From: a virus | Lineage: Duplodnaviria > Caudoviricetes | DNA length: 54,324 bases | IMG/VR virus record: IMGVR_UViG_3300037486_000437 | Coordinates: 1-54,324 of that record | Direction: 5' to 3' (one strand) | In this document: one piece after another, positions 1-54,324 of the stretch | Layout of the letters: every line of letters starts with the position of its first letter | How positions within the stretch are numbered: position 1 is the first letter of the stretch | Made by a program: the position numbers and the translations under genes | Notes under the pieces: model-generated | What the model was told of the DNA's origin: nothing | The model's database searches: none | What the model saw: only the letters and a program-made list of their open reading frames with translations

Positions 1-127
1 GGCGGCTGCGTCACCCGCCGCGCAAATGCCAGCGCCTCATCGCTCGTAAAATCCCGCAGCTCGATCGCGCCGGCGGGCAACAAAATACGCGCCGGCTCCA
101 ACACCAGCGCGTCCAAATCCAACCGCG
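1..127. repeat. Terminal overlap, copy 1 (identical to 54198-54324); circular contig
   Basis: First 127 nt are identical to the last 127 nt; the chaperone ORF reads in frame across the junction. Confidence 0.95.
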
Positions 128-149
128 TGAGCTTGTCTTCCTGTACCAT
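1..149 (-). CDS. Tail assembly chaperone (G-like), 5' part; continues across the origin
   Basis: ATG at 149 gives MVQEDKLTRLDLDALVLEP, in frame with ORF 53603-54319; lies between tail tube and tape measure. Confidence 0.7.
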   Translation of the reverse strand, partial: MVQEDKLTRLDLDALVLEPARILLPAGAIELRDFTSDEALAFARRVTQP

Positions 150-191
150 CGTAGTGGTATCTCCCTGTTAGGTTTTGCCAACGCAGGAGCT

Positions 192-245
192 GCCCCCTGC
201 CCCCTGACCCCTGACCCCTGACCCCTGACGCCTGCCCCCTGATCC
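192..245. repeat. Heptamer tandem tract (CCTGACC/CCTGCCC type)
   Basis: Tandem cctgacc/cctgacg/cctgccc units directly downstream of the tail tube stop codon. Confidence 0.9.
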
Positions 246-766
246 CTATTTCTGCAGCATCAACTGCCACGCCCGCTGCTTGGGATCCGCCACGACCTGG
301 TAGGCCTTCAGCACCAGCTCGTATTCCGACTCGGCCCCGTCGGCCAGGTTCAACGTTAGCCCGTTGTCGGCCAACGTGTTGAACAGCTTGATCAGGATCG
401 TCTTGGCGTCGATGGTGGTGCCGACCCAGATCACATCTTTGTGCAGGGAGACACCCAGCACCGCCCCGCCCACATTCGGCCGCAGCGTATACTCGGATGA
501 AGCATCCGAGGTCTGCGTGAGATCCGGCAGCGCCCACACCAGCTTGGTCATCGCCAATTCCTTCAGCGTCAGGGTCAGCGTTGCCGTCTCGCTCGTCACG
601 ATCCCCGTACCGGCGATGGGTCCCAACGTACCGCCCAACTCCGGCCAGTAGATCTCCTGTTCGACCTTGAACTCACCCTCTTTGCTGGTCGCGCCTACGT
701 CGGTGCCGCCGATCAGGGCGGTGCCGACGCCGAGCGCCAGCTTCTGCAGAGTGGTTGCCGAAACAC

Positions 767-770
<4 letters not shown>
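246..770 (-). CDS. Major tail (tube) protein
   Basis: 174 aa, beta-rich, 'LALGVGTALIGGTDVGATSKEGEF' N-terminus typical of siphophage tube proteins; sits before the chaperones and tape measure. Confidence 0.7.
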
Positions 771-1840
<1,070 letters not shown>

Positions 1841-1843
1841 GCC

Positions 1844-2548
1844 CTAGCGCACCGGATGCTCCACCCACGTCTGCGGGTCCGCCCACACCCGGAAGCCCTG
1901 ACTGCGCGCCGCCGCGCACAGCCCCCGATCCACCTGCTCCGGCGTGTAGCGCACCGTACCATCCCGCAGCACGTCCGCCGCGATCAGCGCCGTGCCGCCG
2001 ACCGTCGCCATCTCCAGCAATTCCAGCCCGCAGAACTCCGCCGTGCGCCAGGCCGGGAAGGGCGGCAGGTCGGCGCCGTGCCGGCTGAAGGCCCAGATGT
2101 CGTAAAAGATGTTGTCCCGGAACGTCAGCGGCGCCACGATGGCCACCTGGTGCGCCACCAGCCGGCGCAGCAGCAGCGGGCTGAAGTGGATATCCACCGG
2201 CAACATCAGCACATAGTCCGACCAGGCGTAATCCACGGCATCGAGCGCCGTGTTGAACACCGCCGCCAGCACCGCAAAGCGCCCGGCGTTGACCACCGAG
2301 CCGTAGTGCGGCGTGCCCGTGTGACAGTGCACGATGCGCCGCCGGGCGTCGCTGGCCGCCCAGGCGTCCAGCAGCACGGCCGTGTAATCGACCGAATCGC
2401 CCTCGCACACCACGCAGCGCAGATCCTCGGCCGGCCAGTCCAGCGCCGCCAACTGCGCCCAGTAGCCCGCCAGCAGCCCCGCCGCATCGCGTGCCGGCGT
2501 GCAGATCGTCACGTGCGGACTCCGGCCCCCCGTCCCGCTCACGCGCAT
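1844..2548 (-). CDS. Glycosyltransferase, GT-A fold (GT2/Anp1-like)
   Basis: ICTPARD, CEGDSVD, YVLMLPVDI, VGGTALI, GFRVWADP..VEH motifs. Confidence 0.8.
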   Translation of the reverse strand: MRVSGTGGRSPHVTICTPARDAAGLLAGYWAQLAALDWPAEDLRCVVCEGDSVDYTAVLLDAWAASDARRRIVHCHTGTPHYGSVVNAGRFAVLAAVFNTALDAVDYAWSDYVLMLPVDIHFSPLLLRRLVAHQVAIVAPLTFRDNIFYDIWAFSRHGADLPPFPAWRTAEFCGLELLEMATVGGTALIAADVLRDGTVRYTPEQVDRGLCAAARSQGFRVWADPQTWVEHPVR

Positions 2549-3015
2549 ACCTCCAGGTACGCCTGGCGCTCCCCCAGGCTGCCCCAGCGCCGCACCATGC
2601 GCGCCGGATTGCCCACCACCACCGTCAGCGGCGGGACATCGTCCACCACCACCGCCCCGGCCCCGATGAGCGCCCCCTGCCCCACGCGCACCCCCGGCAG
2701 CAGCACCGCGCCGTTGCCAATGCTCACATCGTCGCCGATCTGCACCGGCTCCAGAGACACCGGCCCACCGACGACCGGATACCGATCATTACAAATCAGC
2801 ACGCCGTGCCCGATGAACACCCGGTCGCCGATCTGCGTCCCGCCGCCGAGCATGGCGTGCGTGCACACATGACAGCCGGCGCCGAGCACCGCCCCGCGCT
2901 GGATCTCCGTGAACGGCCCCACCGTCGTACCGGCCCCGAGCGTACAGCCGTACAAATTCACCAGCTCAGGGTGATGCACCACCACCCCCGGCCCCAGCGC
3001 GCAATCCTCAATCAT
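2539..3015 (-). CDS. Hexapeptide-repeat (left-handed beta-helix) sugar acyltransferase
   Basis: VNLYGC, IGDDVSIGNGAVLLPGVRVGQGALIGAGAVV, VVVGNPAR; start moved to ATG 3015 behind an AGGAGG RBS. Confidence 0.9.
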   Translation of the reverse strand: MIEDCALGPGVVVHHPELVNLYGCTLGAGTTVGPFTEIQRGAVLGAGCHVCTHAMLGGGTQIGDRVFIGHGVLICNDRYPVVGGPVSLEPVQIGDDVSIGNGAVLLPGVRVGQGALIGAGAVVVDDVPPLTVVVGNPARMVRRWGSLGERQAYLEVCA

Positions 3016-3059
3016 GCCCCTCTGCCTCCTGTCCCCTGCCCCCTGACCCCTGCCCCCCG

Positions 3060-3485
3060 TCAAATCACCCGATCCACCCAGCGCAGCCGAAAGCCCAGCA
3101 GGCAGCGATACCAACCCGTCTCCGGCTCGCGCACATCCATCGGCCCGGTCGTCTGCCAGCAGTGCGCCAGGCGGCCTGTACCGCCCGTTACAGTGACATC
3201 CAGCGGCCCGAGGCCGCTCAGTGCCACCCGCACCGTGCGCGCCAGCGCCCGTGCGCTCGCCGGCGTCGGCCCGTAGCAGTGCAGCCATACGTCCGTGTCG
3301 AACAGCGCCGCCAGCGCATCGGCCGGCCCGCCATCCTCGAGCACCAGGATCGCCTGCGTCGCGCCCCGGTAGGTGTCCGGCAGCCCCGGCGGCCCGTACA
3401 GCCGCGTACTGGTCAGCGCCGCCACCGTCGAGCGCCCGGCCAGCAGCGCCAGCGTCGCCTCCAACGTGTCCAGCCCCGTGGTCAT
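3060..3485 (-). CDS. Tail terminator / tail completion protein
   Basis: 141 aa with 'TRLYG', 'VWLHCYG..A.ALA..V..AL' and 'EPETGWYR' pattern; position in the head-tail block. Confidence 0.65.
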   Translation of the reverse strand: MTTGLDTLEATLALLAGRSTVAALTSTRLYGPPGLPDTYRGATQAILVLEDGGPADALAALFDTDVWLHCYGPTPASARALARTVRVALSGLGPLDVTVTGGTGRLAHCWQTTGPMDVREPETGWYRCLLGFRLRWVDRVI

Positions 3486-3486
3486 C

Positions 3487-3981
3487 TCACAGCCCCTCCG
3501 GGATGCCCGGCTTGAACGTCGCGAATGAACGCATGAGCAGGTTCACCCGCCGGCCGGTATAGCCACCCGTGAAGAAAGCCCGACTCGTCGAGCGGGCAAT
3601 CTCCGCCATGTGCTGATTCGCCAACTTGGCCGCCGGCTCCAGCCACGGATAGCGCCAGAAGTTACCCGCCGGGCTGGTCCAGCCCACTTCCAAGTACGTG
3701 CCGTAATCCACATCGGTATAGACCTGCACCGTCTTGAGAAAGCCCTGCTCGACCCGCCTTGTCATAATACTGCGCGCCAGTTTGCCGGTGTCCCAGTGCT
3801 CCGGAAAGGGCGGTGGGCGATGCGGATGCGGCCCCGGTCCTTTGCCCGGCGTCACGTTGAGGATGGCGTACTTCTGCGCCAGCGCGCCCAACTGCTCGGC
3901 GAACGCCCACGCAAAGCCATCGCCCATCGCCTGCACCTCGCGCGTCCGCATGTTGACCTCCACCTTCGCTGTCATGCGCAT
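3487..3981 (-). CDS. HK97 gp10-like tail component
   Basis: DTGKLARSI, DVDYGTYLEVG and PWLEPA motifs. Confidence 0.8.
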   Translation of the reverse strand: MRMTAKVEVNMRTREVQAMGDGFAWAFAEQLGALAQKYAILNVTPGKGPGPHPHRPPPFPEHWDTGKLARSIMTRRVEQGFLKTVQVYTDVDYGTYLEVGWTSPAGNFWRYPWLEPAAKLANQHMAEIARSTSRAFFTGGYTGRRVNLLMRSFATFKPGIPEGL

Positions 3982-4223
3982 GGCGTCTTCTCCCGTTCTC
4001 CCACTCTCGTCCCCGCCTTGCCGGCGGCCAGTTGCCCAGACCGACCGCCGGGCTTCAAGGAGGGAGCGGACCTATGTCGTCAGTCCGTCCAGACAGCCGC
4101 CATCTATGACAACCCTCGTTTGATCTGTTCTGATCTCAGTTTCCCCATCATAGATCGCGGCTCGCTGCGCGCACTGACCCCTGACCCCTGACCCCTGCCT
4201 CCTGCCCCCTGCCCCCTGTCGCC

Positions 4224-4628
4224 TCACGCCGTCACCGCCGCCCGCAGCAGGCTCAGCTCCAACAGCCGGCCCAGACTCCCGCCGGCGTCGGTCACATGCT
4301 GGATATCGAACGGCCCGGCGTCGATGGTCGTGCCGTCCGCCCGTTTGACCGTCGTCACCCGGTACTCGGCGCTCGCGCCATACGTCGCCAGCTCGCTGCG
4401 CCAGGCCAGGAAGAGCGTATAGTACAGCACCGGCGCGCCTTCGTTCTGCCGGTTGACCTCCTCGCCGCCATACCCGCCGCGCGCGGGCTGCGCATCCAGC
4501 CGGCAGGCGACCCCCGTCGTCGCAGCCGCCCACGTCGTCGTGCCGTGGCCATAGCCGGCCGCGCTGCCCGCGCCCTCGGTGCGCTTTTGCAGCGTGCAGG
4601 TGTGGATCAACAGACTCGTAATGCTCAC
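4224..4628 (-). CDS. Head closure / head-tail adaptor
   Basis: 'LLIHTCTLQK..GYG..W....VACRL'; GTG start at 4628; gene order. Confidence 0.65.
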   Translation of the reverse strand: MSITSLLIHTCTLQKRTEGAGSAAGYGHGTTTWAAATTGVACRLDAQPARGGYGGEEVNRQNEGAPVLYYTLFLAWRSELATYGASAEYRVTTVKRADGTTIDAGPFDIQHVTDAGGSLGRLLELSLLRAAVTA

Positions 4629-4653
4629 CGACTCCTGCCCCCTGACCCCTGTC

Positions 4654-5025
4654 TCACTCCGCCCAGAAGCTCGCCGCCTGCTTGCCCACATTCGCCAACA
4701 GCCCGGACGTATCCAGCAGCTTGACCTGCTGGCCGTAGAACGTCGCATCCAGCCCCAGCCCCGTCTGGCCCTGATACGTCACGGAGTAGGACCCCAGCGC
4801 CTCCTGCTGCGCCCGCATATCCCGCGTGCTCAGCAGATGCGCCGCCAGCCACATCTCGATATCTTCCAGCACATCGCTCGCCAGCCCGGCTGTTGCCAGC
4901 GTCGCCGACACCAGCCGGCTGGCCGAATTGATGAACGCATTCACCTGCGCCTCGGTGAGCGTCGTCTGGATGATCTCGCTCACCTCGGCATACGTTGTCC
5001 GCGCTGTACTGATCAGCGTCGCCAT
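4654..5025 (-). CDS. Head-tail connector protein
   Basis: 'IEMWLAAHLL..EALGSYSVTY..GLDATFYGQ' motif typical of connector proteins. Confidence 0.7.
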   Translation of the reverse strand: MATLISTARTTYAEVSEIIQTTLTEAQVNAFINSASRLVSATLATAGLASDVLEDIEMWLAAHLLSTRDMRAQQEALGSYSVTYQGQTGLGLDATFYGQQVKLLDTSGLLANVGKQAASFWAE

Positions 5026-5041
5026 ACGTCCACCTCGTTCG

Positions 5042-5605
5042 TTATGCCGGCTTAGCGGCCGCCACTTCCAACGCCGTGACCTTCGCCAGCAACACATCCA
5101 CCGCGCCGGCCAGCTTGCCGACCTGCGTCAGGAGATCCACGGTCGCCACACTGGCGCCGGTTTGCATGGCGCCCTGCGCCACCCCCGCCGTGCCCTGGCT
5201 GGCCGCCGAAGTGCCCGGCACCGCCGCCACCGCGGCGTCGATGGCCTTCTTCGCCGCGTTGTCGATCTGATTCGCCACCTGCGCGCCCATTGAGTTCTGC
5301 GAAATCTGCGCCGTCAACGCCCCGGCCAGCACCAGGTTCTGCAGCGCCGCCGCGGCATCCGTGCCGCGGGCCGACGCCAGCGCACCGGCATTGCCGATGA
5401 TCGCGCTGACCGTGGCCGCATCCTGCGCCAACCGGTTGACAATCTGCTGGTTCTGCTCGACCTGCTTCAGCGAGAACGCCTTCCACGCATCGTTGAACTC
5501 CTGCTCGCGCTTGACATCGTTCTGCATCGCTTCCCACATCGCATCGACCTTCGCCATCCAGGCATTGGTCATTTGCTGTTGGCTCTGTTCCTCTGGAGTT
5601 GGCAT
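5042..5605 (-). CDS. Hypothetical Ala/Gln-rich helical protein
   Basis: ATG with AGGAGG RBS; inside the late operon. Confidence 0.6.
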   Translation of the reverse strand: MPTPEEQSQQQMTNAWMAKVDAMWEAMQNDVKREQEFNDAWKAFSLKQVEQNQQIVNRLAQDAATVSAIIGNAGALASARGTDAAAALQNLVLAGALTAQISQNSMGAQVANQIDNAAKKAIDAAVAAVPGTSAASQGTAGVAQGAMQTGASVATVDLLTQVGKLAGAVDVLLAKVTALEVAAAKPA

Positions 5606-5614
5606 CCTGTCCTC

Positions 5615-5908
5615 CTACTGGACTGATCGCTTAACCTTGCGCTTGCTCGCGCCGCCCACCTGCGGCGCCGGCTTGGCGGCCGCAATCTCGACCGCTGCTG
5701 ACTCCTGACCCCTGACTCCTGACTCCTGATACCATCCCGATGGTGTTCCGGGACTCCTGACTCCTGACTCCTGCGGCCCATCCGGCAACCGCAGCAGCTT
5801 GTCGGCGAAGCCCGCCGCCGCCGCCTCGCCCAGCTCCACCACGGCGCCCGGCCCATACTGCCGCTGGGCGCCGTGGTTGCAACCTGGCCGCACCTGGTAC
5901 AGTGGCAT
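5615..5908 (-). CDS. Small head-associated hypothetical protein with in-frame heptamer tracts
   Basis: 'YGPGAVVELGEAAA' motif of small post-capsid proteins; GGAGG RBS; QESGVRS repeats. Confidence 0.55.
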   Translation of the reverse strand: MPLYQVRPGCNHGAQRQYGPGAVVELGEAAAAGFADKLLRLPDGPQESGVRSPGTPSGWYQESGVRGQESAAVEIAAAKPAPQVGGASKRKVKRSVQ

Positions 5909-5923
5909 ACGCCACCTCCCGCT

Positions 5924-6943
5924 CTAGGTCTTGGCCGCCACGACCAGCAGGCCGGTATTCCCGCCGCCGGTCAGCGCGCCGTTCGCTAGGTAGAGCACGC
6001 CCCGGTCGTTCGTGTCCCAGTCCGTCGCACCGAGACAGAAGCAATCCTTGAGTAGGATGTAGTTCGTCTCAGCCGTCATCGAAGCCGGGATCGTGAAGAC
6101 CTCGGTCATGGTATACGTGCGGCAGGAGTTGATGAATAGGCAATCTTTGAAGATCGTCCAGCGCCCGATGCCGTCGTTATCCACGATCTCGACCAGCTTG
6201 ACCCCGGCATGGCCGGCGTAGAGCTGGAAGATGCAGTCCTCGAAGATGTTGCGCGAGGCCGCGCCGTCGAACAGCAGCGCCGCCATACCCGTTGCCGCCA
6301 CCGTCGTATCCACGCCGATCGTGCAGTTAGCGAAACGGTTCTCGCTGCCGCCGTCGATCAGCAGGCTGGCCCCGCCGTCGATGGCCTGTGTCGCATGGCC
6401 GCCGCCGGCGAAGTGCACCCGGTTGAAGTAGTTGCGGCTCCCGGTCACGCTGACGTTGATCAGCGTGCTGGCGTCATCTTGCCCCTGCCAGATCATGACA
6501 TTGGAGATGATGCAGCCGTAGCCGCTGAAGGTGAAGAACGGCGACATATCGTTGCTGCCGCTGTCCACCGCGCCGCACAGGATGCGCGTGCGTGAGGCGA
6601 TGCCGGTCGGCGCGCCCAGCCCGATCAGATGCGTCAGGTTCTTGCTCCAGGCAAGCGCCGTCAGCTCCGCCGTGCCGGCCGCCGCCGCCAACACGCACAC
6701 CACGTCGTTCTTGCCCGTGGTCGTCTTGGCATAGGCCGCCGTGACGGTCTTCAGCGGCAGCGTCCAGGCCGCGCCGTCGTTGGTGTCCGCGCCGTTGGTG
6801 CCGTCCACGAAGTACCAGGTGCCGCCGGGCGGGATCATGCTGGCCGCCGAGGCCAGCGTGGCGTCGATCAGGTCGCTGTTCTGATCCTGCGGATCGGCGC
6901 TCAAGAACTGCGCCTTGAGCACCGCCGGGGTTTTGACAGTCAT
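5924..6943 (-). CDS. Right-handed beta-helix (pectin-lyase-like) virion protein
   Basis: 'WYFVDGTNGADTNDG..W..PLKTV..A' cap followed by repeated N-x-F-x-x-C rungs. Confidence 0.65.
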   Translation of the reverse strand: MTVKTPAVLKAQFLSADPQDQNSDLIDATLASAASMIPPGGTWYFVDGTNGADTNDGAAWTLPLKTVTAAYAKTTTGKNDVVCVLAAAAGTAELTALAWSKNLTHLIGLGAPTGIASRTRILCGAVDSGSNDMSPFFTFSGYGCIISNVMIWQGQDDASTLINVSVTGSRNYFNRVHFAGGGHATQAIDGGASLLIDGGSENRFANCTIGVDTTVAATGMAALLFDGAASRNIFEDCIFQLYAGHAGVKLVEIVDNDGIGRWTIFKDCLFINSCRTYTMTEVFTIPASMTAETNYILLKDCFCLGATDWDTNDRGVLYLANGALTGGGNTGLLVVAAKT

Positions 6944-6961
6944 GGTTGCAGCTCCTTCCAG

Positions 6962-7990
6962 CTATGCGCCGGTGGCGTGCACCACGCCGCTCTTGCCGTC
7001 GTAGTCGGCCTTCACGCGCGGCGTACCGACCGCCATGACCTTGAAGTGGCTGGTCATGCCGTCGCCGGAGGCCCACTCCAACGTCTGGAGCGCCAGCGCC
7101 TCGGCCCAGTCGATCACGTTGCGGCTCAGCTCGAACAGCACCACCTCGCCGGCCTGCAACGTCGCGCACATCTGCACTTCGGCGATGTTGGCCAACGCCT
7201 GGATGCGCTGCAGGGCAGTCTGCCCGCTGCCATCGGTGTAGAACGCCAGCGCCGCCTGGTTGTACTGCGTCGGATAGACCAGGATGCCGAACGGCCCATA
7301 GAAGCCGTCGGCATTGGCCGCGTTGAGCATGCCGGCGATGGTCGGGGTCACATTCGAGATCGTGCCCCAGTCGCCGCCGCCGTAGTTGGCCGCGGTGTCG
7401 GTGTTGCGGTTGGCGTGGCTGGTCAGGCCGGCGATGCTATCGCCGTTCAGCGAGATCGAAGTCGAGCCGTCGATGATCAGGCTTTCGATCATCTCGGCCA
7501 CCACCCGGCCCGCCTCGGCCCCGGCCGTCACGTCGATGGAATCGCCCAGTCGGCGGCTGGCTTCCAGATGCCGGGCGCCGATGCTGAACTCCTTGAAAAT
7601 GACCGGCACCGGCACGCCCTTCAGGAGGTACTCAGGCAGATCGTTCTCGCCCTTGCCCTGGCCCGTCAGGTTGACGGTCGCGGCGGTCATGGCGCTAGAG
7701 ACGTTCCACTGGCTCACCAGCGACCCCAGCCCGCCCAAGCGCGCGGTCAGCCCGCGCCGGCGCAGCAGATCCAGCGCCGTCAGCCGCGTCTTCGCCGCGC
7801 TCACCACCGCGGCGTCCAGCTCCTCCCACTCCAGCTTGCGCAAGAGCGAGTTGACCGTCAGACCGCGCGGCGTCAGGATCTTGGCCTCGCCGGTTTTGGC
7901 GTTGATGATGGGCCGGCCGCCGCCATAGACGGCAGCCAACCCAGCCTGCGAATTGATACTCAGAATATCGGCGTTCATGCGCTCGCTCAT
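6962..7990 (-). CDS. Major capsid protein (HK97 fold, encapsulin/linocin-like subgroup)
   Basis: 342 aa; 'EWEELDAAVV', 'VPVPVIFKEFSIGARHLEASRR', 'AGRVVAEMIESLIIDG'; follows protease and decoration genes. Confidence 0.85.
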   Translation of the reverse strand: MSERMNADILSINSQAGLAAVYGGGRPIINAKTGEAKILTPRGLTVNSLLRKLEWEELDAAVVSAAKTRLTALDLLRRRGLTARLGGLGSLVSQWNVSSAMTAATVNLTGQGKGENDLPEYLLKGVPVPVIFKEFSIGARHLEASRRLGDSIDVTAGAEAGRVVAEMIESLIIDGSTSISLNGDSIAGLTSHANRNTDTAANYGGGDWGTISNVTPTIAGMLNAANADGFYGPFGILVYPTQYNQAALAFYTDGSGQTALQRIQALANIAEVQMCATLQAGEVVLFELSRNVIDWAEALALQTLEWASGDGMTSHFKVMAVGTPRVKADYDGKSGVVHATGA

Positions 7991-8445
7991 GCGACCCTCA
8001 CCTTCAGCCGTGCCTGGCTGCCCGTGGTGTTGTTCAGATCCTCATCGGCGTAGGCGATAATCGCCCCCGCCGCCGGGGTAATCTGCAAGCCGCCTGCGCC
8101 ATCCGAGGTCAAGGCCAGGCCCTTCGTGGCGTTGTTGCCGGTTTCCAGAAACGCATAAATCTGATCGCCCGGCTGGGCCCACACGAAGCGCACCGTCTCA
8201 TCGGCGGCATAGGCATGGTCGATGGCCGCCTCGGTCGTGGTCGGCTTGTAGAACGGATTCTCGACCGCGAACATCGGCGCCCCTGGCGCGTCGTCATTGG
8301 CGTGCAGGATCAGCTTACCGGACGACCACTCGATCAGATGCCCCGGCTTGATCGTCGCCGGCGTGGCGAGGCCCTCCATGACCGGGCGCGCGGCGCCCTC
8401 CTCGTTGGTCTGTAGCACAATCACGTGCGGTGTTGAGCTTGCCAT
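7987..8445 (-). CDS. Capsid decoration/cement protein
   Basis: IKPGHL, YAADETV, LTSDGAGGL pattern; lies between protease and capsid. Confidence 0.7.
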   Translation of the reverse strand: MASSTPHVIVLQTNEEGAARPVMEGLATPATIKPGHLIEWSSGKLILHANDDAPGAPMFAVENPFYKPTTTEAAIDHAYAADETVRFVWAQPGDQIYAFLETGNNATKGLALTSDGAGGLQITPAAGAIIAYADEDLNNTTGSQARLKVRVA

Positions 8446-9719
8446 CACTTCACCTCCGGTGCCGCAAGCACCTGCCACTCATTGTCCACCACGCTGCCGC
8501 GCGGCCCACCGCGGCCCGCATAGTTCGCGGCCGGCGCATCCGCCGGCCGCAGCGCGTCCGCCAGCTTGCGCAGCGTCGCCGTCGGCCAGCCGGCCAGCTC
8601 CTCGGGCGTAAACGTCGCCCGCCCGTTGGCCTGCAATTCGGCCAGCAGCCCCGCCCGCTCCGCATCCTGGTTGGTCTTCAGCCCCACCAGCGCCTCACGC
8701 AGCGCGGCCGCCCCGCCGAACTCCGTCACCATCGCCGCCAACTGGCCAGCCAGTGCGTTGACGGCTGGCTCCTCTGCCTGGACCGCAACCGCAGCCTCGC
8801 CTACCACAGCAGGCGCAACCTCAGCCTCGGCCTTTGCCTCGTCCATAACCTTACCTCCTGATCCAAGTGGCCCCGCCGCCTCGGCCGGCGTACTAGAGCC
8901 TATCGCCACCGAGCCGGCTGCGTTGGCCGTGGTACGGGCCACGCCTGGCGCAACGTCTCGATTGCTCCCATCGTCTGACTCCTGACTCCTGTCCCCTGAC
9001 TCCTGACTCCTGACCCCTGACCCCTGACCCCCGTCCCCTGCCTCCTGATCCCTGGCCCCTGACTCCTCATTCACCCGCGGCGCGCCGCAGCCATCCTCCC
9101 AACTACACGCGCCCTTGCTATGCGGCAGCAGCGCCAGATGATCGGGCCGCAGATTGCGCGCAATGCCCACATACGGCTTGCCGGCCAGCTCGCCCGGCGC
9201 GCTCTCGAAATCCCGGAAATAGGCCGTGCTCACCTCCACCGGCCCGCCCGCCTCCAGCAGCTCCAGCAGCCCGCCGTAGCCCATCGCCGTCATCTTGGCG
9301 CTGTCCAGCCACATCTCGCCGCGCAATTTGCCGTCAGGCCCCTGTACCGCCCCGTACAGCCGCCCCGCCAGCGTCCGCTCCAACACCGCCGGCGTGCGGG
9401 CCGAGATCGGCATCCCGCGCTCCCTGGGGTGCTCGATGGGGATCGGCACGTCGTTCCACAGCAGCACGCTGGCCGCCACCTCAGTTGCCGGCACCAGCTC
9501 GTCATTGAGCACGCCCGGATTCAGCGCCACCACCGGCACGACGAGGCGCTCCCGGCCATCCAGCATCTCCCGGCGCACGCAGCACGTCGCCTCCGCCAGG
9601 TTGATGCGCAGCTCGCCGGCGTGCCCTGGCGTGTCAGCCTGCCCCAGGCGTTGCGCTATGTCAAGCGTCGTGGTCGTCGTGTCGTCCATCGGCCTCATCC
9701 TCGCCGGCAAAACCGACAC
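8445..9719 (-). CDS. Prohead protease/scaffold (DUF2213-like)
   Basis: PIPIEHP, EVSTAY, RPDHLALLP..GACSW..GCG; acidic scaffold C-terminus. Start may be 9689-9698. Confidence 0.8.
   Translation of the reverse strand: MSVLPARMRPMDDTTTTTLDIAQRLGQADTPGHAGELRINLAEATCCVRREMLDGRERLVVPVVALNPGVLNDELVPATEVAASVLLWNDVPIPIEHPRERGMPISARTPAVLERTLAGRLYGAVQGPDGKLRGEMWLDSAKMTAMGYGGLLELLEAGGPVEVSTAYFRDFESAPGELAGKPYVGIARNLRPDHLALLPHSKGACSWEDGCGAPRVNEESGARDQEAGDGGQGSGVRSQESGDRSQESDDGSNRDVAPGVARTTANAAGSVAIGSSTPAEAAGPLGSGGKVMDEAKAEAEVAPAVVGEAAVAVQAEEPAVNALAGQLAAMVTEFGGAAALREALVGLKTNQDAERAGLLAELQANGRATFTPEELAGWPTATLRKLADALRPADAPAANYAGRGGPRGSVVDNEWQVLAAPEVK
8976..9066. repeat. In-frame heptamer tract in the protease-scaffold linker
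   Basis: About 13 units encoding ESGARDQEAGDGGQGSGVRSQESGDRSQES. Confidence 0.9.
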
Positions 9720-9737
9720 ATTGTCGGCTTTGCCCCC

Positions 9738-9953
9738 TCAGCCCTCAATCTCCCGCAACTTGCGCGCCCGCTTCGCCTGCACCGTGGCCTGCGTCGTGAA
9801 CGCCGCAAACACCACCGCCAGCAGCGCCGACAACGCGGCCCACAGCTCCACCGGGAAGCCCGGATAGAACAGGAAGAGCAGCGTTTGTACGACCATCAAA
9901 ATTGCCGTCCAGAACTTAGGATCATGCACCAGGATCGCCAGTGTCTCGCTCAC
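9738..9953 (-). CDS. Putative holin
   Basis: 71 aa, 'PKFW' followed by two TM helices and a basic C-terminus. Confidence 0.6.
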   Translation of the reverse strand: MSETLAILVHDPKFWTAILMVVQTLLFLFYPGFPVELWAALSALLAVVFAAFTTQATVQAKRARKLREIEG

Positions 9954-9965
9954 ACCTACCTCCTA

Positions 9966-10577
9966 CTATGCCCCCAGATGCTCAGCCAGCCGGCCCACCT
10001 GCGCCGCCAGCCCGTTGATCGCCGCAATCACGCCCGTCAGATCGCTGCCGCCTGGCTCTGGCTCCGGGTCAGGGTCAGGATCGGGGTCTGGTGTAACCGC
10101 CCCCTCGACAATCTGGAACGTCAGCCGCCCAGGACAGGCATGATCGGTGCCGCCCAGCCAGCCCAAGCCGGTGACAGCGTCGGACGGGAACGACGGCGAA
10201 AGCACCCAGAACTCATACGGCCCGCTTTCGTGGATCACGCCGCCGGCGCCGTAGGGGAAACCGATGTCCCCATTGCCGTTGGTTTTCTCGACAATCGCCC
10301 TGGCATGGTAGACGGATTGCAGGCCCACGCCCACGAGGGAGGTTGACCGCTCATCCGCTTCGGCGCCGGGCCACCACTGCGCCACCGGCTGGCCAGCCTG
10401 CGGCGCGCCGTTGGGATCGCGCACGTTGACGATGAACACGGCCGGGCCAATCGTCTCGTCCACCCGCACGAGGCGGAAAGCTGTCCCGACTGGTGCGTCC
10501 ATCATGCCACACTTGTACTTGGCGGTGAGCCAGGCCCAATCCCGTTGGGCGCCAGTGTAGTCAAAGACCTGTACCAT
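9966..10577 (-). CDS. Hypothetical protein (Ig/transthyretin-like domain plus PD/PE linker)
   Basis: 'VNVRDPNGAP..G..V', 'TNGNGDIGF', PDPDPDPEPEP; immediately upstream of the holin-like gene. Confidence 0.55.
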   Translation of the reverse strand: MVQVFDYTGAQRDWAWLTAKYKCGMMDAPVGTAFRLVRVDETIGPAVFIVNVRDPNGAPQAGQPVAQWWPGAEADERSTSLVGVGLQSVYHARAIVEKTNGNGDIGFPYGAGGVIHESGPYEFWVLSPSFPSDAVTGLGWLGGTDHACPGRLTFQIVEGAVTPDPDPDPDPEPEPGGSDLTGVIAAINGLAAQVGRLAEHLGA

Positions 10578-10607
10578 GTAGCCTCCCTGCTGCTCCAGCC
10601 CCCCAGC

Positions 10608-11762
10608 CTATTCCAGCCAGCCCCGCAACGCCACCGACGCCGCCCCGGCATAGGTGGCCAGCGCCGACACTTTGATGTCCGTTTTCTGCGTCAGCTTCGT
10701 CGGTACGTCGAGTTCGACCATCTGGCTGCTATTCGAGCAAATGATCTCAGTGAACGGGTAGAAGATGTTCCCCGTGTTGAAGCCTGTCGCCGCTTCCATG
10801 TTGGCCCGCGTGTAGAGGCGGCAGTAGTGCGTAGAGTTGGTCTTGTAGCCATACGCTACCGCAAACTGCACCACATACAGCGTCTTGCCCGCCGGCACGG
10901 TGTAGGCCGCATTGCGCGCCCTGGTGAAGCCGGCTGAAATGTAGGAGTAGGTTACCGTCGGCGTCGTATCTGTCAGCGTTAGATTGCCGGTGGGCTTATT
11001 GCCGCTGCCCGTCGCAATCACCCGAAACGACTGGATGCGGTAGAGATCGCTCAGCGCCGTGCCCGCGGCGTTTTCGGTGTTGACACCCGTGTTGCCGTTC
11101 AGCACTACGAGGATGCTTTTGGTAGCATAGGCGCTGGTCAGATACTCAATTTTTACGGCGTGGGCGCCACTGTATTCCGATTTGTCGATGATGGTGTAGG
11201 CACGTCCCGCCGCGTTCTGATAGGGCGCGCCGCCCGCCGAGAAACCACCCGCCACCCCCAGCGTGCCCGTGGCTGCGTCCGCAATACTCGTGACATAGCC
11301 CCATTCGGGTGTCGTGCCTTTCGGATCGAGCAGGATGCAATCGCCTACTGCTACCGCCGTACCGCCGCCAAAATTCACATCGGCATCGTACAGGCTAATG
11401 GCCGTGCTGCCAGCATCCGCGATGATCGTCTGGTCAGCGCCCTCGACGTTGCCGAAGATCACCGTGCCGATGTCGCGTGTCGCATTGGCCGTGGCATAGC
11501 TCGACTTGACTTGCATCGCCATCGCTGCTGCCGGGAAGGCATAGACGCCCGTCGCGCTCCACAGATCGGCCTCCGTATCGGCCACCAGCGCGCCGTTGAA
11601 GCCGATCTTGCTCCACGCCGTATGCCCGCTGACGTTGCCCTCAGCAATGTCGTGCAGATACGACATGGCCGAGACGCGCGGCTTGTTGTTGACGTGCTTG
11701 ACGCCATACGGCACACCTAGCTCGTCAACGAAGCCACCGTAGTTGCGCGCTGCCCAGGTCAT
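10608..11762 (-). CDS. Putative structural protein
   Basis: ATG 11762; beta-rich, 'YTVPAGKTLYV' motif; late operon. Confidence 0.6.
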   Translation of the reverse strand: MTWAARNYGGFVDELGVPYGVKHVNNKPRVSAMSYLHDIAEGNVSGHTAWSKIGFNGALVADTEADLWSATGVYAFPAAAMAMQVKSSYATANATRDIGTVIFGNVEGADQTIIADAGSTAISLYDADVNFGGGTAVAVGDCILLDPKGTTPEWGYVTSIADAATGTLGVAGGFSAGGAPYQNAAGRAYTIIDKSEYSGAHAVKIEYLTSAYATKSILVVLNGNTGVNTENAAGTALSDLYRIQSFRVIATGSGNKPTGNLTLTDTTPTVTYSYISAGFTRARNAAYTVPAGKTLYVVQFAVAYGYKTNSTHYCRLYTRANMEAATGFNTGNIFYPFTEIICSNSSQMVELDVPTKLTQKTDIKVSALATYAGAASVALRGWLE

Positions 11763-11770
11763 TTTGCCCC

Positions 11771-12496
11771 CTATGCGCCGAAGCCGGAGCCGTCGCCAAT
11801 CGTCACCGCGCCCGTCGCATCCAGCGGCCACCACACGCAATGGAAGACCAGGCTGCCGCCCGTCAACGCCTCGCCGGCGACCTCATAGCCCACGTCAAGC
11901 CCGTTCGGCACGACATAATCCATGACCGTATTGGCGAACGTATCCGGCCCGCTCACCGGCGAGCTATCGAACCACAACTGCCCCGCCGTCAACGTCTGCG
12001 CGTTCTTGCCGGCGGCATCCGTGGTCGCAATGAAAGCGGCGTTGCTGCCCTCATAGCCGAAGGAGAGCGTCGCCAGGTCGACCGCATCTTGCAGCGTGCC
12101 CGTGCAGGTGATCCACATGCACAGCCGCACTGTGCCCGTGACGACGAACACCCGATGCGCCGCTACCGTATTCCAGGCTGGCAGCGTCATGTTGGCCGGG
12201 GTGGCGATGTAGCGTTGATGCCCCGTCGAGAGATCCTCGGCTAAGTTCTGGGTGTAGCGCAGCGCCTCCGCCAGGCTTACCCCGTTGCCCGCCGCCGCGC
12301 CCGTCGTCCACGTCACGATGCCATTGGCGCCGTACAGCGCATCGAGCAGAGTGGTGATGCTGCTTTGCAACGCCACGGCCCCGGCGCTCAGGTTGTCCAG
12401 ATAGCCGGCCCGCGCGGCCGTCAGTCGGGTCTCCAGATCGTCTACATTGGCATTCAGCGCCAGCGCGCTGGTAACCGCAGGATTGGTCAGCGGCAT
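11771..12496 (-). CDS. Putative structural (fibre/decoration-like) protein
   Basis: 'RLTAARAGYLDNL' coiled segment plus a beta-sandwich C-terminus. Confidence 0.55.
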   Translation of the reverse strand: MPLTNPAVTSALALNANVDDLETRLTAARAGYLDNLSAGAVALQSSITTLLDALYGANGIVTWTTGAAAGNGVSLAEALRYTQNLAEDLSTGHQRYIATPANMTLPAWNTVAAHRVFVVTGTVRLCMWITCTGTLQDAVDLATLSFGYEGSNAAFIATTDAAGKNAQTLTAGQLWFDSSPVSGPDTFANTVMDYVVPNGLDVGYEVAGEALTGGSLVFHCVWWPLDATGAVTIGDGSGFGA

Positions 12497-12497
12497 G

Positions 12498-12800
12498 TCA
12501 CACCCCCACCGTCACCAGCAGCTTCTTGCCGCCCGACGTACTGATACCCACCACCGCCGCCTGCGCAATGTTGCCCTGGCGCACGCTCATCTCGTAGCTG
12601 CCACCAGCCGCATTCAGCCGGATGCCGTCATTCAGCGCCGCCGCCGTGCCGTCGGCGCTCAAATACAGCGTCTCGTCGGAGTCGTTGATGAACAGCGCAT
12701 ACTGGCGCAACTCACTCGCCGCCAGCACCGCCGTCGAGGTGTTGCCCACCGTCACCGCCGTGTGCGCCAGCGTCAGCGCATCAGGAACCATCGTGCTCAT
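12498..12800 (-). CDS. Small beta-sandwich virion protein
   Basis: 'R.YALFINDSDETLYL...GIRLNAAGGS'; GGAGG RBS. Confidence 0.6.
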   Translation of the reverse strand: MSTMVPDALTLAHTAVTVGNTSTAVLAASELRQYALFINDSDETLYLSADGTAAALNDGIRLNAAGGSYEMSVRQGNIAQAAVVGISTSGGKKLLVTVGV

Positions 12801-12827
12801 ATGCTCCGCCTCCTCTGCCCCCAACTG

Positions 12828-13064
12828 CTATGCCGTCCGCTGGATGTACAGGTTGCTGCTCCAGCCCGCCGGCTCGCTTTTGCGTGCGAAACTCGTCACC
12901 AGATACCAACCGCCGTAGGCCGCCCACAGGATCAGCGGCTCATTAGCCTGCCATAACGCCACCGCCGCCGCCTGGATCTCCGGCTCAGCCCTGGCATACA
13001 GCGCCGTCGTCGTGACGCCGTGCCCCAGCCCCTCGCCCGTCCAGCCAGCCAATGGCTCGCTCAT
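12828..13064 (-). CDS. Hypothetical protein
   Basis: ATGA coupling to the upstream gene. Confidence 0.5.
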   Translation of the reverse strand: MSEPLAGWTGEGLGHGVTTTALYARAEPEIQAAAVALWQANEPLILWAAYGGWYLVTSFARKSEPAGWSSNLYIQRTA

Positions 13065-13717
13065 CGGTACTCGATATCACACCGGCACGCCCCCCCGCAG
13101 GCCGTGTCACCCGCGCCCGGCACCGTGCCCAGGCTGCCGATCGGCACCCAGTTGCGCTTGCCCAGCACCGCGCAATCGTGACATTCGCGCTGGTCGCCGG
13201 AATCGTTCCAATGCTCCAGCGTGTACTCGCCGCTCGCCTTTTTGAGCAGCGCATCCTCCGCCCAGAAGCGGGAATACGCCTTGCCCACATACTGCGCCGC
13301 CCTGGCCCGCGCCTCCGCCGGCGATAACTTGCCATCGGCAATCTCTTGCGCGAAGCCGGCGAGGAACGCATACTCGCCGCGCAGGATCTGGCCGTTGCGG
13401 CCCCAGCTCGCCGGGTCCATCTGACGCCAGCCACCCCGGGCCAATGCGCTGCTCCCGTTGTACAGGTTCTTCAGATCCGTCATCATGGCCCGCTGGAACT
13501 CCGCCGCCGTGATGCGCCCCTCGACGGCATCTGCTGCCAGATCGCCCAGCCGCCGCGCCGTGCCGTCGTGGATCGCTCGCAAGTCGTCGACAATGCGCTG
13601 CCGGCTCACCAGTTTACCCAGCGCCCCCGTGGGCGTGACCTCCCGATAGCGCCCGCCGCCCCGCATCCGTTTGTCCCACACGTAGCCGGGCAGGGCTGGC
13701 GCAAGTGGGCTAGGCAT
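13061..13717 (-). CDS. Minor head / head morphogenesis protein (MuF-like)
   Basis: C-terminal 'ECHDC...PG..T.CGGACRC'; follows the portal. Confidence 0.7.
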   Translation of the reverse strand: MPSPLAPALPGYVWDKRMRGGGRYREVTPTGALGKLVSRQRIVDDLRAIHDGTARRLGDLAADAVEGRITAAEFQRAMMTDLKNLYNGSSALARGGWRQMDPASWGRNGQILRGEYAFLAGFAQEIADGKLSPAEARARAAQYVGKAYSRFWAEDALLKKASGEYTLEHWNDSGDQRECHDCAVLGKRNWVPIGSLGTVPGAGDTACGGACRCDIEYR

Positions 13718-13986
13718 CGGCCTGACCCCTGACTCCTGACCCCTGATCCCTGTCCCGCTCGATCACTCTGGCATCGAGGATCCGCCGCATTGCCGTCGGC
13801 ACATCCGGCGACCAATACCACCACAGGCGCGCCGCCTCCTCATCGCCGGGTTGCGGATCAGCCAGCCAGCCGGCCTCCGCCGCCGGGATGATGCGCTGCT
13901 CGTCCCGCTCGCAGTCGGCCACAATGCGCTCCGCCACCGAAGGCTGGAAGCCCCGCAGAATCAACTGCGCAATGCGCGCCTCCCGC

Positions 13987-14000
<14 letters not shown>
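13710..14000 (-). CDS. Hypothetical protein
   Basis: GGAGG RBS; overlaps the portal stop. Confidence 0.55.
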
Positions 14001-15686
<1,686 letters not shown>

Positions 15687-15690
<4 letters not shown>

Positions 15691-17375
15691 CGCCGCCCCC
15701 ACACGCCCGCCCGCTGCTCGTGCGCCAGGCTGGCCACCGTGCAATAATTCTCAGCGTGCGCCAGGTGATCGGCGCTCGCCTCCACGTAAGCCGCCACCTG
15801 CACGCCGCCCGGCCCTGCTTCGATCACCCGCACCGGCGCCTGCAAATGGCTGTAGTAGTCGCGCAGGTCGCGCGCATCGGCCGGCAGCGTGTTGCTGCCA
15901 TCGCTGAAGCGGCTGTAGGTCAGATCGAGCGTGCGCGTGCGATCCAGGTTCACGACCCCGTTCGCATCATCCCACGTCGCCGGCTCGCTCTTCTTCGTGC
16001 CGAGCGCCTGATTGACGTAGTACGCCAGCCAGACCTGGCCCTTGGGCAATGTGGCCTGAAACTCACGTGCCTTGGTCGTCTCCGGCAGCGCATCAATCAC
16101 CGTGCGCCCCACGTTGCAGCGCACCAACAGCCGGCCCAGCTCATCCCAGGTATCCACCAGCCCGGCCCAGATCTGGCGCAGCTCGCCGCGCGCATCCGCC
16201 GGCGCCCGCACCACCACGTGCAGCACCCGGCCCACATCCACGCCGGCCACCGCCTTCACGCCGGCCAGCGGCCCATGCGCATACTCCCGGCGGCAGGCGT
16301 CCAGCACCTCGGCCGTCAACTGCCCGCCCTTCGGCGTGTAAGGCTCGCCAAGATCCTGGTTATACGCCTCCCGGCGTTTGGTCTCGTCGGTGGTGGCCAG
16401 CGCCTCAACCAGGTCGCGCACCTGCGCCGTCGGGCTGAACAGCTTCGTCAGGTGGAAGCCGGCAATCGCCCGCTCCGGGTAGGTCGCCACCCACTCGCCC
16501 GGCCCCAACCGCTCCAGCGCACGCTCGCACTGGCGACACGCCGCCCACGCCTCAGCCGGCCCGCCGTGCCAGCGCACCGGCCGCCCCAGCGCATCCCACT
16601 CCAGCACCACATTCTGGATGCTGAGCGGCTGCCGCTCACTGCAGTGCGTACAGCGCACGTGCCACGCGCGCTGGTCGCTCTCCTGCCACGCCGCATGGAT
16701 GCCCTGATTGGTGTACGTCGGCGTACTGATGCGGCGCTCCTGCGCCAGCCGGCTGTGCCCCAGGCGCTTGACCGCGATGCTGGGCGCGCGGGGGTCCATC
16801 TCATCGACCTCGTCGAGGATCAGCACGTCGGCGTCGATGCTCTTGAGTTGCGGCGCCATGCCCGTCGGCGAGATCTGCGCCCCCCGCAAATACAGGAAGC
16901 GGTTACGCACCCGCTTGAGCGTCACCCGATCCGCCCCCCGTTTACCGTCCACGCCGCGCGCATCCACCACGATGCCGGCCAAGTAGGGACTCGCTTCGAT
17001 GGCCGGCCCGATGCGCGCCGAGGAGAAGTCCGAGACGTGGGTGTCGGTGGGGAAGACGTAGAGCACCGTCGCCGCCAGCATATCGGCCGCGTGCAGCGCG
17101 TAGCTCACGGCGTACTCGCTGGCCCCCATCTGGCTGGCCTTGTAGACCACCAGGCGCTGCGCTGTGCAGCGGTAGATGCCCTCCAGGAACGGATGCCGCG
17201 CAAAATCCAGCGGCATTTCCGGTTTCAGGAAGGCCCGGTAGCGTTGCGTCCAGGCGAGCAGATCGAGGCTGCGGGCGGTGCGTGGCGCGCCTGTGCGCGC
17301 AAAGTGGAAGGGCCCGGTTTCCACCAGTGCCCACTTGCGCAAGCCTGCGCCTGTCGTCGCCGTCGCACTATGCAT
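15687..17375 (-). CDS. terL: Terminase large subunit (lambda GpA-like)
   Basis: KASQMGASE Walker A, LILDEVD Walker B, ISTPT, CxxC..CxxC, AGVDVG nuclease motif. Confidence 0.92.
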
Positions 17376-17778
17376 GATCTTCCGGTCCCGGATCCGGCGG
17401 CGCTGTCGCTTCCAGCAGCCGGATCGTCTTATCCGCCAACACGCCGTGCAGCACGGCCGCCTCGCTGGCCGGCTGTTTCTTCAGCCAGTCTTTGTCGCCG
17501 AAGACCTCGACCTGCGTCTTCAGCGTGCGCAGCGCCGCCTGCAGGTACTGCATCAGCAGCGCCCCGACTTCGGCGTGTTCCGCCGTATCTGCCGCAGCCC
17601 TTTTTGCGTCGCGTGGGGTCGCGACGGTCGCGACCTCTGGCGACCGCTTCTTCCACGACGAAACGGTGCCCTTGGGCAGGTGATACTCGCGCGCCACCGA
17701 CGAGACTGACTGCCCCGTCAGCAGGGCCGCCATCACGGCCGCCTTCATCTCCGCGCTATACCCGCCGTCTTTCGCCAT
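17368..17778 (-). CDS. terS: Terminase small subunit (HTH)
   Basis: N-terminal HTH 'SVSSVAREYHLPKGTVSSW'; overlaps the TerL start. Confidence 0.75.
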   Translation of the reverse strand: MAKDGGYSAEMKAAVMAALLTGQSVSSVAREYHLPKGTVSSWKKRSPEVATVATPRDAKRAAADTAEHAEVGALLMQYLQAALRTLKTQVEVFGDKDWLKKQPASEAAVLHGVLADKTIRLLEATAPPDPGPEDHA

Positions 17779-17804
17779 GTCAGCAAGCCTCTGCTCCCCC
17801 CCAT

Positions 17805-18590
17805 CTACCCATGAAACTCCAAGAACTCCGCCACCTCAGCCGGCAGCCGGGCCCGGCAATCGCGATACGCTTCCCGCGGCGTCACGCCGCAGCCGATGCC
17901 CAGCCAGAAGATCTTCGCCGCCAGCGCCGCATAATCGTGGCGGATCGGCTCCCGGAACGTCACCACCGCGGGCACGACGCCCAGCAGATCCCCCACCAGA
18001 TCGCTGTCGCAGCCGGCGATCATCGCCACCTGCACCCCGTTCATCACGCCGGAAAGCTGCTCGCCGGTGATCGGGCCATCCTCGAAGAGCACCGCCGGCG
18101 TCCCCTCGGCGCTGGCGTGCACGCTGAAATGTAAACACTGGATCGGCCGGCGGTCCGCGCGGTAGCGATTCATAATCGCCGCGAAACGGGTGAACTTCGC
18201 CGGCAGGCAGCGCGTAACCAGCAGCCCGCACTCGTTCTCCACCTCGCGCAACGCCGCCAGGTCCGCCCGCAGCTCCGGGTCACTGCCCACCACCGCCAGC
18301 AGCACCCGCTCCGGCCCGGCCTTCTCCTCGCGCCTAGTAACCGTCGCCTCCAGGAAGCGGATGCGCTCCACGGCCACCGCCAGCTGCTGCTGCAGCGCCG
18401 TGATCTCGTTGGCGTCGCGCACGTGGTCGGCCATCAGCCGATCCACGATCGCCTCCAGCTCCTTGATGCGCTGCACCGTGTTGGAATCCTTCTGCGGCAG
18501 CCGGCCGGTCACCGCCATAAACGCCACCAGGGTGATCAGCGCAAACGCCATCAGCAGCGAGCCGGTGTTCAGCAGGCTGCTCTCAATCAT
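17805..18590 (-). CDS. Membrane-anchored coiled-coil protein with CHAT/caspase-like domain
   Basis: TM helix, coiled coil, 'LHFSVHA...VLFEDG...AMIAGCDS'. Confidence 0.6.
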   Translation of the reverse strand: MIESSLLNTGSLLMAFALITLVAFMAVTGRLPQKDSNTVQRIKELEAIVDRLMADHVRDANEITALQQQLAVAVERIRFLEATVTRREEKAGPERVLLAVVGSDPELRADLAALREVENECGLLVTRCLPAKFTRFAAIMNRYRADRRPIQCLHFSVHASAEGTPAVLFEDGPITGEQLSGVMNGVQVAMIAGCDSDLVGDLLGVVPAVVTFREPIRHDYAALAAKIFWLGIGCGVTPREAYRDCRARLPAEVAEFLEFHG

Positions 18591-18987
18591 GGCGGGTAAA
18601 GGTCTCGCCCAGCAACCCATAGGCCAGCCAGGCCTCCAACAATGCCGTCACGCCCCACGCCCCCACATCCCAGGCCATACCCGCCAACAACAGCGCACTC
18701 AGGGCCGCCACCAACCGGCCCCCCAGGTGCAACCGCCGGCGCAGCGTGGCCGCCAGCGCCAGCCCCAGCAGCAACAGCAGCCAGCCATATTGCTCGGCGC
18801 TCAACGCCGTCGCCAGCAGCGCCGAGCGATACAGCCCCAGCCGGCCCAGCGCCATGATCAGCATGACGCCGGCCAGCACCTTGCGTGCGCCGCTGCCGTC
18901 AGGCGGCTGCACCACCCGCCACAACCAGTGGCCCCCGCGTTGGATCTGTTGCATCACCTGCTCCCGCGCACGGCGGCCGCCCGCCAC
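18583..18987 (-). CDS. Multi-TM membrane protein (holin-like?)
   Basis: About four hydrophobic segments; first gene after the late terminator; start may be 18954. Confidence 0.55.
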   Translation of the reverse strand: MAGGRRAREQVMQQIQRGGHWLWRVVQPPDGSGARKVLAGVMLIMALGRLGLYRSALLATALSAEQYGWLLLLLGLALAATLRRRLHLGGRLVAALSALLLAGMAWDVGAWGVTALLEAWLAYGLLGETFTRHD

Positions 18988-18992
18988 CCAAC

Positions 18993-19033
18993 AAAAAAGC
19001 GCAGCCGCCCCTCGTGAGAGGAACGACCGCGCT
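18993..19033 (-). terminator. Intrinsic terminator in the late leader
   Basis: Minus strand AGCGCGGTCGTTCCTC-TCAC-GAGGGGCGGCTGCGCT followed by a U tract. Confidence 0.75.
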
Positions 19034-19114
19034 GCTTACGCTGACGGTCTGGGCGCCAGCCCCCGACCCTACCGGAGGCGCACGCCACTTGCTATATGCT
19101 GCTATTACAACTTG

Positions 19115-19143
19115 ATTATGTACATCATACCACAGCTTGTCAA
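19115..19143 (-). promoter_or_regulatory. Sigma70-type late promoter
   Basis: TTGACA-17 nt-CATAAT on the minus strand. Confidence 0.75.
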
Positions 19144-19373
19144 GCCCGCCTATTGGCGCGCGTCGTGAGACCCTCGAAGACCTCCAGCAGGCGGGGCGTG
19201 ATCTGCTCGCCGGCGAAACTCAGCACCACCTCGCCCTTGCCCGCCGCCTCGATCTGCGCCGCCTTTTGACATAACCACAGCACCATCGCCGCCGCCCGGC
19301 CCGTGACGTGGTACGTCTGACCGTCACTGCACACCACGTCCGCGCGCAGCGGTGGTGCCGGCAGGGGTTGCAT
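19140..19373 (-). CDS. Small hypothetical protein (possible late regulator)
   Basis: Last early gene; its stop overlaps the late -35. Confidence 0.5.
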   Translation of the reverse strand: MQPLPAPPLRADVVCSDGQTYHVTGRAAAMVLWLCQKAAQIEAAGKGEVVLSFAGEQITPRLLEVFEGLTTRANRRA

Positions 19374-19374
19374 C

Positions 19375-19578
19375 TCAATCCCCCGGCTGACCGGGGGACT
19401 GCCGCACGCGCGGCAGATACAGCCGGCCGGAGGCTGGCAGTATCGCCGGCGCGCCTGGTGCGTTTGCCTCGCTAGTGGCCTCCTCGTGAGGGGCGTCTAC
19501 AACGACACGGTTAGCAGCCGGCATTGGGGGCAGTGCCGGCTGCGTCGCGTTCCCGAGCCAACCCCAGCATATCCGCAT
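19375..19578 (-). CDS. Hypothetical protein
   Basis: AGGAGG RBS; ends near an 'LYLP' motif. Confidence 0.4.
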   Translation of the reverse strand: MRICWGWLGNATQPALPPMPAANRVVVDAPHEEATSEANAPGAPAILPASGRLYLPRVRQSPGQPGD

Positions 19579-19813
19579 CCGCTCCTCCTACTATTTCTCC
19601 CGCGTCCAGCTCGCGCACGATCGGCCAGCCGTGGCCCATATCGATGACGATCTCCTGCGTTAGCGTGGCCTGGCAGCCCAGCCGGCGCAACTCGGCCTCC
19701 AGGTTCCCGACGCGCTCCATCAGCACTGCCACCCGGTCCACCAGCTCGCAGTGCTCGGCGAGCAGGGCGTTATAGCCGTCCCGTTCGAGGCAATGCCGGT
19801 GTTGGTCGCTCAT
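19511..19813 (-). CDS. Hypothetical coiled-coil protein
   Basis: ATGA coupling; GGAG RBS. Confidence 0.5.
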   Translation of the reverse strand: MSDQHRHCLERDGYNALLAEHCELVDRVAVLMERVGNLEAELRRLGCQATLTQEIVIDMGHGWPIVRELDAGEIVGGADADMLGLARERDAAGTAPNAGC

Positions 19814-20262
19814 AGCAGCTCCTTCAGCCAACCCAGCCAGCCCGGCTCACGCGCCGCCGGCCGGCCCCGCCGGGCGTCCGATTGATCCGCCCACGCCGGC
19901 GGCGGCGCACTGACCACCAGCTCGCCGGCCGTGGCCCCCTTGAGCTTCGTCTTGCACCCCGGCTGCTGCCAGCACGCGCCGGCCGCCGCCAGGTCAAGAT
20001 ACCGCTGCGCCCACACCTGATTCTTGGGATTGAGCAGCGCGCCGATGCGCTGGTAGCCCAGCCGCAGCAACAGATACTCGCACCAGGCGGCATAGTCGTC
20101 GCTGACGCTGACCTCGATGCGCATGTACTGCCGGTCCACCTCGCGCACCGCCACGCGCAACCCCGCCCGCGCGGCGCCGTACGCGCCGAGTTGCTGCTCG
20201 ACCTTGGTCAGCCAGTCCCGCGCGGGCGAGCACAGCGGCGCCGCGACGACGGTGGTCTTCAT
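19810..20262 (-). CDS. Hypothetical protein
   Basis: ATGA coupling; GGAGGAGG RBS. Confidence 0.55.
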   Translation of the reverse strand: MKTTVVAAPLCSPARDWLTKVEQQLGAYGAARAGLRVAVREVDRQYMRIEVSVSDDYAAWCEYLLLRLGYQRIGALLNPKNQVWAQRYLDLAAAGACWQQPGCKTKLKGATAGELVVSAPPPAWADQSDARRGRPAAREPGWLGWLKELL

Positions 20263-20564
20263 AGTCGCCGTCCTCCTCCCGTGACGAAGCGCCAACCGAG
20301 AGCCGCCACGACGATGACTAGGCCGCTCGCCAGTAGCAGCAAGCCGATGGTCAGTGCTATGTCGCCGCCCGCGTCAGGGCGCGGATACACGCCCTGCTGA
20401 ATCGTCTGGTTGCCACTGTTGATCACAAAGAACCCGATAACGTGGCTTTCCTGGCGGGCTGTTTGCGTGATCGGCGGTGTTTTTACTTCGACGCCCCCAA
20501 AGAACAGCGGCGCCATAGCGAAGAACACCGCGACTGCCAATGCGATAAGTAGTGCGCGTTGCAT
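20259..20564 (-). CDS. Two-TM membrane protein
   Basis: N- and C-terminal hydrophobic helices. Confidence 0.55.
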   Translation of the reverse strand: MQRALLIALAVAVFFAMAPLFFGGVEVKTPPITQTARQESHVIGFFVINSGNQTIQQGVYPRPDAGGDIALTIGLLLLASGLVIVVAALGWRFVTGGGRRL

Positions 20565-20601
20565 GGTCAAGCTCCTCGCTGTGCGCGTTGCACCAGCACG
20601 A

Positions 20602-20871
20602 TCATGGTTGCCTCCGGGCTGGCAGTTGCAGCGGTTGTGGCTCGGCAACGACGTGCACGTACACGGTGGGTAGTCGGTGCAGCGTGGGGTCTGGCGGACG
20701 TTGTGCACGCTGCACCAACGCCACCAATAGGAGGCTGACGGGCACGCTGGCCGCCACGCCCACCGCCACGCCTAGCACAACCGCCATATCATCGACCGTC
20801 AACGTGTTACCAAGCAGCAGCGCCAGCGCGCAGCCGCAGCCGAAGCCAAATGCCATTATGCTGGTCTTCAT
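20602..20871 (-). CDS. Two-TM membrane protein
   Basis: MKTSIMAFG..., 'VLGVAVGVAASVPVSLLLV'; coupled to the ATPase gene. Confidence 0.55.
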   Translation of the reverse strand: MKTSIMAFGFGCGCALALLLGNTLTVDDMAVVLGVAVGVAASVPVSLLLVALVQRAQRPPDPTLHRLPTVYVHVVAEPQPLQLPARRQP

Positions 20872-22376
20872 GCCTGTACCTCCAGATATTGCCGGCGATG
20901 CTGCTGGCGTTGCGCCTCCCGCCGCGCCAACACCACCGCCTTTATGGCCTTCCAGTGCGCGCCGCCGTCCTCCTGATCCGGGAACATCAACTTCTGGACC
21001 GCCGTATAGTTCGGCTTCTCCAGACCGTCCCAGACCTCCCATACGCGCTGCTCGAACGCCTCATCGATGGCCAGCGTATAGTCCCTACTGCCTACTGGCC
21101 TACGCCCTACGCCGGCGGGGTCCCATACCCCCCCCTCAGCGTCAGTAGGCAGTAGGGGTAGGGCCGCAGACGCCGTTGCCCCATCCGGCTGATCAGCCGC
21201 CCCCAGCCCGTCCGCCTCGGCATCCGCCGCCAATTGCAGCGGCGCCTGATAGATGCTCGACAGCCTAACCTGCGGCACTTTGACCAGCGGGAACGTGCAC
21301 CACGCGCCGTGGCGCAAACTGTAAAAGCGCCCCTGGGGCGCGCCGTTGAGCTCGCGCCGCAGCGCCTCGTTCGTGATCGCAAACGCCGCCGCCACCCAAT
21401 CGTGCGAATTGCCGATCAACACATCGGCGTTATCGTTGAGCGTCTTGGGCATTATTTTGCGGTCGCCGGTCTGCGTCAGAAACACGCTCGCCACCAGCAT
21501 ATTGCGCCCATAATTGACGATCGCCTTGATCGCCGTCTCGAAGCGGCTGGCCATCGCCGCGTCCATCTCGTCAAACACGCTCTGCGCCTCATCCATCACA
21601 AACATCAACGGCCGCAAATCGGACGCCTGCGCATTCACGAATTTATGCTGGGCCAGATAGGCGTCCCGGCGCAGCAGCTCGGCGTGCACCGCTTCCGCCG
21701 CCGCCAGGATCCCATCCGTCGTGTTGGCGGACAGGATGCCCGGCCAGCGGTGCGCCACCAGCGAGCAGATCACAAACTCGGCGCCAGGTAGCTCCTGGCG
21801 CGCCACGCCCAGCAGCGCATGACCCAAATTCGTCTTGCCGCACCCGCTGCGCCCTACGATCAGCCGCACCGGGTAGTTGGCGAGATCCGGCTTCAGCACC
21901 TCATAGGGCACCAGCTCGACGTTGACGCTGGGCGCCGGGAGTTGTAGTGGGTCGTCTGGCGGCCGGGTCAGTTGCTTGTATGTCGCCGCCGGCAGCCGTT
22001 GCGGCCCCGAGACGCCCGCCTTGACCACATGCGCCTGGTGATTGCCCACCGGCGCATGCACCTTCACGCCGATCGTGCCGGGGAACACGCCGTCCCGGTC
22101 ATTGACCAGCAGCGGATGGCGGATGCTCAGCCCCGCGATGCCCAAGCTCACGCCGATGATGACGATCAGGCCCCCCACGCCGGCGCCCTGGATCCACAGC
22201 CGCTTAGTCTGCGTCCAATCAGGCGCCAGCGCCGCGCGCTCGGCGTCGTTGAGCTGCGCGCCGAACTCCCGGCTGCGCACGGCCGGCGGATCGAAGTGGT
22301 TGATCAGGATCACCACCAGCAAAACGCTCGCCACCCCGGCCACCACCAGCGCCACGATCCGCGTGCCTGTACCCAT
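20868..22376 (-). CDS. Membrane-anchored FtsK/HerA-like P-loop ATPase
   Basis: Two N-terminal TMs, GRSGCGKT Walker A, FVMDEAQ Walker B, 'GRN...FLTQ'. Confidence 0.75.
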   Translation of the reverse strand: MGTGTRIVALVVAGVASVLLVVILINHFDPPAVRSREFGAQLNDAERAALAPDWTQTKRLWIQGAGVGGLIVIIGVSLGIAGLSIRHPLLVNDRDGVFPGTIGVKVHAPVGNHQAHVVKAGVSGPQRLPAATYKQLTRPPDDPLQLPAPSVNVELVPYEVLKPDLANYPVRLIVGRSGCGKTNLGHALLGVARQELPGAEFVICSLVAHRWPGILSANTTDGILAAAEAVHAELLRRDAYLAQHKFVNAQASDLRPLMFVMDEAQSVFDEMDAAMASRFETAIKAIVNYGRNMLVASVFLTQTGDRKIMPKTLNDNADVLIGNSHDWVAAAFAITNEALRRELNGAPQGRFYSLRHGAWCTFPLVKVPQVRLSSIYQAPLQLAADAEADGLGAADQPDGATASAALPLLPTDAEGGVWDPAGVGRRPVGSRDYTLAIDEAFEQRVWEVWDGLEKPNYTAVQKLMFPDQEDGGAHWKAIKAVVLARREAQRQQHRRQYLEVQA

Positions 22377-22377
22377 C

Positions 22378-22746
22378 TCAGCGCTCCCACGCCAGCCGAT
22401 ACGCCCGCGCGGCGTTGTCGTCTGGCGCAGCGTCAACCCAGGCCGCCGCGGCCGAAACCGCCCAGTCCGCCGCGGCCGGAACCGCCAAGTCCGCCGCGGC
22501 CGGAACCGCAACCTCTTTGCCCCGCGCCTGGTACGCCGGCACGGTCGGCGCCCGAGTGGGCGCCGGGTCGCTGGGCACGGCTTTGGGCGGCAACGCGCGC
22601 CAGTAATGGCCGATGGCCGGCAGGATCACCATGCGCGACCACAGATAGCTATTGAGCAACACGCCGCCGACGCAGATCGCCTTCACCCACCACAGCGTCT
22701 CGCCGGGCACCGGCCCGTAACTCGCCCAACCTGGCCACGGATACAT
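22378..22746 (-). CDS. Membrane protein with 7-aa repeats
   Basis: MYPWPGW...; 21-nt repeats at 22441-22510 encoding AVPAAAD. Confidence 0.5.
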   Translation of the reverse strand: MYPWPGWASYGPVPGETLWWVKAICVGGVLLNSYLWSRMVILPAIGHYWRALPPKAVPSDPAPTRAPTVPAYQARGKEVAVPAAADLAVPAAADWAVSAAAAWVDAAPDDNAARAYRLAWER

Positions 22747-23342
22747 CACGGCACCACCTCTCCCGCCAACGGCGCCCGGCGCGTAGCCTGCTGCCACCAA
22801 CGCCCCGCCACCCGCGCCTGCGGTTCCAGCCACGCCAGCCCCAGCGCCGCGAACACATCCCGCTCCTCTGGCGTCTCTAACATGCCCCCGTCCGGCCGCC
22901 ACACCCGGCCCTCCCGAATCAACAGCGTATCCGGCCGCGCCCCCCCCTGCCGGCACGCCGTCACCAGCCAATGGGAGAAATCTGCGGAACCCGTCCTGAG
23001 CGCCAATTGCACCCCCCACGTCTCCGGCTTTACCAGGAACAGATCCACCGGCAGCCCCCGAAACGCAAACTGCTTGAACCGCGGCCCGTCCTTCGTGCGC
23101 ACCCCCCCCAGCTCGCGCAGCGCCACGTCCACCAGGTCCACCGGCCGGCCGCTCGGCTCGCCGAACAGATCGAGCTCCCACGCCAGCCTGGGGATGCACA
23201 CGATCTCGAGATCGCCGACCGTCGCCGCCTGCCGGCGCAGACTGCCCGCGATCTGCAGCCGCTCACAGGCCGGCCGCAACCGTTCGCACAACTCCACAGC
23301 TACCGCCTGGGCGGCCGTATAGGCTATCGGCACCTTGCTCAT
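22746..23342 (-). CDS. Minimal DNA polymerase X-family nucleotidyltransferase
   Basis: 'IAGSLRR....GDLEIV', 'VDLF', 'RTGSADF', 'EERDVFAALGL.W..P..R'. Confidence 0.85.
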   Translation of the reverse strand: MSKVPIAYTAAQAVAVELCERLRPACERLQIAGSLRRQAATVGDLEIVCIPRLAWELDLFGEPSGRPVDLVDVALRELGGVRTKDGPRFKQFAFRGLPVDLFLVKPETWGVQLALRTGSADFSHWLVTACRQGGARPDTLLIREGRVWRPDGGMLETPEERDVFAALGLAWLEPQARVAGRWWQQATRRAPLAGEVVP

Positions 23343-23971
23343 CTCAGCTCCTCCGCTGCTACCGCCTGCTCCCGCCTGGCCTGCGCCAGCAGCCGCTCCA
23401 ACTGCGCAATACGCCGGCCCGGCTCCCGGTCGAGCCAGGGCCGGAAGTGCGGCGTCCGTGGCCGGCTGGGCGCCGTACTGGCCCGTACAGCGCCCGTGCT
23501 GAGCTGCCCCTGCTCCGCCACCACGCCAACACTGCCGTTCAGCCGCAGCGTCACCGCCGGCACATCCGCGCCCACCAGCACCACCCGGTTGACGATCTCG
23601 GCGCCCACTCGGTAGACCGCGGCGTCTGCATGGACCCCCGCCGCCACCGCCTCGGCCACCGTGGGCGGCAACGGCGGCAGCGCCGGCCCGCCATTGCGGC
23701 TGGCCCAGGCCCGCAGCTCGTCCTTGCGCGCCCGGCTCAGCACCACGCCGTTAGCCGGATCCGCATAGCGCCCCCACCAGGCGATGCTCACCGTGGCGTC
23801 GCCGCCCAACGCCTGCCTGATCTCCCGCAAGCTCCGCCCCGCCGCCAGCCGCTGGTAGATCTGCCGATATTCCGCATCCGAGATATCGGATGCTTCGGCC
23901 AGCGCCGTCACAAGCGCCACGGCCGGCTGCTCCGCTGTGTAAGCGGTGACTATCTGCAATGTTTTGCTCAT
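23339..23971 (-). CDS. Hypothetical (HTH-like) protein
   Basis: 'GRSLREIRQALG...VSIAWW'; start uncertain. Confidence 0.5.
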   Translation of the reverse strand: MSKTLQIVTAYTAEQPAVALVTALAEASDISDAEYRQIYQRLAAGRSLREIRQALGGDATVSIAWWGRYADPANGVVLSRARKDELRAWASRNGGPALPPLPPTVAEAVAAGVHADAAVYRVGAEIVNRVVLVGADVPAVTLRLNGSVGVVAEQGQLSTGAVRASTAPSRPRTPHFRPWLDREPGRRIAQLERLLAQARREQAVAAEELR

Positions 23972-24002
23972 CGGATACTCCATCTGCTCGCCCGGTGGCG
24001 AG

Positions 24003-24233
24003 TCAAGTGGACGCCACGGTGACAACTTCAACGTTGACCTTGTCATCAACGAAACTGCGCGTCACCATTCGCAAATTCCCATCGATCAGGGCAAACTCAA
24101 ATGAGACAATTTCACCTTCACCAAACGCTATTTGAATATTGCTCCGATCAAAGTATACTACGGTCGGCACTTCATATCCCTTGCCTTCCAGCGTGATTTT
24201 GACTCTCTCTAGCGGGATTATTGCGCTGATCAT
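24003..24233 (-). CDS. Small AT-richer hypothetical protein downstream of attI-like site 2
   Basis: 76 aa; visibly lower GC than its neighbours. Confidence 0.55.
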   Translation of the reverse strand: MISAIIPLERVKITLEGKGYEVPTVVYFDRSNIQIAFGEGEIVSFEFALIDGNLRMVTRSFVDDKVNVEVVTVAST

Positions 24234-24256
24234 TATTTTCCATCCTCACCGGCAGT

Positions 24257-24302
24257 CCGGCCTAACTTGTATTTATGCGGAATCCTTCCGCCTAACACGC
24301 CC
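24257..24302 (-). mobile_element. attI-like recombination site, copy 2
   Basis: Minus strand ...ATTCCGCATAAA-TACAA-GTTAGGC; near-identical to 46152-46197. Confidence 0.6.
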
Positions 24303-24410
24303 CACGGGCGGCGATTGCTGTGATAGGCCGTCCCTGCCTACACCGGGATCGCTTGAGAACGGTTGCGGTGCAGGCAGAGCGGCTTTTAGCAAAGCGGGTT
24401 CTGCAGCCCG

Positions 24411-25445
24411 CTAGTTGCCACTAACAAAAAACGGTAGATACAGCCCCCATACGGCTGGCGGTAACTCGCGATACTCGATACGGTAGTCACGGCATCCCGT
24501 GATGCTTCCCGACGCGTACACCTCGGCCATCACGTCGCCATCCTCCGAGATGTCGTCCCAGACGACGGGGAGCTTGCCGTTACCGATGCTGTCGAATTTC
24601 ACCCACTCCCCGGCGCTGTCCTGCCGGTAGAGCAGGATTACAGGATACACCCCGCTCGCGCCAATGGCCGTCAGCGTCCGTGTGTAGCGCGGCGTATGCA
24701 CGAGGTGGAAGACATCGACGATATCGGTGGTCATAATCTGCGAATCGTCCAGCGGTACACCGGGATACAGCGGCGTAGCCGTGCTGGCCGTGTCGTTAGG
24801 TTCTCGCGCTGAGCCAGCGCATAGGTCACGGCTCGCCAGCGGGCGCGCACCCGTGACGGTGCCGCCAACTCCGCCGTCAGCCTGCCACGCGATTGACGCG
24901 CCCTCGTGGACGCCACGATAGACGATGCCGAACATGCGCACCGACTCCGAGCCGGTCGGAGCCAGTTTGAGCGCCGCGCCCGCGGTGGCCCAGATCATCG
25001 GCCCGTTGACCTCCGTAACGTTGGCGGTATCAGTCCACAGCGTGATCTCCGGCGCGGCGCTGCTGTGAAGCGCGTATAGAAAACCGGAGTAGAGCGTCCC
25101 GTCAACGTCGAACACGTTCGGGCCGGAGAGATGCTCTAGCGTAGGCGTCACTACTGGCGTCGGCCAGGCGACGGGGCGGAGGCTGATGCTGCTACTCGCC
25201 CTCAACGAGCGGAGCCCGACCGCGTTCGGCGGTTGGGTGGGCGTCGGCGTCGCAGCCGGCGTCGGCTTCGGCGTCGGCGTGCAGTCCGGTATCGTTATGC
25301 CGGTCTGTACGTTTGCTTGGGTGGACGCTTCCGACACGGACGCTCCGATACGATCATGTGACGGCGGGGCTGACCAGAGCTCCGCCGTTATCGGTGCTGG
25401 TGTCGCCGCCAGCAGCGCGAGAACGAGAACGATTGCCGTAATCAT
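24411..25445 (-). CDS. Secreted/surface protein with PT linker, EPND (PPC-like) motif and C-terminal LYLP motif
   Basis: Signal peptide, PTPKPTPAATPTP, PNAVGL, REPNDT, GLYLPFFV. Confidence 0.7.
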   Translation of the reverse strand: MITAIVLVLALLAATPAPITAELWSAPPSHDRIGASVSEASTQANVQTGITIPDCTPTPKPTPAATPTPTQPPNAVGLRSLRASSSISLRPVAWPTPVVTPTLEHLSGPNVFDVDGTLYSGFLYALHSSAAPEITLWTDTANVTEVNGPMIWATAGAALKLAPTGSESVRMFGIVYRGVHEGASIAWQADGGVGGTVTGARPLASRDLCAGSAREPNDTASTATPLYPGVPLDDSQIMTTDIVDVFHLVHTPRYTRTLTAIGASGVYPVILLYRQDSAGEWVKFDSIGNGKLPVVWDDISEDGDVMAEVYASGSITGCRDYRIEYRELPPAVWGLYLPFFVSGN

Positions 25446-26236
25446 GTATCCTCTCCCTCTGACTCCTGATCCCTGTCCTCTGACTCCTGATCCCTGTCCT
25501 CTGACTCCTGATCCCTGTCCTCTGACTCCTGGCTCCGCAACCGCTGCACCCGCCAGTAGTCCTGGGTGTAATTCCCCAGATCCACATTCTCCGGCGCCGG
25601 CTCGTTGCGGCTGAGTTTCGCCGTCACAAATGCGCCCGGATTGTTGATCCCCTTGGCCGTCGCGCAATAGCGCGTCCAGGAGATGATCTCGATTTCCACC
25701 TCCGCCGGCGACAGCCCGTGCTCGTGCTCCGGGTCGGAGCCTAGCGCCGTCGCCACCGCCGCCTGGGCCCGCTCCCGCCGGCACCCCGTGCGCTGCACCA
25801 GGATCTCGGCGAGGCGCACGACCTCCGGGGCAAATTGGAGGTTTTTTTCCTCCAAATCGCCCCGGGGTAGTAGTAGTAGTTTAACCTTAACCTCTTCAGG
25901 AGAATGGTTAATTAAACTACTACTACTACTGTGAAATTGGAGGTTTTTTTCCTCCAAATCGCTGCCTGCGGCAAGCTGATCCGGCGTGAATAGCGGCAAC
26001 TGCACCGCCACGGCCGTCAGCCGCCACTGACCATAACCGCCGGGCGATTCCGCCAGCCGGATGCCGTCCGCCGCCAACGTGCGCAACGCCCGCCGCACCG
26101 TGGTGCGCTCGATCCCCGTGATCTCAGAGATTTCCAGCACCCCGGCCGGCCGCCGCAGCCAACGCAGCGCCAGCAAACACGCCAACGGCGCGCCCTTCAC
26201 CACCCGCAAAAAAACCGGCAGCGTCCAGGTGTCCAT
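25442..26236 (-). CDS. Replication initiator (wHTH)
   Basis: N-terminal wHTH 'EISEITGIERTTVRRALRTL', internal repeats, 'INNPGAFV' C-domain. Confidence 0.7.
   Translation of the reverse strand: MDTWTLPVFLRVVKGAPLACLLALRWLRRPAGVLEISEITGIERTTVRRALRTLAADGIRLAESPGGYGQWRLTAVAVQLPLFTPDQLAAGSDLEEKNLQFHSSSSSLINHSPEEVKVKLLLLPRGDLEEKNLQFAPEVVRLAEILVQRTGCRRERAQAAVATALGSDPEHEHGLSPAEVEIEIISWTRYCATAKGINNPGAFVTAKLSRNEPAPENVDLGNYTQDYWRVQRLRSQESEDRDQESEDRDQESEDRDQESEGEDT
25832..25962. other. Putative replication origin within the rep gene
   Basis: Two identical 29-bp direct repeats (25832-25860, 25934-25962) flank an 18-bp inverted repeat (25867-25884 / 25912-25929) in an AT-rich patch. Confidence 0.7.
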
Positions 26237-26587
26237 CTATGCCTCGCCCTGCTCCGGCTGATTTTCGGAAGCCGCCGCCTGCGGCGCTGCGCTGATGCGA
26301 ATCGGCAGCGTCTCACGCCCCGCTACCCGCATCGGCAGCGCTTCCAGCGTGATCGTCTTGCCCCGACACTGGCTCACATCATCGCCAAACAGCGCCCGCA
26401 ATGCGCGCTGATTCGTGGGACTGAGCACCAGGCCCTTTTGCTTGCCGACGAAATACGCGACAGGTTTCTGCTCCACCTGTCCCTGGCCGTGCAGCTCCTC
26501 GACTACAATCTCCCGAATCACCACGATGACCTTCCGGCCGCCGAGGTGCTCGCCCTTCAGGTAGTGCTCAAAATCACTCCACTTCAT
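26237..26587 (-). CDS. Conserved phage protein, possible OB-fold ssDNA-binding protein
   Basis: 'YLKGEHL..KPVAYF..KGLVLSPTN..FGDD..GK.I.L'; adjacent to rep. Confidence 0.55.
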   Translation of the reverse strand: MKWSDFEHYLKGEHLGGRKVIVVIREIVVEELHGQGQVEQKPVAYFVGKQKGLVLSPTNQRALRALFGDDVSQCRGKTITLEALPMRVAGRETLPIRISAAPQAAASENQPEQGEA

Positions 26588-27021
26588 CGCACCGCCTCCT
26601 CCGCCAGATCAAACTCGGCAAAGTCGAAACCCGCCTGGCACATCAGCAGCTCCTCGTCGAGCTCCTGCACGCCGCCCGCCAGCGCCTGCAGCAGGATGTC
26701 GAGCTGATCGCGCAGCGTCAGCACATCCACCTCGCACATGCGCCGATCGAGCGCACACGTCAGCGCCAGCTCCTCCGCCGCCTGCAACGCCGGCGCTGCC
26801 GCCACGGCCAGCGCCAACGCCCGCTTTTGCGCCGTCTTATTCGGGCCGAGGCCCTTCTCGCCGCCGGCCGCCTCGACCGCCCCCTGCTCGAGCAGCGCTC
26901 GCTGCGCCACCAACGCCCGCTCGGCCTTGACCGACGCCATGACCGCCCGCGCCAGATCCGCCCGCGCCTCCGCCAGGCTCGCCGCCACCCGCAACGCCGC
27001 CGTCATCAACTTCACCGTCAT
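26584..27021 (-). CDS. Hypothetical coiled-coil protein
   Basis: GGAGG RBS; ATGA coupling. Confidence 0.55.
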   Translation of the reverse strand: MTVKLMTAALRVAASLAEARADLARAVMASVKAERALVAQRALLEQGAVEAAGGEKGLGPNKTAQKRALALAVAAAPALQAAEELALTCALDRRMCEVDVLTLRDQLDILLQALAGGVQELDEELLMCQAGFDFAEFDLAEEAVR

Positions 27022-27347
27022 CGTGCTACCTCCATCCCGATCGTCAGCGTGTAGACCCCCGCCCACCGGCCCTTGTACCGCGTGGTACGCACCATAGACG
27101 GCGTGCAAAACAGCACCAGGTCATAATCGTCCATCCATGCCTTCAGCGCCCCTAGATCGCCGCCTGACACATGCGGCAGCGCCCCCGCATGGTCGGTGTA
27201 CACGATGCGGTCCAGCGGCGTCGGCTCGTAGTCGCGCAACGCCTGCAGCGGGTCATAACCCGGCCAGCGGAACTCGACCTGCGCCACCGGCTTTAGCCGG
27301 CGGATTTGTCTATTGACCCGTGGGGGATCCTGTGCTATAGTAGCCAT
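27018..27347 (-). CDS. Hypothetical protein, target of antisense RNA
   Basis: ATG 27347 with purine-rich RBS. Confidence 0.55.
   Translation of the reverse strand: MATIAQDPPRVNRQIRRLKPVAQVEFRWPGYDPLQALRDYEPTPLDRIVYTDHAGALPHVSGGDLGALKAWMDDYDLVLFCTPSMVRTTRYKGRWAGVYTLTIGMEVAR
27313..27341 (+). promoter_or_regulatory. Antisense sigma70 promoter
   Basis: TTGACC-17 nt-TATAGT with an extended TG. Confidence 0.7.
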
Positions 27348-27423
27348 GTTGTGCTCTCTCCCTGACGCCCCACCCAGGGCGTCCACCCGAGGCCCACCCG
27401 CTGCAAACGAGTGGGCTTCTTTC
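27348..27423 (+). ncRNA. Candidate ~75-nt antisense RNA
   Basis: Promoter upstream; hairpins at 27364-27383 and 27391-27417, the second followed by TTCTTT. Confidence 0.5.
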
Positions 27424-27622
27424 ATGCCGGTGGGCCGGCAGTCCGTTTCCGTTGCCGACCTGTCCGCCGACAGGCCACCGCCGCGAGTAGCGGCGCCCAA
27501 TCCGCCGCCTCCAGCTCCGCCAGCTCAGCCGCCACCCGCTCCGGCCAGCGCCCCGGCCACATGCGCCGCGCCCGCCCCTCAACCAGATCCGCCAACACCC
27601 CGAGCTGCATCGTCGTCGCCAT
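27422..27622 (-). CDS. Hypothetical protein
   Basis: MATTMQLG...; early operon. Confidence 0.4.
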   Translation of the reverse strand: MATTMQLGVLADLVEGRARRMWPGRWPERVAAELAELEAADWAPLLAAVACRRTGRQRKRTAGPPA

Positions 27623-27626
27623 CGGC

Positions 27627-27851
27627 CTACCTCTGCGCGTCCGCGTCCAGCGGCTCCGCCGCATCCGCTGCGCCATACGCCACGCAGCCCTCGCCAGCCG
27701 GCACATACCACTGCTCCACCGGCGCCTGATACGCGCCGGGCACGCTCGCCGCGGCCGTCGCGAGTGCCTGCTGCCGCTTCAGCTCGCCCTCGAAGCGCGC
27801 CAGCGCCGCCCGCAGACTCTGCACCGCCGCCAACATCTCACTGACCTGCAT
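27627..27851 (-). CDS. Hypothetical protein
   Basis: GGAGG RBS; MQVSEML... Confidence 0.5.
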   Translation of the reverse strand: MQVSEMLAAVQSLRAALARFEGELKRQQALATAAASVPGAYQAPVEQWYVPAGEGCVAYGAADAAEPLDADAQR

Positions 27852-28065
27852 CGCCGGCCTCCGCCTCCCGCACCAGCGCGTCCACCGTCCAGCCCTGCCG
27901 CGCCCACGGGTAGCGGCTCGCCTCGGTGCCATCAAACAGCAGCGCATCGCACGCATGTACCTCATACAGCCCCGGCCGCGCCACCTCGTGATAGCACTCG
28001 ACCGGCGGGAACGCGAGCCCCGTCGCAGACTGTTCGTCCGCCAGCCGTGAAAGAGTAGTCTTCAT
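27838..28065 (-). CDS. Hypothetical protein
   Basis: GGAGG RBS; ATGA coupling. Confidence 0.5.
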   Translation of the reverse strand: MKTTLSRLADEQSATGLAFPPVECYHEVARPGLYEVHACDALLFDGTEASRYPWARQGWTVDALVREAEAGDAGQ

Positions 28066-29621
28066 ACCGCCTCCAACAACTGCACCAGTTTCTCGGCTGC
28101 ATGGAGCAGCTCCACCAGCGCTCCCGTAGCGCTCGGATCGTCCTCCGCCTCGTATTCCGGCAGGCTTGCCGCATACGTCAGCAACCCGTCCCGCAACTCC
28201 ACCGCGTCCGCCCGTGCGCGCCGCAGCACCCCCAGCAGCCGCGCGCTCTCGGCGATCTCCGCCCTGTTCGGCCCTGGGCGCAGCGTGCTGCCGCCACCCG
28301 GCACAATCGTCATGGCCTCGGCCACCTTCCCGGCCGCCACTTTGGCCGACACCCGCCCCGGCGCGCCCGTTTCCCCGTTCCCCCGTTCTGCATTCTGCAT
28401 TCTTTCTTCTGCGTTCGGCTCCTCCTCCCCCAGCAACACCCGCACCGCCGCGAGCAACTCCCGCTGCGTCTCCGTGCTCACCACGGCGCCGTCGCCGGCG
28501 AACTTGCGCAGCGAGGCCCACAACGGCGCCCCGCCGTTCTGGCGCCGATGCGCCACCGCGTACAGAACGGTACGCCTACCGTCGGCGTCGTCCGCCAGCT
28601 CCGCATTCTCCACCAGCGCCGCCAGCCACGCCTCCACCGTCGCCACCAGCCCGCTCCCGTCCCCTGACCCCTGACCCCCGCCTCCTGACCCCTGACCCCT
28701 GACCCCTGACCCCTGACTCCCGCTCGCCCGCGCCTTCTCCGCACACTCCGGGCCGTAGCCCTTCGCCACCGAATCCGGGTCATCCAGCACCCGGTTACAA
28801 ATCCTGCAGCGCGTCTCCCGCCCCGTCCCCTCCGCCCGGCCCCGCTCCGGCTCCGGTCGCTCGGCCGGCTCTGCCTCGTCCTCTACCTCCTGACCCCTGA
28901 CCCCTGACTCCTGCTCCCCGTCCCCTGCCTCCTGTCTCCTGACCCCTGACCCCTGCTCCGCTGCCACCACCGCACACGCCTTCTTCAGGTCCCCCAGCAG
29001 CCCGCGCAGGCCCATGCTCTTGGCGTACTCCCCCAGCAGCAGCAGCCGATCCCGCCCCACGTCGTTCTGCAGCGCGATCTGCGCCAGGATGTGCACCCGC
29101 ACACTCGCCCCGAACTGCCCCAGCCACGACCGCACCGCCCCCTGGAGCTGCGCCGGCGTGGCGAACGCGTTCGGGTCCGCCGGCGTGCCGCCGATCGGCT
29201 TGTGTTGCAGGATCACCGTCTTGGCCGTGCTCACGCCGATCTTCTCGCCGGCCGCCGCCCGCTCGAGCGCTTCCTGCCGCGCTTCGTCGGGCGTGCCAGG
29301 GGAGGCGAGGAGGTAGGCCGCCGTCGTTGCGATATCCAACTGCGCGACATGTTGCACACTTGAGAACACGGAGTGGAGTTCGATTACCTTGTAGACCGTG
29401 CGGCGTCCGAGTTGCTTGGCATCAATCCAGCCATCGAAGCCGCCTCGTTTGTTGTGCCGGAGCATATCTCGAATCTCGGCGAACTTGCCTCCGGCATCAA
29501 TCATGTTGACGAGGCCTTGGCGCATGAGACCTTGCGCTTCCGAAAAGCGTTGCTCGATGACGATTCGCTGCTCGCTATCGTCGTACTCAAATGGTTTGAG
29601 AATATCTGTAGCCATCGTCAC
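28062..29621 (-). CDS. DUF3102-like N-terminus plus DUF6011-like Zn motif protein
   Basis: 'AGGKFAEIRDML....GFDGWI' and 'CRICNRVLDDPDSVAKGYGPEC'; two in-frame heptamer tracts. Confidence 0.65.
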   Translation of the reverse strand: MTMATDILKPFEYDDSEQRIVIEQRFSEAQGLMRQGLVNMIDAGGKFAEIRDMLRHNKRGGFDGWIDAKQLGRRTVYKVIELHSVFSSVQHVAQLDIATTAAYLLASPGTPDEARQEALERAAAGEKIGVSTAKTVILQHKPIGGTPADPNAFATPAQLQGAVRSWLGQFGASVRVHILAQIALQNDVGRDRLLLLGEYAKSMGLRGLLGDLKKACAVVAAEQGSGVRRQEAGDGEQESGVRGQEVEDEAEPAERPEPERGRAEGTGRETRCRICNRVLDDPDSVAKGYGPECAEKARASGSQGSGVRGQGSGGGGQGSGDGSGLVATVEAWLAALVENAELADDADGRRTVLYAVAHRRQNGGAPLWASLRKFAGDGAVVSTETQRELLAAVRVLLGEEEPNAEERMQNAERGNGETGAPGRVSAKVAAGKVAEAMTIVPGGGSTLRPGPNRAEIAESARLLGVLRRARADAVELRDGLLTYAASLPEYEAEDDPSATGALVELLHAAEKLVQLLEAV

Positions 29622-29851
29622 GCCTCCTCGACCGCCTCGACAACCGCCGGCTGCTCACTCAGTTCGCCAAACACCGCTTGCGTCTCTTCCGGCCCGAAGG
29701 CCAGGAAGAAGGCTCCGATAAAATTCTCGTTGATCTCGCGCTTGCCACTGAGCATCAACGAGACCAGGGCCTGGCTAACATTCATCTGCCGCGCCAGCTC
29801 TACCTGACTCATCCGGTCGCGTTGCTCCATCCACTCTTGCAGCCGTTTCAT
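29618..29851 (-). CDS. cro: Cro-like XRE HTH regulator
   Basis: 'MSQVELARQMNVSQALVSLMLSGKR'; divergent from the repressor. Confidence 0.8.
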   Translation of the reverse strand: MKRLQEWMEQRDRMSQVELARQMNVSQALVSLMLSGKREINENFIGAFFLAFGPEETQAVFGELSEQPAVVEAVEEA

Positions 29852-29884
29852 CCTTCCTCCTGTCAACCATTATCAACTGTATGG

Positions 29885-29913
29885 AGTATAGCATAACTCT
29901 TTACGATTGTCAA
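29885..29913 (-). promoter_or_regulatory. Early lytic promoter
   Basis: TTGACA-17 nt-TATACT with TG extension; TTTACGA repeated nearby (candidate operators). Confidence 0.8.
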
Positions 29914-29980
29914 TACGGAAATTTACGAATATAAAGAAATGTTCGCGCCAGTGTGGACAAGGCGTGATATAATCGAGGTC

Positions 29981-30565
29981 GTGAACGAAGGCGTGCGGAG
30001 AGACCGGCTTGAGGCACTGATGGCGGCGCGTGGCTATGGCCCGGGTGAACTGGCCTACCAGGCGGGCGTCAGCTATAACTACATCTACAAGATCCGGCTA
30101 GGGCAGGCGCCCCATATTTCAGCCGCCCAGGTCGCCAAGCTGGCCGCCGCGCTGCGCACCAGTCCCGGCTATCTCATGGGTTCGACCGACGATCCGGCGC
30201 CACAACCGGTGCCCTCGACGCAACTTGTCGTCAACGAAGATCGAGCAGATTACGCGCCCCTCACCCGCGAGGTCGCGCAACTGGCCGCACGCCTCAACCG
30301 CCTGCCGGCCGGCGCCCGCGCCAAGATCATCGCCGCCTTTGCGGCTGTGGTGGAGCTGACCGAAGGTCAACCCCTCGCCGTAGCTGAGGCGCTCAACGCA
30401 CCGGCGGGGGAGGATCAGGCCGCGACCGACGCGCGTCTGGCCGATCAGCGCCGGCGGCTCTTTCGTCTGTTGGATCAGTTGACGGACGAGGAAGTAGAGG
30501 AGTGGACCCGCCGCATTCAGGCCGCAGCCGCCGCAGAACAACGCGCAGCAGCTCAGACAGGATAG
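29981..30565 (+). CDS. cI: CI-like XRE repressor lacking an S24 peptidase domain; probably leaderless
   Basis: HTH 'ELAYQAGVSYNYIYKI..G...KLAAAL..S..YLMG'; TGnTATAAT at 29965-29973 lies 7 nt before GTG 29981. Confidence 0.8.
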   Translation: MNEGVRRDRLEALMAARGYGPGELAYQAGVSYNYIYKIRLGQAPHISAAQVAKLAAALRTSPGYLMGSTDDPAPQPVPSTQLVVNEDRADYAPLTREVAQLAARLNRLPAGARAKIIAAFAAVVELTEGQPLAVAEALNAPAGEDQAATDARLADQRRRLFRLLDQLTDEEVEEWTRRIQAAAAAEQRAAAQTG

Positions 30566-30641
30566 ACTCGCGCCGCGCCGCCGAGAGTTCCTCGAAAGCG
30601 TCGGCAGCGATCTCGTAGTCCAGCTTGCGTTTGGCGGTCAT
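30393..30641 (-). CDS. Putative SOS-induced antirepressor
   Basis: Downstream of a LexA-box promoter; overlaps the cI 3' end in antisense. Confidence 0.45.
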   Translation of the reverse strand: MTAKRKLDYEIAADAFEELSAARRESILSELLRVVLRRLRPECGGSTPLLPRPSTDPTDERAAGADRPDARRSRPDPPPPVR

Positions 30642-30662
30642 GGCGGCTTCAGTGGGCGCAAT

Positions 30663-30706
30663 AGAACAACTGTTCGTATTGTACCAGTCGTTACAGCCAT
30701 CGTCAA
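30663..30706 (-). promoter_or_regulatory. Promoter with overlapping LexA (GAAC-N4-GTTC) box
   Basis: TTGACG-17 nt-TACAAT (30706-30678); GAAC-AACT-GTTC at 30664-30675 covers the start site. Confidence 0.75.
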
Positions 30707-30731
30707 TATCACGAGCTAGGAGCTTCGCATC

Positions 30732-31520
30732 GTGACCACCACCCCAACGCCTCCCGTGGCCGCGCCATCTGCCAGACCCGGCTTCCTGCGCCGCCTGCGT
30801 GCCTGGCGCATCCCCATCGGTAAGCGCGCCTTGCCCGGCGTGCTGGCGATCCTCATCGGCAGCCTGCTCTGCTGTTGCTGCTCATTCGCCGGCCTGCTCT
30901 GGATCCCGTTGCCGGCCACCGCCACGCCCACGCCCGTAGGGGCGCAGCACGCTGTGCCCCCTGCGTCGCCAACGCCAGTGCCATCGGCCACGCCGGCGCC
31001 ATCGGCCACGCCGGCGCCGACCGTCACGTTGCCCACGGCGATGCTGCCGCCCACGCCAGCGCCCACGGCCACTGTACGGCCTGTTACAGCCACACCAGCT
31101 CCGACAGCCACACCCACGGCCACGCCAGCGCCCACGGCGACGGTGCAACCTACCAGCACACTGCCGCCCACGGCAACGTTGCCGCCCACGGCCACCGTGC
31201 GGCCCACGGCCACCGCTACGCCCGGCCCCACAGCGCCGCCCGTCGTCAGCTACGTGCCGCTGGCGGGCCGCCTGTTTAACGGCGTCGTGATCTACTTCGG
31301 GCGGGGTGAGCAAAAGGCGCTGGGCTTCACGGCGCTCGGCGGCTCAGCGAAATGCGCCACCATGCCAAGCGGCAAGGGCGTGCTCGTGCGCTATCCCAAC
31401 GGCCGCGAGGAGTGGAAGGACCGTGACGCCCTGATCCTGGCCGATCTCTACTTCATCCGCGCCGACGATCCCAACCGGGATAGCTTCCTATGGTCGGGCA
31501 ATCTGCCGGGGTGTCCCTGA
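30732..31520 (+). CDS. Membrane-anchored Pro/Thr-rich protein (lysogenic conversion/superinfection exclusion candidate)
   Basis: TM with CCCC, ~110-aa PTATP linker, globular C-terminus; between cI and integrase. Confidence 0.7.
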   Translation: MTTTPTPPVAAPSARPGFLRRLRAWRIPIGKRALPGVLAILIGSLLCCCCSFAGLLWIPLPATATPTPVGAQHAVPPASPTPVPSATPAPSATPAPTVTLPTAMLPPTPAPTATVRPVTATPAPTATPTATPAPTATVQPTSTLPPTATLPPTATVRPTATATPGPTAPPVVSYVPLAGRLFNGVVIYFGRGEQKALGFTALGGSAKCATMPSGKGVLVRYPNGREEWKDRDALILADLYFIRADDPNRDSFLWSGNLPGCP

Positions 31521-31563
31521 TTGCGCGCGCAATCAGCGCCGCCACAGCAACGCCCGCTCGACA

Positions 31564-31600
31564 TAAAAAGACAGCCCGCACCATGATCGGTGCAGGCTGT
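31564..31600 (-). terminator. Intrinsic terminator
   Basis: ACAGCCTGCACC-GATCAT-GGTGCGGGCTGT-CTTTTT on the minus strand. Confidence 0.7.
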
Positions 31601-31772
31601 AGGTGAGCCGCCGGGAGTTCCTCCGCCGGATCCGTACTCGGTGAGCGGCATCCGGGCGCCGAAGGCCATCGACTGATGGTCCGGCTGGCTCAGGGCTGCG
31701 TCGGCGCTGACGCCGGTTTGTGGGTGGGTCCATGCGCACTCCTTTCGTCTGGGCTACTCTGGACTAGCCCCT

Positions 31773-31801
31773 ATACTACTGCAAACGCACCGTTACGTCA
31801 A
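31773..31801 (-). promoter_or_regulatory. Promoter of a ~200-nt transcript
   Basis: TTGACG-17 nt-TAGTAT. Confidence 0.6.
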
Positions 31802-31908
31802 GTGATACGTGTTCACACTATAGACATTATGTCGTTATGGGGTCTTGACTCGACATAAGGGAGCGGGCCGGCTGGGTACTGGCCCGCGCAGGGGAGAGAA
31901 CAACACAC

Positions 31909-33510
31909 ATGCCACGCCGCAAACGCTCGGCCGCGGCCGCGGCGCGCCGGCCACTCAGCGCCGGCGCCGCCATCTACGTCTACGCGCGCGACTCCGGCGG
32001 CGCCCGCCAGGAAGCGAGCGTCGGCGATCAGCTCGCCGATCTGCGCGCCCATGCCGCCGCGCAAGGCTGGGTCATTCTGGCTGAGTTCAACGACGCCGCC
32101 CGCTCCGGCACCGCCACCGCCCACCGTGACGCCTTCCTGGCCATGATCGAACGCTGCCACGAGCACCCGCCGCCCGTACAAGCCGTGCTCGTCTGGCATC
32201 CCGCCCGCTTTGGCCGCGACGAACTCGACCGCCAATACTTTCGCTCCGACCTGCGTCGCCGCGGCATCGAGCTGCTCTCGCTCACCGAAGCCGTGCCCGA
32301 AGGCCCCTTCGCCACCATCATCGAATCGGTGCTCGATCTCAAAGATCGGCTGTTTGTCGATGACATGAGCCGCCAGGTGCGCCGGGGCCTGCGCGCCCTG
32401 GTCGCCGCGGGCTACGCCCCCGGCGGCACGCCGCCTACCGGTTACGTCGCCGAGCGTGTCCAGCGCGGTACGCACCGCGACGGCACCCCGCGCATGGCGG
32501 CGCGCTGGCTGCCGGATCCCGAAGTAGCGCCGCGCGTCAGCGAGGCGTTTCGGCTGCTCGCCGCCGGCCGCACCTATCAGGAGATCGCCGCCATCTGCCG
32601 GCTGCCGCTGCACAGCAAAGCCAGCTATTGGAGCATGTTCCGTAACCGCACCTATCTGGGCATCCTGAAGTTGGGTGAGGAAGAGTTTCCCGACGCGCTG
32701 CCGGCGCTGGTGGACCCCGCCACCTGGGCCGCCTGTCAGGCGCAAATGGGCGACCGCCGCGCGGCCGCCGCCAAAGCGAGGCGCACCGTGAGTGACTACC
32801 TGCTCTCCGGACTGCTCTACTGTAGCCAGTGCGGCAGTCCCCTGATCGGCCAGACCGACCACCGCAACGAGGCCCGAGGCGGCCACGGCTGGCGCAACTA
32901 CCGCTGCAACGGCGTGCTCCCTGATGGCAGCCATTGCCCGGCGCGCCGCGTCGGCGCCGACCGCATTGAGCGCGCCGTGGTCAACCTGGTGCTCGATCAG
33001 GTGCTCACCCCGGCCACGATGCGCGAACTGTTGGCCGAACTGCGCCGCCGCCTGACCGCCGACGATCTCGCTGGCCGGCTGGCGCGCCTGGTCACGGCGC
33101 GCAAACGCCTCGCCACGCAGATCGCCCGGCTGTTGGATAGTCTGGAACAGGGCGGCGGGCCACAGGTGCAGGCCCGGCTCACGCAACGACAAGGGGAATT
33201 GGCGGCGCTGACTGCCGAACATGCCGCGCTGGCGCGCCGGCAACAGATCACGCAACTAGAGATCACCGAGGAAGATCTACAGGCCGTGCTGCTGGCCATT
33301 CGCAGCCAACTGCAGGCGGAGGACATACCGGCGGCACGCGCCGCGCTCGCCTCGTTCGTCGCACGTGTCGTCGTCAATACCGAGCGGGGGGAGGCGGCCG
33401 CCACCAACTTCGAGCTGCAATTCCACCCGCCCGCGGCGGTGTTACAGGTCTACGGGGAGGTGCCCCCAAGGGGCTACCGACTGCTAACCTGTCTCAGCGC
33501 CCCCTACTGA
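31909..33510 (+). CDS. int: Large serine recombinase (integrase)
   Basis: YARDS catalytic Ser, 'DAARSG', 'RFGR', recombinase domain, 'LLSGLLYCSQCG' Zn ribbon, coiled coil. Confidence 0.95.
   Translation: MPRRKRSAAAAARRPLSAGAAIYVYARDSGGARQEASVGDQLADLRAHAAAQGWVILAEFNDAARSGTATAHRDAFLAMIERCHEHPPPVQAVLVWHPARFGRDELDRQYFRSDLRRRGIELLSLTEAVPEGPFATIIESVLDLKDRLFVDDMSRQVRRGLRALVAAGYAPGGTPPTGYVAERVQRGTHRDGTPRMAARWLPDPEVAPRVSEAFRLLAAGRTYQEIAAICRLPLHSKASYWSMFRNRTYLGILKLGEEEFPDALPALVDPATWAACQAQMGDRRAAAAKARRTVSDYLLSGLLYCSQCGSPLIGQTDHRNEARGGHGWRNYRCNGVLPDGSHCPARRVGADRIERAVVNLVLDQVLTPATMRELLAELRRRLTADDLAGRLARLVTARKRLATQIARLLDSLEQGGGPQVQARLTQRQGELAALTAEHAALARRQQITQLEITEEDLQAVLLAIRSQLQAEDIPAARAALASFVARVVVNTERGEAAATNFELQFHPPAAVLQVYGEVPPRGYRLLTCLSAPY
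33441..33488. mobile_element. Putative attP (core GGTGCCCCCAAGGGG, tRNA-Glu-like 3' end)
   Basis: Core 33459-33473 is the reverse complement of a tRNA T-stem plus acceptor end; flanked by imperfect inverted repeats. Confidence 0.55.
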
Positions 33511-33702
33511 CTGCGGCGCCGGTAGATCCTGCGCGTCAGCCCGCCGCCACGCCGCCGCCAGACGCAACTGATCCGGGCAGAAGGTGCAAATCCGGCGGAG
33601 CACCATGCGGCCATCTTCCGCGATCCAAGCCTCGGCCACTTTGCCGCAGCCTGGCGGCGCCTGCTGCGCAAATGCACAGATGCGTAATGTAGTTGACATC
33701 AC
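33484..33702 (-). CDS. Small Cys-containing protein
   Basis: End of the late operon; convergent with int. Confidence 0.35.
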   Translation of the reverse strand: MMSTTLRICAFAQQAPPGCGKVAEAWIAEDGRMVLRRICTFCPDQLRLAAAWRRADAQDLPAPQSVGGAETG

Positions 33703-33720
33703 CCCATCCGTTTGCAGGCG

Positions 33721-33918
33721 CTACGGCTGTTGCTCCGGCGGCCCGTCCCCTGCGGCGCCACGCGCGGGCGGCTGGAGTGGCAGCGCGTCAACCTGCCGCT
33801 CCAGCCCCGCGCTCAGCTCCGCCACGCGCGCATAGATGCGCCGCATGTCACCCACGCTGCGGGCTGCCGGCGCGGTGAATGTACCATCGGCGTAAAGTGT
33901 AAAAAGTGCCTCGCTCAT
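33721..33918 (-). CDS. Hypothetical protein
   Basis: GGAG RBS; ATGA coupling. Confidence 0.5.
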   Translation of the reverse strand: MSEALFTLYADGTFTAPAARSVGDMRRIYARVAELSAGLERQVDALPLQPPARGAAGDGPPEQQP

Positions 33919-34268
33919 GCTGTGCTCCCCAGTGGAATCCCAAACGTGCCCGGCGATGCCGCCTCAATCGCCTGCATCGTCGCGACAATGCCCGCCGCCG
34001 CCTCGCGCAGCGCGGTGATGTAGGGTGCGATAGGTGCCAGCAGCGCGCCGTGGTAGACGAGCAGTTCGGCATCCGCCAGCGGCCCGCCCTCAGCCAGCGC
34101 CAAGTCGAAGGCCGCGTACACTTCCAGCGCCTTGACCAGGTTGGGGTACACCCCGCCGCCCATCACGCTGCGCACGAGGTCACGCTGCCGGATGTACTCG
34201 ACAAACAGGCGTTCGTCTACCTCGTTGCTGATGACAAATCCGCCATCTGGTGCCCTGCTTTTGCTCAT
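33915..34268 (-). CDS. Hypothetical (fibre chaperone-like) protein
   Basis: AGGAG RBS; follows the tail protein. Confidence 0.55.
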   Translation of the reverse strand: MSKSRAPDGGFVISNEVDERLFVEYIRQRDLVRSVMGGGVYPNLVKALEVYAAFDLALAEGGPLADAELLVYHGALLAPIAPYITALREAAAGIVATMQAIEAASPGTFGIPLGSTA

Positions 34269-34276
34269 GGTTGCTC

Positions 34277-37200
34277 CTAACTCTGTTTGACTAGCCCCAG
34301 GTTTTGCAGCGCGCTGATGACGTTGTCCACTGTCGCACCGGCCCCCGTCGCCAGCACTGCGCGCGCCACCGCCGTCACGCCGTAGAAGCCGATGTAGGAC
34401 GTGCTCGCCCCGATTATTACATCGCCGCCGTTGGGATTGAGCTTCAGCGGTCGATAGACTGAGAGGTCGTTTGGCTTCTGCGCCTGAATCCATGCGGGAT
34501 ACGATGTCCCGCCGTCATTGATGATGCCGAAATTGAGTTCGCTGCCAGCCCACGTGCGATCCGTGTAGCCGACGCGCAACATACCATTACGCGTTGTACC
34601 GGACGTAGCTGGCGCATTCAGCGCGCCGCCTGCGTCGAGCGGCAATACTGGCGTGCCATTGACACCGACGCGATTGTTCGTCGTGTCCACGGTGACAATC
34701 GCCGTGCCGCTGGCGTTGCCGAGTTGCAGCGCCGTGGTGCTGTCGGATGCGGGACGGATGGCGCCGCCAGCCATAGTGTAGTTTCCCGATGTATCGAAAG
34801 TATGTTTAGTAACAAGGTTGAATTCAAGGGTTGCCGCGTCCGGCGTAGCTCCAGATGTTGACAGCGATAGTCTTGCCTGGACTCCAGCGTTACCATTTGC
34901 TTGCAACCTGACATAAGCCTTTTTGGCTGATGTTATAGGAACTGATGAGTCTAAAGATACAATTGCATCTGCTGTAGCGTGATATACGCTTACCGAAATC
35001 TCTCTACCCGATGTACTCGTCCATGCCGAAGTTCCCGAAAAGATATTGGTGCCATCCGTAAATCTATAACCAGAAGTGGGCACAAAGCTCGAATCGGCGG
35101 TGAATGTAATCCCATCCGCATCCAGTTTAACATCCCCGCCGCCCGCGTACAGCCGGCCATCCGTGCCGAAGTACACCTGCGCCACGTGCGTGTTGTAGGT
35201 TGCCAGACGCCCGATATCGCCGTCACGCCAGATTTTGAGGCCCGTTTCAGGCCACGTCGCATCACCGTCATGGCCGGTCTGATACGTGCCCTGGTAGATG
35301 CCGCCCGCCGCGCCGATGCTCAGGAAGCCGCTCATGTTCAGCGCGCCGGTGTCCACCACAATCGCCGCCAGGCTCGCCACATAGATTTTGTCGGCGGTGA
35401 CGCTGCCCGGCTCTAGCTCGGACGGAAACGGCTTCCAGGCGCTTGGCGTGTCGGACTGCTCGACCTGCACATGATCGATGTAGAGCGAGCCTTGCACTGC
35501 CGCGCCGCTAGTGATGCTGATAAATAGTCCGCCGATGGCTTCAACGCTGGCACCCCAGGCGACGCGTGCAACGTAACGCTGCCATGCCGCAGTAAGATTC
35601 GGCCGCGCGATCCAGGTTTCCGATGCTGGCGCTGTATTCCAGTAGAGCGCCATGCTCGTTCCAATCGCCGTGCCCACCGCCGCGGCCCACCACGATACGA
35701 CATAGGTCGTATTAGCCAGCCAGTTGCCCTGCACACCGCCGCTAATGACGCTGGTTGTGTATACGCCTTTTACCGTTGTGTTATTGACGGCCCAGGTCAC
35801 GCTCTGATAGTTGCGACCATCGACGCCACCCGCAACGTGCACATCGTAAGCCGTGAACGGTTCCAACGCGACTGAGTTGTTATAGCCCGCCCAACCCGTC
35901 GCCCACCCGGTCGTGCCGCTCTCTACCTGCATGGTGCTATTCAGCAGCAGATTGGCCCCGCCCGCCGTGATGATCAACTTCTCCGCGGCCACCGTGCCTG
36001 GCGACAAATATGTGCCGTCCAAGACGCTGCCCACGCCGGGCGTCAGGGCCCCCGTGATCGTGACCCCCGTCGCCGTCAGCGCACCCGTAGCCGAGACCCG
36101 GAACGGCGCGGCCGCCTTAACGCTGCCGCCGATGTTCAAGGCCCCATCCGTGGCGTCGTTGAGCCACAGTTTGTTGGTGGAGCCGACCACGATGCTACCC
36201 TGCGTTACCGTGATGCCCAAGGCGTCAATGGTCACGCCGCTGGCCTTGATTTTGCCGTCCGAATCCAGATATGCCTGTAGCGCCCCGCTGTTCGTGCCCA
36301 ACCATTTGCCCGTGCGCGTCGCCGGATCGTACAGCCCCACCCAGCCCGTCGCATTGCCGTAATCGCTGGGCGAGGTGAAGTGCGTCGCCGGGTCGATCAA
36401 CTCGATGCGATTGCGCACCCGCACGATGCCCACCTCGCCCTGCACGATCGGCGCGCTCGTGGCGCCGGCCCCGTCACCGCCGACCGCCGCCGATAGGCTA
36501 TCATTCTGCCCGCCGAAATTCACCGTCGCCCGGATGCCGAACTCGCCGGGCGTCAGGCTCATCGTCACCTTGCGCACCGGGTAGTCGCCCACCAGCCCCA
36601 GCGCCGCAAAGCTGACCGAAACTTGCTGCCCCGCCCGGATGCCGAACCGCTCCACCGTAGCTGTGCCCGAGACGCTGCCATAGGCGTACTGCTCCAGCAG
36701 CGCATCCGCCAGGTTCTGCGCATCCGCCAGCGCCGTAATGCTTGAATCAGAGACCTCTTTGTCGAACCACAGATTGCCGTAGGCGGTATAGCTGGCATTG
36801 CTCTGCGCCGTGGCGACCACCGCCGTGTCGCTGCGATAGACCACCACAATTGCCGCTGACCCGGCCGGTGGGCTGGCATCCGGGAAACGGAGCGTGCCGG
36901 CGCTGTAGTTGACCAGCACATCATAGCCGCCGCCGAAGCTGTCATACCAGTCCACGCCGTGGCTCTGCAGCGTGCCGGCGACGGTGATGCGCACGATGTC
37001 CCGGAGCGGCTGCGTGGTCAGCGTGAAGAGCACCGTGCTGCCGTCGCCCGTGAACGTGTCCGTGATCTCCGCCGAGGGCGCCGTGCCGCCGCGCACCGTG
37101 ATGCGATTGTAGATCAGGCTGGCGTCCCGGCTCAGCGCCGGCAACCCCAGCACCGGAAAGTCACTCGACCAGTCGGCGGTCGTCACCAGCGCCAACCCAA

Positions 37201-40200
37201 ACGGCGCTACGTCGGCGCTGGCCGCCCGGAAATACAATTTCTTATCCGCCCGGATCTGCCATTCCCAGTCCGTGCCGGCGTCCTCCGCAGCCAGCGCCTT
37301 CAGGCGCTCCAGCACGCTGGTGAGCTGCTCGCCGTTGGCCGTGAAGGTCGTCAGCGTCGGCCCGGCCGAGACATACGTCGCGGTGTTGAACTCCGTCAGG
37401 CCCGCGGCCGTGAAAGCGTCGGCGATGATGTCCTCGGCCGTGGTGTTGGTCCAGGTGCCCCGGATCAGCGGCGCCCGCCCCAGCCGTGTGCTGTAGCTCT
37501 CGCAGGTCAGCGCCCAGGCGCGATGGTTGCCATTCGCCACCAGCGTCGGCTGCGCCTTGACGACATAGCCGCCGAACTGCGCTACGCCGTCGATCTTGAA
37601 GATCACCACCTGCCACTCCGCCGCCGTGAAGGCGTTGCTCACGTCCTCGATCGTGAAGCGCAGCGTATCCACCTGGCTGCCGGCCACATCCACCCATTGC
37701 AGGCTGCCCCGCTGCAGCAGCGTGATGCGCTCCGTACCGGCGACGGTCAGCGAGAACGTCAACACCTGACTGCTGACAGGCACCGACGGCGAGACCGACG
37801 CCGACGGGCTGCGGCTGCTGGACGGGCTGCGCGAGCTTGACGGTGAGCGCGACGGTGAGCGCGACGGGCTGGTCGATGGTGAAATTGAGCTTGACGGTGA
37901 GCGCGACGGTGAAATCGAGCTTGACGGTGAGCGCGACGGTGAAATCGAGCTTGACGGTGAGCGCGACGGTGAAATCGACGGGCTGGTCGATGGTGAAATT
38001 GAGCTTGACGGCGAGCGCGACGGTGAAGTCGAGCTTGACGGGCTGGTCGAGCTCGACGGTGAGCGCGACGGCGAAATTGAGCTCGACGGTGAAACTGACG
38101 GTGACTCGCTCGCCGACGGGCTGGTCGATGGTGAAATTGAGCTTGACGGTGACTCGCTCGCCGACGGGCTGGTCGATGGTGAGCTTGAGCTTGACGGGCT
38201 AGTCGATGGTGAAACTGAGCTTGACGGTGACTCGCTCGCCGACGGGCTGGTCGACGGTGAAACTGAGCTTGACGGTGACTCGCTCGCCGACGGGCTGGTC
38301 GATGGTGAAATTGAGCTTGACGGGCTGGTCGATGGTGAAACTGAGCTTGACGGTGACTCGCTCGCCGACGGGCTGGTCGATGGTGAAACTGAGCTTGACG
38401 GTGACTCGCTCGCCGACGGGCTGGTCGATGGTGAAACTGAGCTTGACGGTGACTCGCTCGCCGACGGGCTGGTCGATGGTGAAATTGAGCTTGACGGTGA
38501 CTCGCTCGCCGACGGGCTGGTCGATGGTGAAATTGAGCTTGACGGGCTGGTCGATGGTGAAATTGAGCTTGACGGCAATTGCGACGGTGAAACTGAGCTT
38601 GACGGTGACTCGCTCGCCGACGGGCTGGTCGATGGTGAGCTTGAGCTTGACGGTGACTCGCTCGCCGACGGGCTGGTCGATGGTGAAATTGAGCTTGACG
38701 GTGACTCGCTCGCCGACGGGCTGGTCGACGGTGAAACTGAGCTTGAAGGTGAGCGCGACGGTGAAATCGACGGGCTGGTCGACGGTGAAACTGAGCTTGA
38801 AGGTGAGCGGCTCGGTGAAATCGACGGGCTGGTCGACGGTGAAACTGAGCTTGAAGGTGAGCGGCTCGGTGAAATTGACGGGCTGGTCGATGGTGAAATT
38901 GAGCTTGACGGTGACTCGCTCGGTGAAATTGACGGGCTGGTCGATGGTGAAACTGAGCTTGACGGTGACTCGCTCGGTGAAATTGACGGGCTGGTCGATG
39001 GTGAAACTGAGCTTGACGGTGACTCGCTCGGTGAAATTGACGGGCTGGTCGATGGTGAAATTGAGCTTGAAGGTGAGCGCGACGGTGAAATCGACGGGCT
39101 GGTCGACGGTGAAACTGAGCTTGACGGTGACTCGCTCGGTGAAATTGACGGGCTGGTCGATGGTGAAACTGAGCTTGACGGCGACCGGCTCGGTGAAATT
39201 GACGGGCTGGTCGATGGTGAAACTGAGCTTGACGGCGACCGGCTCGGTGAAATTGACGGGCTGGCCGATGGACTGGCCGATGGCGACACACTACTCGATG
39301 GTTCCACCGCCGCGTGCGTGATCGCCAGTAGCGGCCGATAGCCCGCCGTGTCATTGTCTTGCGTGCAGATGTAGATATATTCGGCGCCCGTCGGGGTGGT
39401 GCCAGCTTTGTCGCGAGACGAGCGCAGTCCATAGTATGTGTTGCCGGTTTTACTCGGCCAGGCGGTCGCGAGATTGCCAGAGGTGTATTGCGTATCGGTG
39501 CTGATGCCGCTCGTGCTGCGCCAAATGTTGTCGTCGGCGGCGGCGGATAGGCAGTTGTCGTAAGCCGCCTCCTGGTTGCCTGAGCTAAGCGGGTTCTGCG
39601 CCGACCAATCCTGTTTGACAATCTGGACGTTGAAATCGGTATCGGACACGTCAGTGGCGCAGGTCAGTTTGAGATTGACCTGCGAGATGACATCGGTGTC
39701 TGGAATGGCGCTGGTGCTGAAAACCAGCAGTCCGCGATAGACCCCATAGTATCCGATATAGGTTTGTCCTACGGCTGCGGAGGTGTAGTAGTTATCATAG
39801 GAAAGGCAGTCGCTACGCGCGGTAGAATAGATAAGATCGTGGTTGTATATATACGCATCGGCGCTGCCCGCCGCGTAGTCGGGATCAATCGTCACCGGGT
39901 AGACAGCATCGGCCAGCCAACTGACCGGCACGCCAGTGTAGAGATACTGGATGTTGCCGACCGTGCGCGCATAGCGTTTGCACTCAGCGCGGCTGCCTGG
40001 CCCCACACGGCTATCGTGCGCGCTTGGCGGCGGGAAACGCATCCCGGAGGTCTCAAATTCGTCCAGCCAGCCGTCCGGGAAACTGCTGCCCGTGATCTGC
40101 GTTTCGAGCACCAGCCAGTCAGACAGCTTGACGCCGGGGATGCTGGGCTTCTCGGCAATGACGATTTCCTCTCGCAAACCCTTCTCAGTCAGCGTCAACA

Positions 40201-40597
40201 CGCGCTTCCAAATGCCGTTCTCTGCAATGATCTGGTTGCCGGAAACATGGCCGAGCGGGATCGTGCGATAGCCGACAAAGGTCTTGGTAGCTGGCGTGAG
40301 GATGCCGACGCGCGTCGAGCGGTGGCTATGGTTCTGGCCGACGATGCGCACCGCCCCGTCGAGGCCGATGCGTGTCGCCAGCCCCGGCGCGCCGTACTCG
40401 GTGCCGATGACCTGGAGCGCAGTATCGAGCGGCTGCCACACGCCGTTCGTGTCCTGCCAGTGCGCCGGACTGCCGACGAAATGCGTGATGCGCTCGGTCG
40501 CGCTCAACGCCGCGGTGATGCCGTAGCGATGGCGCGTGAGCACCTTCCCGGCCAGGTCGGGATTGCGTTCGAGAAAGTCAGCCGCCCAATTTGCCAT
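34277..40597 (-). CDS. Giant tail tip/fibre protein with DNRLRE-like domain and ~500-aa Ser/Pro/Thr repeat
   Basis: N-terminal 'PAHWQD..G.W...D' and 'YPVTIDP', SPS repeat, tail-hub-like region, 'GANLLLNS...IDHVQVE...PSAW' CBM-like module, fibre C-terminus. Confidence 0.85.
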   Translation of the reverse strand: MANWAADFLERNPDLAGKVLTRHRYGITAALSATERITHFVGSPAHWQDTNGVWQPLDTALQVIGTEYGAPGLATRIGLDGAVRIVGQNHSHRSTRVGILTPATKTFVGYRTIPLGHVSGNQIIAENGIWKRVLTLTEKGLREEIVIAEKPSIPGVKLSDWLVLETQITGSSFPDGWLDEFETSGMRFPPPSAHDSRVGPGSRAECKRYARTVGNIQYLYTGVPVSWLADAVYPVTIDPDYAAGSADAYIYNHDLIYSTARSDCLSYDNYYTSAAVGQTYIGYYGVYRGLLVFSTSAIPDTDVISQVNLKLTCATDVSDTDFNVQIVKQDWSAQNPLSSGNQEAAYDNCLSAAADDNIWRSTSGISTDTQYTSGNLATAWPSKTGNTYYGLRSSRDKAGTTPTGAEYIYICTQDNDTAGYRPLLAITHAAVEPSSSVSPSASPSASPSISPSRSPSSSVSPSTSPSISPSRSPSSSVSPSTSPSISPSESPSSSVSPSTSPSISPSRSPSSSISPSTSPSISPSESPSSSVSPSTSPSISPSESPSSSVSPSTSPSISPSESPSSSISPSTSPSISPSRSPSSSVSPSTSPSISPSRSPSSSVSPSTSPSISPSRSPSSSVSPSTSPSASESPSSSISPSTSPSASESPSSSSSPSTSPSASESPSSSVSPSQLPSSSISPSTSPSSSISPSTSPSASESPSSSISPSTSPSASESPSSSVSPSTSPSASESPSSSVSPSTSPSASESPSSSVSPSTSPSSSISPSTSPSASESPSSSVSPSTSPSASESPSSSVSPSTSPSSSSSPSTSPSASESPSSSISPSTSPSASESPSVSPSSSISPSRSPSSSTSPSSSTSPSRSPSSSISPSTSPSISPSRSPSSSISPSRSPSSSISPSRSPSSSISPSTSPSRSPSRSPSSSRSPSSSRSPSASVSPSVPVSSQVLTFSLTVAGTERITLLQRGSLQWVDVAGSQVDTLRFTIEDVSNAFTAAEWQVVIFKIDGVAQFGGYVVKAQPTLVANGNHRAWALTCESYSTRLGRAPLIRGTWTNTTAEDIIADAFTAAGLTEFNTATYVSAGPTLTTFTANGEQLTSVLERLKALAAEDAGTDWEWQIRADKKLYFRAASADVAPFGLALVTTADWSSDFPVLGLPALSRDASLIYNRITVRGGTAPSAEITDTFTGDGSTVLFTLTTQPLRDIVRITVAGTLQSHGVDWYDSFGGGYDVLVNYSAGTLRFPDASPPAGSAAIVVVYRSDTAVVATAQSNASYTAYGNLWFDKEVSDSSITALADAQNLADALLEQYAYGSVSGTATVERFGIRAGQQVSVSFAALGLVGDYPVRKVTMSLTPGEFGIRATVNFGGQNDSLSAAVGGDGAGATSAPIVQGEVGIVRVRNRIELIDPATHFTSPSDYGNATGWVGLYDPATRTGKWLGTNSGALQAYLDSDGKIKASGVTIDALGITVTQGSIVVGSTNKLWLNDATDGALNIGGSVKAAAPFRVSATGALTATGVTITGALTPGVGSVLDGTYLSPGTVAAEKLIITAGGANLLLNSTMQVESGTTGWATGWAGYNNSVALEPFTAYDVHVAGGVDGRNYQSVTWAVNNTTVKGVYTTSVISGGVQGNWLANTTYVVSWWAAAVGTAIGTSMALYWNTAPASETWIARPNLTAAWQRYVARVAWGASVEAIGGLFISITSGAAVQGSLYIDHVQVEQSDTPSAWKPFPSELEPGSVTADKIYVASLAAIVVDTGALNMSGFLSIGAAGGIYQGTYQTGHDGDATWPETGLKIWRDGDIGRLATYNTHVAQVYFGTDGRLYAGGGDVKLDADGITFTADSSFVPTSGYRFTDGTNIFSGTSAWTSTSGREISVSVYHATADAIVSLDSSVPITSAKKAYVRLQANGNAGVQARLSLSTSGATPDAATLEFNLVTKHTFDTSGNYTMAGGAIRPASDSTTALQLGNASGTAIVTVDTTNNRVGVNGTPVLPLDAGGALNAPATSGTTRNGMLRVGYTDRTWAGSELNFGIINDGGTSYPAWIQAQKPNDLSVYRPLKLNPNGGDVIIGASTSYIGFYGVTAVARAVLATGAGATVDNVISALQNLGLVKQS
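37781..39301 (-). repeat. Coding tandem repeat encoding (SPSSSVSPSTSPSISPSR/E)n
   Basis: About 1.5 kb of 42-54-nt units built from shorter SPSx/SS blocks. Confidence 0.95.
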
Positions 40598-40728
40598 ACA
40601 TCACCTAACTTCGACTACGCATATACGCGCCTGCGTTGTCCATCCACTGACTGCCGGTGCCCAGTCCGACAGCCAGTGGATGGAGGATAGAGCTACCGTC
40701 AAGCCGCCGTCGCCGTCAAAGTACTGTT

Positions 40729-42390
40729 TCATGCGGCCCGCAGCGGCGCCAGCAGCTCCGCCAGTTGCGGCCAGCCGGGCACGTGCGCGCTGTCCGCCAC
40801 GTGCCAGTATTTCGGTTGACGGATGAAACGCTCCGTGCTGAAGCGCTTCGTCGTCAGGTTGCCCCGGTGCGCCAGATCCACATTCGGCGCGGCCGGCTGG
40901 AAGACCTCGAAATCGTACCAGTTCTGCCACTTCACCCGGCCGTGCGTCATCGGCTCGAAGCCCATCCAATAGCCGAAGTTTTTTTGCTCGATCAGTGCAT
41001 TGCGCTCCCGGAAGTGCGTCAACAGCGGCGCCCGATACGCCACCAGCCCTGCCAGCGGCGTCAGGTCGTAATGCACCGCCAGCCCGTCACTCAGGCGCAC
41101 CTGCCACCAGTGGCCGTTGTACCAGAACGTCTGGCTATCCGGCGGCGTGAATTGGAAGTGCTCCGGCGCATACAGCACGTCGTGCTCACAGAAGAAGATC
41201 ACATCCTCGGTCATGGCCGCCAGCCCCGCCTCGATCTGCCGGAACAGCGTGCGATAGCCCCGCTCCTCCGCCAGTACGATGTTGCGCCCGAAGTCCGTCG
41301 GCTTCAGCGTTACGGACGTGATCGGCAGCCCCGCCGCCGCGATGTACCCCCGGCACAAGCGGGCCAGCCGCATGTTGAGCGCGTTGTCGGTGTAGTAGAG
41401 GATGCCTTTCGTCGGCTCGCCCACAGCCATGACCGCCGGCGCTGCCTCAGCCTCAACCTCAACCTTAGCCTCAGTCTTAGCCTCGCCGGTCTCCGCTGGC
41501 GTCGTCACCCAACCCGGCGGCTGAAACTTGTCGATCAGCCACTGGAATGGATAGATTGCGCCGGGCCAGCCGTCACGCTGGAAGAGCGCTCGGGACCGCT
41601 CCCGATTCTCATCTACCTCGCGCTGCGGCAGCTCATAGGGAAAGCCGAAATCGCCGCCCTGCGTCCTGAAAAGATGGGCATACCAGGTCCTCCGGTTCAC
41701 CAGCACCCGGCCTCCGCTCAGCCACGTCTTACACGCCACTTCGACGCCCTGCTGCCCCCACGAATGGAACTCCTCCGAACAGATGTCCAACGCCCAATAC
41801 TTCGCCCGTGTCACCATGAAACAACTGCCCTGGATGCTCAGCGTCTCGGTCAGGTCGCCGGCTTGCACCCGCCCGAACTCGTTCCAGTATTGGAAGTGCA
41901 ACGTCTCATCGAAGCGGTACGCTGTGCTTTGCGGATTGCGCTTGGGGATCCACACCACATCCTGCACCGTCGCCGCCCCGCACTCCGTGCACGGTCCGCT
42001 CGGCCCCTGGTAGCGGCGGTGGCCGGCCGGGCAGACCCAGTCGAAGGCGTGCAGGTTGCGCATCACCGGCACCATCGTTATGTCGTCCTGCATCAGCGCC
42101 AACAGCTTGCGGTCAAAGCCCTGCTCGAAGGCGCAATGCGCATCGACCTTCATCACGTACCGCGCTGTGGTCAGCCGGCAGAGCTGGTTCGTCATCGCCC
42201 GTTGCCCGATGGACTCCGCCACGTGCAGCAGCGTCACCCGAGGATGATCCTCGATCGGCGGCTCGGCCCAGGCGCCGTCGAGGCCGGCCAGGATCTCGGT
42301 ATCGGCCTCGCTGTGCTCCAAAATGTCTTGGATCGTGCGCGCCAGGAATTGTTCGTTGCGTGCGGGGATCAGAATTGCAAGCTCACTCAT
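40729..42390 (-). CDS. Two-domain glycosyltransferase (ppGalNAc-T-like GT-A plus a second GT-A domain)
   Basis: IPARNE, KVDAHC, WGQQGVEVACKTWLSGG..WYAHLFR; second domain FFCEHDVLY. Confidence 0.85.
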   Translation of the reverse strand: MSELAILIPARNEQFLARTIQDILEHSEADTEILAGLDGAWAEPPIEDHPRVTLLHVAESIGQRAMTNQLCRLTTARYVMKVDAHCAFEQGFDRKLLALMQDDITMVPVMRNLHAFDWVCPAGHRRYQGPSGPCTECGAATVQDVVWIPKRNPQSTAYRFDETLHFQYWNEFGRVQAGDLTETLSIQGSCFMVTRAKYWALDICSEEFHSWGQQGVEVACKTWLSGGRVLVNRRTWYAHLFRTQGGDFGFPYELPQREVDENRERSRALFQRDGWPGAIYPFQWLIDKFQPPGWVTTPAETGEAKTEAKVEVEAEAAPAVMAVGEPTKGILYYTDNALNMRLARLCRGYIAAAGLPITSVTLKPTDFGRNIVLAEERGYRTLFRQIEAGLAAMTEDVIFFCEHDVLYAPEHFQFTPPDSQTFWYNGHWWQVRLSDGLAVHYDLTPLAGLVAYRAPLLTHFRERNALIEQKNFGYWMGFEPMTHGRVKWQNWYDFEVFQPAAPNVDLAHRGNLTTKRFSTERFIRQPKYWHVADSAHVPGWPQLAELLAPLRAA

Positions 42391-43165
42391 AGCTCGCCTC
42401 GCTGCCCAATGACGACACCGGGAACGCGCCCGGCACCAGCTCATCCCCCTTCTGCGCCCGCTCCGCCCGCTGGTGCAGATCGTGAAATAACCCGAATGGG
42501 TTAAGCGCGCCGTTGACGTTGAACCGCCCCAGTGGGAACAGATAGATGTCCGGCCCGGTGTGCAGCGTCTCGCCCCGGTGCGCTTTGTTCCACTTGGCGT
42601 TGAAATAGCAATCATCCCCCTGCCGGCTGGCCGGGTGATAGCCCCGCTCGCACGTCGCCCGGTCATAGCCGCCCAGCGCCAGGAAGTCGCGTCGCGGCAT
42701 GGCCCAGGTGTTGCCGTGCACCGAAGCGTCCAGCCTCTCCCCCACATAGCCCCACTCCGCCAGCGTCGCCCGCTCCTGCCGCAAAGCGCCCTGCGCGTCC
42801 AGGATGCCGATCTGCCGGCGGAAGATCATTTTAGGACCCTGATAATTGCACGCCGCCTCGATGGCCGCCCGACTCAAGATGTGGTCGATGTCCGTCATCA
42901 GCAGAAGCTCGCCGCGCGCCGCCTCCGCCCCCAGGTTGCGCGCTAAGCCCTGCGTCCACGCCAACTGGTTGCCGGTGTGCAGCACGCGCAGCCCCGGCAG
43001 CCGGTAATCCCGCACGTCGAGCGCCGGGCGGCTGCCGTCGTCCACGAAGATGAATTCCACGTCGGCGTCCAGGCCCATGCGCGCCAACCACAGCGCCTGG
43101 CGCCGCACGATCTCGTGGCTGTTGTAGATCGCAATCACCACCGAAAGCAACGGCTCACCGTACAT
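42383..43165 (-). CDS. Glycosyltransferase family 2 (GT7-like C-terminus)
   Basis: SVVIAIYN, VDDGS, ARNLG, TDIDH, LGGYD, GDD. Confidence 0.9.
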   Translation of the reverse strand: MYGEPLLSVVIAIYNSHEIVRRQALWLARMGLDADVEFIFVDDGSRPALDVRDYRLPGLRVLHTGNQLAWTQGLARNLGAEAARGELLLMTDIDHILSRAAIEAACNYQGPKMIFRRQIGILDAQGALRQERATLAEWGYVGERLDASVHGNTWAMPRRDFLALGGYDRATCERGYHPASRQGDDCYFNAKWNKAHRGETLHTGPDIYLFPLGRFNVNGALNPFGLFHDLHQRAERAQKGDELVPGAFPVSSLGSEASYE

Positions 43166-43667
43166 CGGCCAGCTCCCGGAAATTGCTCACCACGCTCGAG
43201 CTCGGATACAGCCCCGTGTAATCGTAGCGGTATTTGAACAGCGGCCAGATCCGGCTATACCCGTATTGCGCATCCCACGCCGGCTCGGTGTCGTGGATCA
43301 CGATCAGATCGGCCAGATAACGCAGCCGGGCGATCTCCACCGGCCGGCGCCGATTCGGGCTATGATCGACGAACGCCAGGCCCCAGTGATACTCAGTCAG
43401 ATCCACCGCGTCCCACGCTTCGCACTTGCGGATGTGATGATACTCGCTCTGCCAGCGTTGCGCCCGCTCGCACCAGCCACCCCGGCTCTCATACGAATAC
43501 ACGTGCCGCTGGCTGACCGTCGCCAGCCAGTGCAGCAGCAGCGTCGAAAAGTAGCCCGTGCCCAGCTCCAGCACCGGCCCCTGGCTTTTGTCGAAACAGC
43601 GCGTCAGCAGCGGGATATGGCTCGCCACCATCACGCCATCGGTCACATGCTCAGCGGGGTCTGCCAC
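43155..43667 (-). CDS. Class I SAM-dependent (glycan) methyltransferase
   Basis: VLELGTGYFST, AFVDH, IVIHDT; GGAGG RBS. Confidence 0.75.
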   Translation of the reverse strand: MADPAEHVTDGVMVASHIPLLTRCFDKSQGPVLELGTGYFSTLLLHWLATVSQRHVYSYESRGGWCERAQRWQSEYHHIRKCEAWDAVDLTEYHWGLAFVDHSPNRRRPVEIARLRYLADLIVIHDTEPAWDAQYGYSRIWPLFKYRYDYTGLYPSSSVVSNFRELADVR

Positions 43668-44347
43668 AATGCCTCCATCTGGGCCGCCGTGCCCCAATAC
43701 GGAATCTCGGTCGCCTGAAACGCCCCGAGCTGCTTGCGGTTGCCGGTATACTGGTAGCCGATGGCCGCCTCGTGAAACACCACCACATGCGGCTCCGGCG
43801 CCTCGAACGCGACCAGCCGCCGCGGTGTCACGCCCAGGCGCTGCTCGTGCCGCCCCACCTCGCTCCAGTGCCCCAGGTTGATCTGCGCAGCGTCCGGGTA
43901 TTTGGCGAAACGCTCCTCCAGCGCCGCCTGCAGCAGCGCCGTCGGCGCAATGCCGCCCGTGGTTGGCCACTTGACCGCCGGATGGTTGAAGCACGCCGGC
44001 CACCACGTGAACCAGGCCCACTTGTGCATGTCGTAGCCGATGGCGTCGGCCGGCGGCCGCCAGCAGGTGAAGTGGCTCGGCGGATACAGGATGTCATCCT
44101 CCGCCAGCGCCACGTATGGCGTGCGCACCGCCCGCACGCCGATCAACTGCTGCCGATAGATGTTGATGTACTGCTGCCCGATCTCGCCGACGCAGATGTT
44201 CTCGCCGAAGCCCGGCAGCGGCTTCTGTGACACGCTCACCAGCGGCAGATCGCCAATGGCCCCCAAGAGCTTCTGGCGCACCAGCGCCCCGAACGGCTCT
44301 CGGATCACGTTGGCCGTGTAGTAAAGCACCGTGAGATCAGGCGTCAT
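43643..44347 (-). CDS. GT-A fold glycosyltransferase
   Basis: VLYYTAN, ALAEDDILYPPSHF; resembles the second domain of 40729-42390. Confidence 0.75.
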   Translation of the reverse strand: MTPDLTVLYYTANVIREPFGALVRQKLLGAIGDLPLVSVSQKPLPGFGENICVGEIGQQYINIYRQQLIGVRAVRTPYVALAEDDILYPPSHFTCWRPPADAIGYDMHKWAWFTWWPACFNHPAVKWPTTGGIAPTALLQAALEERFAKYPDAAQINLGHWSEVGRHEQRLGVTPRRLVAFEAPEPHVVVFHEAAIGYQYTGNRKQLGAFQATEIPYWGTAAQMEALWQTPLSM

Positions 44348-44361
44348 CTACCCATTTCTCC

Positions 44362-44481
44362 ATCTAACGTCTGAAATAAGCTGCCCGTCACACTTCCAGC
44401 AATACGGGCTGCGGCCCATCCGGGGAATCAACTTCGCTACGGGCTGCCCCTGTTCGGGTCAGCTTCATTTCTTGGTTATCC
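44362..44481 (-). mobile_element. attC: attC site A (120 bp)
   Basis: Minus strand R'' GGATAAC-5 nt-L'' AATGAAGC ... L' GCTTATT-6 nt-R' GTTAGAT; two extrahelical bases. Confidence 0.85.
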
Positions 44482-45212
44482 GTCAGAGGAGGTTGGAGCC
44501 GAGCCTTCCGGCACCGTTCCTCAGCAATCTCGAAGTAATCCCGCCTGAGTTCGATCCCCGTCCCGCTGCGTCCCGTCTTGATGCAGGCGACCAGCGTCGT
44601 GCCGCTGCCCATTGTGTTGTCAAGCACGGCGTCGCCTTCGTTCGTGTACGTGCGAAGCAGGTATTCCAGCAGGGCGACCGGCTTCTGTGTTGGATGTTCG
44701 GGAATCATGACCGTCGAAAACGGAACTATTGAAGTCGGGTAGTAGTCGGCGTTTTCGGTGGTTTGACGATCCGCAAACTTTCCGTAAACTTGGGCGGGGC
44801 CAGTCCTGGCCCCGCCCCGGCTGTGCAGCGTGCCCCGTTTCATCACCGGGTTGTAGGTGTGTCCATTGGGTGCGAACACGCAAATATCCTCATGCTTCTT
44901 CAATGGCTTACGCTTGCAATCCAGATGGCCCGTGGCCCGTGACTTCTCCCAAACCCAAACATACTTGAACCACGCCAGGTTACTGCATACCAGTAGGCTG
45001 GTGAACGGCTGCGAGCCGAACAGCACGATAGCGCCCCTGGGCTTGATCAGCCGCTTGTACTCCGCCCATAGCGGCTCGAATGGGATGACCACATCCCAGG
45101 AGCACGCCGTCGTGCCGTAGGGCAAGTCAGCACAGATCATGTCAAAGCTCGCGCTCGGCAAGGTTGGCATGACTTGCAGACAATTCCCATGAATCAGTGT
45201 CTCGTTACTCAC
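44388..45212 (-). CDS. Beta-class N6-A/N4-C DNA methyltransferase (cassette 1)
   Basis: ADLPY, HPTQKP, VLDNTMGSGTT; GTG 45212 chosen (alternative start 45254). Confidence 0.9.
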   Translation of the reverse strand: MSNETLIHGNCLQVMPTLPSASFDMICADLPYGTTACSWDVVIPFEPLWAEYKRLIKPRGAIVLFGSQPFTSLLVCSNLAWFKYVWVWEKSRATGHLDCKRKPLKKHEDICVFAPNGHTYNPVMKRGTLHSRGGARTGPAQVYGKFADRQTTENADYYPTSIVPFSTVMIPEHPTQKPVALLEYLLRTYTNEGDAVLDNTMGSGTTLVACIKTGRSGTGIELRRDYFEIAEERCRKARLQPPLTDNQEMKLTRTGAARSEVDSPDGPQPVLLEV

Positions 45213-45224
45213 GTTGCCTCTGCC

Positions 45225-45344
45225 GGATAACGGTTGAAATAAGCTGCCCGTCACCCAACCGGCAAGACGAACAGCGGCCCATCCGGGGAGTCAACTTCGC
45301 TGCGAGAGAACCCACTTCGGGTCAGCTTCATTTCGTTGTTAGAT
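45225..45344 (-). mobile_element. attC: attC site B (120 bp)
   Basis: Minus strand R'' ATCTAAC-5 nt-AATGAAGC ... GCTTATT-6 nt-R' GTTATCC; arms identical to attC A. Confidence 0.85.
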
Positions 45345-46141
45345 CGGAGCGGCAATTGAAGCGCAGTTCCAGCAATACGACCCCTGGCATTCTCGAAGAA
45401 CCTGCGATTGATTTCGCACCCGATGAAATCCCTGCCAGTGCGAACGGCTGCAACTCCGGTAGACCCCGACCCCATGAAACAATCCAGCACAACGGGAATC
45501 CTGGCGCCATCTTTCAGGCAAGTGAACATCTGGATAAGACGCTGCGGTATCTCGACCGGGAACGCTGCCGGATGCCCGTTCTGCCGGGCGGGAACGTTCC
45601 ACCAAACGTCTTTGGTCTCATCCAGGAAGGGCACGTCCTTCGTGCCCCGCCTGCCCGTGCCGTTGTCGTAGTAGTATCTGCTTTTGCTGTGAAGTAGGAT
45701 CATTTCACAGGTTGGGCGAACATAGATATTGTTATCAGACCCCATGGCGTAGGACGTTGCTATCGGCCCGGTATCCTCTTTGCCCTTTACCCAGACAATC
45801 GCTTCTCGTGGCAAGAATCCAAGTCGCTCACACATAAGCTCGACCCGAACGGCGATCTTTTCAACCCGTCTCCCGATCTGTTCGATGGAGTCACGGCGTA
45901 ACCGAACCTCCTTCGGAACATTGATGGCAATGACCCCGCCGTCTCGCAGAAGGCGATAGCTCAGCGTCAAGAATCGCTCCATCTCGGCGTAGTAGGTCGG
46001 CCAGTCGGTGTCATCGGAAAGCTCTCCGTAGTCCATGCCAACGTTGTAGCGCGGCGATGTTACGATCAGGTCGACGCTGGCTTCTGGCAGGCGTGCCATG
46101 ACATCGAAAGCATCCTCGTTGTACAGTGTCACGTTACCCAC
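45251..46141 (-). CDS. Beta-class (probably N4-C) DNA methyltransferase (cassette 2)
   Basis: TSPRY (SPPY variant), HPAAFP, VLDCFMGSGSTG. Confidence 0.88.
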   Translation of the reverse strand: MGNVTLYNEDAFDVMARLPEASVDLIVTSPRYNVGMDYGELSDDTDWPTYYAEMERFLTLSYRLLRDGGVIAINVPKEVRLRRDSIEQIGRRVEKIAVRVELMCERLGFLPREAIVWVKGKEDTGPIATSYAMGSDNNIYVRPTCEMILLHSKSRYYYDNGTGRRGTKDVPFLDETKDVWWNVPARQNGHPAAFPVEIPQRLIQMFTCLKDGARIPVVLDCFMGSGSTGVAAVRTGRDFIGCEINRRFFENARGRIAGTALQLPLRSNNEMKLTRSGFSRSEVDSPDGPLFVLPVG

Positions 46142-46151
46142 GATCTAAGCT

Positions 46152-46197
46152 CCGGTCTAACTTGTATTTATGCGGAATGGATTCCGCATAAACGCCC
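46152..46197 (-). mobile_element. attI-like site heading the cassette array
   Basis: Minus strand GCATAAA-TACAA-GTTAGAC (compare attI1 CCCTAAA-ACAAA-GTTAGGC) plus a 12-bp inverted repeat. Confidence 0.7.
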
Positions 46198-46216
46198 GTA
46201 GAGCGTCAAAAGCGGA

Positions 46217-47077
46217 TCAGCCATACAGCCTCCGCTCCCAGTCGTCAGGCCAGCCCGGTATCGGCCAGAAGCGCTCGATGAACTTCTCGAAGAACACCCG
46301 CCGCTCGTGCACCCACAGATTGTAGGCGTAGGCGTTGCAGGCGTGCACCGACGCATTGCTCATGTAGTAGCCCCGCCCGTACTTGGGCCCCTTGTGCAGG
46401 TGGGCATACCAGGTCAACTTGTTGGTCAGCACGCGCCCGCCGTGATACCAGGTGCTCAGCCCGATCTCCTCCGCCTCCTGGCCCCACCCGCTATACCCCT
46501 CGATCTGCATGAAGCCGCAACGCGCAAACCAGCTTTTCGCCATGAACCAGCAGCTTCCCTGGAAGTGCATCGTCTCGTCAATTGGGATCTCGGCCCGTTC
46601 GAGCGTGCGGGCGTCCCAGCGGAAGCCGTGCAGCCCCAGCGGATTGAACTTCAACGGAAACATGGTGTGCTCGTAGTCGATCGGCGGCCGGTCGTCGCTC
46701 TGCGTCTGCAGGCACCAGTTCTCGGCGTCCAGGCGATGCCGGCGGGGGATCATCACGCTGTCCGGCTCGTAGTTGTCCGCCAGCACCACGTCGAAGCCCT
46801 CCGCCACCAGGCAGTGCGCATCCAGCGCCATGATGTACGGCCCATCGGCCAGTTCGACCGCCCAATTGATGGCGTGGCGCTTCTGGGTGGTGCTCTGCGC
46901 CGGCAGGTGCAGATAGGTCAGCCGGGGATCGTCGATGACCTCCGCCGCCGGCAGCTCGTAGCCGTCGAGCATGGCGTACACGGCGATGTCGCCGCGCGCC
47001 TTGGCCAGCACATCGCGCAGTGTCGCCGTCAAAAACTGTTCGTTGCGACTGGGTACGATCACCGTCACCTGGCTCAT
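46217..47077 (-). CDS. Glycosyltransferase, ppGalNAc-T (GT27)-like GT-A
   Basis: VIVPSRNE, ALDAHC, WGQEAEEIGLSTWYHGG..WYAHLHK. Confidence 0.85.
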   Translation of the reverse strand: MSQVTVIVPSRNEQFLTATLRDVLAKARGDIAVYAMLDGYELPAAEVIDDPRLTYLHLPAQSTTQKRHAINWAVELADGPYIMALDAHCLVAEGFDVVLADNYEPDSVMIPRRHRLDAENWCLQTQSDDRPPIDYEHTMFPLKFNPLGLHGFRWDARTLERAEIPIDETMHFQGSCWFMAKSWFARCGFMQIEGYSGWGQEAEEIGLSTWYHGGRVLTNKLTWYAHLHKGPKYGRGYYMSNASVHACNAYAYNLWVHERRVFFEKFIERFWPIPGWPDDWERRLYG

Positions 47078-47078
47078 C

Positions 47079-50000
47079 TCACGCTCCAATTCTTATTTCG
47101 TAGGCGAGGGCAGATTTTAGCAATTCAAACTGCGCCGGGTCCAACGGCACGCCGCCGCCGGCTTGCCCCGTGAACTCCACCACCACCCGCCGCTCGCTCG
47201 TCACCGTGTAGCTGCCGCCCAGCAGCCCCGCCAGCCCCGGCTCCACCGCCAGCGCCAACTGGCGCGCTGCCGCCTGCACCTCGGCGGTCGCCCCCAACAG
47301 GCCCAGCGCCATGCCGTGCCCGATGGCGCTGCCCAGTCCCTCGCCCAGGCTCTCGGCATCCCCGCCGCCGCCCAGACCGCCGGCAATCGACTGCATGACC
47401 GCCGCCACATAATCCAGGAAGTCCTGGAACTGCGCCATGCTGGGCAGCCCGTGCTCGCCCAACGCCGTGAACAGATTCAGCGCCCGCTCCAGCACGCCGA
47501 ACACCTGTTCGAGCGCCGTCCCAAACTCCGCCGCCGTCGGGAGCCAACTTACGAGATCCTCCTGCGCCACGTATTCCCGCCAGGCGTGCAGCGTGCCCGA
47601 GATGCGTTCGATCAGATCCGCCATGCGAATCTTGAAGGTCAGCGCCGAGCTGGCCGCGCCGTCGGTGAGCTGCTTGACCACGCCCAACGCCGTGCCCAGC
47701 ATCCCGAACACCCCGCCGGCCGCCGTCGCAAACGCTGTAGTCGCCGCGGTAGCGGCCTGGACACCGGCGCCCGCCGCATAGGTCTGGATCAGGTTATACG
47801 CGTAGGTCACGGAGTCCAGGAAGCCCTGGATGCGGCTGTTGAGCACCGGGATATAGCTCTGCAGATCCTTGAAGACGCTGACCGCATTCGCCAGCCCGCC
47901 GAACAGCGCGCCCGCCGCCGTGCCGAAGAAGCCGGCCGCCTTGGCCGCCTCCTCGGTCAGATTGCCCGCCGCCCACGTCGCCAACTGCCCCACAAGCGCC
48001 TCAACATCGGCCATGAAGCGGCTCAGCGCGTCCTCGGTCGGTCCGACATACTCTACTACGCCGCGCAAGGCGGTCAGCGCACTGCCCAGCCCGTTGAACA
48101 AATGCGCCGTGGCTGCCCCGAAATCCTGCGCCGCTTTGACCAGCGCCTCGGTCAGGTTGCCCGCCGCCCAGGTCGCCAGCTGGCCCACCAGCCGGCCCAC
48201 ATCGGCCACGAAGGCATCGACCGCCAGCGCCGCCGGCGCCACATAATCTCCGAGCGCCGTCAACGCCTCGACGCCTGACTTGACGATGCCCAGCGCCGGC
48301 CCCGCCGCGGTCGCCAGCTTGGCTGCCGCCGCCAGCAGCTCGTCGGTGATCAGCGCGGAGGCCGTGCCGAGCAAATTCACCAGCCGCTTGATGAACGTCA
48401 CCAACTGCTGCAGGCTCTTGTCCACCGCATTGAGGCTGGCCAGCGGCACATAATCCTTGATTGCCACCAGCGCGTCGACGCCTGACTTGACGATGCCCAG
48501 CGCCGACCCCGCCGCCGCCAGCTTTTGCGCCGCGGTCAGCACGTCCTCGGTGATCATCGCGGAGGCCGTGCCGAGCAAATTCACCAGCCGCTTGATGAAC
48601 GTCACCAACTGTTGCAGGCTCACATCGACTGCGTTGAGGCTGGGCAGTGGCACGTATTCACGTACTGCGCCGATGGCGTCCAGCGCCGTTTTTACCAGCG
48701 CCAACGCCGGCCCGGCTGCATCCACCAGCCGCTTGGCCCCCGCCAGCACATCCAGCGCCAACGTGGCTCCGCATTGGCCCAACCAGTCGACGAGCACCCT
48801 GAGAAAACTCCCGATCTGCATGGTGTTGAGATGCAGGATGCCAAACGCCTGCGGACTCAGCCTAACATAAGCGCCGAGCGTCTCGATCATCCTTAGCGTC
48901 AACCAGATCACGTCCAACGCTGGCCCGGCAGCTTCCACCAACCGTTGCGCTGCCGCCAGCACACCCACCTTGAACGCGGCGCTGGCCTGCCCCAGCCAGT
49001 TGATGAGCAACGATAGGAAGTTGGCAATCTGGTTGGTGTTAAGATACAAAAGCAGAAACGCCTGCGGACTCAGTCGGACATACGCGCCTATGTCACCGAT
49101 CGCATCAATGGCCGTTTTGACCAGCGCCAACGCTGGCCCGACCGCTTCCACCAACCGTTGCGCAGCTTCGAGTAAACTCGCTGCCAATCTGGCCCCGTTC
49201 TGCCCCAGCCAGTTGATGAGCAACGATATGAAGTTGGCAATCTGGTTGGTGTTGAGATACAAAAGCAGAAACGCCTGCGGACTCAGTCGGACATACGCGC
49301 CTATGTCACCGATCGCATCCAGGGCGTCGCCGACGATCGCCAGCACCGGCCCCACGCTCTCCGCAAGCTGGATGGCTGCCGCGCGCAGTTCATCATCCAC
49401 CAACGCGGCCGCTTCGCCCACTACCGTTACCAGTTGAGCAATAAACGCGCCCACCCGCCGCAACTGCGCAATGTCAGGAATTACAAAGCCGCGCAGCAGG
49501 CGCTCGCTCAGGCTCAGCGCGCCGTCGATCGTCTCTAGCAGCGTCGGCACGGCCGCCAAGCCTTCGGCCAGCAGCCCCAGCACCCGCGCTAAATCCAGCG
49601 CATCCGTCAGTGCGGCGGGATCCAGCGTCCGATTCAGCTCCGCCAGCTTGCCGATGACCACTTTGAGCGCCTCGATCACGCGCGCGGCCCCCGCCTGCGT
49701 TTTGGCCAGCGCCGTGTCGTAGGCCGCCAGCGCCGTTACAGCGTCGAGCACCGGGACCAGGCTTTCGAGCATCTCGCCCAGCGGGGCCAGCACCGCCTTC
49801 GCACCCCCGAAGCCGTGCGCCGGATCCGCCGCCCAGCCGGATAGCTCGGCGAAGCCGCGCACGATGGCCTTAACGCTTTCGAGCAGCGGCGCAATTTTCG
49901 CCGCCAGGTTGGCCCGGGGTACAAATTCTGCCAGGGCATCCAGCCCCTCCAGGATGCCCTGCAGATCGGTCAGCATGTCGCTCAGTGGCTCCAGCACCGC

Positions 50001-53000
50001 CCTGGCACTGCCAAAGCCACTATTTGGCGCGGCCGCCCAGCCGGCCAGCGCCGCAAACTCCGCGATGATGGCCTGGATCGTATTGCTGATGCTGCCGAGC
50101 ACCGGCACGGCGCCCGCCGTCAGACCCAGCGCGAAGCCGGCCATCATGTCCTGGCCGATCTGCGCGAACACCTTCGACGGCGAGCTGATGCCCAAGATCT
50201 TGCGCGCCCACACCGGCAAGGCATCAAAAAGCTCTTGCGCCCGCCGCAGCAGATGGTCCTTCATGTCGATGATGCCCTGCGCCAGGCCGGCGATGATGTC
50301 GCGCCCGACGTTATAGAGCAGTTGCGTCGGGTTGGGGATCGCGTCTACGACCTGCTTTGCCACCGCCTTGATCGCCTTCTCGACCTCGCGCAACTCGGCG
50401 GCGATGCCATCGACAAAGCCCTTGATGGTATCCTGGCTGGCCTTGGTCAACTGCTTATCCCACGCCACGAGCTTGTCAACCTCGGCCATGACGCCGGTCC
50501 ACCAGTCGGCAATCGACTTGGCGGTCGCGGCTTTATTCTTATCGCGCTCCACCGCCCAGGCATCCAACATGCCCTGCCACCAGGTCTCCAGCGCCTTTGC
50601 CTGCGCCGCTTTGTTTTTGTCGCGCTCGACGGCCCACGCATCCAGGCCGTTCTGCCACATGGTTTGCAGCCGGGCCGCGGTCGCCTTGCCCCACTCGACG
50701 CTCTTTTTGTCGAACTCGCCCAGCACGGCCCACACCCAAACGCCGATCTGCTTGATCGTGTCGGCCGTCAACTGCTTGCCGCCCGTGTCCCACCAGGTCA
50801 CAAAGTTGTTCCACAGCTTGTCGCCGAGGCTCTTGAACTTGGCATCTGTGGTCACGGGCGAGGCCAACAGGGAGGTCAGCAGACTGCCCAGCCACGCAGC
50901 GATCTTGCCGATGGTATCGAGCGCCAACTGGCTGCCGCCGGTATCCCACCACTTGGCGAAGGTGCCCCACAGATCGCCGATGATCTTGCCCAGCAGGGCG
51001 ACCCAGGAGGGCAACTGCGCCGCCACGGTGCTGACCAGGTTGGCGATCCAACTGGCGATCTTGCCGATGGTATCGAGCACCAACTGCGCGCCGCCGGTAT
51101 CCCACCACGTTGCAAATACCTTCCAAAGCGCCCCAATGACATTGAGCAGCGTCTGCGACAGCGCCGGAAGCTGGGCGATCAGCGCCGTTACCAGCGTACC
51201 GATCCAACCCACGATCTTGCCGAGCACGTCGGTCGTCAACTGCGCGCCGCCCGTCTCCCACCACGCTGAGAACGCCGCCCACAGCCCGCCGATGGCGCTC
51301 TTGAGCTGCGCGATCCAGCCCGGCAGCGCCGTCCAGATCTGCCCGACCAACGCCACCAGCCACGCGCCGATCTGCCCCAACACGGTCGTCGCCAACGCCT
51401 GCCCGCTGGTCGCCCACCACGCCGTGATGCCGGCCCAAATGCGATTGATGGCGCCGCCGATCTGCGTCTGCCACGTCGGCCAGTTCGCCGTCACAAAGGC
51501 GCTCAAGTCGGTGAATGCCTGGCCGAGGTAGGCGATCAGCTTTTGCCCCACGGCCGGCCAGCCGCCGGTATCGAAAGCCGCCTTCAGCTCGTTGAACTTC
51601 TGCTGCACGCCCAACACCAGCGTGCCGATCGGCAGCACTGCCTCCGGTCCGAACGCTGAGCGGATCGCCAGCAGCAGCTCGCCGCGCTGGATGAAGCCGA
51701 TCACCTCCTGCGCCTGCGTGATGAACGTCGTCAGCGCCGTGCCGATGCCCTGCCCGAACGCGTGCACCCGCGCCAGGAATGCCGGGCTGCTGAACAAATC
51801 CACCATGCCGGTCGCCAGCGGCTTCAGCGCCTCGAAGACGCCCGTGAACAGCTCGCGCAGCCCGATCTTCTTGATGTCTTCCAGCGATGAGAGCAGCCCG
51901 GAGATGGTCTGCGTCTGCTTCTTGGCCGCGCCGCCGAAGTCGCTCTCCAGGCTCTCGACGATGGCCTTGATGGCCTTGTCGGCCGGGATCAGCCCCTGCT
52001 CGCGCATCCGCACGATTTCAGCCGTGCTCTTGCCGAACGCCTTGGCCAGGATCGCATCCACGTTGACGCCGACCTCGGTGAGCTGCATCACCTCCTGGCC
52101 GGCCAGCTTGCCGCGCGCCTGGATCTGCCCCAGCGCCAGGCTGATGCGCCTCATCGCCTCGCTGGTCTGCCCGCTGCCGGAAGCGTAGTCGATCATCGCC
52201 TGTGTCAGGCGCTTGGCGCTCACCACGTTGGCGTCCATGGAGTCGGCCACGAAGCCATAGCTCATGGCCATCCTGAAGGCCGCCGCCACGCCCTCCTGGT
52301 CGAAGGGACTGTTGATCGCCAGCAGCTCCGTCCAACGCACCAGCTCCTTGGCCTTGATAGCCGCCTCGCCCTGCACCTCCGCCAGCGTCTTGGTCAGTGT
52401 GGTGTTGGTCTGCGTGATGTCGACGACCTGGCCCTGCTTGCCGGCCAGCTTGGCGTATTCCGCCGTCGTCTCGCCCAGTTGCGCCCGCAGTTTCTCCATC
52501 TGCGCGGCGTGCGTCTTGACCGCCAGGCCCTCCTCGCCCCACTTGAGCGTCAGTTGGCGATGGCGTTCGGTCTCCTCTTGCAGCTTGGCCGCTTGCAGCT
52601 CCCGCTCGCGCCCCAGGTCGGCCAGCTTGGCCGTTTCCTGCTCGGTGAGCTGCACCCGCTGCTGGCCGATCTTGACCGTCTCGGTGACGGCGCTGGCGTT
52701 GCGCAGCTCGCGGGCGATCAGCGACTCCAGCGACATATTGAGCCGCTCGTAACTGCCGACCGCGCCCAGCGCCTCGCGCCCCAGGCTCACCACCGCCCCG
52801 GCGAGCTTCTCGATCCCCTGCACCAGCACGCCGCCGATGGCAAATTCTGCGATGCGCCCCAGGCTGCCCGTGATGTTGCCGATCGCGCCGCTCAGACCGG
52901 CGGTCGCGTTGCCCCAGTTGATGCCATGATACGCACCGGCTACTTTCTGCGCGTTGTCGTGCGCCGCACGCTCAACATCCCGCAGCCCGGTGTAGTAATC

Positions 53001-53051
53001 CATCGCATCCAGCCCGTAGCTGGCCATCAGTTTGGCGACTTCTAGGCTCAT
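47079..53051 (-). CDS. Tape measure protein
   Basis: 1990 aa; tape-measure N-terminal domain 'SPFD...ALGQIQARGKL..QE..QL.E.G', Trp-periodic repeats, 'LGISSPSKVF'. Confidence 0.93.
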   Translation of the reverse strand: MSLEVAKLMASYGLDAMDYYTGLRDVERAAHDNAQKVAGAYHGINWGNATAGLSGAIGNITGSLGRIAEFAIGGVLVQGIEKLAGAVVSLGREALGAVGSYERLNMSLESLIARELRNASAVTETVKIGQQRVQLTEQETAKLADLGRERELQAAKLQEETERHRQLTLKWGEEGLAVKTHAAQMEKLRAQLGETTAEYAKLAGKQGQVVDITQTNTTLTKTLAEVQGEAAIKAKELVRWTELLAINSPFDQEGVAAAFRMAMSYGFVADSMDANVVSAKRLTQAMIDYASGSGQTSEAMRRISLALGQIQARGKLAGQEVMQLTEVGVNVDAILAKAFGKSTAEIVRMREQGLIPADKAIKAIVESLESDFGGAAKKQTQTISGLLSSLEDIKKIGLRELFTGVFEALKPLATGMVDLFSSPAFLARVHAFGQGIGTALTTFITQAQEVIGFIQRGELLLAIRSAFGPEAVLPIGTLVLGVQQKFNELKAAFDTGGWPAVGQKLIAYLGQAFTDLSAFVTANWPTWQTQIGGAINRIWAGITAWWATSGQALATTVLGQIGAWLVALVGQIWTALPGWIAQLKSAIGGLWAAFSAWWETGGAQLTTDVLGKIVGWIGTLVTALIAQLPALSQTLLNVIGALWKVFATWWDTGGAQLVLDTIGKIASWIANLVSTVAAQLPSWVALLGKIIGDLWGTFAKWWDTGGSQLALDTIGKIAAWLGSLLTSLLASPVTTDAKFKSLGDKLWNNFVTWWDTGGKQLTADTIKQIGVWVWAVLGEFDKKSVEWGKATAARLQTMWQNGLDAWAVERDKNKAAQAKALETWWQGMLDAWAVERDKNKAATAKSIADWWTGVMAEVDKLVAWDKQLTKASQDTIKGFVDGIAAELREVEKAIKAVAKQVVDAIPNPTQLLYNVGRDIIAGLAQGIIDMKDHLLRRAQELFDALPVWARKILGISSPSKVFAQIGQDMMAGFALGLTAGAVPVLGSISNTIQAIIAEFAALAGWAAAPNSGFGSARAVLEPLSDMLTDLQGILEGLDALAEFVPRANLAAKIAPLLESVKAIVRGFAELSGWAADPAHGFGGAKAVLAPLGEMLESLVPVLDAVTALAAYDTALAKTQAGAARVIEALKVVIGKLAELNRTLDPAALTDALDLARVLGLLAEGLAAVPTLLETIDGALSLSERLLRGFVIPDIAQLRRVGAFIAQLVTVVGEAAALVDDELRAAAIQLAESVGPVLAIVGDALDAIGDIGAYVRLSPQAFLLLYLNTNQIANFISLLINWLGQNGARLAASLLEAAQRLVEAVGPALALVKTAIDAIGDIGAYVRLSPQAFLLLYLNTNQIANFLSLLINWLGQASAAFKVGVLAAAQRLVEAAGPALDVIWLTLRMIETLGAYVRLSPQAFGILHLNTMQIGSFLRVLVDWLGQCGATLALDVLAGAKRLVDAAGPALALVKTALDAIGAVREYVPLPSLNAVDVSLQQLVTFIKRLVNLLGTASAMITEDVLTAAQKLAAAGSALGIVKSGVDALVAIKDYVPLASLNAVDKSLQQLVTFIKRLVNLLGTASALITDELLAAAAKLATAAGPALGIVKSGVEALTALGDYVAPAALAVDAFVADVGRLVGQLATWAAGNLTEALVKAAQDFGAATAHLFNGLGSALTALRGVVEYVGPTEDALSRFMADVEALVGQLATWAAGNLTEEAAKAAGFFGTAAGALFGGLANAVSVFKDLQSYIPVLNSRIQGFLDSVTYAYNLIQTYAAGAGVQAATAATTAFATAAGGVFGMLGTALGVVKQLTDGAASSALTFKIRMADLIERISGTLHAWREYVAQEDLVSWLPTAAEFGTALEQVFGVLERALNLFTALGEHGLPSMAQFQDFLDYVAAVMQSIAGGLGGGGDAESLGEGLGSAIGHGMALGLLGATAEVQAAARQLALAVEPGLAGLLGGSYTVTSERRVVVEFTGQAGGGVPLDPAQFELLKSALAYEIRIGA

Positions 53052-53097
53052 CGCATCCTCACCCGCAGCACAGGAGGCAGGCGTCAGGAATCAGGGG

Positions 53098-53301
53098 TCA
53101 GGCCCCGTCTGTCGTCTGTCGTCCATCGTCTGTCGTCCGCAACGGCACAATCACCCCGCAGCGGCTCTTGCGCGTGCAGCGCACGCTCACTGTCGCCGCG
53201 CCCGGCGCGCACGCCGCCCAGTCAAACACCGACCAGAAGAGCGTCCGCCCGCAGTGGGGACACGTCACCCGCCGCAATTCCGCAGAGACTATTGTCGTCA
53301 C
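53098..53301 (-). CDS. Small zinc-ribbon (Mu Com-like) protein
   Basis: CPHCGRTL...VRCTRKSRC; GTGA coupling to the upstream gene. Confidence 0.5.
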   Translation of the reverse strand: MTTIVSAELRRVTCPHCGRTLFWSVFDWAACAPGAATVSVRCTRKSRCGVIVPLRTTDDGRQTTDGA

Positions 53302-53714
53302 CCAGGCGTGCCCGTCCCCTGACTCCTGCCCCCTGACTCCTGCCCCCTGGCGCCCGCGATCTCCGCCGCCAACTGCTCCGGCGTCAACACGGTCACGTGC
53401 TTGGCCAGCGTCGGCGTCGCCATGAAACCCGCCAACCCGCTGCCCGCCGCGGCCGCCGTCCAGCCGGCCGCCTTGCTCAATTCCTTCGCCAGCCTCTCCG
53501 GCTCTTTGGCGTGCTGCGTCGTCAGCCATCGTAATTGTTCCTCAGCTTCCAGCGGCGCAATCTGGCTGGCATACGCCAACAGCCGCCGCCAGCGCGTGCG
53601 TCCTATCTCGCCGTCGCTCCAGCCGTAGCAGCGCGCGACTTTCGCGAGCGTGTAGGCGAGACTGCGCCCTGACTCCTGACCCCTGACCCCTGACTCCCGA
53701 CTCCCGACAAAGGG
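53298..53714 (-). CDS. Tail chaperone T segment (G-T fusion via -1 frameshift)
   Basis: The -1 frame is open from slippery C CCT TTG (53714-53708) through 'VARCYGWSDGEI' to the stop at 53298. Confidence 0.65.
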   Translation of the reverse strand, partial: PFVGSRESGVRGQESGRSLAYTLAKVARCYGWSDGEIGRTRWRRLLAYASQIAPLEAEEQLRWLTTQHAKEPERLAKELSKAAGWTAAAAGSGLAGFMATPTLAKHVTVLTPEQLAAEIAGARGQESGGRSQGTGTPG

Positions 53715-54324
53715 CTGGCCTGCAACTCGCGCAGCGCCTCCGTCATCGTCTCTTGCAGCAACGCATCCAGCGCCATGCGCACGCGCTGCCCCAACGCCAG
53801 GATCTCCGCCACCGTCGTGTCCGTCAGCGCGCTCGCCAGCAGCGCCGCCCCCAACTGCCGGACGACCTCAACTGACTCCTGATCCCTGCCCCCTGCCTCC
53901 TGCCCCCCGTCCCCGGCCGCCTCCGCCGCTTCCCGCAAGCGCAACGCCAACCCGAACGTCGCCAGCCGCAACGGATACAAGCCCCGCACCCGGCCGTGCA
54001 GCGTCACCTCCGCCAGCGCCGGCGGCGCCGGGGCCGTGAACGTCGGCGGCGCCATCGTCTGGAGCCAGCGCGCCAGCTCGAATACCTGCAGCAGCGTCAC
54101 CTGGTCGAGCTGCTGCCGCGCCGTCTCCGGCGCCACCGCCAGCTCCGCAATGCAATCGGCGATCCACAACGGCTGCGCCTCAGTCGTCCAGCCGGCCGGC
54201 GGCTGCGTCACCCGCCGCGCAAATGCCAGCGCCTCATCGCTCGTAAAATCCCGCAGCTCGATCGCGCCGGCGGGCAACAAAATACGCGCCGGCTCCAACA
54301 CCAGCGCGTCCAAATCCAACCGCG
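53603..54324 (-). CDS. Tail assembly chaperone G (3' part; starts at 149)
   Basis: Position between tube and tape measure; slippery site near the 3' end. Confidence 0.7.
   Translation of the reverse strand, partial: RLDLDALVLEPARILLPAGAIELRDFTSDEALAFARRVTQPPAGWTTEAQPLWIADCIAELAVAPETARQQLDQVTLLQVFELARWLQTMAPPTFTAPAPPALAEVTLHGRVRGLYPLRLATFGLALRLREAAEAAGDGGQEAGGRDQESVEVVRQLGAALLASALTDTTVAEILALGQRVRMALDALLQETMTEALRELQASPLSGVGSQGSGVRSQGAVSPTRSRKSRAATAGATAR
54198..54324. repeat. Terminal overlap, copy 2
   Basis: Identical to 1-127. Confidence 0.95.

Follow-up and report, generated by a model that had tools for sequence, protein, structure and literature searches.

Integron parts in phages and the phage described here

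Bacteriophages have been found to carry integrons, attC and attI sites, CALINs and methyltransferase cassettes, and some phage attC clusters occur without an integrase (Qi et al. 2023, PMC9892861). As that report presents them, the first description of integron parts in phages dates from 2023, for the most part as complete integrons or as attC clusters on their own in Proteobacteria phages (PMC9892861). The attI sites of its temperate Proteobacteria phages accompany intI; in contrast, the probable Chloroflexota phage described here has two sites of probable attI type that stand alone, without an integrase, in two separate operons, an arrangement that appears to be new relative to that account (PMC9892861). 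A CALIN is a group of attC sites, at least two in number, without an integron integrase, defined by covariance-model matches, and the study that gives this definition also records integrons in Chloroflexi (Cury et al. 2016, PMC4889954). The present phage resembles a CALIN in that a pair of attC-like modules falls within 1 kb and intI is absent from the vicinity; it differs in that the definition, as worded in that study, has no attI-type leader (PMC4889954).

Two other systems are comparable in layout. The PeSLs of T4-type phages are repeated intergenic stem-loops that lie over a -10 box, have a Shine-Dalgarno sequence on their 3' side and stand before ORFans; shuffling has been proposed for them, and their authors liken them to integrons (PMC2839356, PMC4122927). 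All of these features recall the element described below. In contrast, PeSLs as portrayed in those papers have consensus sigma-70 promoters and many motifs per genome, with no GTT/inverse-core ends and no link to an integrase (PMC2839356, PMC4122927). Morons of temperate phages are similar in that genes of foreign composition lie between native genes behind a 5' control element of their own. A moron classically has its own promoter and terminator, whereas the blocks in this phage have no terminator behind them and no canonical promoter was called for them.

The window, that is, the whole stretch of 54,324 nucleotides that was analysed, is a complete virus record with a 127-nt overlap of its ends. 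The minus strand carries nearly all of its genes. The virus is a temperate siphophage, with large terminase, portal and tape measure genes, and its lysogeny genes include a large serine integrase on the plus strand (31909-33510) and a divergent CI-like/Cro-like pair. The genetic switch (29618-30565) has the CI-like repressor on the plus strand and the Cro-like HTH on the minus strand, with canonical promoters face to face. An AT-rich inverted-repeat stretch beside the serine integrase (31791-31858) is a candidate attP. Canonical sigma-70-type promoters exist in the phage, for example an early leftward one (29913-29885) and a predicted late one (19143-19115). At the latter (19143-18998, minus strand) the near-consensus sequence TTGACA-17-CATAAT is followed about 80 nt on by a terminator with a 16-bp stem and a T-run, ahead of the packaging genes, a layout that resembles a late promoter with a terminator read through by an antiterminator. 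No sigma factor genes were found in the phage, and a search for a T7-type RNA polymerase gave no match in a comparison where the control likewise matched nowhere.

All four genomes matched by the terminase are Chloroflexota MAGs, and the host probably belongs to this phylum. The phage has a genome GC of 0.66, and GC3 in its core genes is 0.85-0.89. The 54 terminase relatives have almost none of its early genes, and DNA relatives of the region around the first site were not found among cultured phages.

The repeated element and its counterpart beside an integron integrase

The element occurs twice. Site 1 (24257-24302, minus strand) was recognized by reading of the sequence and by homology to a bacterial attI region; its sister copy, site 2 (46152-46197, minus strand), was recognized by reading, by its fold and by comparison of junctions. 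An earlier note on this DNA had pointed to closely matching 46-nt strings in one orientation, and both were located exactly, 21,895 nt apart and in the same orientation. Without gaps 36 of 46 positions are identical; with gaps the alignment spans 47 columns, of which 41 match, 4 are mismatched and 2 are gaps. The core common to the two, ATTCCGCATAAATACAAGTTAG (minus strand, 22 nt), is identical. A 21-mer of this core occurs twice in the window with up to 3 mismatches allowed, and none of 100 dinucleotide shuffles had a match. The likeness ends at the edges of the element, where the flanks are unrelated (15/60 and 17/60 identical).

Read in the transcribed direction, the element consists of GGGCGT, a hairpin, ATACAA, GTTAGRC and CCGGA. 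In site 1 the hairpin (24273-24295) is imperfect, with arms TTAGGCGGAA and TTCCGCATAA around a loop of 3 nt and a 10-bp stem with one mismatch; the AT-rich spacer ATACAA leads to the core GTTAGGC (24266-24260) and then CCGGA. In site 2 it is a perfect 11+11-nt palindrome around CC (46167-46192), an 11-bp stem with a DNA fold z of -4.0, and the core is GTTAGAC (46161-46155). The CCGGAG of site 2 is the Shine-Dalgarno sequence of the first methyltransferase gene. The two copies differ in the loop and at one stem position, and the arms remain complementary. A core of the form GTTRRRY, which an attI site has where its first cassette begins, is present in both copies, in itself a weak criterion since 71 such 7-mers occur in the window on both strands. 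There is one GANTC site in each copy, at the hairpin top and on opposite arms (24285-24289 and 46180-46184), about what chance would give (an estimated 1 in 5); GANTC is the target of some methyltransferases in the family found behind site 2.

The copies stand at the head of different gene blocks. Site 1 lies in the early leftward block, ahead of replication-type genes, and 26 nt upstream of the ATG of an ORF of 76 amino acids. Between it and the 457-aa gene there is a long stable stem-loop (24320..24390, minus strand), which was detected by its fold (-56.1 kcal/mol and z -4.2 for a 116-nt stretch) and lacks a U-run. A canonical terminator was not called at this stem-loop, which is possibly an insulator or terminator. 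Upstream of the same 457-aa gene, an AT-rich intergenic stretch (25866-25963, minus strand) includes an inverted repeat, long and made of (GTA)n / (TAC)n, and a small hairpin that encloses an A-run. Site 2 belongs to the late block, where it separates a glycosyltransferase gene from two DNA methyltransferase genes. In this region a cluster of glycosyltransferase-like and methyltransferase-like genes (40729-47089) is flanked by the tape measure gene and by the gene of a 2106-aa repeat protein, which suggests virion or DNA modification functions inside the tail operon.

The closest counterpart of the element is found in an Anaerolineae MAG, G004, that also carries a terminase-related fragment. 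One of the four MAGs with terminase relatives, it encodes an integron integrase (intI), which scored 428.5 bits on the integron-integrase model (cut-off 265). About 230 nt upstream of this intI, and reading away from it towards the attC sites, is the sequence TTAGGCGGAAGAAATTCCGTATAATTACATG|TTGGGC (attI region at about 9742-9866 of contig C1). It is identical to site 1 in 31 of 37 columns (manual count) and ends in the GTT core of the array, a position between a bona fide intI and its array. The region was chosen by its location and not by a motif search, and for this reason a chance match is not credible. Like the phage sites, it has a hairpin, an AT-rich spacer with a -10-like box, here a perfect TATAAT, and a GTT core, in the same orientation to the ORFs that follow. 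Another copy of the hairpin lies a further 66 nt upstream and is similar to the left arm of site 2.

There are also differences. In G004 the intI is some 230 nt away, the hairpins are two and in tandem, the core is GTTGGGC, and the attC sites (123-127 nt) have GCCCAAC...GTTGGGC ends. The phage, in contrast, has two dispersed single copies, the core GTTAGRC, a different attC family and no adjacent intI. In the whole 54-kb record there is no match to the tyrosine recombinase family PF00589 at E<=1, and the sole recombinase is the large serine integrase. G004 is not the host itself, since its GC is 0.50 compared to 0.66 for the phage. It is moreover a MAG, with its intI on a 10.9-kb contig that is cut at the gene, a caveat to the comparison.

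The integron of G004 is complete except that its intI is cut by the contig end (contig C1, 9700-10020 and 4463-8192), with at least three attC sites and the two tandem hairpin boxes. A promoter, TTGACT-17-TATACT, points at the array, and the translation of the first ORF after attI, read by eye, has the appearance of a zinc-binding protein of transposase type.

The element belongs to a narrow family. IntI scored over the cut-off in 14 of 151 Chloroflexota genomes in our own sample, and of the 17 intI loci compared one, that of G004, has the element; a pattern search did not find it at the 16 other Chloroflexota intI loci, nor at 75 further loci (with the locus of phage record G410, described below, excluded). 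An exact match to L' was absent from four related MAGs, and one attC-like site with a related L' box was detected in MAG G001. The idea in the earlier note that the motif may define a family of sites holds on a small scale, for one other phage record and one bacterial integron, but not for the other intI loci (0/16). A narrow family is consistent with attI sites being specific for their own integrase, yet it limits the claim.

The same note had proposed a search of viral metagenomes with the motif; exact-word scans of viral and metagenome contigs yielded no homologous matches, with 0 in the viral contigs. These scans missed G410 because its spacer differs. The lone further viral match falls within the coding sequence of an AT-rich phage gene and is due to chance. 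A 19-mer was found in four metagenome-contig stretches, all within ORFs and with unrelated flanks, and eight loci from a search with a 24-nt pattern looked like chance matches.

Cassette-like genes behind the copies

An attC site consists of an inverse core, RYYYAAC, and a core, GTTRRRY, separated by imperfect L'' and L' boxes with bulged bases; it is 57-141 nt long and lies at the 3' end of an ORF. In integron arrays, crossover at G|TT leaves the cassette's own core remnant at its start.

Two genes that may be such cassettes follow site 2. The ORF of cassette 1 (45251..46141, minus strand) is a DNA methyltransferase (PF01555, E 1.2e-35) with GC3 0.66. Its attC-like module (45218..45352, minus strand), assigned by box pairing, module alignment and junctions, has the inverse core ATCTAAC (45344-45338) and an L''-like box, GAAATGAAGCTG (45334-45323), within the ORF; past the stop codon come an L'-like box, GGGCAGCTTATTTCA (45249-45235), and the junction G|TTATCC (45231-45225). 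The ORF of cassette 2 (44388..45254, minus strand) is a second DNA methyltransferase (PF01555, E 3.4e-25) with GC3 0.70, and its translation probably begins at a GTG near 45212, beyond the junction. Its module (44355..44489, minus strand), for which the fold adds to the same kinds of evidence, has an inverse box, CCTCTGACGGATAAC, ending at 44475, L''-like and L'-like boxes at 44471-44460 and 44386-44372, and the junction G|TTAGAT (44368-44362). GGAG and the ATG of a native gene (43643-44347) follow; no relatives of that gene were found. The stretch after cassette 2, G|TTAGATGGAG and the native gene start, has the form expected if the right half of site 2 had been displaced, and GTTAGA-N0-3-GGAG occurs three times where 0.14 occurrences are expected.

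The two methyltransferases align solely over their last 104 amino acids. Their 3' ends have a common module of about 135 nt that extends about 35 nt beyond the stop codon and aligns with a hairpin of G410. The box after the stop codon, CAGCTTATTTC, is complementary, apart from one bulged G, to GAAATGAAGCTG, which lies about 100 nt upstream. These modules are candidate attC sites. The ATCTAAC of cassette 1 fits RYYYAAC; the GGATAAC of cassette 2 and the junction GTTATCC depart from the consensus. The fold of the cassette 2 module is moderately better than shuffled sequences (z -2.4 and -2.5), and that of cassette 1 is no better (z 0.16 and 0.19). The modules also overlap about 35 codons of the ORFs, so part of the likeness between them could be protein conservation. 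A scan for RYYYAAC...GTTRRRY pairs 50-150 nt apart gave nothing relevant in the window; it missed the modules because the junction cores are composite.

Cleaner attC-like hairpins occur in G410, the sole phage record with the gene found behind site 1. It has one copy of the element, GCGGAA-AGT-TTCCGC-ATATATGTT-GTTAGAC-GGAGG, then an ORF of 69 amino acids and then an attC-like hairpin. This hairpin is 108 nt long and near-perfect (GTCTAAC-AA-18 nt...18 nt-ACC-GTTAGAC), with a DNA fold of -39.8 kcal/mol (z -6.8), and is made of two inverted copies of the motif that also follows both methyltransferase stop codons in the window. In all, G410 has five attC-like hairpins of 93-119 nt, four of them just downstream of a tyrosine recombinase gene. 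Its recombinases are Xer-like, with 31-48 bits on the integron-integrase model (cut-off 265). The four hairpins (1147-4070 in reversed coordinates) are accompanied by small ORFs and lie in the same orientation as the Xer-like gene upstream; this region may be an integron-like array served by a recombinase other than IntI.

Junctions were compared by taking the reverse complement of the 15 nt that end at the inverse core and scoring it against the cassette's own 5' edge and against the following edge. For the two cassettes in the window the scores out of 15 were 12 vs 9 and 14 vs 6, own edge first, and for those of G410 they were 13 vs 8, 10 vs 6, 11 vs 10 and 7 vs 6. The own 5' edge is favoured in all six, clearly in four, as expected of a composite R'. 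The junctions in the window therefore have the pattern of integron arrays, that is, composite cores.

The gene behind site 1 presents a different picture. The 76-aa ORF (24003..24233, minus strand) has a foreign composition, an all-beta model (pLDDT 68) and no known family. The earlier note had called it AT-richer, which its GC of 0.46 and GC3 of 0.52 bear out, since the genome as a whole has a GC of 0.66. By this measure both copies are followed by foreign genes (GC3 0.52, 0.66 and 0.70), and the genes next to them are native (0.85 and 0.89). Three homologues with 67-77% identity were found among metagenome proteins; a structure search gave no fold match at E<=0.001 and no atlas lead. About 30 nt separate the stop codon of the ORF from the likely start of the next gene. 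The earlier note had seen no attC there, and the present analysis agrees: neither an attC-like structure nor a box complementary to GTTAGGCCGGAC was found behind the ORF. Two attC-like modules follow the element at site 2, one follows it in G410 and none at site 1. The 76-aa ORF could be a cassette stripped of its attC or the original flank of site 1; the earlier note's inference of a site that is empty or has an eroded cassette is a possible alternative.

Origin of the sites and competing explanations

It is fairly probable, judged from sequence comparison, that site 1, as the second copy of the element, is an orphan site of attI type, descended from a Chloroflexota (Anaerolineae-type) integron docking site and now resident in a temperate phage without an integron integrase of its own. 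The label attI-like, first applied in the earlier note, gains support from the intI-adjacent homology in G004, the cassettes at site 2 and the cassette of G410. Such a site would comprise, from 5' to 3', a short conserved box, a hairpin or palindrome with a stem that is kept and a loop that varies, a spacer rich in A and T that contains a -10-like box, then G|TTAGRC as the core at which the cassette would start, and a ribosome-binding site with the first ORF. An integron integrase encoded by the host would recombine the folded attC of circular cassettes with the phage sites at G|TT. Accessory genes could in this way be loaded into two differently timed operons, the early leftward one at site 1, ahead of the replication genes, and the late one at site 2. 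The cassettes would be transcribed by read-through, perhaps with a contribution of the embedded -10-like box, and the 76-aa ORF may once have been a cassette.

A further proposal is that the phage keeps two attI sites without an integrase so that a host integrase can load host cassettes, one site serving as an early slot and the other as a late or lysogenic slot; the present load would be the two methyltransferases, and the 76-aa ORF a remnant. This is possible, and is offered tentatively. If true, site-specific recombination would carry cassettes from integrons to phages and also back, in a phylum for which no studies of either are known, and this phage, G410 and the integron of G004 would offer matched attI, attC and IntI parts. 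The orphan attI reading provides a route by which a virus could borrow the gene-capture machinery of its host: a docking site without integrase, present twice in one phage of an uncultured lineage, with a bacterial counterpart and a junction pattern of past recombination. It also defines a set of sequences (two attI-type sites, two attC-like ends and one IntI), and it explains the presence of anti-restriction-type genes, the DNA methyltransferases, in the middle of a tail-gene operon.

The element might instead be a mobile regulatory cassette like the PeSLs, in which a stem-loop and promoter are placed before new ORFs and shuffled by homologous recombination, and the likeness to attI would reflect a common regulatory module. 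This is considered unlikely. A stem-loop over a -10-like box followed by a Shine-Dalgarno sequence and a start codon is the commonest PeSL layout as those papers describe it (PMC2839356, PMC4122927), and this layout, with an ORFan behind it, is present here, as are foreign ORFs behind both copies. The part CATAAAT-A-CAAGTT of the element is similar to the -10 and start region of the predicted late promoter (19143-19115). On the minus strand the string CATAA-N0-4-CAAGTT is found three times, once at each site and once at the -10 of that promoter, against 0.03 expected, and none of 100 shuffles reached three; the perfect TATAAT of the G004 copy falls at the same place. Homologous recombination in the conserved L'-R' block of 25-30 nt would suffice to produce the composite junctions with no integrase, a weakness of the orphan attI reading. 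However, a consensus sigma-70 -35/-10 is lacking: no -35 box and no minus-strand sigma-70-type promoter was called at either site, and only the -10-like CATAAAT is present. There are two copies only, whereas PeSLs occur as many repeated motifs per genome, and regulation alone does not predict inverse and direct GTT cores, bulged L boxes or a homologue adjacent to intI.

A purely cis-regulatory role, either as the site of a regulator or as an RNA element in antitermination or processing that would co-regulate replication genes and methyltransferases, is distinctly improbable. Consistent with it, the perfect 11+11-nt palindrome of site 2 overlaps the -10-like box, the stem is kept where the loop differs, and both copies head blocks of genes whose co-expression would be sensible (replication and DNA methylation). 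Against it, the arms of one copy are spaced 1 nt differently from those of the other, an awkward fit for a dimeric DNA-binding protein; a similar palindrome was not found at the CI/Cro switch or the late promoter, and no Rfam family matched in the window. Site 1 also lies behind the strong hairpin and not before it, the wrong order for a nut-type site. An operator or hairpin alone would leave the intI-adjacent homology and the cassette junctions unexplained.

It is most improbable that the element is another recombination or mimicry site, whether an attP of the serine integrase that the phage encodes, a Xer/dif-like site or a solitary mimic of a CRISPR repeat: an attP would be a single site next to the integrase gene, whereas the element has two copies at distances of 7.6 kb and 12.6 kb from that gene (31909-33510), which is adjoined by the AT-rich inverted-repeat region instead, and the arms of the element are 2-4 nt apart, presumably unlike the dif layout. 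A hairpin with a conserved 3' tail, as in the element, is also typical of CRISPR repeats. A sample of the phylum, 401 Chloroflexota genomes, was compared with the 24-nt pattern at up to 3 mismatches, and 38 of these genomes had 40 matches in all; since there were at most two per genome and a reversed-pattern control was similar, no CRISPR repeat array is indicated.

Other candidates were set aside. An intrinsic terminator, a GC-rich stem with a U-run, was not called at either site, and the real terminator-like sites of the phage have T-runs. Readings of the element as an ECF-sigma, sigma-54 or LexA-box motif were made by eye from consensus motifs and were dropped as post-hoc.

Other repeats are found in this genome. 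Tandem units of 7 nt (GGGGTCA, GGAGTCA, GGGGGCA and GGAGACA) form at least 17 minus-strand tracts, for example at 187-242, 1783-1846, 4170-4225, 8985-9040, 15340-15391, 15628-15688 and 53665-53710. They occur at gene junctions and also inside long predicted ORFs, on the coding strand, and because the period is 7 nt they would give one Gly/Ser/Gln/Arg-rich peptide in all three frames. The tracts are absent from four related MAG loci, and their G4-N3 spacing fits a G-quadruplex motif. In-frame tandem repeats are also present at 37800-39360 and 48300-51420, in the 2106-aa protein (periods of 48 and 54 nt) and in the 1990-aa tape measure protein (periods of 204, 213 and 156 nt).

What the first reader, a model, noticed from the sequence alone, without database searches (positions are those of the whole stretch)
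40729..47077. Two glycosyltransferases with polypeptide GalNAc-transferase (GT27)-like signatures
Seen: 46217-47077 has ALDAHC and WGQEAEEIGLSTWYHGGRV..WYAHLHK; 40729-42390 has KVDAHC and WGQQGVEVACKTWLSGGRV..WYAHLFR. Known: eukaryotic ppGalNAc-Ts use a DxH metal motif (FLDAHC/FLDSHC) and a WGGENLEIS.R.W.CGG...GHVFR motif, unlike ordinary DxD GT2 enzymes. Inference: these are lectin-domain-less, protein-acceptor initiating transferases, one fused to a second GT domain that could elongate. They may also be useful glyco-engineering enzymes.
Basis: partly seen in the sequence, partly recalled or inferred. Interest (0 to 1): 0.82.

Follow-up and report, generated by a model that had tools for sequence, protein, structure and literature searches.

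The report
Phage mucin-type tail glycosylation enzymes
An uncultured phage carries two sugar-adding enzymes that most resemble the animal enzymes that start mucin glycosylation, and they sit beside a tail protein with a 508-residue serine-proline repeat that they most likely coat with sugars.

Summary
Both ORFs and all quoted motifs are at the stated coordinates, and the motif residues are invariant in 60- and 53-sequence family alignments.

AlphaFold models of both proteins (pLDDT 93 and 91) hit only polypeptide GalNAc-transferases (GT27) in every listed Foldseek PDB rank. Family profiles hit GT27 chains in 16 of 18 and 15 of 18 PDB matches.

The enzymes have no lectin domain and no membrane anchor. 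They share 14-19% identity with GT27, so I call them GT27/GT60-like, not members.

The window is a complete 54-kb temperate siphophage. The genes belong to a conserved cassette between the tape measure gene and a 2106-aa tail protein. That protein carries 102 SPS units (288 Ser). An SPS-repeat ORF lies next to the cassette in 15 of 18 related viral contigs, but in only 17 of 57 MAG loci.

Most likely the cassette O-glycosylates this tail stalk in the host cytoplasm. The acceptor, the sugar and which enzyme initiates are inferred, not shown.

The scan had already noted this module on other DNA (e1-5962107, e1-1001480, e1-841639). The GT27 likeness is the new element. My six paper searches found no description of it.

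The parts
46217..47077 (-). Stand-alone DxH GT-A glycosyltransferase (286 aa), GT27/GT60-like. DAHC at 46811-46822, WGQE...GG at 46430-46486, distal His in WYAHLHK at 46391-46411.
   Evidence: PF00535 E 1.5e-8. AF2 pLDDT 93.1, pTM 0.92. Foldseek PDB: all listed ranks are ppGalNAc-Ts, best E 7.6e-14, TMq 0.73. Profile vs PDB: GalNAc-T1 at 6.2e-6. The ATG lies 1 nt after the TMP stop codon.
41494..42390 (-). N-terminal DxH GT-A domain (residues 1-299) of the 553-aa fusion, a paralogue of the 286-aa enzyme. It carries a Cys-His-Cys-Cys insertion (C120, H124, C134, C137; window 41980-42033) that looks like a zinc ribbon.
   Evidence: 33% identity to the 286-aa GT. Invariant D83, H85, H239, C120, H124, C134, C137. 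Foldseek PDB: all listed ranks are ppGalNAc-Ts, best E 4.6e-15. Profile vs PDB: GalNAc-T1 at 1.8e-7.
40729..41421 (-). C-terminal GT-A-like domain (residues 324-553) of the fusion, with a nearly invariant E402-H403-D404 (window 41179-41187). It is joined to the N-domain by a low-confidence linker (residues 300-323).
   Evidence: AF2 pLDDT below 50 only at residues 300-323. Nearly invariant E402, H403, D404. ESM Atlas structural neighbours are viral GT2-annotated clusters, TM 0.69-0.89. No Pfam hit.
43643..44347 (-). Stand-alone paralogue (234 aa) of the fusion's C-terminal GT-A-like domain, with EDD in place of EHD.
   Evidence: BLASTP 31% over 163 aa, E 4e-15. Hits at 40% identity or more in 4 of 18 viral loci, which I take as orthologues.
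43155..43595 (-). Conserved 146-aa cassette protein, possibly a class I SAM methyltransferase (ELGxGxxS motif).
   Evidence: tblastn hits in 34 loci, out of the 75 fetched up to L077. Profile hits 3ntv (MW1564 protein) at E 8.2e-4. No Pfam hit for the window copy; 1 of 17 members hits PF13578 at E 0.17. Weak support only.
42383..43165 (-). GT2-type GT-A glycosyltransferase (260 aa). Its stop overlaps the fusion's start codon.
   Evidence: PF10111 at 9.6e-9 and PF00535 at 1e-8. Present in 11 of 18 viral loci. Overlap ATGAGTGA.
34277..40597 (-). 2106-aa tail protein, the proposed acceptor. Layout: N-terminal CBM96-like domain (residues 1-430, window 39308-40597), SPS repeat stalk (residues 431-938, window 37784-39307), C-terminal tail/fibre part (residues 939-2106).
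   Evidence: Repeat composition is 288 Ser, 104 Pro, 27 Thr, with 102 SPS units. It is the only protein in the genome with more than 40% Ser+Thr in any 25-residue window; two others reach exactly 0.40, one in the spurious upstream extension of the fusion ORF. ESM Atlas: nearest clusters carry PF24517 CBM96 in 54-59% of members, score 0.96-0.97. Weak PF24032 YQBQ-like hit, below cut-off.
47079..53051 (-). Tape measure protein (1990 aa), directly upstream of the cassette. It places the cassette in the tail operon.
   Evidence: 16 PHROG tape-measure/tail families, best E 1.3e-22.
44388..46141 (-). Two N6/N4 DNA methyltransferase genes (44388-45254 and 45251-46141) inserted inside the cassette. 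They are not part of the conserved module.
   Evidence: PF01555 at 3.4e-25 and 1.2e-35. Absent from 18 of 18 related viral loci. A 114-nt direct repeat lies at both 3' ends.
767..3288 (-). Second glycan block: GT4 (767-1786), weak GT-A (1844-2548) and hexapeptide acyltransferase (2539-3288). Possibly part of the same glycan pathway.
   Evidence: PF13692 at 3.2e-14 and PF00534 at 3.5e-14; PF03452 at 4.4e-5 and PF00535 at 1.5e-4 (both below cut-off); PF00132 at 2.5e-20.

Best explanation
The window is a complete temperate siphophage genome. The two flagged genes encode soluble, lectin-less GT-A glycosyltransferases. Their catalytic core has a DxH plus distal-His metal site and a WG(Q)E...GG 'Gal/GalNAc-T' motif. 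This core is of the retaining polypeptide-HexNAc-transferase type (CAZy GT27, and perhaps GT60).

The two genes are the conserved ends of a late-operon cassette: DxH-GT, ExD-GT, a methyltransferase-like protein, GT2, and a DxH-GT fused to ExD-GT. The cassette lies between the tape measure gene and a 2106-aa tail protein.

Proposed mechanism (inferred). During late infection, in the host cytoplasm, one or both DxH enzymes use a host UDP-sugar and Mn2+ to put the first alpha-linked sugar on Ser or Thr of the 508-residue (SPSx)n stalk of that tail protein. The ExD and GT2 domains then extend the glycan. The GT4, GT-A and acetyltransferase at 767-3288 and the methyltransferase-like protein may add to it or decorate it. 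The result would be a stiff, protease-resistant, mucin-like stalk that holds out an N-terminal CBM96-like sugar-binding domain.

Shown: fold, motifs, family-level conservation, gene linkage. Inferred: the acceptor, the initiating role, the sugar, and the stalk function.
For: Genome context:
- The record is complete, with direct terminal repeats. It has TerL and portal, an HK97-like capsid protein, a tape measure and a serine integrase.

Fold:
- AF2 models have pLDDT 93.1 and 91.0.
- Every listed Foldseek PDB rank is a ppGalNAc-T. Best values are E 7.6e-14 with TMq 0.73 and E 4.6e-15.

Sequence:
- Family profiles hit GT27 chains in 16 of 18 PDB matches (best 6.2e-6) and 15 of 18 (best 1.8e-7).
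- DAHC, WG.E..EI, GG and the distal His align with the same GalNAc-T1 residues.
- PF02709 is matched by 50 of 60 family members at E<=1, best 3.5e-5.
- D86, H88 and H226 are invariant, as are D83, H85 and H239.

Linkage:
- 15 of 18 viral contigs found with the 286-aa GT also carry the fusion. The 3 without it are cut by the contig or locus end.
- 15 of 18 carry an SPS-repeat ORF at contig GC of 0.33-0.61. In 11 it follows the fusion directly and in 3 it lies just upstream of the first GT.
- The repeat uses both Ser codon families (TCA 131, AGC 84, TCG 69), so Ser is kept at the protein level.
- It is the only S/T-rich protein of the genome.
- Genes are packed 1 nt apart or overlapping. Promoter-like and terminator-like sites in the region do not exceed shuffled expectation.

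Related forms:
- Fused relatives carry sugar-type methyltransferase domains and none lists a lectin domain.

From recall, not from a call: ppGalNAc-Ts prefer Pro at +1 and +3 of the acceptor, and SPSxSPS supplies both.
Against: - No biochemical data exist, and no acceptor or donor was tested.
- Identity to GT27 is only 14-19%.
- Single-sequence PDB E-values are 0.03-0.05.
- The window proteins themselves do not reach PF02709 at E<=1. Only 4 of 53 fusion-family members do, while 10 of 53 weakly touch PF11397, the GT60-type family.
- The fusion paralogue has an invariant Gln where GT27 has the Glu of WGGE.
- In MAG-derived loci only 17 of 57 show an SPS ORF within the fetched 10-kb flanks, and 40 of 57 do not.
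- The Foldseek table shows only the best ~50 ranks out of 468 and 266 matches with E<=0.001. I did not see how far behind the first non-GT27 GT-A lies.
- With 7 GT domains in the genome, another one could be the initiating enzyme.
Confidence: 0.6

Rival explanations
1. The cassette does glycosylate the SPS stalk, but the two DxH enzymes are not the initiating transferases. They add alpha-linked sugars to a sugar already attached by another enzyme (the GT2 at 42383-43165, an ExD domain, or the GT4 at 767-1786).
For: The genome has 7 GT domains. In the serine-rich-repeat glycoproteins of Gram-positive bacteria the first sugar is added by a GT-B enzyme (recalled). Two conserved, non-redundant DxH paralogues, one with Gln in place of the WGGE Glu, fit different acceptors or donors, and one could be a follow-up enzyme.
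Against: The closest solved structures of both are peptide-directed enzymes, in every listed rank. The two DxH enzymes are the most constant members of the cassette across loci. The GT4 block is far from the cassette.
Confidence: 0.2
2. The cassette acts on a host target rather than the virion. It would remodel a host surface protein or polysaccharide, as a lysogenic-conversion or superinfection-exclusion function or as an 'auxiliary' gene set, as has been proposed in general terms for viruses of ultra-small bacteria.
For: The same cassette is chromosomal in a Parcubacteria MAG, next to FtsH, RecG, HtpX-like and TatC genes, with its own 907-aa SPS protein and a surface Ig-like protein. 40 of 57 MAG loci show no SPS ORF nearby. 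Passages read in PMC11310336 suggest viral GTs help host cell-surface glycosylation. The phage is temperate (integrase).
Against: Here the genes sit inside the tail operon, 1 nt after the tape measure gene and directly before the SPS tail protein, on the late strand and far from the integrase. The phage supplies its own SPS acceptor, and so do 15 of 18 related viral contigs.
Confidence: 0.13
3. The transferases glycosylate phage DNA (hypermodified bases) to evade restriction, which would fit the two DNA methyltransferases in the same block.
For: Two PF01555 DNA methylases lie between the GT genes. Phage GTs that hypermodify DNA are known (a citation seen in PMC12619734).
Against: The methylases are absent from 18 of 18 related cassettes and look like an insertion flanked by a 114-nt repeat. 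The complete genome has no thymidylate-synthase-family gene (PF00303), which would be needed to make hydroxymethyl pyrimidines. The fold matches are peptide-directed enzymes.
Confidence: 0.03

Closest known systems
Eukaryotic polypeptide GalNAc-transferases (CAZy GT27; e.g. human GalNAc-T2 4d0z/2ffu, GalNAc-T10 2d7i, mouse GalNAc-T1 1xhb, Toxoplasma GalNAc-T3 8ujg)
   Same: GT-A catalytic fold (TMq 0.61-0.73). DxH plus distal His metal ligands. WG.E..EI and GG of the Gal/GalNAc-T motif. PF00535 plus PF02709 at family level. A dense Ser/Pro-rich presumed acceptor.
   Different: No ricin-type lectin domain, no membrane anchor and no stem. Presumably cytoplasmic rather than Golgi. 14-19% identity. 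WGQE or WGQQ instead of WGGE. One copy has a Cys-His-Cys-Cys insertion and a fused second GT domain. The donor sugar is unknown.
GT60-type UDP-GlcNAc:polypeptide alpha-GlcNAc-transferases of Dictyostelium and Trypanosoma (Pfam PF11397 'GlcNAc')
   Same: Lectin-less, DxH-type relatives of GT27 that act on Ser/Thr or hydroxyproline (recalled). 10 of 53 fusion-family members weakly match PF11397, best E 0.015. Several BFVD neighbours are phage proteins annotated 'Glycosyltransferase, GlcNAc'.
   Different: Matches are far below any curated threshold. The window proteins do not match PF11397 at E<=1. I saw no GT60 structure among the PDB hits to compare with.
Mycobacteriophage virion glycosylation (Che8, Corndog, Myrna; Freeman et al. 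2023, Cell Host Microbe)
   Same: Phage-encoded glycosyltransferases modify the phage's own structural proteins. I know this only from citations and passages in PMC11256854 and PMC12619734; the paper itself was not held.
   Different: There the glycans sit on short C-terminal extensions of capsid and tail-tube subunits. Here the presumed target is a 508-residue repeat in one tail protein. tblastn of both window GTs found no match in 50,697 GenBank phage records, mycobacteriophages included. The nearest actinophage GT in BFVD (Gordonia phage Sixama) is only rank 47.
Serine-rich repeat glycoproteins of Gram-positive bacteria (GspB, Fap1) and their gtf loci
   Same: Cytoplasmic multi-enzyme O-glycosylation of a very long Ser-rich repeat encoded beside the transferases. 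The fusion-family profile touches the Fap1-pathway enzyme GalT1 (5hea) at E 1.1e-4 over the nucleotide-binding half.
   Different: SRRPs are initiated by a GT-B GtfA/GtfB pair and exported by an accessory Sec system (recalled). Here there is no such pair, the repeat is SPSx rather than S(V/A/T)S, and the carrier is a phage tail protein.

Membership tests
CAZy GT27 (polypeptide GalNAc-transferase) | GT-A fold whose closest solved relatives are GT27 catalytic domains | tested here: met
   Foldseek PDB: all listed ranks (to rank 50 and rank 48) are ppGalNAc-Ts, E 7.6e-14 and 4.6e-15.
CAZy GT27 (polypeptide GalNAc-transferase) | Mn2+ site made of DxH plus a distal His | tested here: met
   D86/H88/H226 and D83/H85/H239 are invariant and align to DAHC and GHVFR of GalNAc-T1. 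Metal binding itself was not tested.
CAZy GT27 (polypeptide GalNAc-transferase) | Gal/GalNAc-T motif (WGGE...) / Pfam PF02709 | tested here: inconclusive
   WGQE in the 286-aa enzyme; WGQQ with an invariant Gln in the fusion. PF02709 is matched by 50 of 60 and 4 of 53 family members at E<=1, but not by the window proteins.
CAZy GT27 (polypeptide GalNAc-transferase) | C-terminal ricin-type lectin domain | tested here: not met
   The 286-aa protein ends with the catalytic domain. There is no lectin Pfam hit, and none among the listed Pfam domains of 65 longer relatives.
CAZy GT27 (polypeptide GalNAc-transferase) | Type II membrane anchor and stem (Golgi lumen) | tested here: not met
   Both proteins start directly with the first beta strand at residues 4-10. 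No hydrophobic N-terminus is visible in the sequence.
CAZy GT27 (polypeptide GalNAc-transferase) | Significant sequence similarity at family level (CAZy/dbCAN assignment) | tested here: inconclusive
   phmmer E 0.05 and 0.027 for single sequences. Profiles give 6.2e-6 and 1.8e-7. No dbCAN model was available.
CAZy GT27 (polypeptide GalNAc-transferase) | Transfers GalNAc from UDP-GalNAc to Ser/Thr of a polypeptide with retention | not testable with these tools
   Needs enzyme assays.
Phage virion self-glycosylation systems | Phage-encoded GTs in the structural operon together with an S/T-rich region in a virion protein | tested here: met
   The cassette lies between the tape measure and the SPS tail protein. 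The same linkage holds in 15 of 18 viral contigs.
Phage virion self-glycosylation systems | Glycan demonstrated on the virion protein | not testable with these tools
   Uncultured phage, no particles.
Pfam PF00535 (GT2-like GT-A) | Match above the curated cut-off | tested here: met
   35.2 and 40.8 bits against a cut-off of 23.3. This family also covers the N-half of GT27 enzymes (recalled), so it does not discriminate between them.

The most novel reading that the evidence does not exclude
Phages and ultra-small (Patescibacteria) bacteria share an ancient prokaryotic 'mucin' system. In it, lectin-less GT27/GT60-like enzymes start O-glycosylation of (SPSx)n stalks. These enzymes would be the long-missing prokaryotic or viral relatives, possibly the source, of the eukaryotic enzymes that initiate mucin-type O-glycosylation. 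On the phage, the glycosylated stalk would mimic the host's own surface glycoprotein while holding out a sugar-binding domain.
Probability: 0.12. Interest if true: 0.85.

Novelty: new variant of a known kind. Interest (0 to 1): 0.68.

Why it matters
Self-glycosylation of phage particles is known so far from a few mycobacteriophages, where it affects antibody recognition. I know this from passages in citing papers only.

The cassette described here differs in three ways:
- It is much more widespread. There are more than 1100 and more than 5100 metagenomic relatives of the two enzymes.
- It is absent from all 50,697 deposited phage genomes that were searched.
- It is built around enzymes whose nearest solved relatives are the animal and parasite enzymes that start mucin glycosylation.

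If the inferred function holds, it would give three things:
- Small (286 aa), soluble, lectin-free, bacterially expressible polypeptide glycosyltransferases with a simple repeat acceptor. These would be useful for glyco-engineering.
- A testable case of a mucin-like bottle-brush stalk in a phage tail.
- A prokaryotic or viral anchor for the evolutionary history of GT27 and GT60.

Tried and rejected
**Gene neighbourhoods by exact protein look-up.** I used the search for related loci instead.

**The mycobacteriophage glycosylation paper.** PMC10527164 is not held. What I say about it comes from passages in PMC11256854 and PMC12619734.

**Reverse test: do SPS-repeat genes in viral contigs usually carry the cassette?**
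- A degenerate IUPAC pattern worked on the window: 8 matches against 0 expected.
- A reference-based related-loci run with a 700-residue stretch covering most of the repeat and the first ~200 residues after it confirmed only 2 of 388 candidate stretches, both from the two closest relatives.
- The reverse test was therefore not achieved.

**Docking.** Complex prediction was run with the 286-aa enzyme (as alignment A2), a 40-residue SPS peptide and Mn. It returned no verdict: score 0.01 against a mark of 0.32, and the controls were not run. This counts neither for nor against binding.

**PHROGs.** No family matched any of the five cassette proteins or the SPS protein.

**Methyltransferase reading of the 146-aa protein.** Support is weak only: a profile hit to 3ntv at E 8.2e-4, and no Pfam hit for the window copy.

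**DNA glycosylation.** Rejected. No PF00303 gene is present, and the DNA methylases are absent from 18 of 18 related cassettes.

**Other low-complexity acceptors.** I looked for them in 39 loci without an SPS ORF (36 of the 40 SPS-less MAG loci and 3 viral loci). None was found. Four loci gave low-entropy segments only: three from masked N runs and one from an Arg/Pro-rich frame.

**Literature.** Six full-text searches turned up no paper describing GT27-like phage enzymes or SPS-repeat tail glycosylation. Supplements were closed and may hold relevant annotation tables.

**Not done.** dbCAN/CAZy assignment, host assignment, and a tree of phage versus cellular copies.

Full report
**What the window is.** The 54,324-bp window is a whole virus record with direct terminal repeats. 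Almost all genes lie on the minus strand. I identified:
- a large terminase (15687-17375) and a portal (13987-15744);
- an HK97-like capsid protein (6962-7990: DUF6260 and Linocin_M18);
- a 1990-aa tape measure protein (47079-53051; 16 PHROG tail families, best E 1.3e-22);
- a plus-strand serine integrase (31909-33510).

It is therefore a complete temperate siphophage.

**The observation.**
- In a 60-sequence alignment containing both paralogue families, D86, H88, C89, W198, G199, G214 and H226 are invariant.
- In a 53-sequence alignment of the fusion family, D83, A84, H85, W211, Q214, G215, E217, G226, G227 and H239 are invariant.
- The two proteins are paralogues: 33% identity, E 1.8e-31.

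**Are they GT27-like?** Pfam sees only the generic GT-A family PF00535 in both, which does not discriminate. Four more specific tests all point the same way.
1. Single-sequence phmmer against all PDB chains gave only weak hits (E 0.05 and 0.027 at best). All of them were polypeptide GalNAc-transferases: 1 of 1 for the 286-aa enzyme and 8 of 8 for the fusion, counting the Toxoplasma GalNAc-T3 entry 8uhv.
2. Family profiles made the link significant.
   - A2 gave GalNAc-T1 at 6.2e-6, with 16 of 18 hits at E<=1 being GT27.
   - A3 gave GalNAc-T1 at 1.8e-7, with 15 of 18 being GT27.
   - The non-GT27 hits (3bcv, chondroitin synthase, 5hea GalT1, 6p61) match only the N-terminal nucleotide-binding half.
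3. AlphaFold models are confident (pLDDT 93.1 with pTM 0.92; pLDDT 91.0). Foldseek against the PDB lists nothing but ppGalNAc-Ts in every rank shown.
   - For the 286-aa enzyme this runs to rank 50, best E 7.6e-14, TMq 0.73.
   - For the fusion it runs to rank 48, best E 4.6e-15.
   - Many further GT-A matches exist below these (468 and 266 with E<=0.001). I could not see where the first non-GT27 one lies.
4. PF02709, the C-terminal sub-domain shared by GT7 and GT27, is matched at E<=1 by 50 of 60 members of A2 (best 3.5e-5). It is matched by only 4 of 53 members of A3, where 10 of 53 instead touch PF11397, the GT60-type 'GlcNAc' family (best 0.015).

The HMM alignment puts DAHC on DAHC, WGqeaeEI on WGGENLEI, GG on CGG and the His of YAHLHK on the His of GHVFR of GalNAc-T1. 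All three metal ligands and the core of the Gal/GalNAc-T motif are therefore in register.

**Why I do not file them as GT27 members.**
- Identity is 14-19%.
- There is no ricin-type lectin domain. None appears among the listed Pfam domains of 65 longer fused relatives either. Those carry methyltransferase domains (PF13578, PF13489, PF05050, PF04989) or a second GT domain.
- There is no membrane anchor. The first beta strand starts at residue 4.
- The fusion paralogue has an invariant Gln in place of the WGGE Glu.
- It also has an insertion with invariant C120, H124, C134 and C137, which looks like a zinc ribbon (window 41980-42033).

"GT27/GT60-like retaining-type GT-A" is as far as the evidence goes.

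**The rest of the fusion and the cassette.**
- Residues 300-323 of the fusion are a low-confidence linker. Residues 324-553 form a second alpha/beta domain with a nearly invariant E402-H403-D404.
- The ESM Atlas places this second domain among viral clusters named glycosyltransferase, and structurally near GT2-annotated giant-virus proteins (TM 0.69-0.89).
- The 234-aa ORF at 43643-44347 is a stand-alone paralogue of this domain (31% identity, E 4e-15).
- The ORF at 42383-43165 is a GT2-type enzyme.
- The 146-aa ORF at 43155-43595 is conserved in 34 fetched loci. It is only weakly methyltransferase-like (profile hit to 3ntv at 8.2e-4; no Pfam hit for the window copy).
- The two PF01555 DNA methylases in the middle are absent from all 18 related viral loci. 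Each ends in a copy of a 114-nt repeat. I read them as an insertion, not as part of the module.
- A second glycan block (GT4, a weak GT-A and a hexapeptide acyltransferase) lies at 767-3288.

**The likely acceptor.** Directly downstream of the fusion lies a 2106-aa ORF (34277-40597).
- Residues 431-938 (window 37784-39307) hold 288 Ser, 104 Pro and 27 Thr, arranged as 102 SPS units.
- It is the only protein in the genome with more than 40% Ser+Thr in any 25-residue window. Two others reach exactly 0.40, one of them in the spurious upstream extension of the fusion ORF.
- Ser is encoded by both codon families (TCA 131, AGC 84, TCG 69). The same SPSx motif recurs in relatives with contig GC from 0.33 to 0.68. 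Both facts argue for selection on the protein rather than a DNA-repeat artefact.
- The N-terminal 430 residues resemble CBM96 carbohydrate-binding modules in ESM Atlas feature space (score 0.96-0.97; PF24517 on 54-59% of members of the nearest clusters). Pfam itself gave no hit, so this is a lead only.
- The C-terminal 1168 residues give only a sub-threshold baseplate-like hit (PF24032).

**Linkage across other genomes.** The search for related loci with the 286-aa enzyme returned 18 viral contigs.
- 15 of the 18 also encode the fusion, at 40% identity or more. The 3 that do not are cut by the contig or locus end just downstream.
- 11 of 18 have the GT2. 5 of 18 showed the 146-aa ORF at the E<=1e-5 table level.
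- 15 of 18 have an ORF with a long SPSx repeat. In 11 it starts right after the fusion gene, in 3 it lies just upstream of the first GT, and in 1 it is about 4.7 kb downstream.

Against this, only 17 of 57 MAG-derived loci show such an ORF within the fetched flanks. I looked for any other low-complexity ORF in 36 of the 40 SPS-less MAG loci and in the 3 SPS-less viral loci, and found none. Many of these loci are truncated or have larger cassettes, but I cannot exclude that the cellular versions serve other acceptors.

One cellular locus that I examined (L043, a 455-kb Parcubacteria contig) has the cassette beside FtsH, RecG, an M48 protease and TatC. It also has two methyltransferases, a 907-aa SPS protein and a surface Ig-like protein. 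The module is therefore cellular as well as viral. The MAG labels are mostly Patescibacteria, with some Anaerolineales, Planctomycetota and 'Gammaproteobacteria' bins.

**Mechanism I commit to (confidence 0.6).** This is late-operon, cytoplasmic, mucin-type O-glycosylation of the phage's own tail stalk. The DxH enzymes use Mn2+ and a host UDP-sugar to attach the first sugar to Ser or Thr. The other GT domains extend the glycan.
- Gene packing fits a single transcription unit. The GT start lies 1 nt after the tape-measure stop, the GT2 stop overlaps the fusion start, and promoter-like and terminator-like sites do not exceed shuffled expectation.
- From recalled knowledge, ppGalNAc-Ts favour Pro at +1 and +3 of the acceptor. 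In SPSxSPS the first Ser has Pro at +1 and the second has Pro at +3.
- Also from recall, densely glycosylated mucin domains are extended (about 2.5 Å per residue). A 508-residue stalk could then reach on the order of 100 nm. This is inference only.

**Rivals.** Three rivals are scored in the Rival explanations section: the DxH enzymes as follow-up rather than initiating transferases (0.2), a host-surface target (0.13), and DNA glycosylation (0.03). The last is weakened by the absence of any PF00303 gene and by the non-conserved methylases.

**What is known.**
- tblastn of both enzymes against 50,697 GenBank phage records found nothing, even at E<=1 for the fusion. PHROGs has no family for any cassette protein.
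- In BFVD the nearest viral structures are proteins of uncultured Caudovirales, several annotated 'Glycosyltransferase, GlcNAc', and giant-virus GT2s. The nearest actinophage GT is rank 47.
- The metagenomic families are large. For the 286-aa enzyme, 1112 proteins reached E<=1e-3 among 1714 candidates. For the fusion, 5144 did among 8000 scored candidates, which was a capped list.
- Six literature searches found no description of this module. PMC11310336 (passages read) mentions only that viruses of CPR/DPANN organisms often carry glycosyltransferases.
- Phage self-glycosylation as such is known from mycobacteriophages. I have this from passages in PMC11256854 and PMC12619734; the primary paper was not held.

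**Earlier notes of this scan.**
- The same kind of module was noted in another phage (e1-5962107).
- It was also noted in two Patescibacteria genomes, where follow-up agents reached the same acceptor inference (e1-1001480, e1-841639).

My results agree with these. They add the structural and profile link to GT27, the linkage counts, and the chromosomal context of L043.

**Verdict.** I class it as a new variant of a known kind, with interest 0.68.

Noticed in passing
window 44365-44478 and 45228-45341: A 114-nt direct repeat (82% identity) covers the 3' end of each of the two DNA methyltransferase genes, giving them similar C-terminal tails. The two genes are absent from all 18 related cassettes, so they look like mobile insertions into the glycosylation operon. 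Another first-reader note calls these attC-like sites.
   Followed up: partly
window 767-3288: A second glycan block on the late strand: GT4 (PF13692/PF00534), a weak GT-A (Anp1/PF00535, below cut-off) and a hexapeptide acyltransferase. This brings the phage to seven GT domains.
   Followed up: partly
window 39308-40597: The N-terminal 430 residues of the SPS tail protein look like a CBM96 (DNRLRE-type) carbohydrate-binding module in ESM Atlas feature space. Pfam gave no hit. The closest relatives (L001, L002) share the C-terminal part of this protein but not this N-terminal domain.
   Followed up: partly
window 41980-42033: The fusion's GT27-like domain carries an insertion with invariant Cys120, His124, Cys134 and Cys137, apparently a zinc ribbon. 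It is absent from the 286-aa paralogue and from the GT27 alignment.
   Followed up: no
L043 1-20852 (Parcubacteria MAG contig): The same cassette is chromosomal, next to FtsH, RecG, an M48 protease and TatC. It is followed by a 907-aa SPS-repeat protein and a protein with a bacterial surface Ig-like domain. The cellular version has two extra methyltransferases.
   Followed up: partly
window 37784-39307: Ser codon use in the repeat is very unlike the rest of the gene: TCA is used 131 times inside the repeat and 9 times outside it. This suggests recent amplification of a few repeat units.
   Followed up: no
window 28062-29621: A 519-aa protein with a DUF6011 motif (E 6.5e-12) of unknown role in the early region.
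   Followed up: no

What the first reader, a model, noticed from the sequence alone, without database searches (positions are those of the whole stretch)
44362..46197. Integrase-less integron (attI + two attC cassettes) inside a phage late operon
Seen (minus strand): attI-like GCATAAA-TACAA-G|TTAGAC, MTase 2, attC B, MTase 1, attC A. Both attCs are 120 bp with canonical R''-5-L''(8)...L'(7)-6-R' geometry and two extrahelical bases. Cassette 1 (44368-45230) begins G|TTATCC and its R'' GGATAAC is the exact complement. Cassette 2 (45231-46160) begins G|TTAGAC with R'' ATCTAAC (6/7 complementary). Removing both cassettes joins attI to TTAGATGGAGAAATGGGTAG-ATG, the RBS and start of the next GT gene. 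No tyrosine recombinase is encoded. Known: these are the hallmarks of IntI-mediated cassette insertion. Inference: the phage carries its own docking site and borrows a host IntI to capture cassettes, here probable anti-restriction methyltransferases.
Basis: partly seen in the sequence, partly recalled or inferred. Interest (0 to 1): 0.92.

Follow-up and report, generated by a model that had tools for sequence, protein, structure and literature searches.

The report
Integrase-less integron cassettes in a phage
A complete temperate phage genome carries, inside its tail-gene operon, a real integron docking site followed by two swappable DNA-methyltransferase gene cassettes but no integron integrase, a rare arrangement that has already been described for a few other phages.

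Summary
On the minus strand, a ~60-nt attI (46216-46155) is followed by two cassettes. Each holds a promoterless N6/N4 DNA methyltransferase gene and a 120-nt attC (45344-45225 and 44481-44362).

- **attC test:** a covariance model built from 38 attC sites of other metagenomic arrays gives exactly these two hits in the 54-kb genome (41 bits, E~1e-7; next best E 0.6).
- **attI test:** the hairpin belongs to a family seen 120 times in 119 metagenome contigs. In six or seven of them a divergent intI starts 135-620 nt away. attC sites are enriched downstream (42 against 1-6 in controls). In 31 of 42 the R'' box matches its own cassette's first bases, which marks G|TT crossover.
- **No IntI:** the phage encodes no tyrosine recombinase, only a serine integrase.
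- **Limit on the reading:** the whole 1.87-kb module, attI included, is missing from the two closest relatives and from a co-occurring strain. It has low GC and is bounded by CTGATC repeats, so it may have arrived as one piece.
- **Turnover:** a second attI (24330-24260) does show cassette differences at G|TT between this phage and a relative.

Phage CALINs with methyltransferase cassettes are published (Qi et al. 2023), and this scan has noted similar arrays on other DNA. I class it as a new member of a known kind.

The parts
46155..46216 (-). attI-type site. It holds an outer half-site (about 46216-46204), a small GC hairpin, and a perfect 12-nt inverted repeat (46192-46181 / 46178-46167). 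A 5-nt spacer then leads to the R box GTTAGAC, with the crossover G at 46161.
   Evidence: Sequence and hairpin. The same architecture occurs 120 times in 119 metagenome contigs. Some of those lie next to a divergent intI. attC sites are enriched downstream, and their R'' boxes match the start of their own cassette.
45231..46160 (-). Cassette 2 (930 nt): starts TTAGAC, carries its own ribosome-binding site, the MTase 2 ORF and attC B.
   Evidence: The same cassette start and gene (92% amino-acid identity) sit behind a different attI variant in metagenome contig L115. Identity begins exactly at G|TTAGAC.
45251..46141 (-). MTase 2 ORF (296 aa, GTG start). The N6_N4_Mtase domain covers residues 23-252. 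The last ~35 residues are read-through into attC B.
   Evidence: Pfam PF01555, E 1.2e-35; phrog_67. The tail is absent from 9 of 9 closest homologues aligned.
45225..45344 (-). attC B (120 nt): R'' ATCTAAC, L'' AATGAAGC, L' GCTTATT, R' GTTATCC.
   Evidence: Covariance model R1 gives 40.6 bits, E 1.8e-7, over the full model length. Consensus structure.
44368..45230 (-). Cassette 1 (863 nt): starts TTATCC, the exact complement of its own R'' GGATAAC. It carries the MTase 1 ORF and attC A.
44388..45212 (-). MTase 1 ORF (274 aa from the GTG at 45212, preceded by AGAGG). It holds an N6_N4_Mtase domain, and its C-terminal tail is encoded by attC A.
   Evidence: Pfam PF01555, E 3.4e-25; phrog_67. The tail is shared by 3 of 10 aligned homologues, frame-shifted in a fourth, and absent in the rest.
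44362..44481 (-). attC A (120 nt): R'' GGATAAC, L'' AATGAAGC, L' GCTTATT, R' GTTAGAT.
   Evidence: Model R1 gives 41.1 bits, E 1.4e-7. Single-strand fold z -2.7 and -2.9.
44341..44367 (-). 27 nt after the last G|TT (TTAGAT, a GGAG ribosome-binding site, then ATGACGC). It supplies a new ribosome-binding site and start codon, fused in frame to the downstream phage gene.
   Evidence: In relatives the downstream gene starts at an ATG that overlaps the stop of the upstream glycosyltransferase (GT) gene.
46215..46220 (-). Left copy of CTGATC, which contains the stop codon of the upstream GT gene. The right copy is at 44335-44340. Together they bound the 1874-nt module (46214-44341).
   Evidence: L002 has the uninterrupted ATGGCTGATCTCAC.
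44335..44340 (-). Right copy of CTGATC.
46217..47089 (-). Upstream family-2 GT gene (context). It follows the tape-measure gene (47079-53051).
   Evidence: Pfam GT2; tape measure by PHROGs.
43643..44347 (-). Downstream phage gene (234 aa, no Pfam family). It has homologues directly after the GT gene in more distant relatives, and is deleted in L001 and L002.
24260..24330 (-). Second copy of the attI, with crossover G at 24266 followed by TTAGGC. After it come a 35-nt conserved leader and a 76-aa ORF (24233-24003) with no attC.
   Evidence: No R1 hit lies nearby. The related phage G006 has two attC cassettes inserted at this G|TT.

Best explanation
This is a genuine fragment of the integron system: a CALIN (cluster of attC sites lacking an integron integrase) headed by its own attI. 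It sits between a glycosyltransferase (GT) gene and the next gene of the tail operon of a complete, temperate, siphovirus-type phage.

How it is built and read:
- Each cassette is a promoterless beta-class N6/N4 DNA MTase gene with its own ribosome-binding site and a 120-nt attC.
- The cassette order and the swapped R'/R'' boxes are the footprint of IntI-type recombination at G|TT.
- The genes are probably transcribed by read-through from the late operon. Their products would methylate progeny phage DNA against host restriction (inferred).

What is needed for further change: the phage has no IntI, so any further gain, loss or reshuffling needs an IntI supplied in trans by a host. This could happen during lysogeny or SOS induction (inferred).

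How it got here: at this locus the module (attI, two cassettes and the first 27 nt of what followed them in the donor) most likely arrived as a unit by illegitimate, microhomology-type recombination. The donor could be another array, possibly the phage's own second attI platform. That second platform shows that the lineage does exchange cassettes at an attI.
For: Shown here:
- **attC identity.** Geometry is. An independent covariance model gives two hits only, 41 bits, at exactly these coordinates. Six family members share the R-box and L-box stems, with AU-to-GC double changes at two pairs in 2 of 6.
- **The repeat is DNA, not a protein domain.** The MTase bodies are unrelated outside the last 100 aa. 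The tail is missing in 9 of 9 MTase 2 homologues. L115 has the same gene at 92% identity but a different attC body. One MTase 1 homologue carries the tail frame-shifted.
- **attI identity.** Sequence conservation stops at GTTAG, and identical left halves are joined to different right halves.
  - A divergent intI, either full length or running to the contig end, lies 135-620 nt away in L153, L200, L185, L166, L142, L103 and L113.
  - 42 attC-like sites lie downstream in the same orientation, against 6, 5 and 1 in the three control compartments.
  - R'' matches the start of its own cassette in 31 of 42, against 9 of 42 for the R' found in place.
- **No IntI.** TIGR02249 gives 0 candidates. tblastn with an IntI gives a best E of 0.38. 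The phage has a serine integrase.
- **Foreign module.** It is absent from 18 of 18 related loci. L001 and L002 have 93% GT identity and an uninterrupted junction. GC is 0.55-0.58 inside against 0.63-0.69 in the flanks.
- **Not a chimera.** Contigs of a second study (run X2) bridge both outer junctions.
- **Turnover at the second attI.**
- **Same attC family elsewhere.** It occurs in a metagenome-assembled genome (MAG) that encodes IntI on another contig (L025 in G001) and in another viral contig, L216.
- **Expression.** No promoter-like or terminator-like site on the coding strand was found in attI or either attC; the one terminator-like match (45850-45838) lies inside the MTase 2 ORF, and matches are no more frequent than in shuffles.
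Against: - No IntegronFinder or HattCI run was possible. My attC model was trained on sites chosen by my own rule-based scanner, and its E-values are rough.
- attC B does not fold better than shuffled sequence.
- No excision circle, empty-site allele or joint at any G|TT was seen, but only contigs were available, not reads.
- At this locus there is no cassette polymorphism among relatives, only presence or absence of the whole module.
- The host is unknown. The terminase search of 401 genomes of one phylum gave at most 36% identity over full length. So no IntI can be assigned to a host.
- Most copies of the attI family with long upstream sequence have no intI nearby. Adjacency to intI is the exception in this sample.
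- MTase activity, expression and anti-restriction function are inferred from family membership only.
Confidence: 0.8

Rival explanations
1. Passive cargo only. A piece of a bacterial array (attI, two cassettes and the start of a third) was captured once by illegitimate recombination. It is now a fixed pair of 'moron' genes, and the sites are never used in the phage.
For: - The whole module is absent from the closest relatives and from a co-occurring strain.
- It is bounded by CTGATC repeats.
- The left edge coincides with the outer edge of the attI, and the right edge lies 27 nt past the last G|TT.
- It forms a low-GC island.
- No joints were seen at G|TT.
Against: - The same phage has a second copy of the attI. 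At that site a relative differs by two cassettes inserted exactly at G|TT.
- Both attC sites and the attI are intact and score like sites in arrays that sit beside IntI.
- This rival overlaps with the best explanation on how the module arrived. It differs only on later activity.
Confidence: 0.35
2. The two MTases are paralogues from a tandem duplication. The 114-nt repeat is conserved because it encodes a shared C-terminal peptide.
For: - Both ORFs read through the repeat.
- The tails are similar at protein level.
- Three MTase 1 homologues share the tail.
Against: - The MTase bodies are not alignable outside the last ~100 aa.
- 9 of 9 MTase 2 homologues lack the tail.
- L115 has MTase 2 at 92% identity with another attC.
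- P0129 has the tail out of frame.
- The repeat continues past the stop codons to the G|TT boxes.
- The same element follows unrelated genes in L025, L128 and L216.
Confidence: 0.02
3. Assembly chimera: a bacterial integron contig was joined to a phage contig in the metagenome assembly.
For: The module has different GC, and repeats can mislead assemblers.
Against: - In run X1, contigs of depth about 95-118 run through the module at the same depth as the flanks.
- In run X2, from another study, contigs bridge 45790-46261 with no differences and 44268-44941 with one difference. These cover both outer junctions.
- The downstream gene is fused in frame to the module's start codon.
Confidence: 0.02
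4. The hairpins are phage regulatory elements, such as terminators or RNA-processing sites between inserted genes, and only resemble integron sites.
For: - attC and attI are hairpins.
- Qi et al. [quoted passage not shown]
Against: - Neither hairpin is followed by a T-run, and none scores as terminator-like.
- The match between R'' and the cassette start, adjacency to intI and the model scores are specific to integron recombination.
Confidence: 0.03

Closest known systems
CALINs (clusters of attC sites lacking an integron integrase) in phage genomes: Qi, Rajabal, Ghaly, Tetu and Gillings 2023, Front Microbiol, PMC9892861 (abstract and the whole of section 3 read; supplements closed)
   Same: - attC-bounded cassettes in phages that encode no IntI.
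- DNA MTases as cargo. Examples are the two MTases in the Polaribacter phage P12002L CALIN, and five MTases in all, including N6_N4_Mtase.
- An anti-restriction role and access to the cassette pool were proposed there.
- One prophage CALIN (Shewanella M16-3) has its own attI.
- Illegitimate recombination was proposed there as the route of entry.
   Different: - This is an uncultivated temperate phage with two attI-headed platforms.
- The attI belongs to an environmental family that I did not find described.
- A relative shows cassette gain or loss at the phage attI.
- The array is co-oriented with a tail operon and fused in frame to the next phage gene.
- No recombination assay exists for these sites. 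In the paper, 5 of 6 tested phage attC sites recombined with attI1 under IntI1.
Complete integrons (intI, attI, Pc promoter, attC cassettes) and bacterial CALINs: Cury et al. 2016, NAR, PMC4889954 (passages read)
   Same: - attI followed by co-oriented cassettes.
- R''/L''/L'/R' boxes and crossover at G|TT.
- CALINs are common, and most are not near an intI pseudogene.
   Different: - There is no intI and no Pc-like promoter in the module.
- The element lies in a virus.
- Cury et al. state that attI sequences are unknown for most integrons. Here an attI family can be recognised by sequence, and most of its copies are not beside intI.
Orphan phage DNA methyltransferases (phrog_67; PF01555 N6_N4_Mtase)
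   Same: Both cargo genes are full-length members of this family. In phages such enzymes protect DNA from host restriction. That is established knowledge, cited in Qi et al. 2023.
   Different: Here they are packaged as integron cassettes. The MTase 1 relatives P0122-P0124 keep the N- and C-terminal parts but differ in the central part.

Membership tests
attC recombination site | Terminal R'' (RYYYAAC) and R' (GTTRRRY) boxes, in that order on the gene strand at the 3' end of the cassette gene. | tested here: met
   GGATAAC...GTTAGAT and ATCTAAC...GTTATCC.
attC recombination site | L''/L' inner repeats with one extra base in L'', and unequal spacers (5 and 6 nt). | tested here: met
   AATGAAGC (8 nt) against GCTTATT (7 nt), with spacers of 5 and 6 nt. 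The bulge sits at alignment column 16 in 6 of 6 family members, as G or C.
attC recombination site | A single strand folds into a hairpin that pairs R''/R' and L''/L'. | tested here: met
   The consensus fold has 4 R-box pairs and 15 L-stem pairs kept in 6 of 6 or 5 of 6 members, with two pairs showing double changes. Caveat: the minimum-energy z-score is significant for A only.
attC recombination site | Scores with an attC covariance model. | tested here: met
   My own model R1 was built from 38 sites of other DNA, with the window's family left out. It gives 41.1 and 40.6 bits, against 12.6 for the next best hit. The IntegronFinder and HattCI models were not on hand.
attC recombination site | The cassette's first bases after G| are complementary to its own R'' box, not to the neighbouring one. 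| tested here: met
   Cassette 1 matches at 6 of 6 and cassette 2 at 5 of 6. In the wider family the figure is 31 of 42 for the cassette's own start, against 9 of 42 for the R' in place.
attC recombination site | Recombined by an integron integrase. | not testable with these tools
   This needs an attC x attI assay.
attI site | Lies at the head of the array, with the crossover at G|TT of an R box preceded by further integrase-type half-sites. | tested here: met
   Conservation ends at GTTAG, and upstream there are three half-sites of one motif in alternating orientation.
attI site | Lies beside a divergently transcribed intI. | tested here: not met
   This is not met in the window. It is met for family members L153, L200, L185, L166, L142, L103 and L113. 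Of 20 loci with at least 4.5 kb upstream, none had a full intI and two had N-terminal remnants.
Complete integron | Encodes an integron integrase (TIGR02249). | tested here: not met
   0 candidates in the complete genome. It is therefore not filed as a complete integron.
Complete integron | A Pc promoter upstream of the cassettes. | tested here: not met
   There is no sigma-70-like site on the minus strand between 46220 and 44340. This was a consensus scan only.
CALIN | At least two attC sites with no intI nearby. | tested here: met
N6_N4_Mtase (PF01555) | A full-length domain match above the curated cut-off. | tested here: met
   89.7 and 123.9 bits against a cut-off of 26.7, covering the profile at 2-221 and 1-219 of 221.

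The most novel reading that the evidence does not exclude
Some temperate phage lineages maintain attI 'docking platforms' without an integrase. Host IntI loads and unloads them in trans, plausibly when the SOS response induces both IntI and the prophage. The phage thereby samples the bacterial cassette pool for counter-defence genes, such as the MTases here and an RNA ligase in viral contig L216.

More broadly, this attI family exists mostly uncoupled from intI, behind housekeeping genes as well as in phages. Such attI-headed arrays would then be satellite platforms that rely on an integrase encoded elsewhere, not merely decayed integrons.
Probability: 0.35. Interest if true: 0.8.

Novelty: new member of a known kind. 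Interest (0 to 1): 0.55.

Why it matters
This is a clean natural example that integron sites work as a gene-exchange interface between bacteria and their viruses.

- Both the docking site and the cassettes are recognisable.
- The cargo is plausibly anti-restriction.
- A sister phage shows cassettes gained or lost at the same kind of site without any integrase of its own.

The analysis also yields a sequence-recognisable attI family for environmental integrons. Cury et al. 2016 state that attI is unknown for most integrons. With this family, three questions become testable:

- Do CALINs keep a usable attI?
- Are they served in trans by an integrase encoded elsewhere?
- How often do phages carry such platforms? 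By exact pattern I found 3 among 2.9 million viral contigs.

Tried and rejected
- **Rfam.** No match at gathering thresholds over the whole window.
- **Relatives of flanking genes.** Searches of viral contigs with the downstream gene and with the gene upstream of the second attI found no relatives.
- **attC L-box pattern.** It gave nothing in viral contigs. In genome contigs it gave 63 matches, of which only 17 have both flanking boxes. The other 46 look like chance matches, mostly in AT-rich genomes.
- **First attI pattern.** My first attI pattern for viral contigs was mis-spaced and found nothing. The corrected pattern found two contigs.
- **BLAST against GenBank phages.** The 6-kb region matched only parts of MTase genes, covering at most 7%. 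The 67-nt attI gave three matches at E 6, which are not meaningful.
- **Host identification.** The large terminase against 401 genomes of the phylum of the L025 genome gave 8 genomes at E <= 1e-30, with best full-length identity 36%. No host was assigned. One of those genomes (G159) is unpublished.
- **Run search and read laying.** Only Logan contigs were available. No joint at 46161, 45231 or 44368 and no circle junction was listed. This does not show absence, because contigs drop rare variants. One low-depth loose end at 45228 joins the end of attC B to other letters. It is a weak hint only, and may come from another organism's array.
- **IntI remnants.** tblastn for IntI remnants in the window gave a best E of 0.38.
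- **Literature.** Searching four 10-nt attI motif strings found no integron paper among the 15 papers listed of 139. That is weak evidence that the family is undescribed.
- **Closed sources.** The supplementary tables of Qi et al. 2023, which list all 17 phage CALINs, could not be read. Whether one of them has this attI family is unknown.
- **Unused tools.** I did not use structure prediction, complex prediction or the protein atlas. The proteins belong to a well-known family.
Full report
**What the window is.** The window is a complete viral record of 54,324 bp with direct terminal repeats. It encodes a large terminase, a portal protein and a serine integrase. A 1990-aa tape-measure protein lies just upstream of the region in question. 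The finding therefore lies in the tail (late) gene block of a temperate, siphovirus-type phage. On the minus strand the gene order is:
- tape measure;
- a family-2 glycosyltransferase (GT), 46217-47089;
- the module;
- a 234-aa gene, 43643-44347;
- further GT genes.

**The observation.**
- Two 120-nt elements end the two methyltransferase (MTase) genes, at 45344-45225 and 44481-44362.
- Each reads R''-5 nt-L''(8 nt)...L'(7 nt)-6 nt-R'.
- They are 82-84% identical to each other. The MTase proteins align only over their last ~100 residues.
- Cassette 1 begins TTATCC, the exact complement of its own R'' GGATAAC. Cassette 2 begins TTAGAC, where its R'' predicts TTAGAT.
- In place, each attC carries the R' of its neighbour. 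This is the expected result of recombination at G|TT.

**Are they attC sites?** Rfam has no such family and gave nothing, so I built my own tests.
- A rule-based scanner looks for the boxes, the spacers and a 12-pair stem with one bulge. It finds only these two sites at 11 of 12 pairs in the whole genome on both strands, plus one 10 of 12 hit at 20775.
- I then collected 38 attC sites from metagenomic arrays (see below), leaving out the one that resembles the window's family. I aligned them and built a covariance model.
The next best hit scores 12.6 bits, E 0.63.
- The same model finds the site next to the IntI gene of genome G001 at 50.7 bits. It also finds the sites in L025, L216 and the related phage G006.
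- Six members of the window's attC family (two in the window, two in L025, one each in L128 and L216) share the R-box and L-box stems. The bulged column holds G or C. Two adjacent pairs change from A-U to G-C in two members.
- As single-stranded DNA, attC A folds better than its shuffles (z about -2.8). attC B does not (z about -0.2). This is a point against, although the conserved stems form in both.

**DNA element or protein tail?** Both ORFs read through most of the repeat, so a shared C-terminal peptide had to be excluded.
- The closest MTase 2 homologues (62-68% identity for the nearest six, 49-53% for two more distant) stop about 35 residues earlier. The tail is absent from 9 of 9 aligned.
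- Metagenome contig L115 carries the same gene at 92% amino-acid identity. Nucleotide identity starts exactly at G|TTAGAC and ends just after R''. A different attC body follows.
- For MTase 1, 3 of 10 aligned homologues share the tail, one has it out of frame, and six lack it.
- The same element follows unrelated genes in L025, L128 and L216.
- The repeat is therefore a DNA site that the ORFs happen to run into.

**The 'attI-like' hairpin.** A degenerate pattern covering both copies and the copies in L025 and G006 was scanned over the metagenome collection.
- *Shared architecture.* Parts that the pattern did not specify are also conserved: an outer half-site, a small GC hairpin, and an inverted pair of half-sites. 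A 5-6 nt spacer and GTTAG follow (103 distinct sequences).
- *Sharp boundary.* Conservation ends at GTTAG. Identical left halves are joined to quite different right halves.
- *Next to intI in some contigs.* A divergently oriented integron-integrase gene starts 135-300 nt away in L153, L200, L185, L166, L142 and L103, and 623 nt away in L113. Six further loci keep only the first 42-57 codons.
- *attC sites follow it.* Same-orientation attC-like sites are enriched downstream: 42, against 6, 5 and 1 in the three control compartments. Of 98 loci with at least 600 nt downstream, 33 have one.
- *The crossover is at its G|TT.* In 31 of 42 such sites the three variable bases of R'' match the first bases of their own cassette, counted from the G of the hairpin element or of the previous attC. 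For the R' found in place the figure is 9 of 42.
The site is larger than described, about 46216-46155.
- Most copies are not beside intI. Of 20 loci with at least 4.5 kb upstream, none has a full intI. Of the 20 nearest upstream genes tested, 14 had Pfam families, none phage-structural; most are ordinary cellular genes such as gyrB, hemE/hemD, def, transporters and a sulfatase.

**No integrase in the phage.**
- The integron-integrase model finds no candidate in the window, although it rings on the Xer-type recombinases of all 14 control genomes.
- A direct tblastn with an IntI gives nothing better than E 0.38.
- The related records G006 and G007 likewise have no tyrosine recombinase.

**How the module relates to the phage backbone.** Eighteen related viral loci were found through the upstream GT, and none has an MTase at this position.
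- In more distant relatives the GT stop overlaps the start of the 234-aa gene.
- The two close relatives (93% GT identity) have lost that gene. L002 still shows the uninterrupted junction ATGGCTGATCTCAC.
- In the window the same words are split. CTGATC holds the GT stop. Then come 1874 nt (46214-44341), and then CTGATCTCACGG. The junction is ambiguous by up to 6 nt.
- The insert begins at the outer edge of the attI (compare L101 and L146).
- It ends 27 nt after the last G|TT. Those 27 nt supply a ribosome-binding site and an ATG, fused in frame to the phage gene.
- GC falls from 0.63-0.69 in the flanks to 0.55-0.58 inside.
- In run X1, which may be the source sample, an L002-like strain without the module co-occurs at about a tenth of the depth.
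- At this locus the polymorphism is therefore presence or absence of the whole module, not variation at G|TT. One-piece arrival by microhomology-type recombination is the simplest account.
- It is not an assembly artefact. Contigs of a second study (X2) bridge both outer junctions.

**Evidence that such platforms are used in phages.**
- The second attI (crossover G at 24266) follows a conserved gene and a non-coding stretch. The related phage G006 shares both at 70-75% identity.
- In the window it is followed directly by TTAGGC, a 35-nt leader and a 76-aa ORF. No attC follows.
- In G006 two complete cassettes lie between the attI's G and the same leader. Each ends in an attC of another family (39.7 and 37.5 bits) and each begins TTAGAC, matching its own R'' GTCTAAC.
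- This is the pattern left by insertions at an attI, or by excisions, in a lineage without an integrase of its own.
- Two further phage-like sequences carry the same attI with the window's attC family:
  - L025 is a 7.9-kb contig of an Acidobacteriota metagenome-assembled genome (MAG). DnaB-type helicase and HNH genes lie upstream. That genome encodes an IntI on another contig.
  - L216 is a 73-kb viral contig whose first cassette is an RNA ligase.
- By exact pattern, only G006's contig and L216's contig among 2.9 million viral contigs have this attI besides the window.
- IntI above the curated cut-off was found in 4 of 5 genomes that hold attC-like sites with the same L boxes. One of the four, G004, is unpublished.

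**Function (inferred).**
- Both cargo genes are full-length N6_N4 DNA MTases. Each has its own ribosome-binding site a few bases after the cassette start.
- No promoter-like or terminator-like site on the coding strand was found in attI or either attC; the one terminator-like match (45850-45838) lies inside the MTase 2 ORF, and matches are no more frequent than in shuffles. Read-through from the late operon is therefore the likely mode of expression.
- Protection of progeny DNA from restriction is the established role of orphan phage MTases, cited in Qi et al. 2023. It was not tested here.
- MTases are also the first cassette behind this attI in L106, L115, L128 and L207, and later cassettes in L191.

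**Comparison with what is known.**
- Qi et al. 2023 (PMC9892861; abstract and section 3 read, supplements closed) screened 10,705 phage genomes.
  - They found 3 complete integrons, 1 In0 element and 17 CALINs.
  - Five MTase cassettes were among the cargo.
  - One prophage CALIN had its own attI.
  - Five of six tested phage attC sites recombined with attI1 under IntI1.
  - They proposed both the anti-restriction benefit and illegitimate recombination as the route of entry.
- Cury et al. 2016 (PMC4889954; passages read) define CALINs. They state that attI is unknown for most integrons.
- This scan has also noted phage cassette arrays with MTases on other DNA: 34 notes in at least 30 genomes. 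The eight shown are phage arrays; four name Bacteroidota phages, and four describe a Xer-like recombinase.
- The present case is therefore a new member of a known, rare kind. What it adds:
  - a classical attI family that can be tied to IntI;
  - two platforms in one phage;
  - a relative that differs at G|TT.

**Verdict.** The structural reading is supported. Capture in place with a borrowed IntI is plausible but unproven at this locus. Interest is moderate.

Noticed in passing
window 24265-24231 (-); L025 1156-1120 (-); L088 905-865 (-); L115 after its attC: A ~35-nt cassette leader (TTAGGCCGGACTRCCGGYGAGGA..) follows G| in four different arrays. In each it precedes an unrelated ORF. It contains a short palindrome and the ribosome-binding site. 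Its role is unexplained.
   Followed up: partly
L115 (whole, 1112 nt) against window 46160-45225: The same MTase gene (92% amino-acid identity) carries a different attC body. Nucleotide identity ends right after the R'' box. This suggests attC exchange at or near R'', and not only at R'.
   Followed up: partly
L131, L167/L184, L102, L110, L119, L203 and others: Arrays headed by this attI but lacking an integrase sit directly downstream of, and co-oriented with, ordinary bacterial genes such as gyrB, hemE/hemD, def, transporters and a sulfatase. Most long contigs with this attI have no intI within several kb.
   Followed up: partly
L136, L176, L093, L178, L205, L150: Only the first 42-57 codons of intI remain next to the attI, although more upstream sequence is available. 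These look like recurrent 5' remnants of intI.
   Followed up: no
L196 (two matches, opposite strands, about 30 nt apart): Two copies of the attI face each other in inverted orientation on one contig.
   Followed up: no
L216 4704-5375 (-): In another viral contig, the first cassette behind the same attI encodes an RNA ligase (PF09414). It is followed by an attC very similar to the window's attC A.
   Followed up: partly
window 43643-46215; run X1: A related strain co-occurs at about one tenth of the depth. It lacks both the module and the 234-aa gene, with 33 other letters in their place, as in L002.
   Followed up: yes
window 45228; run X1: One low-depth contig joins the end of attC B (through GTTA) to 38 unrelated letters. 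It may be another cassette junction, or another organism's array.
   Followed up: no
proteins P0122-P0124 against window 44388-45212: These MTase 1 relatives are nearly identical to it in the first ~100 and last ~80 residues, but differ in the central part. This looks like swapping of the target-recognition region.
   Followed up: no
G006:C1:19833-20537 (-): The related phage has another N6_N4 MTase gene (31% identity to MTase 2) two genes upstream of its attI platform. It is not in a cassette.
   Followed up: no
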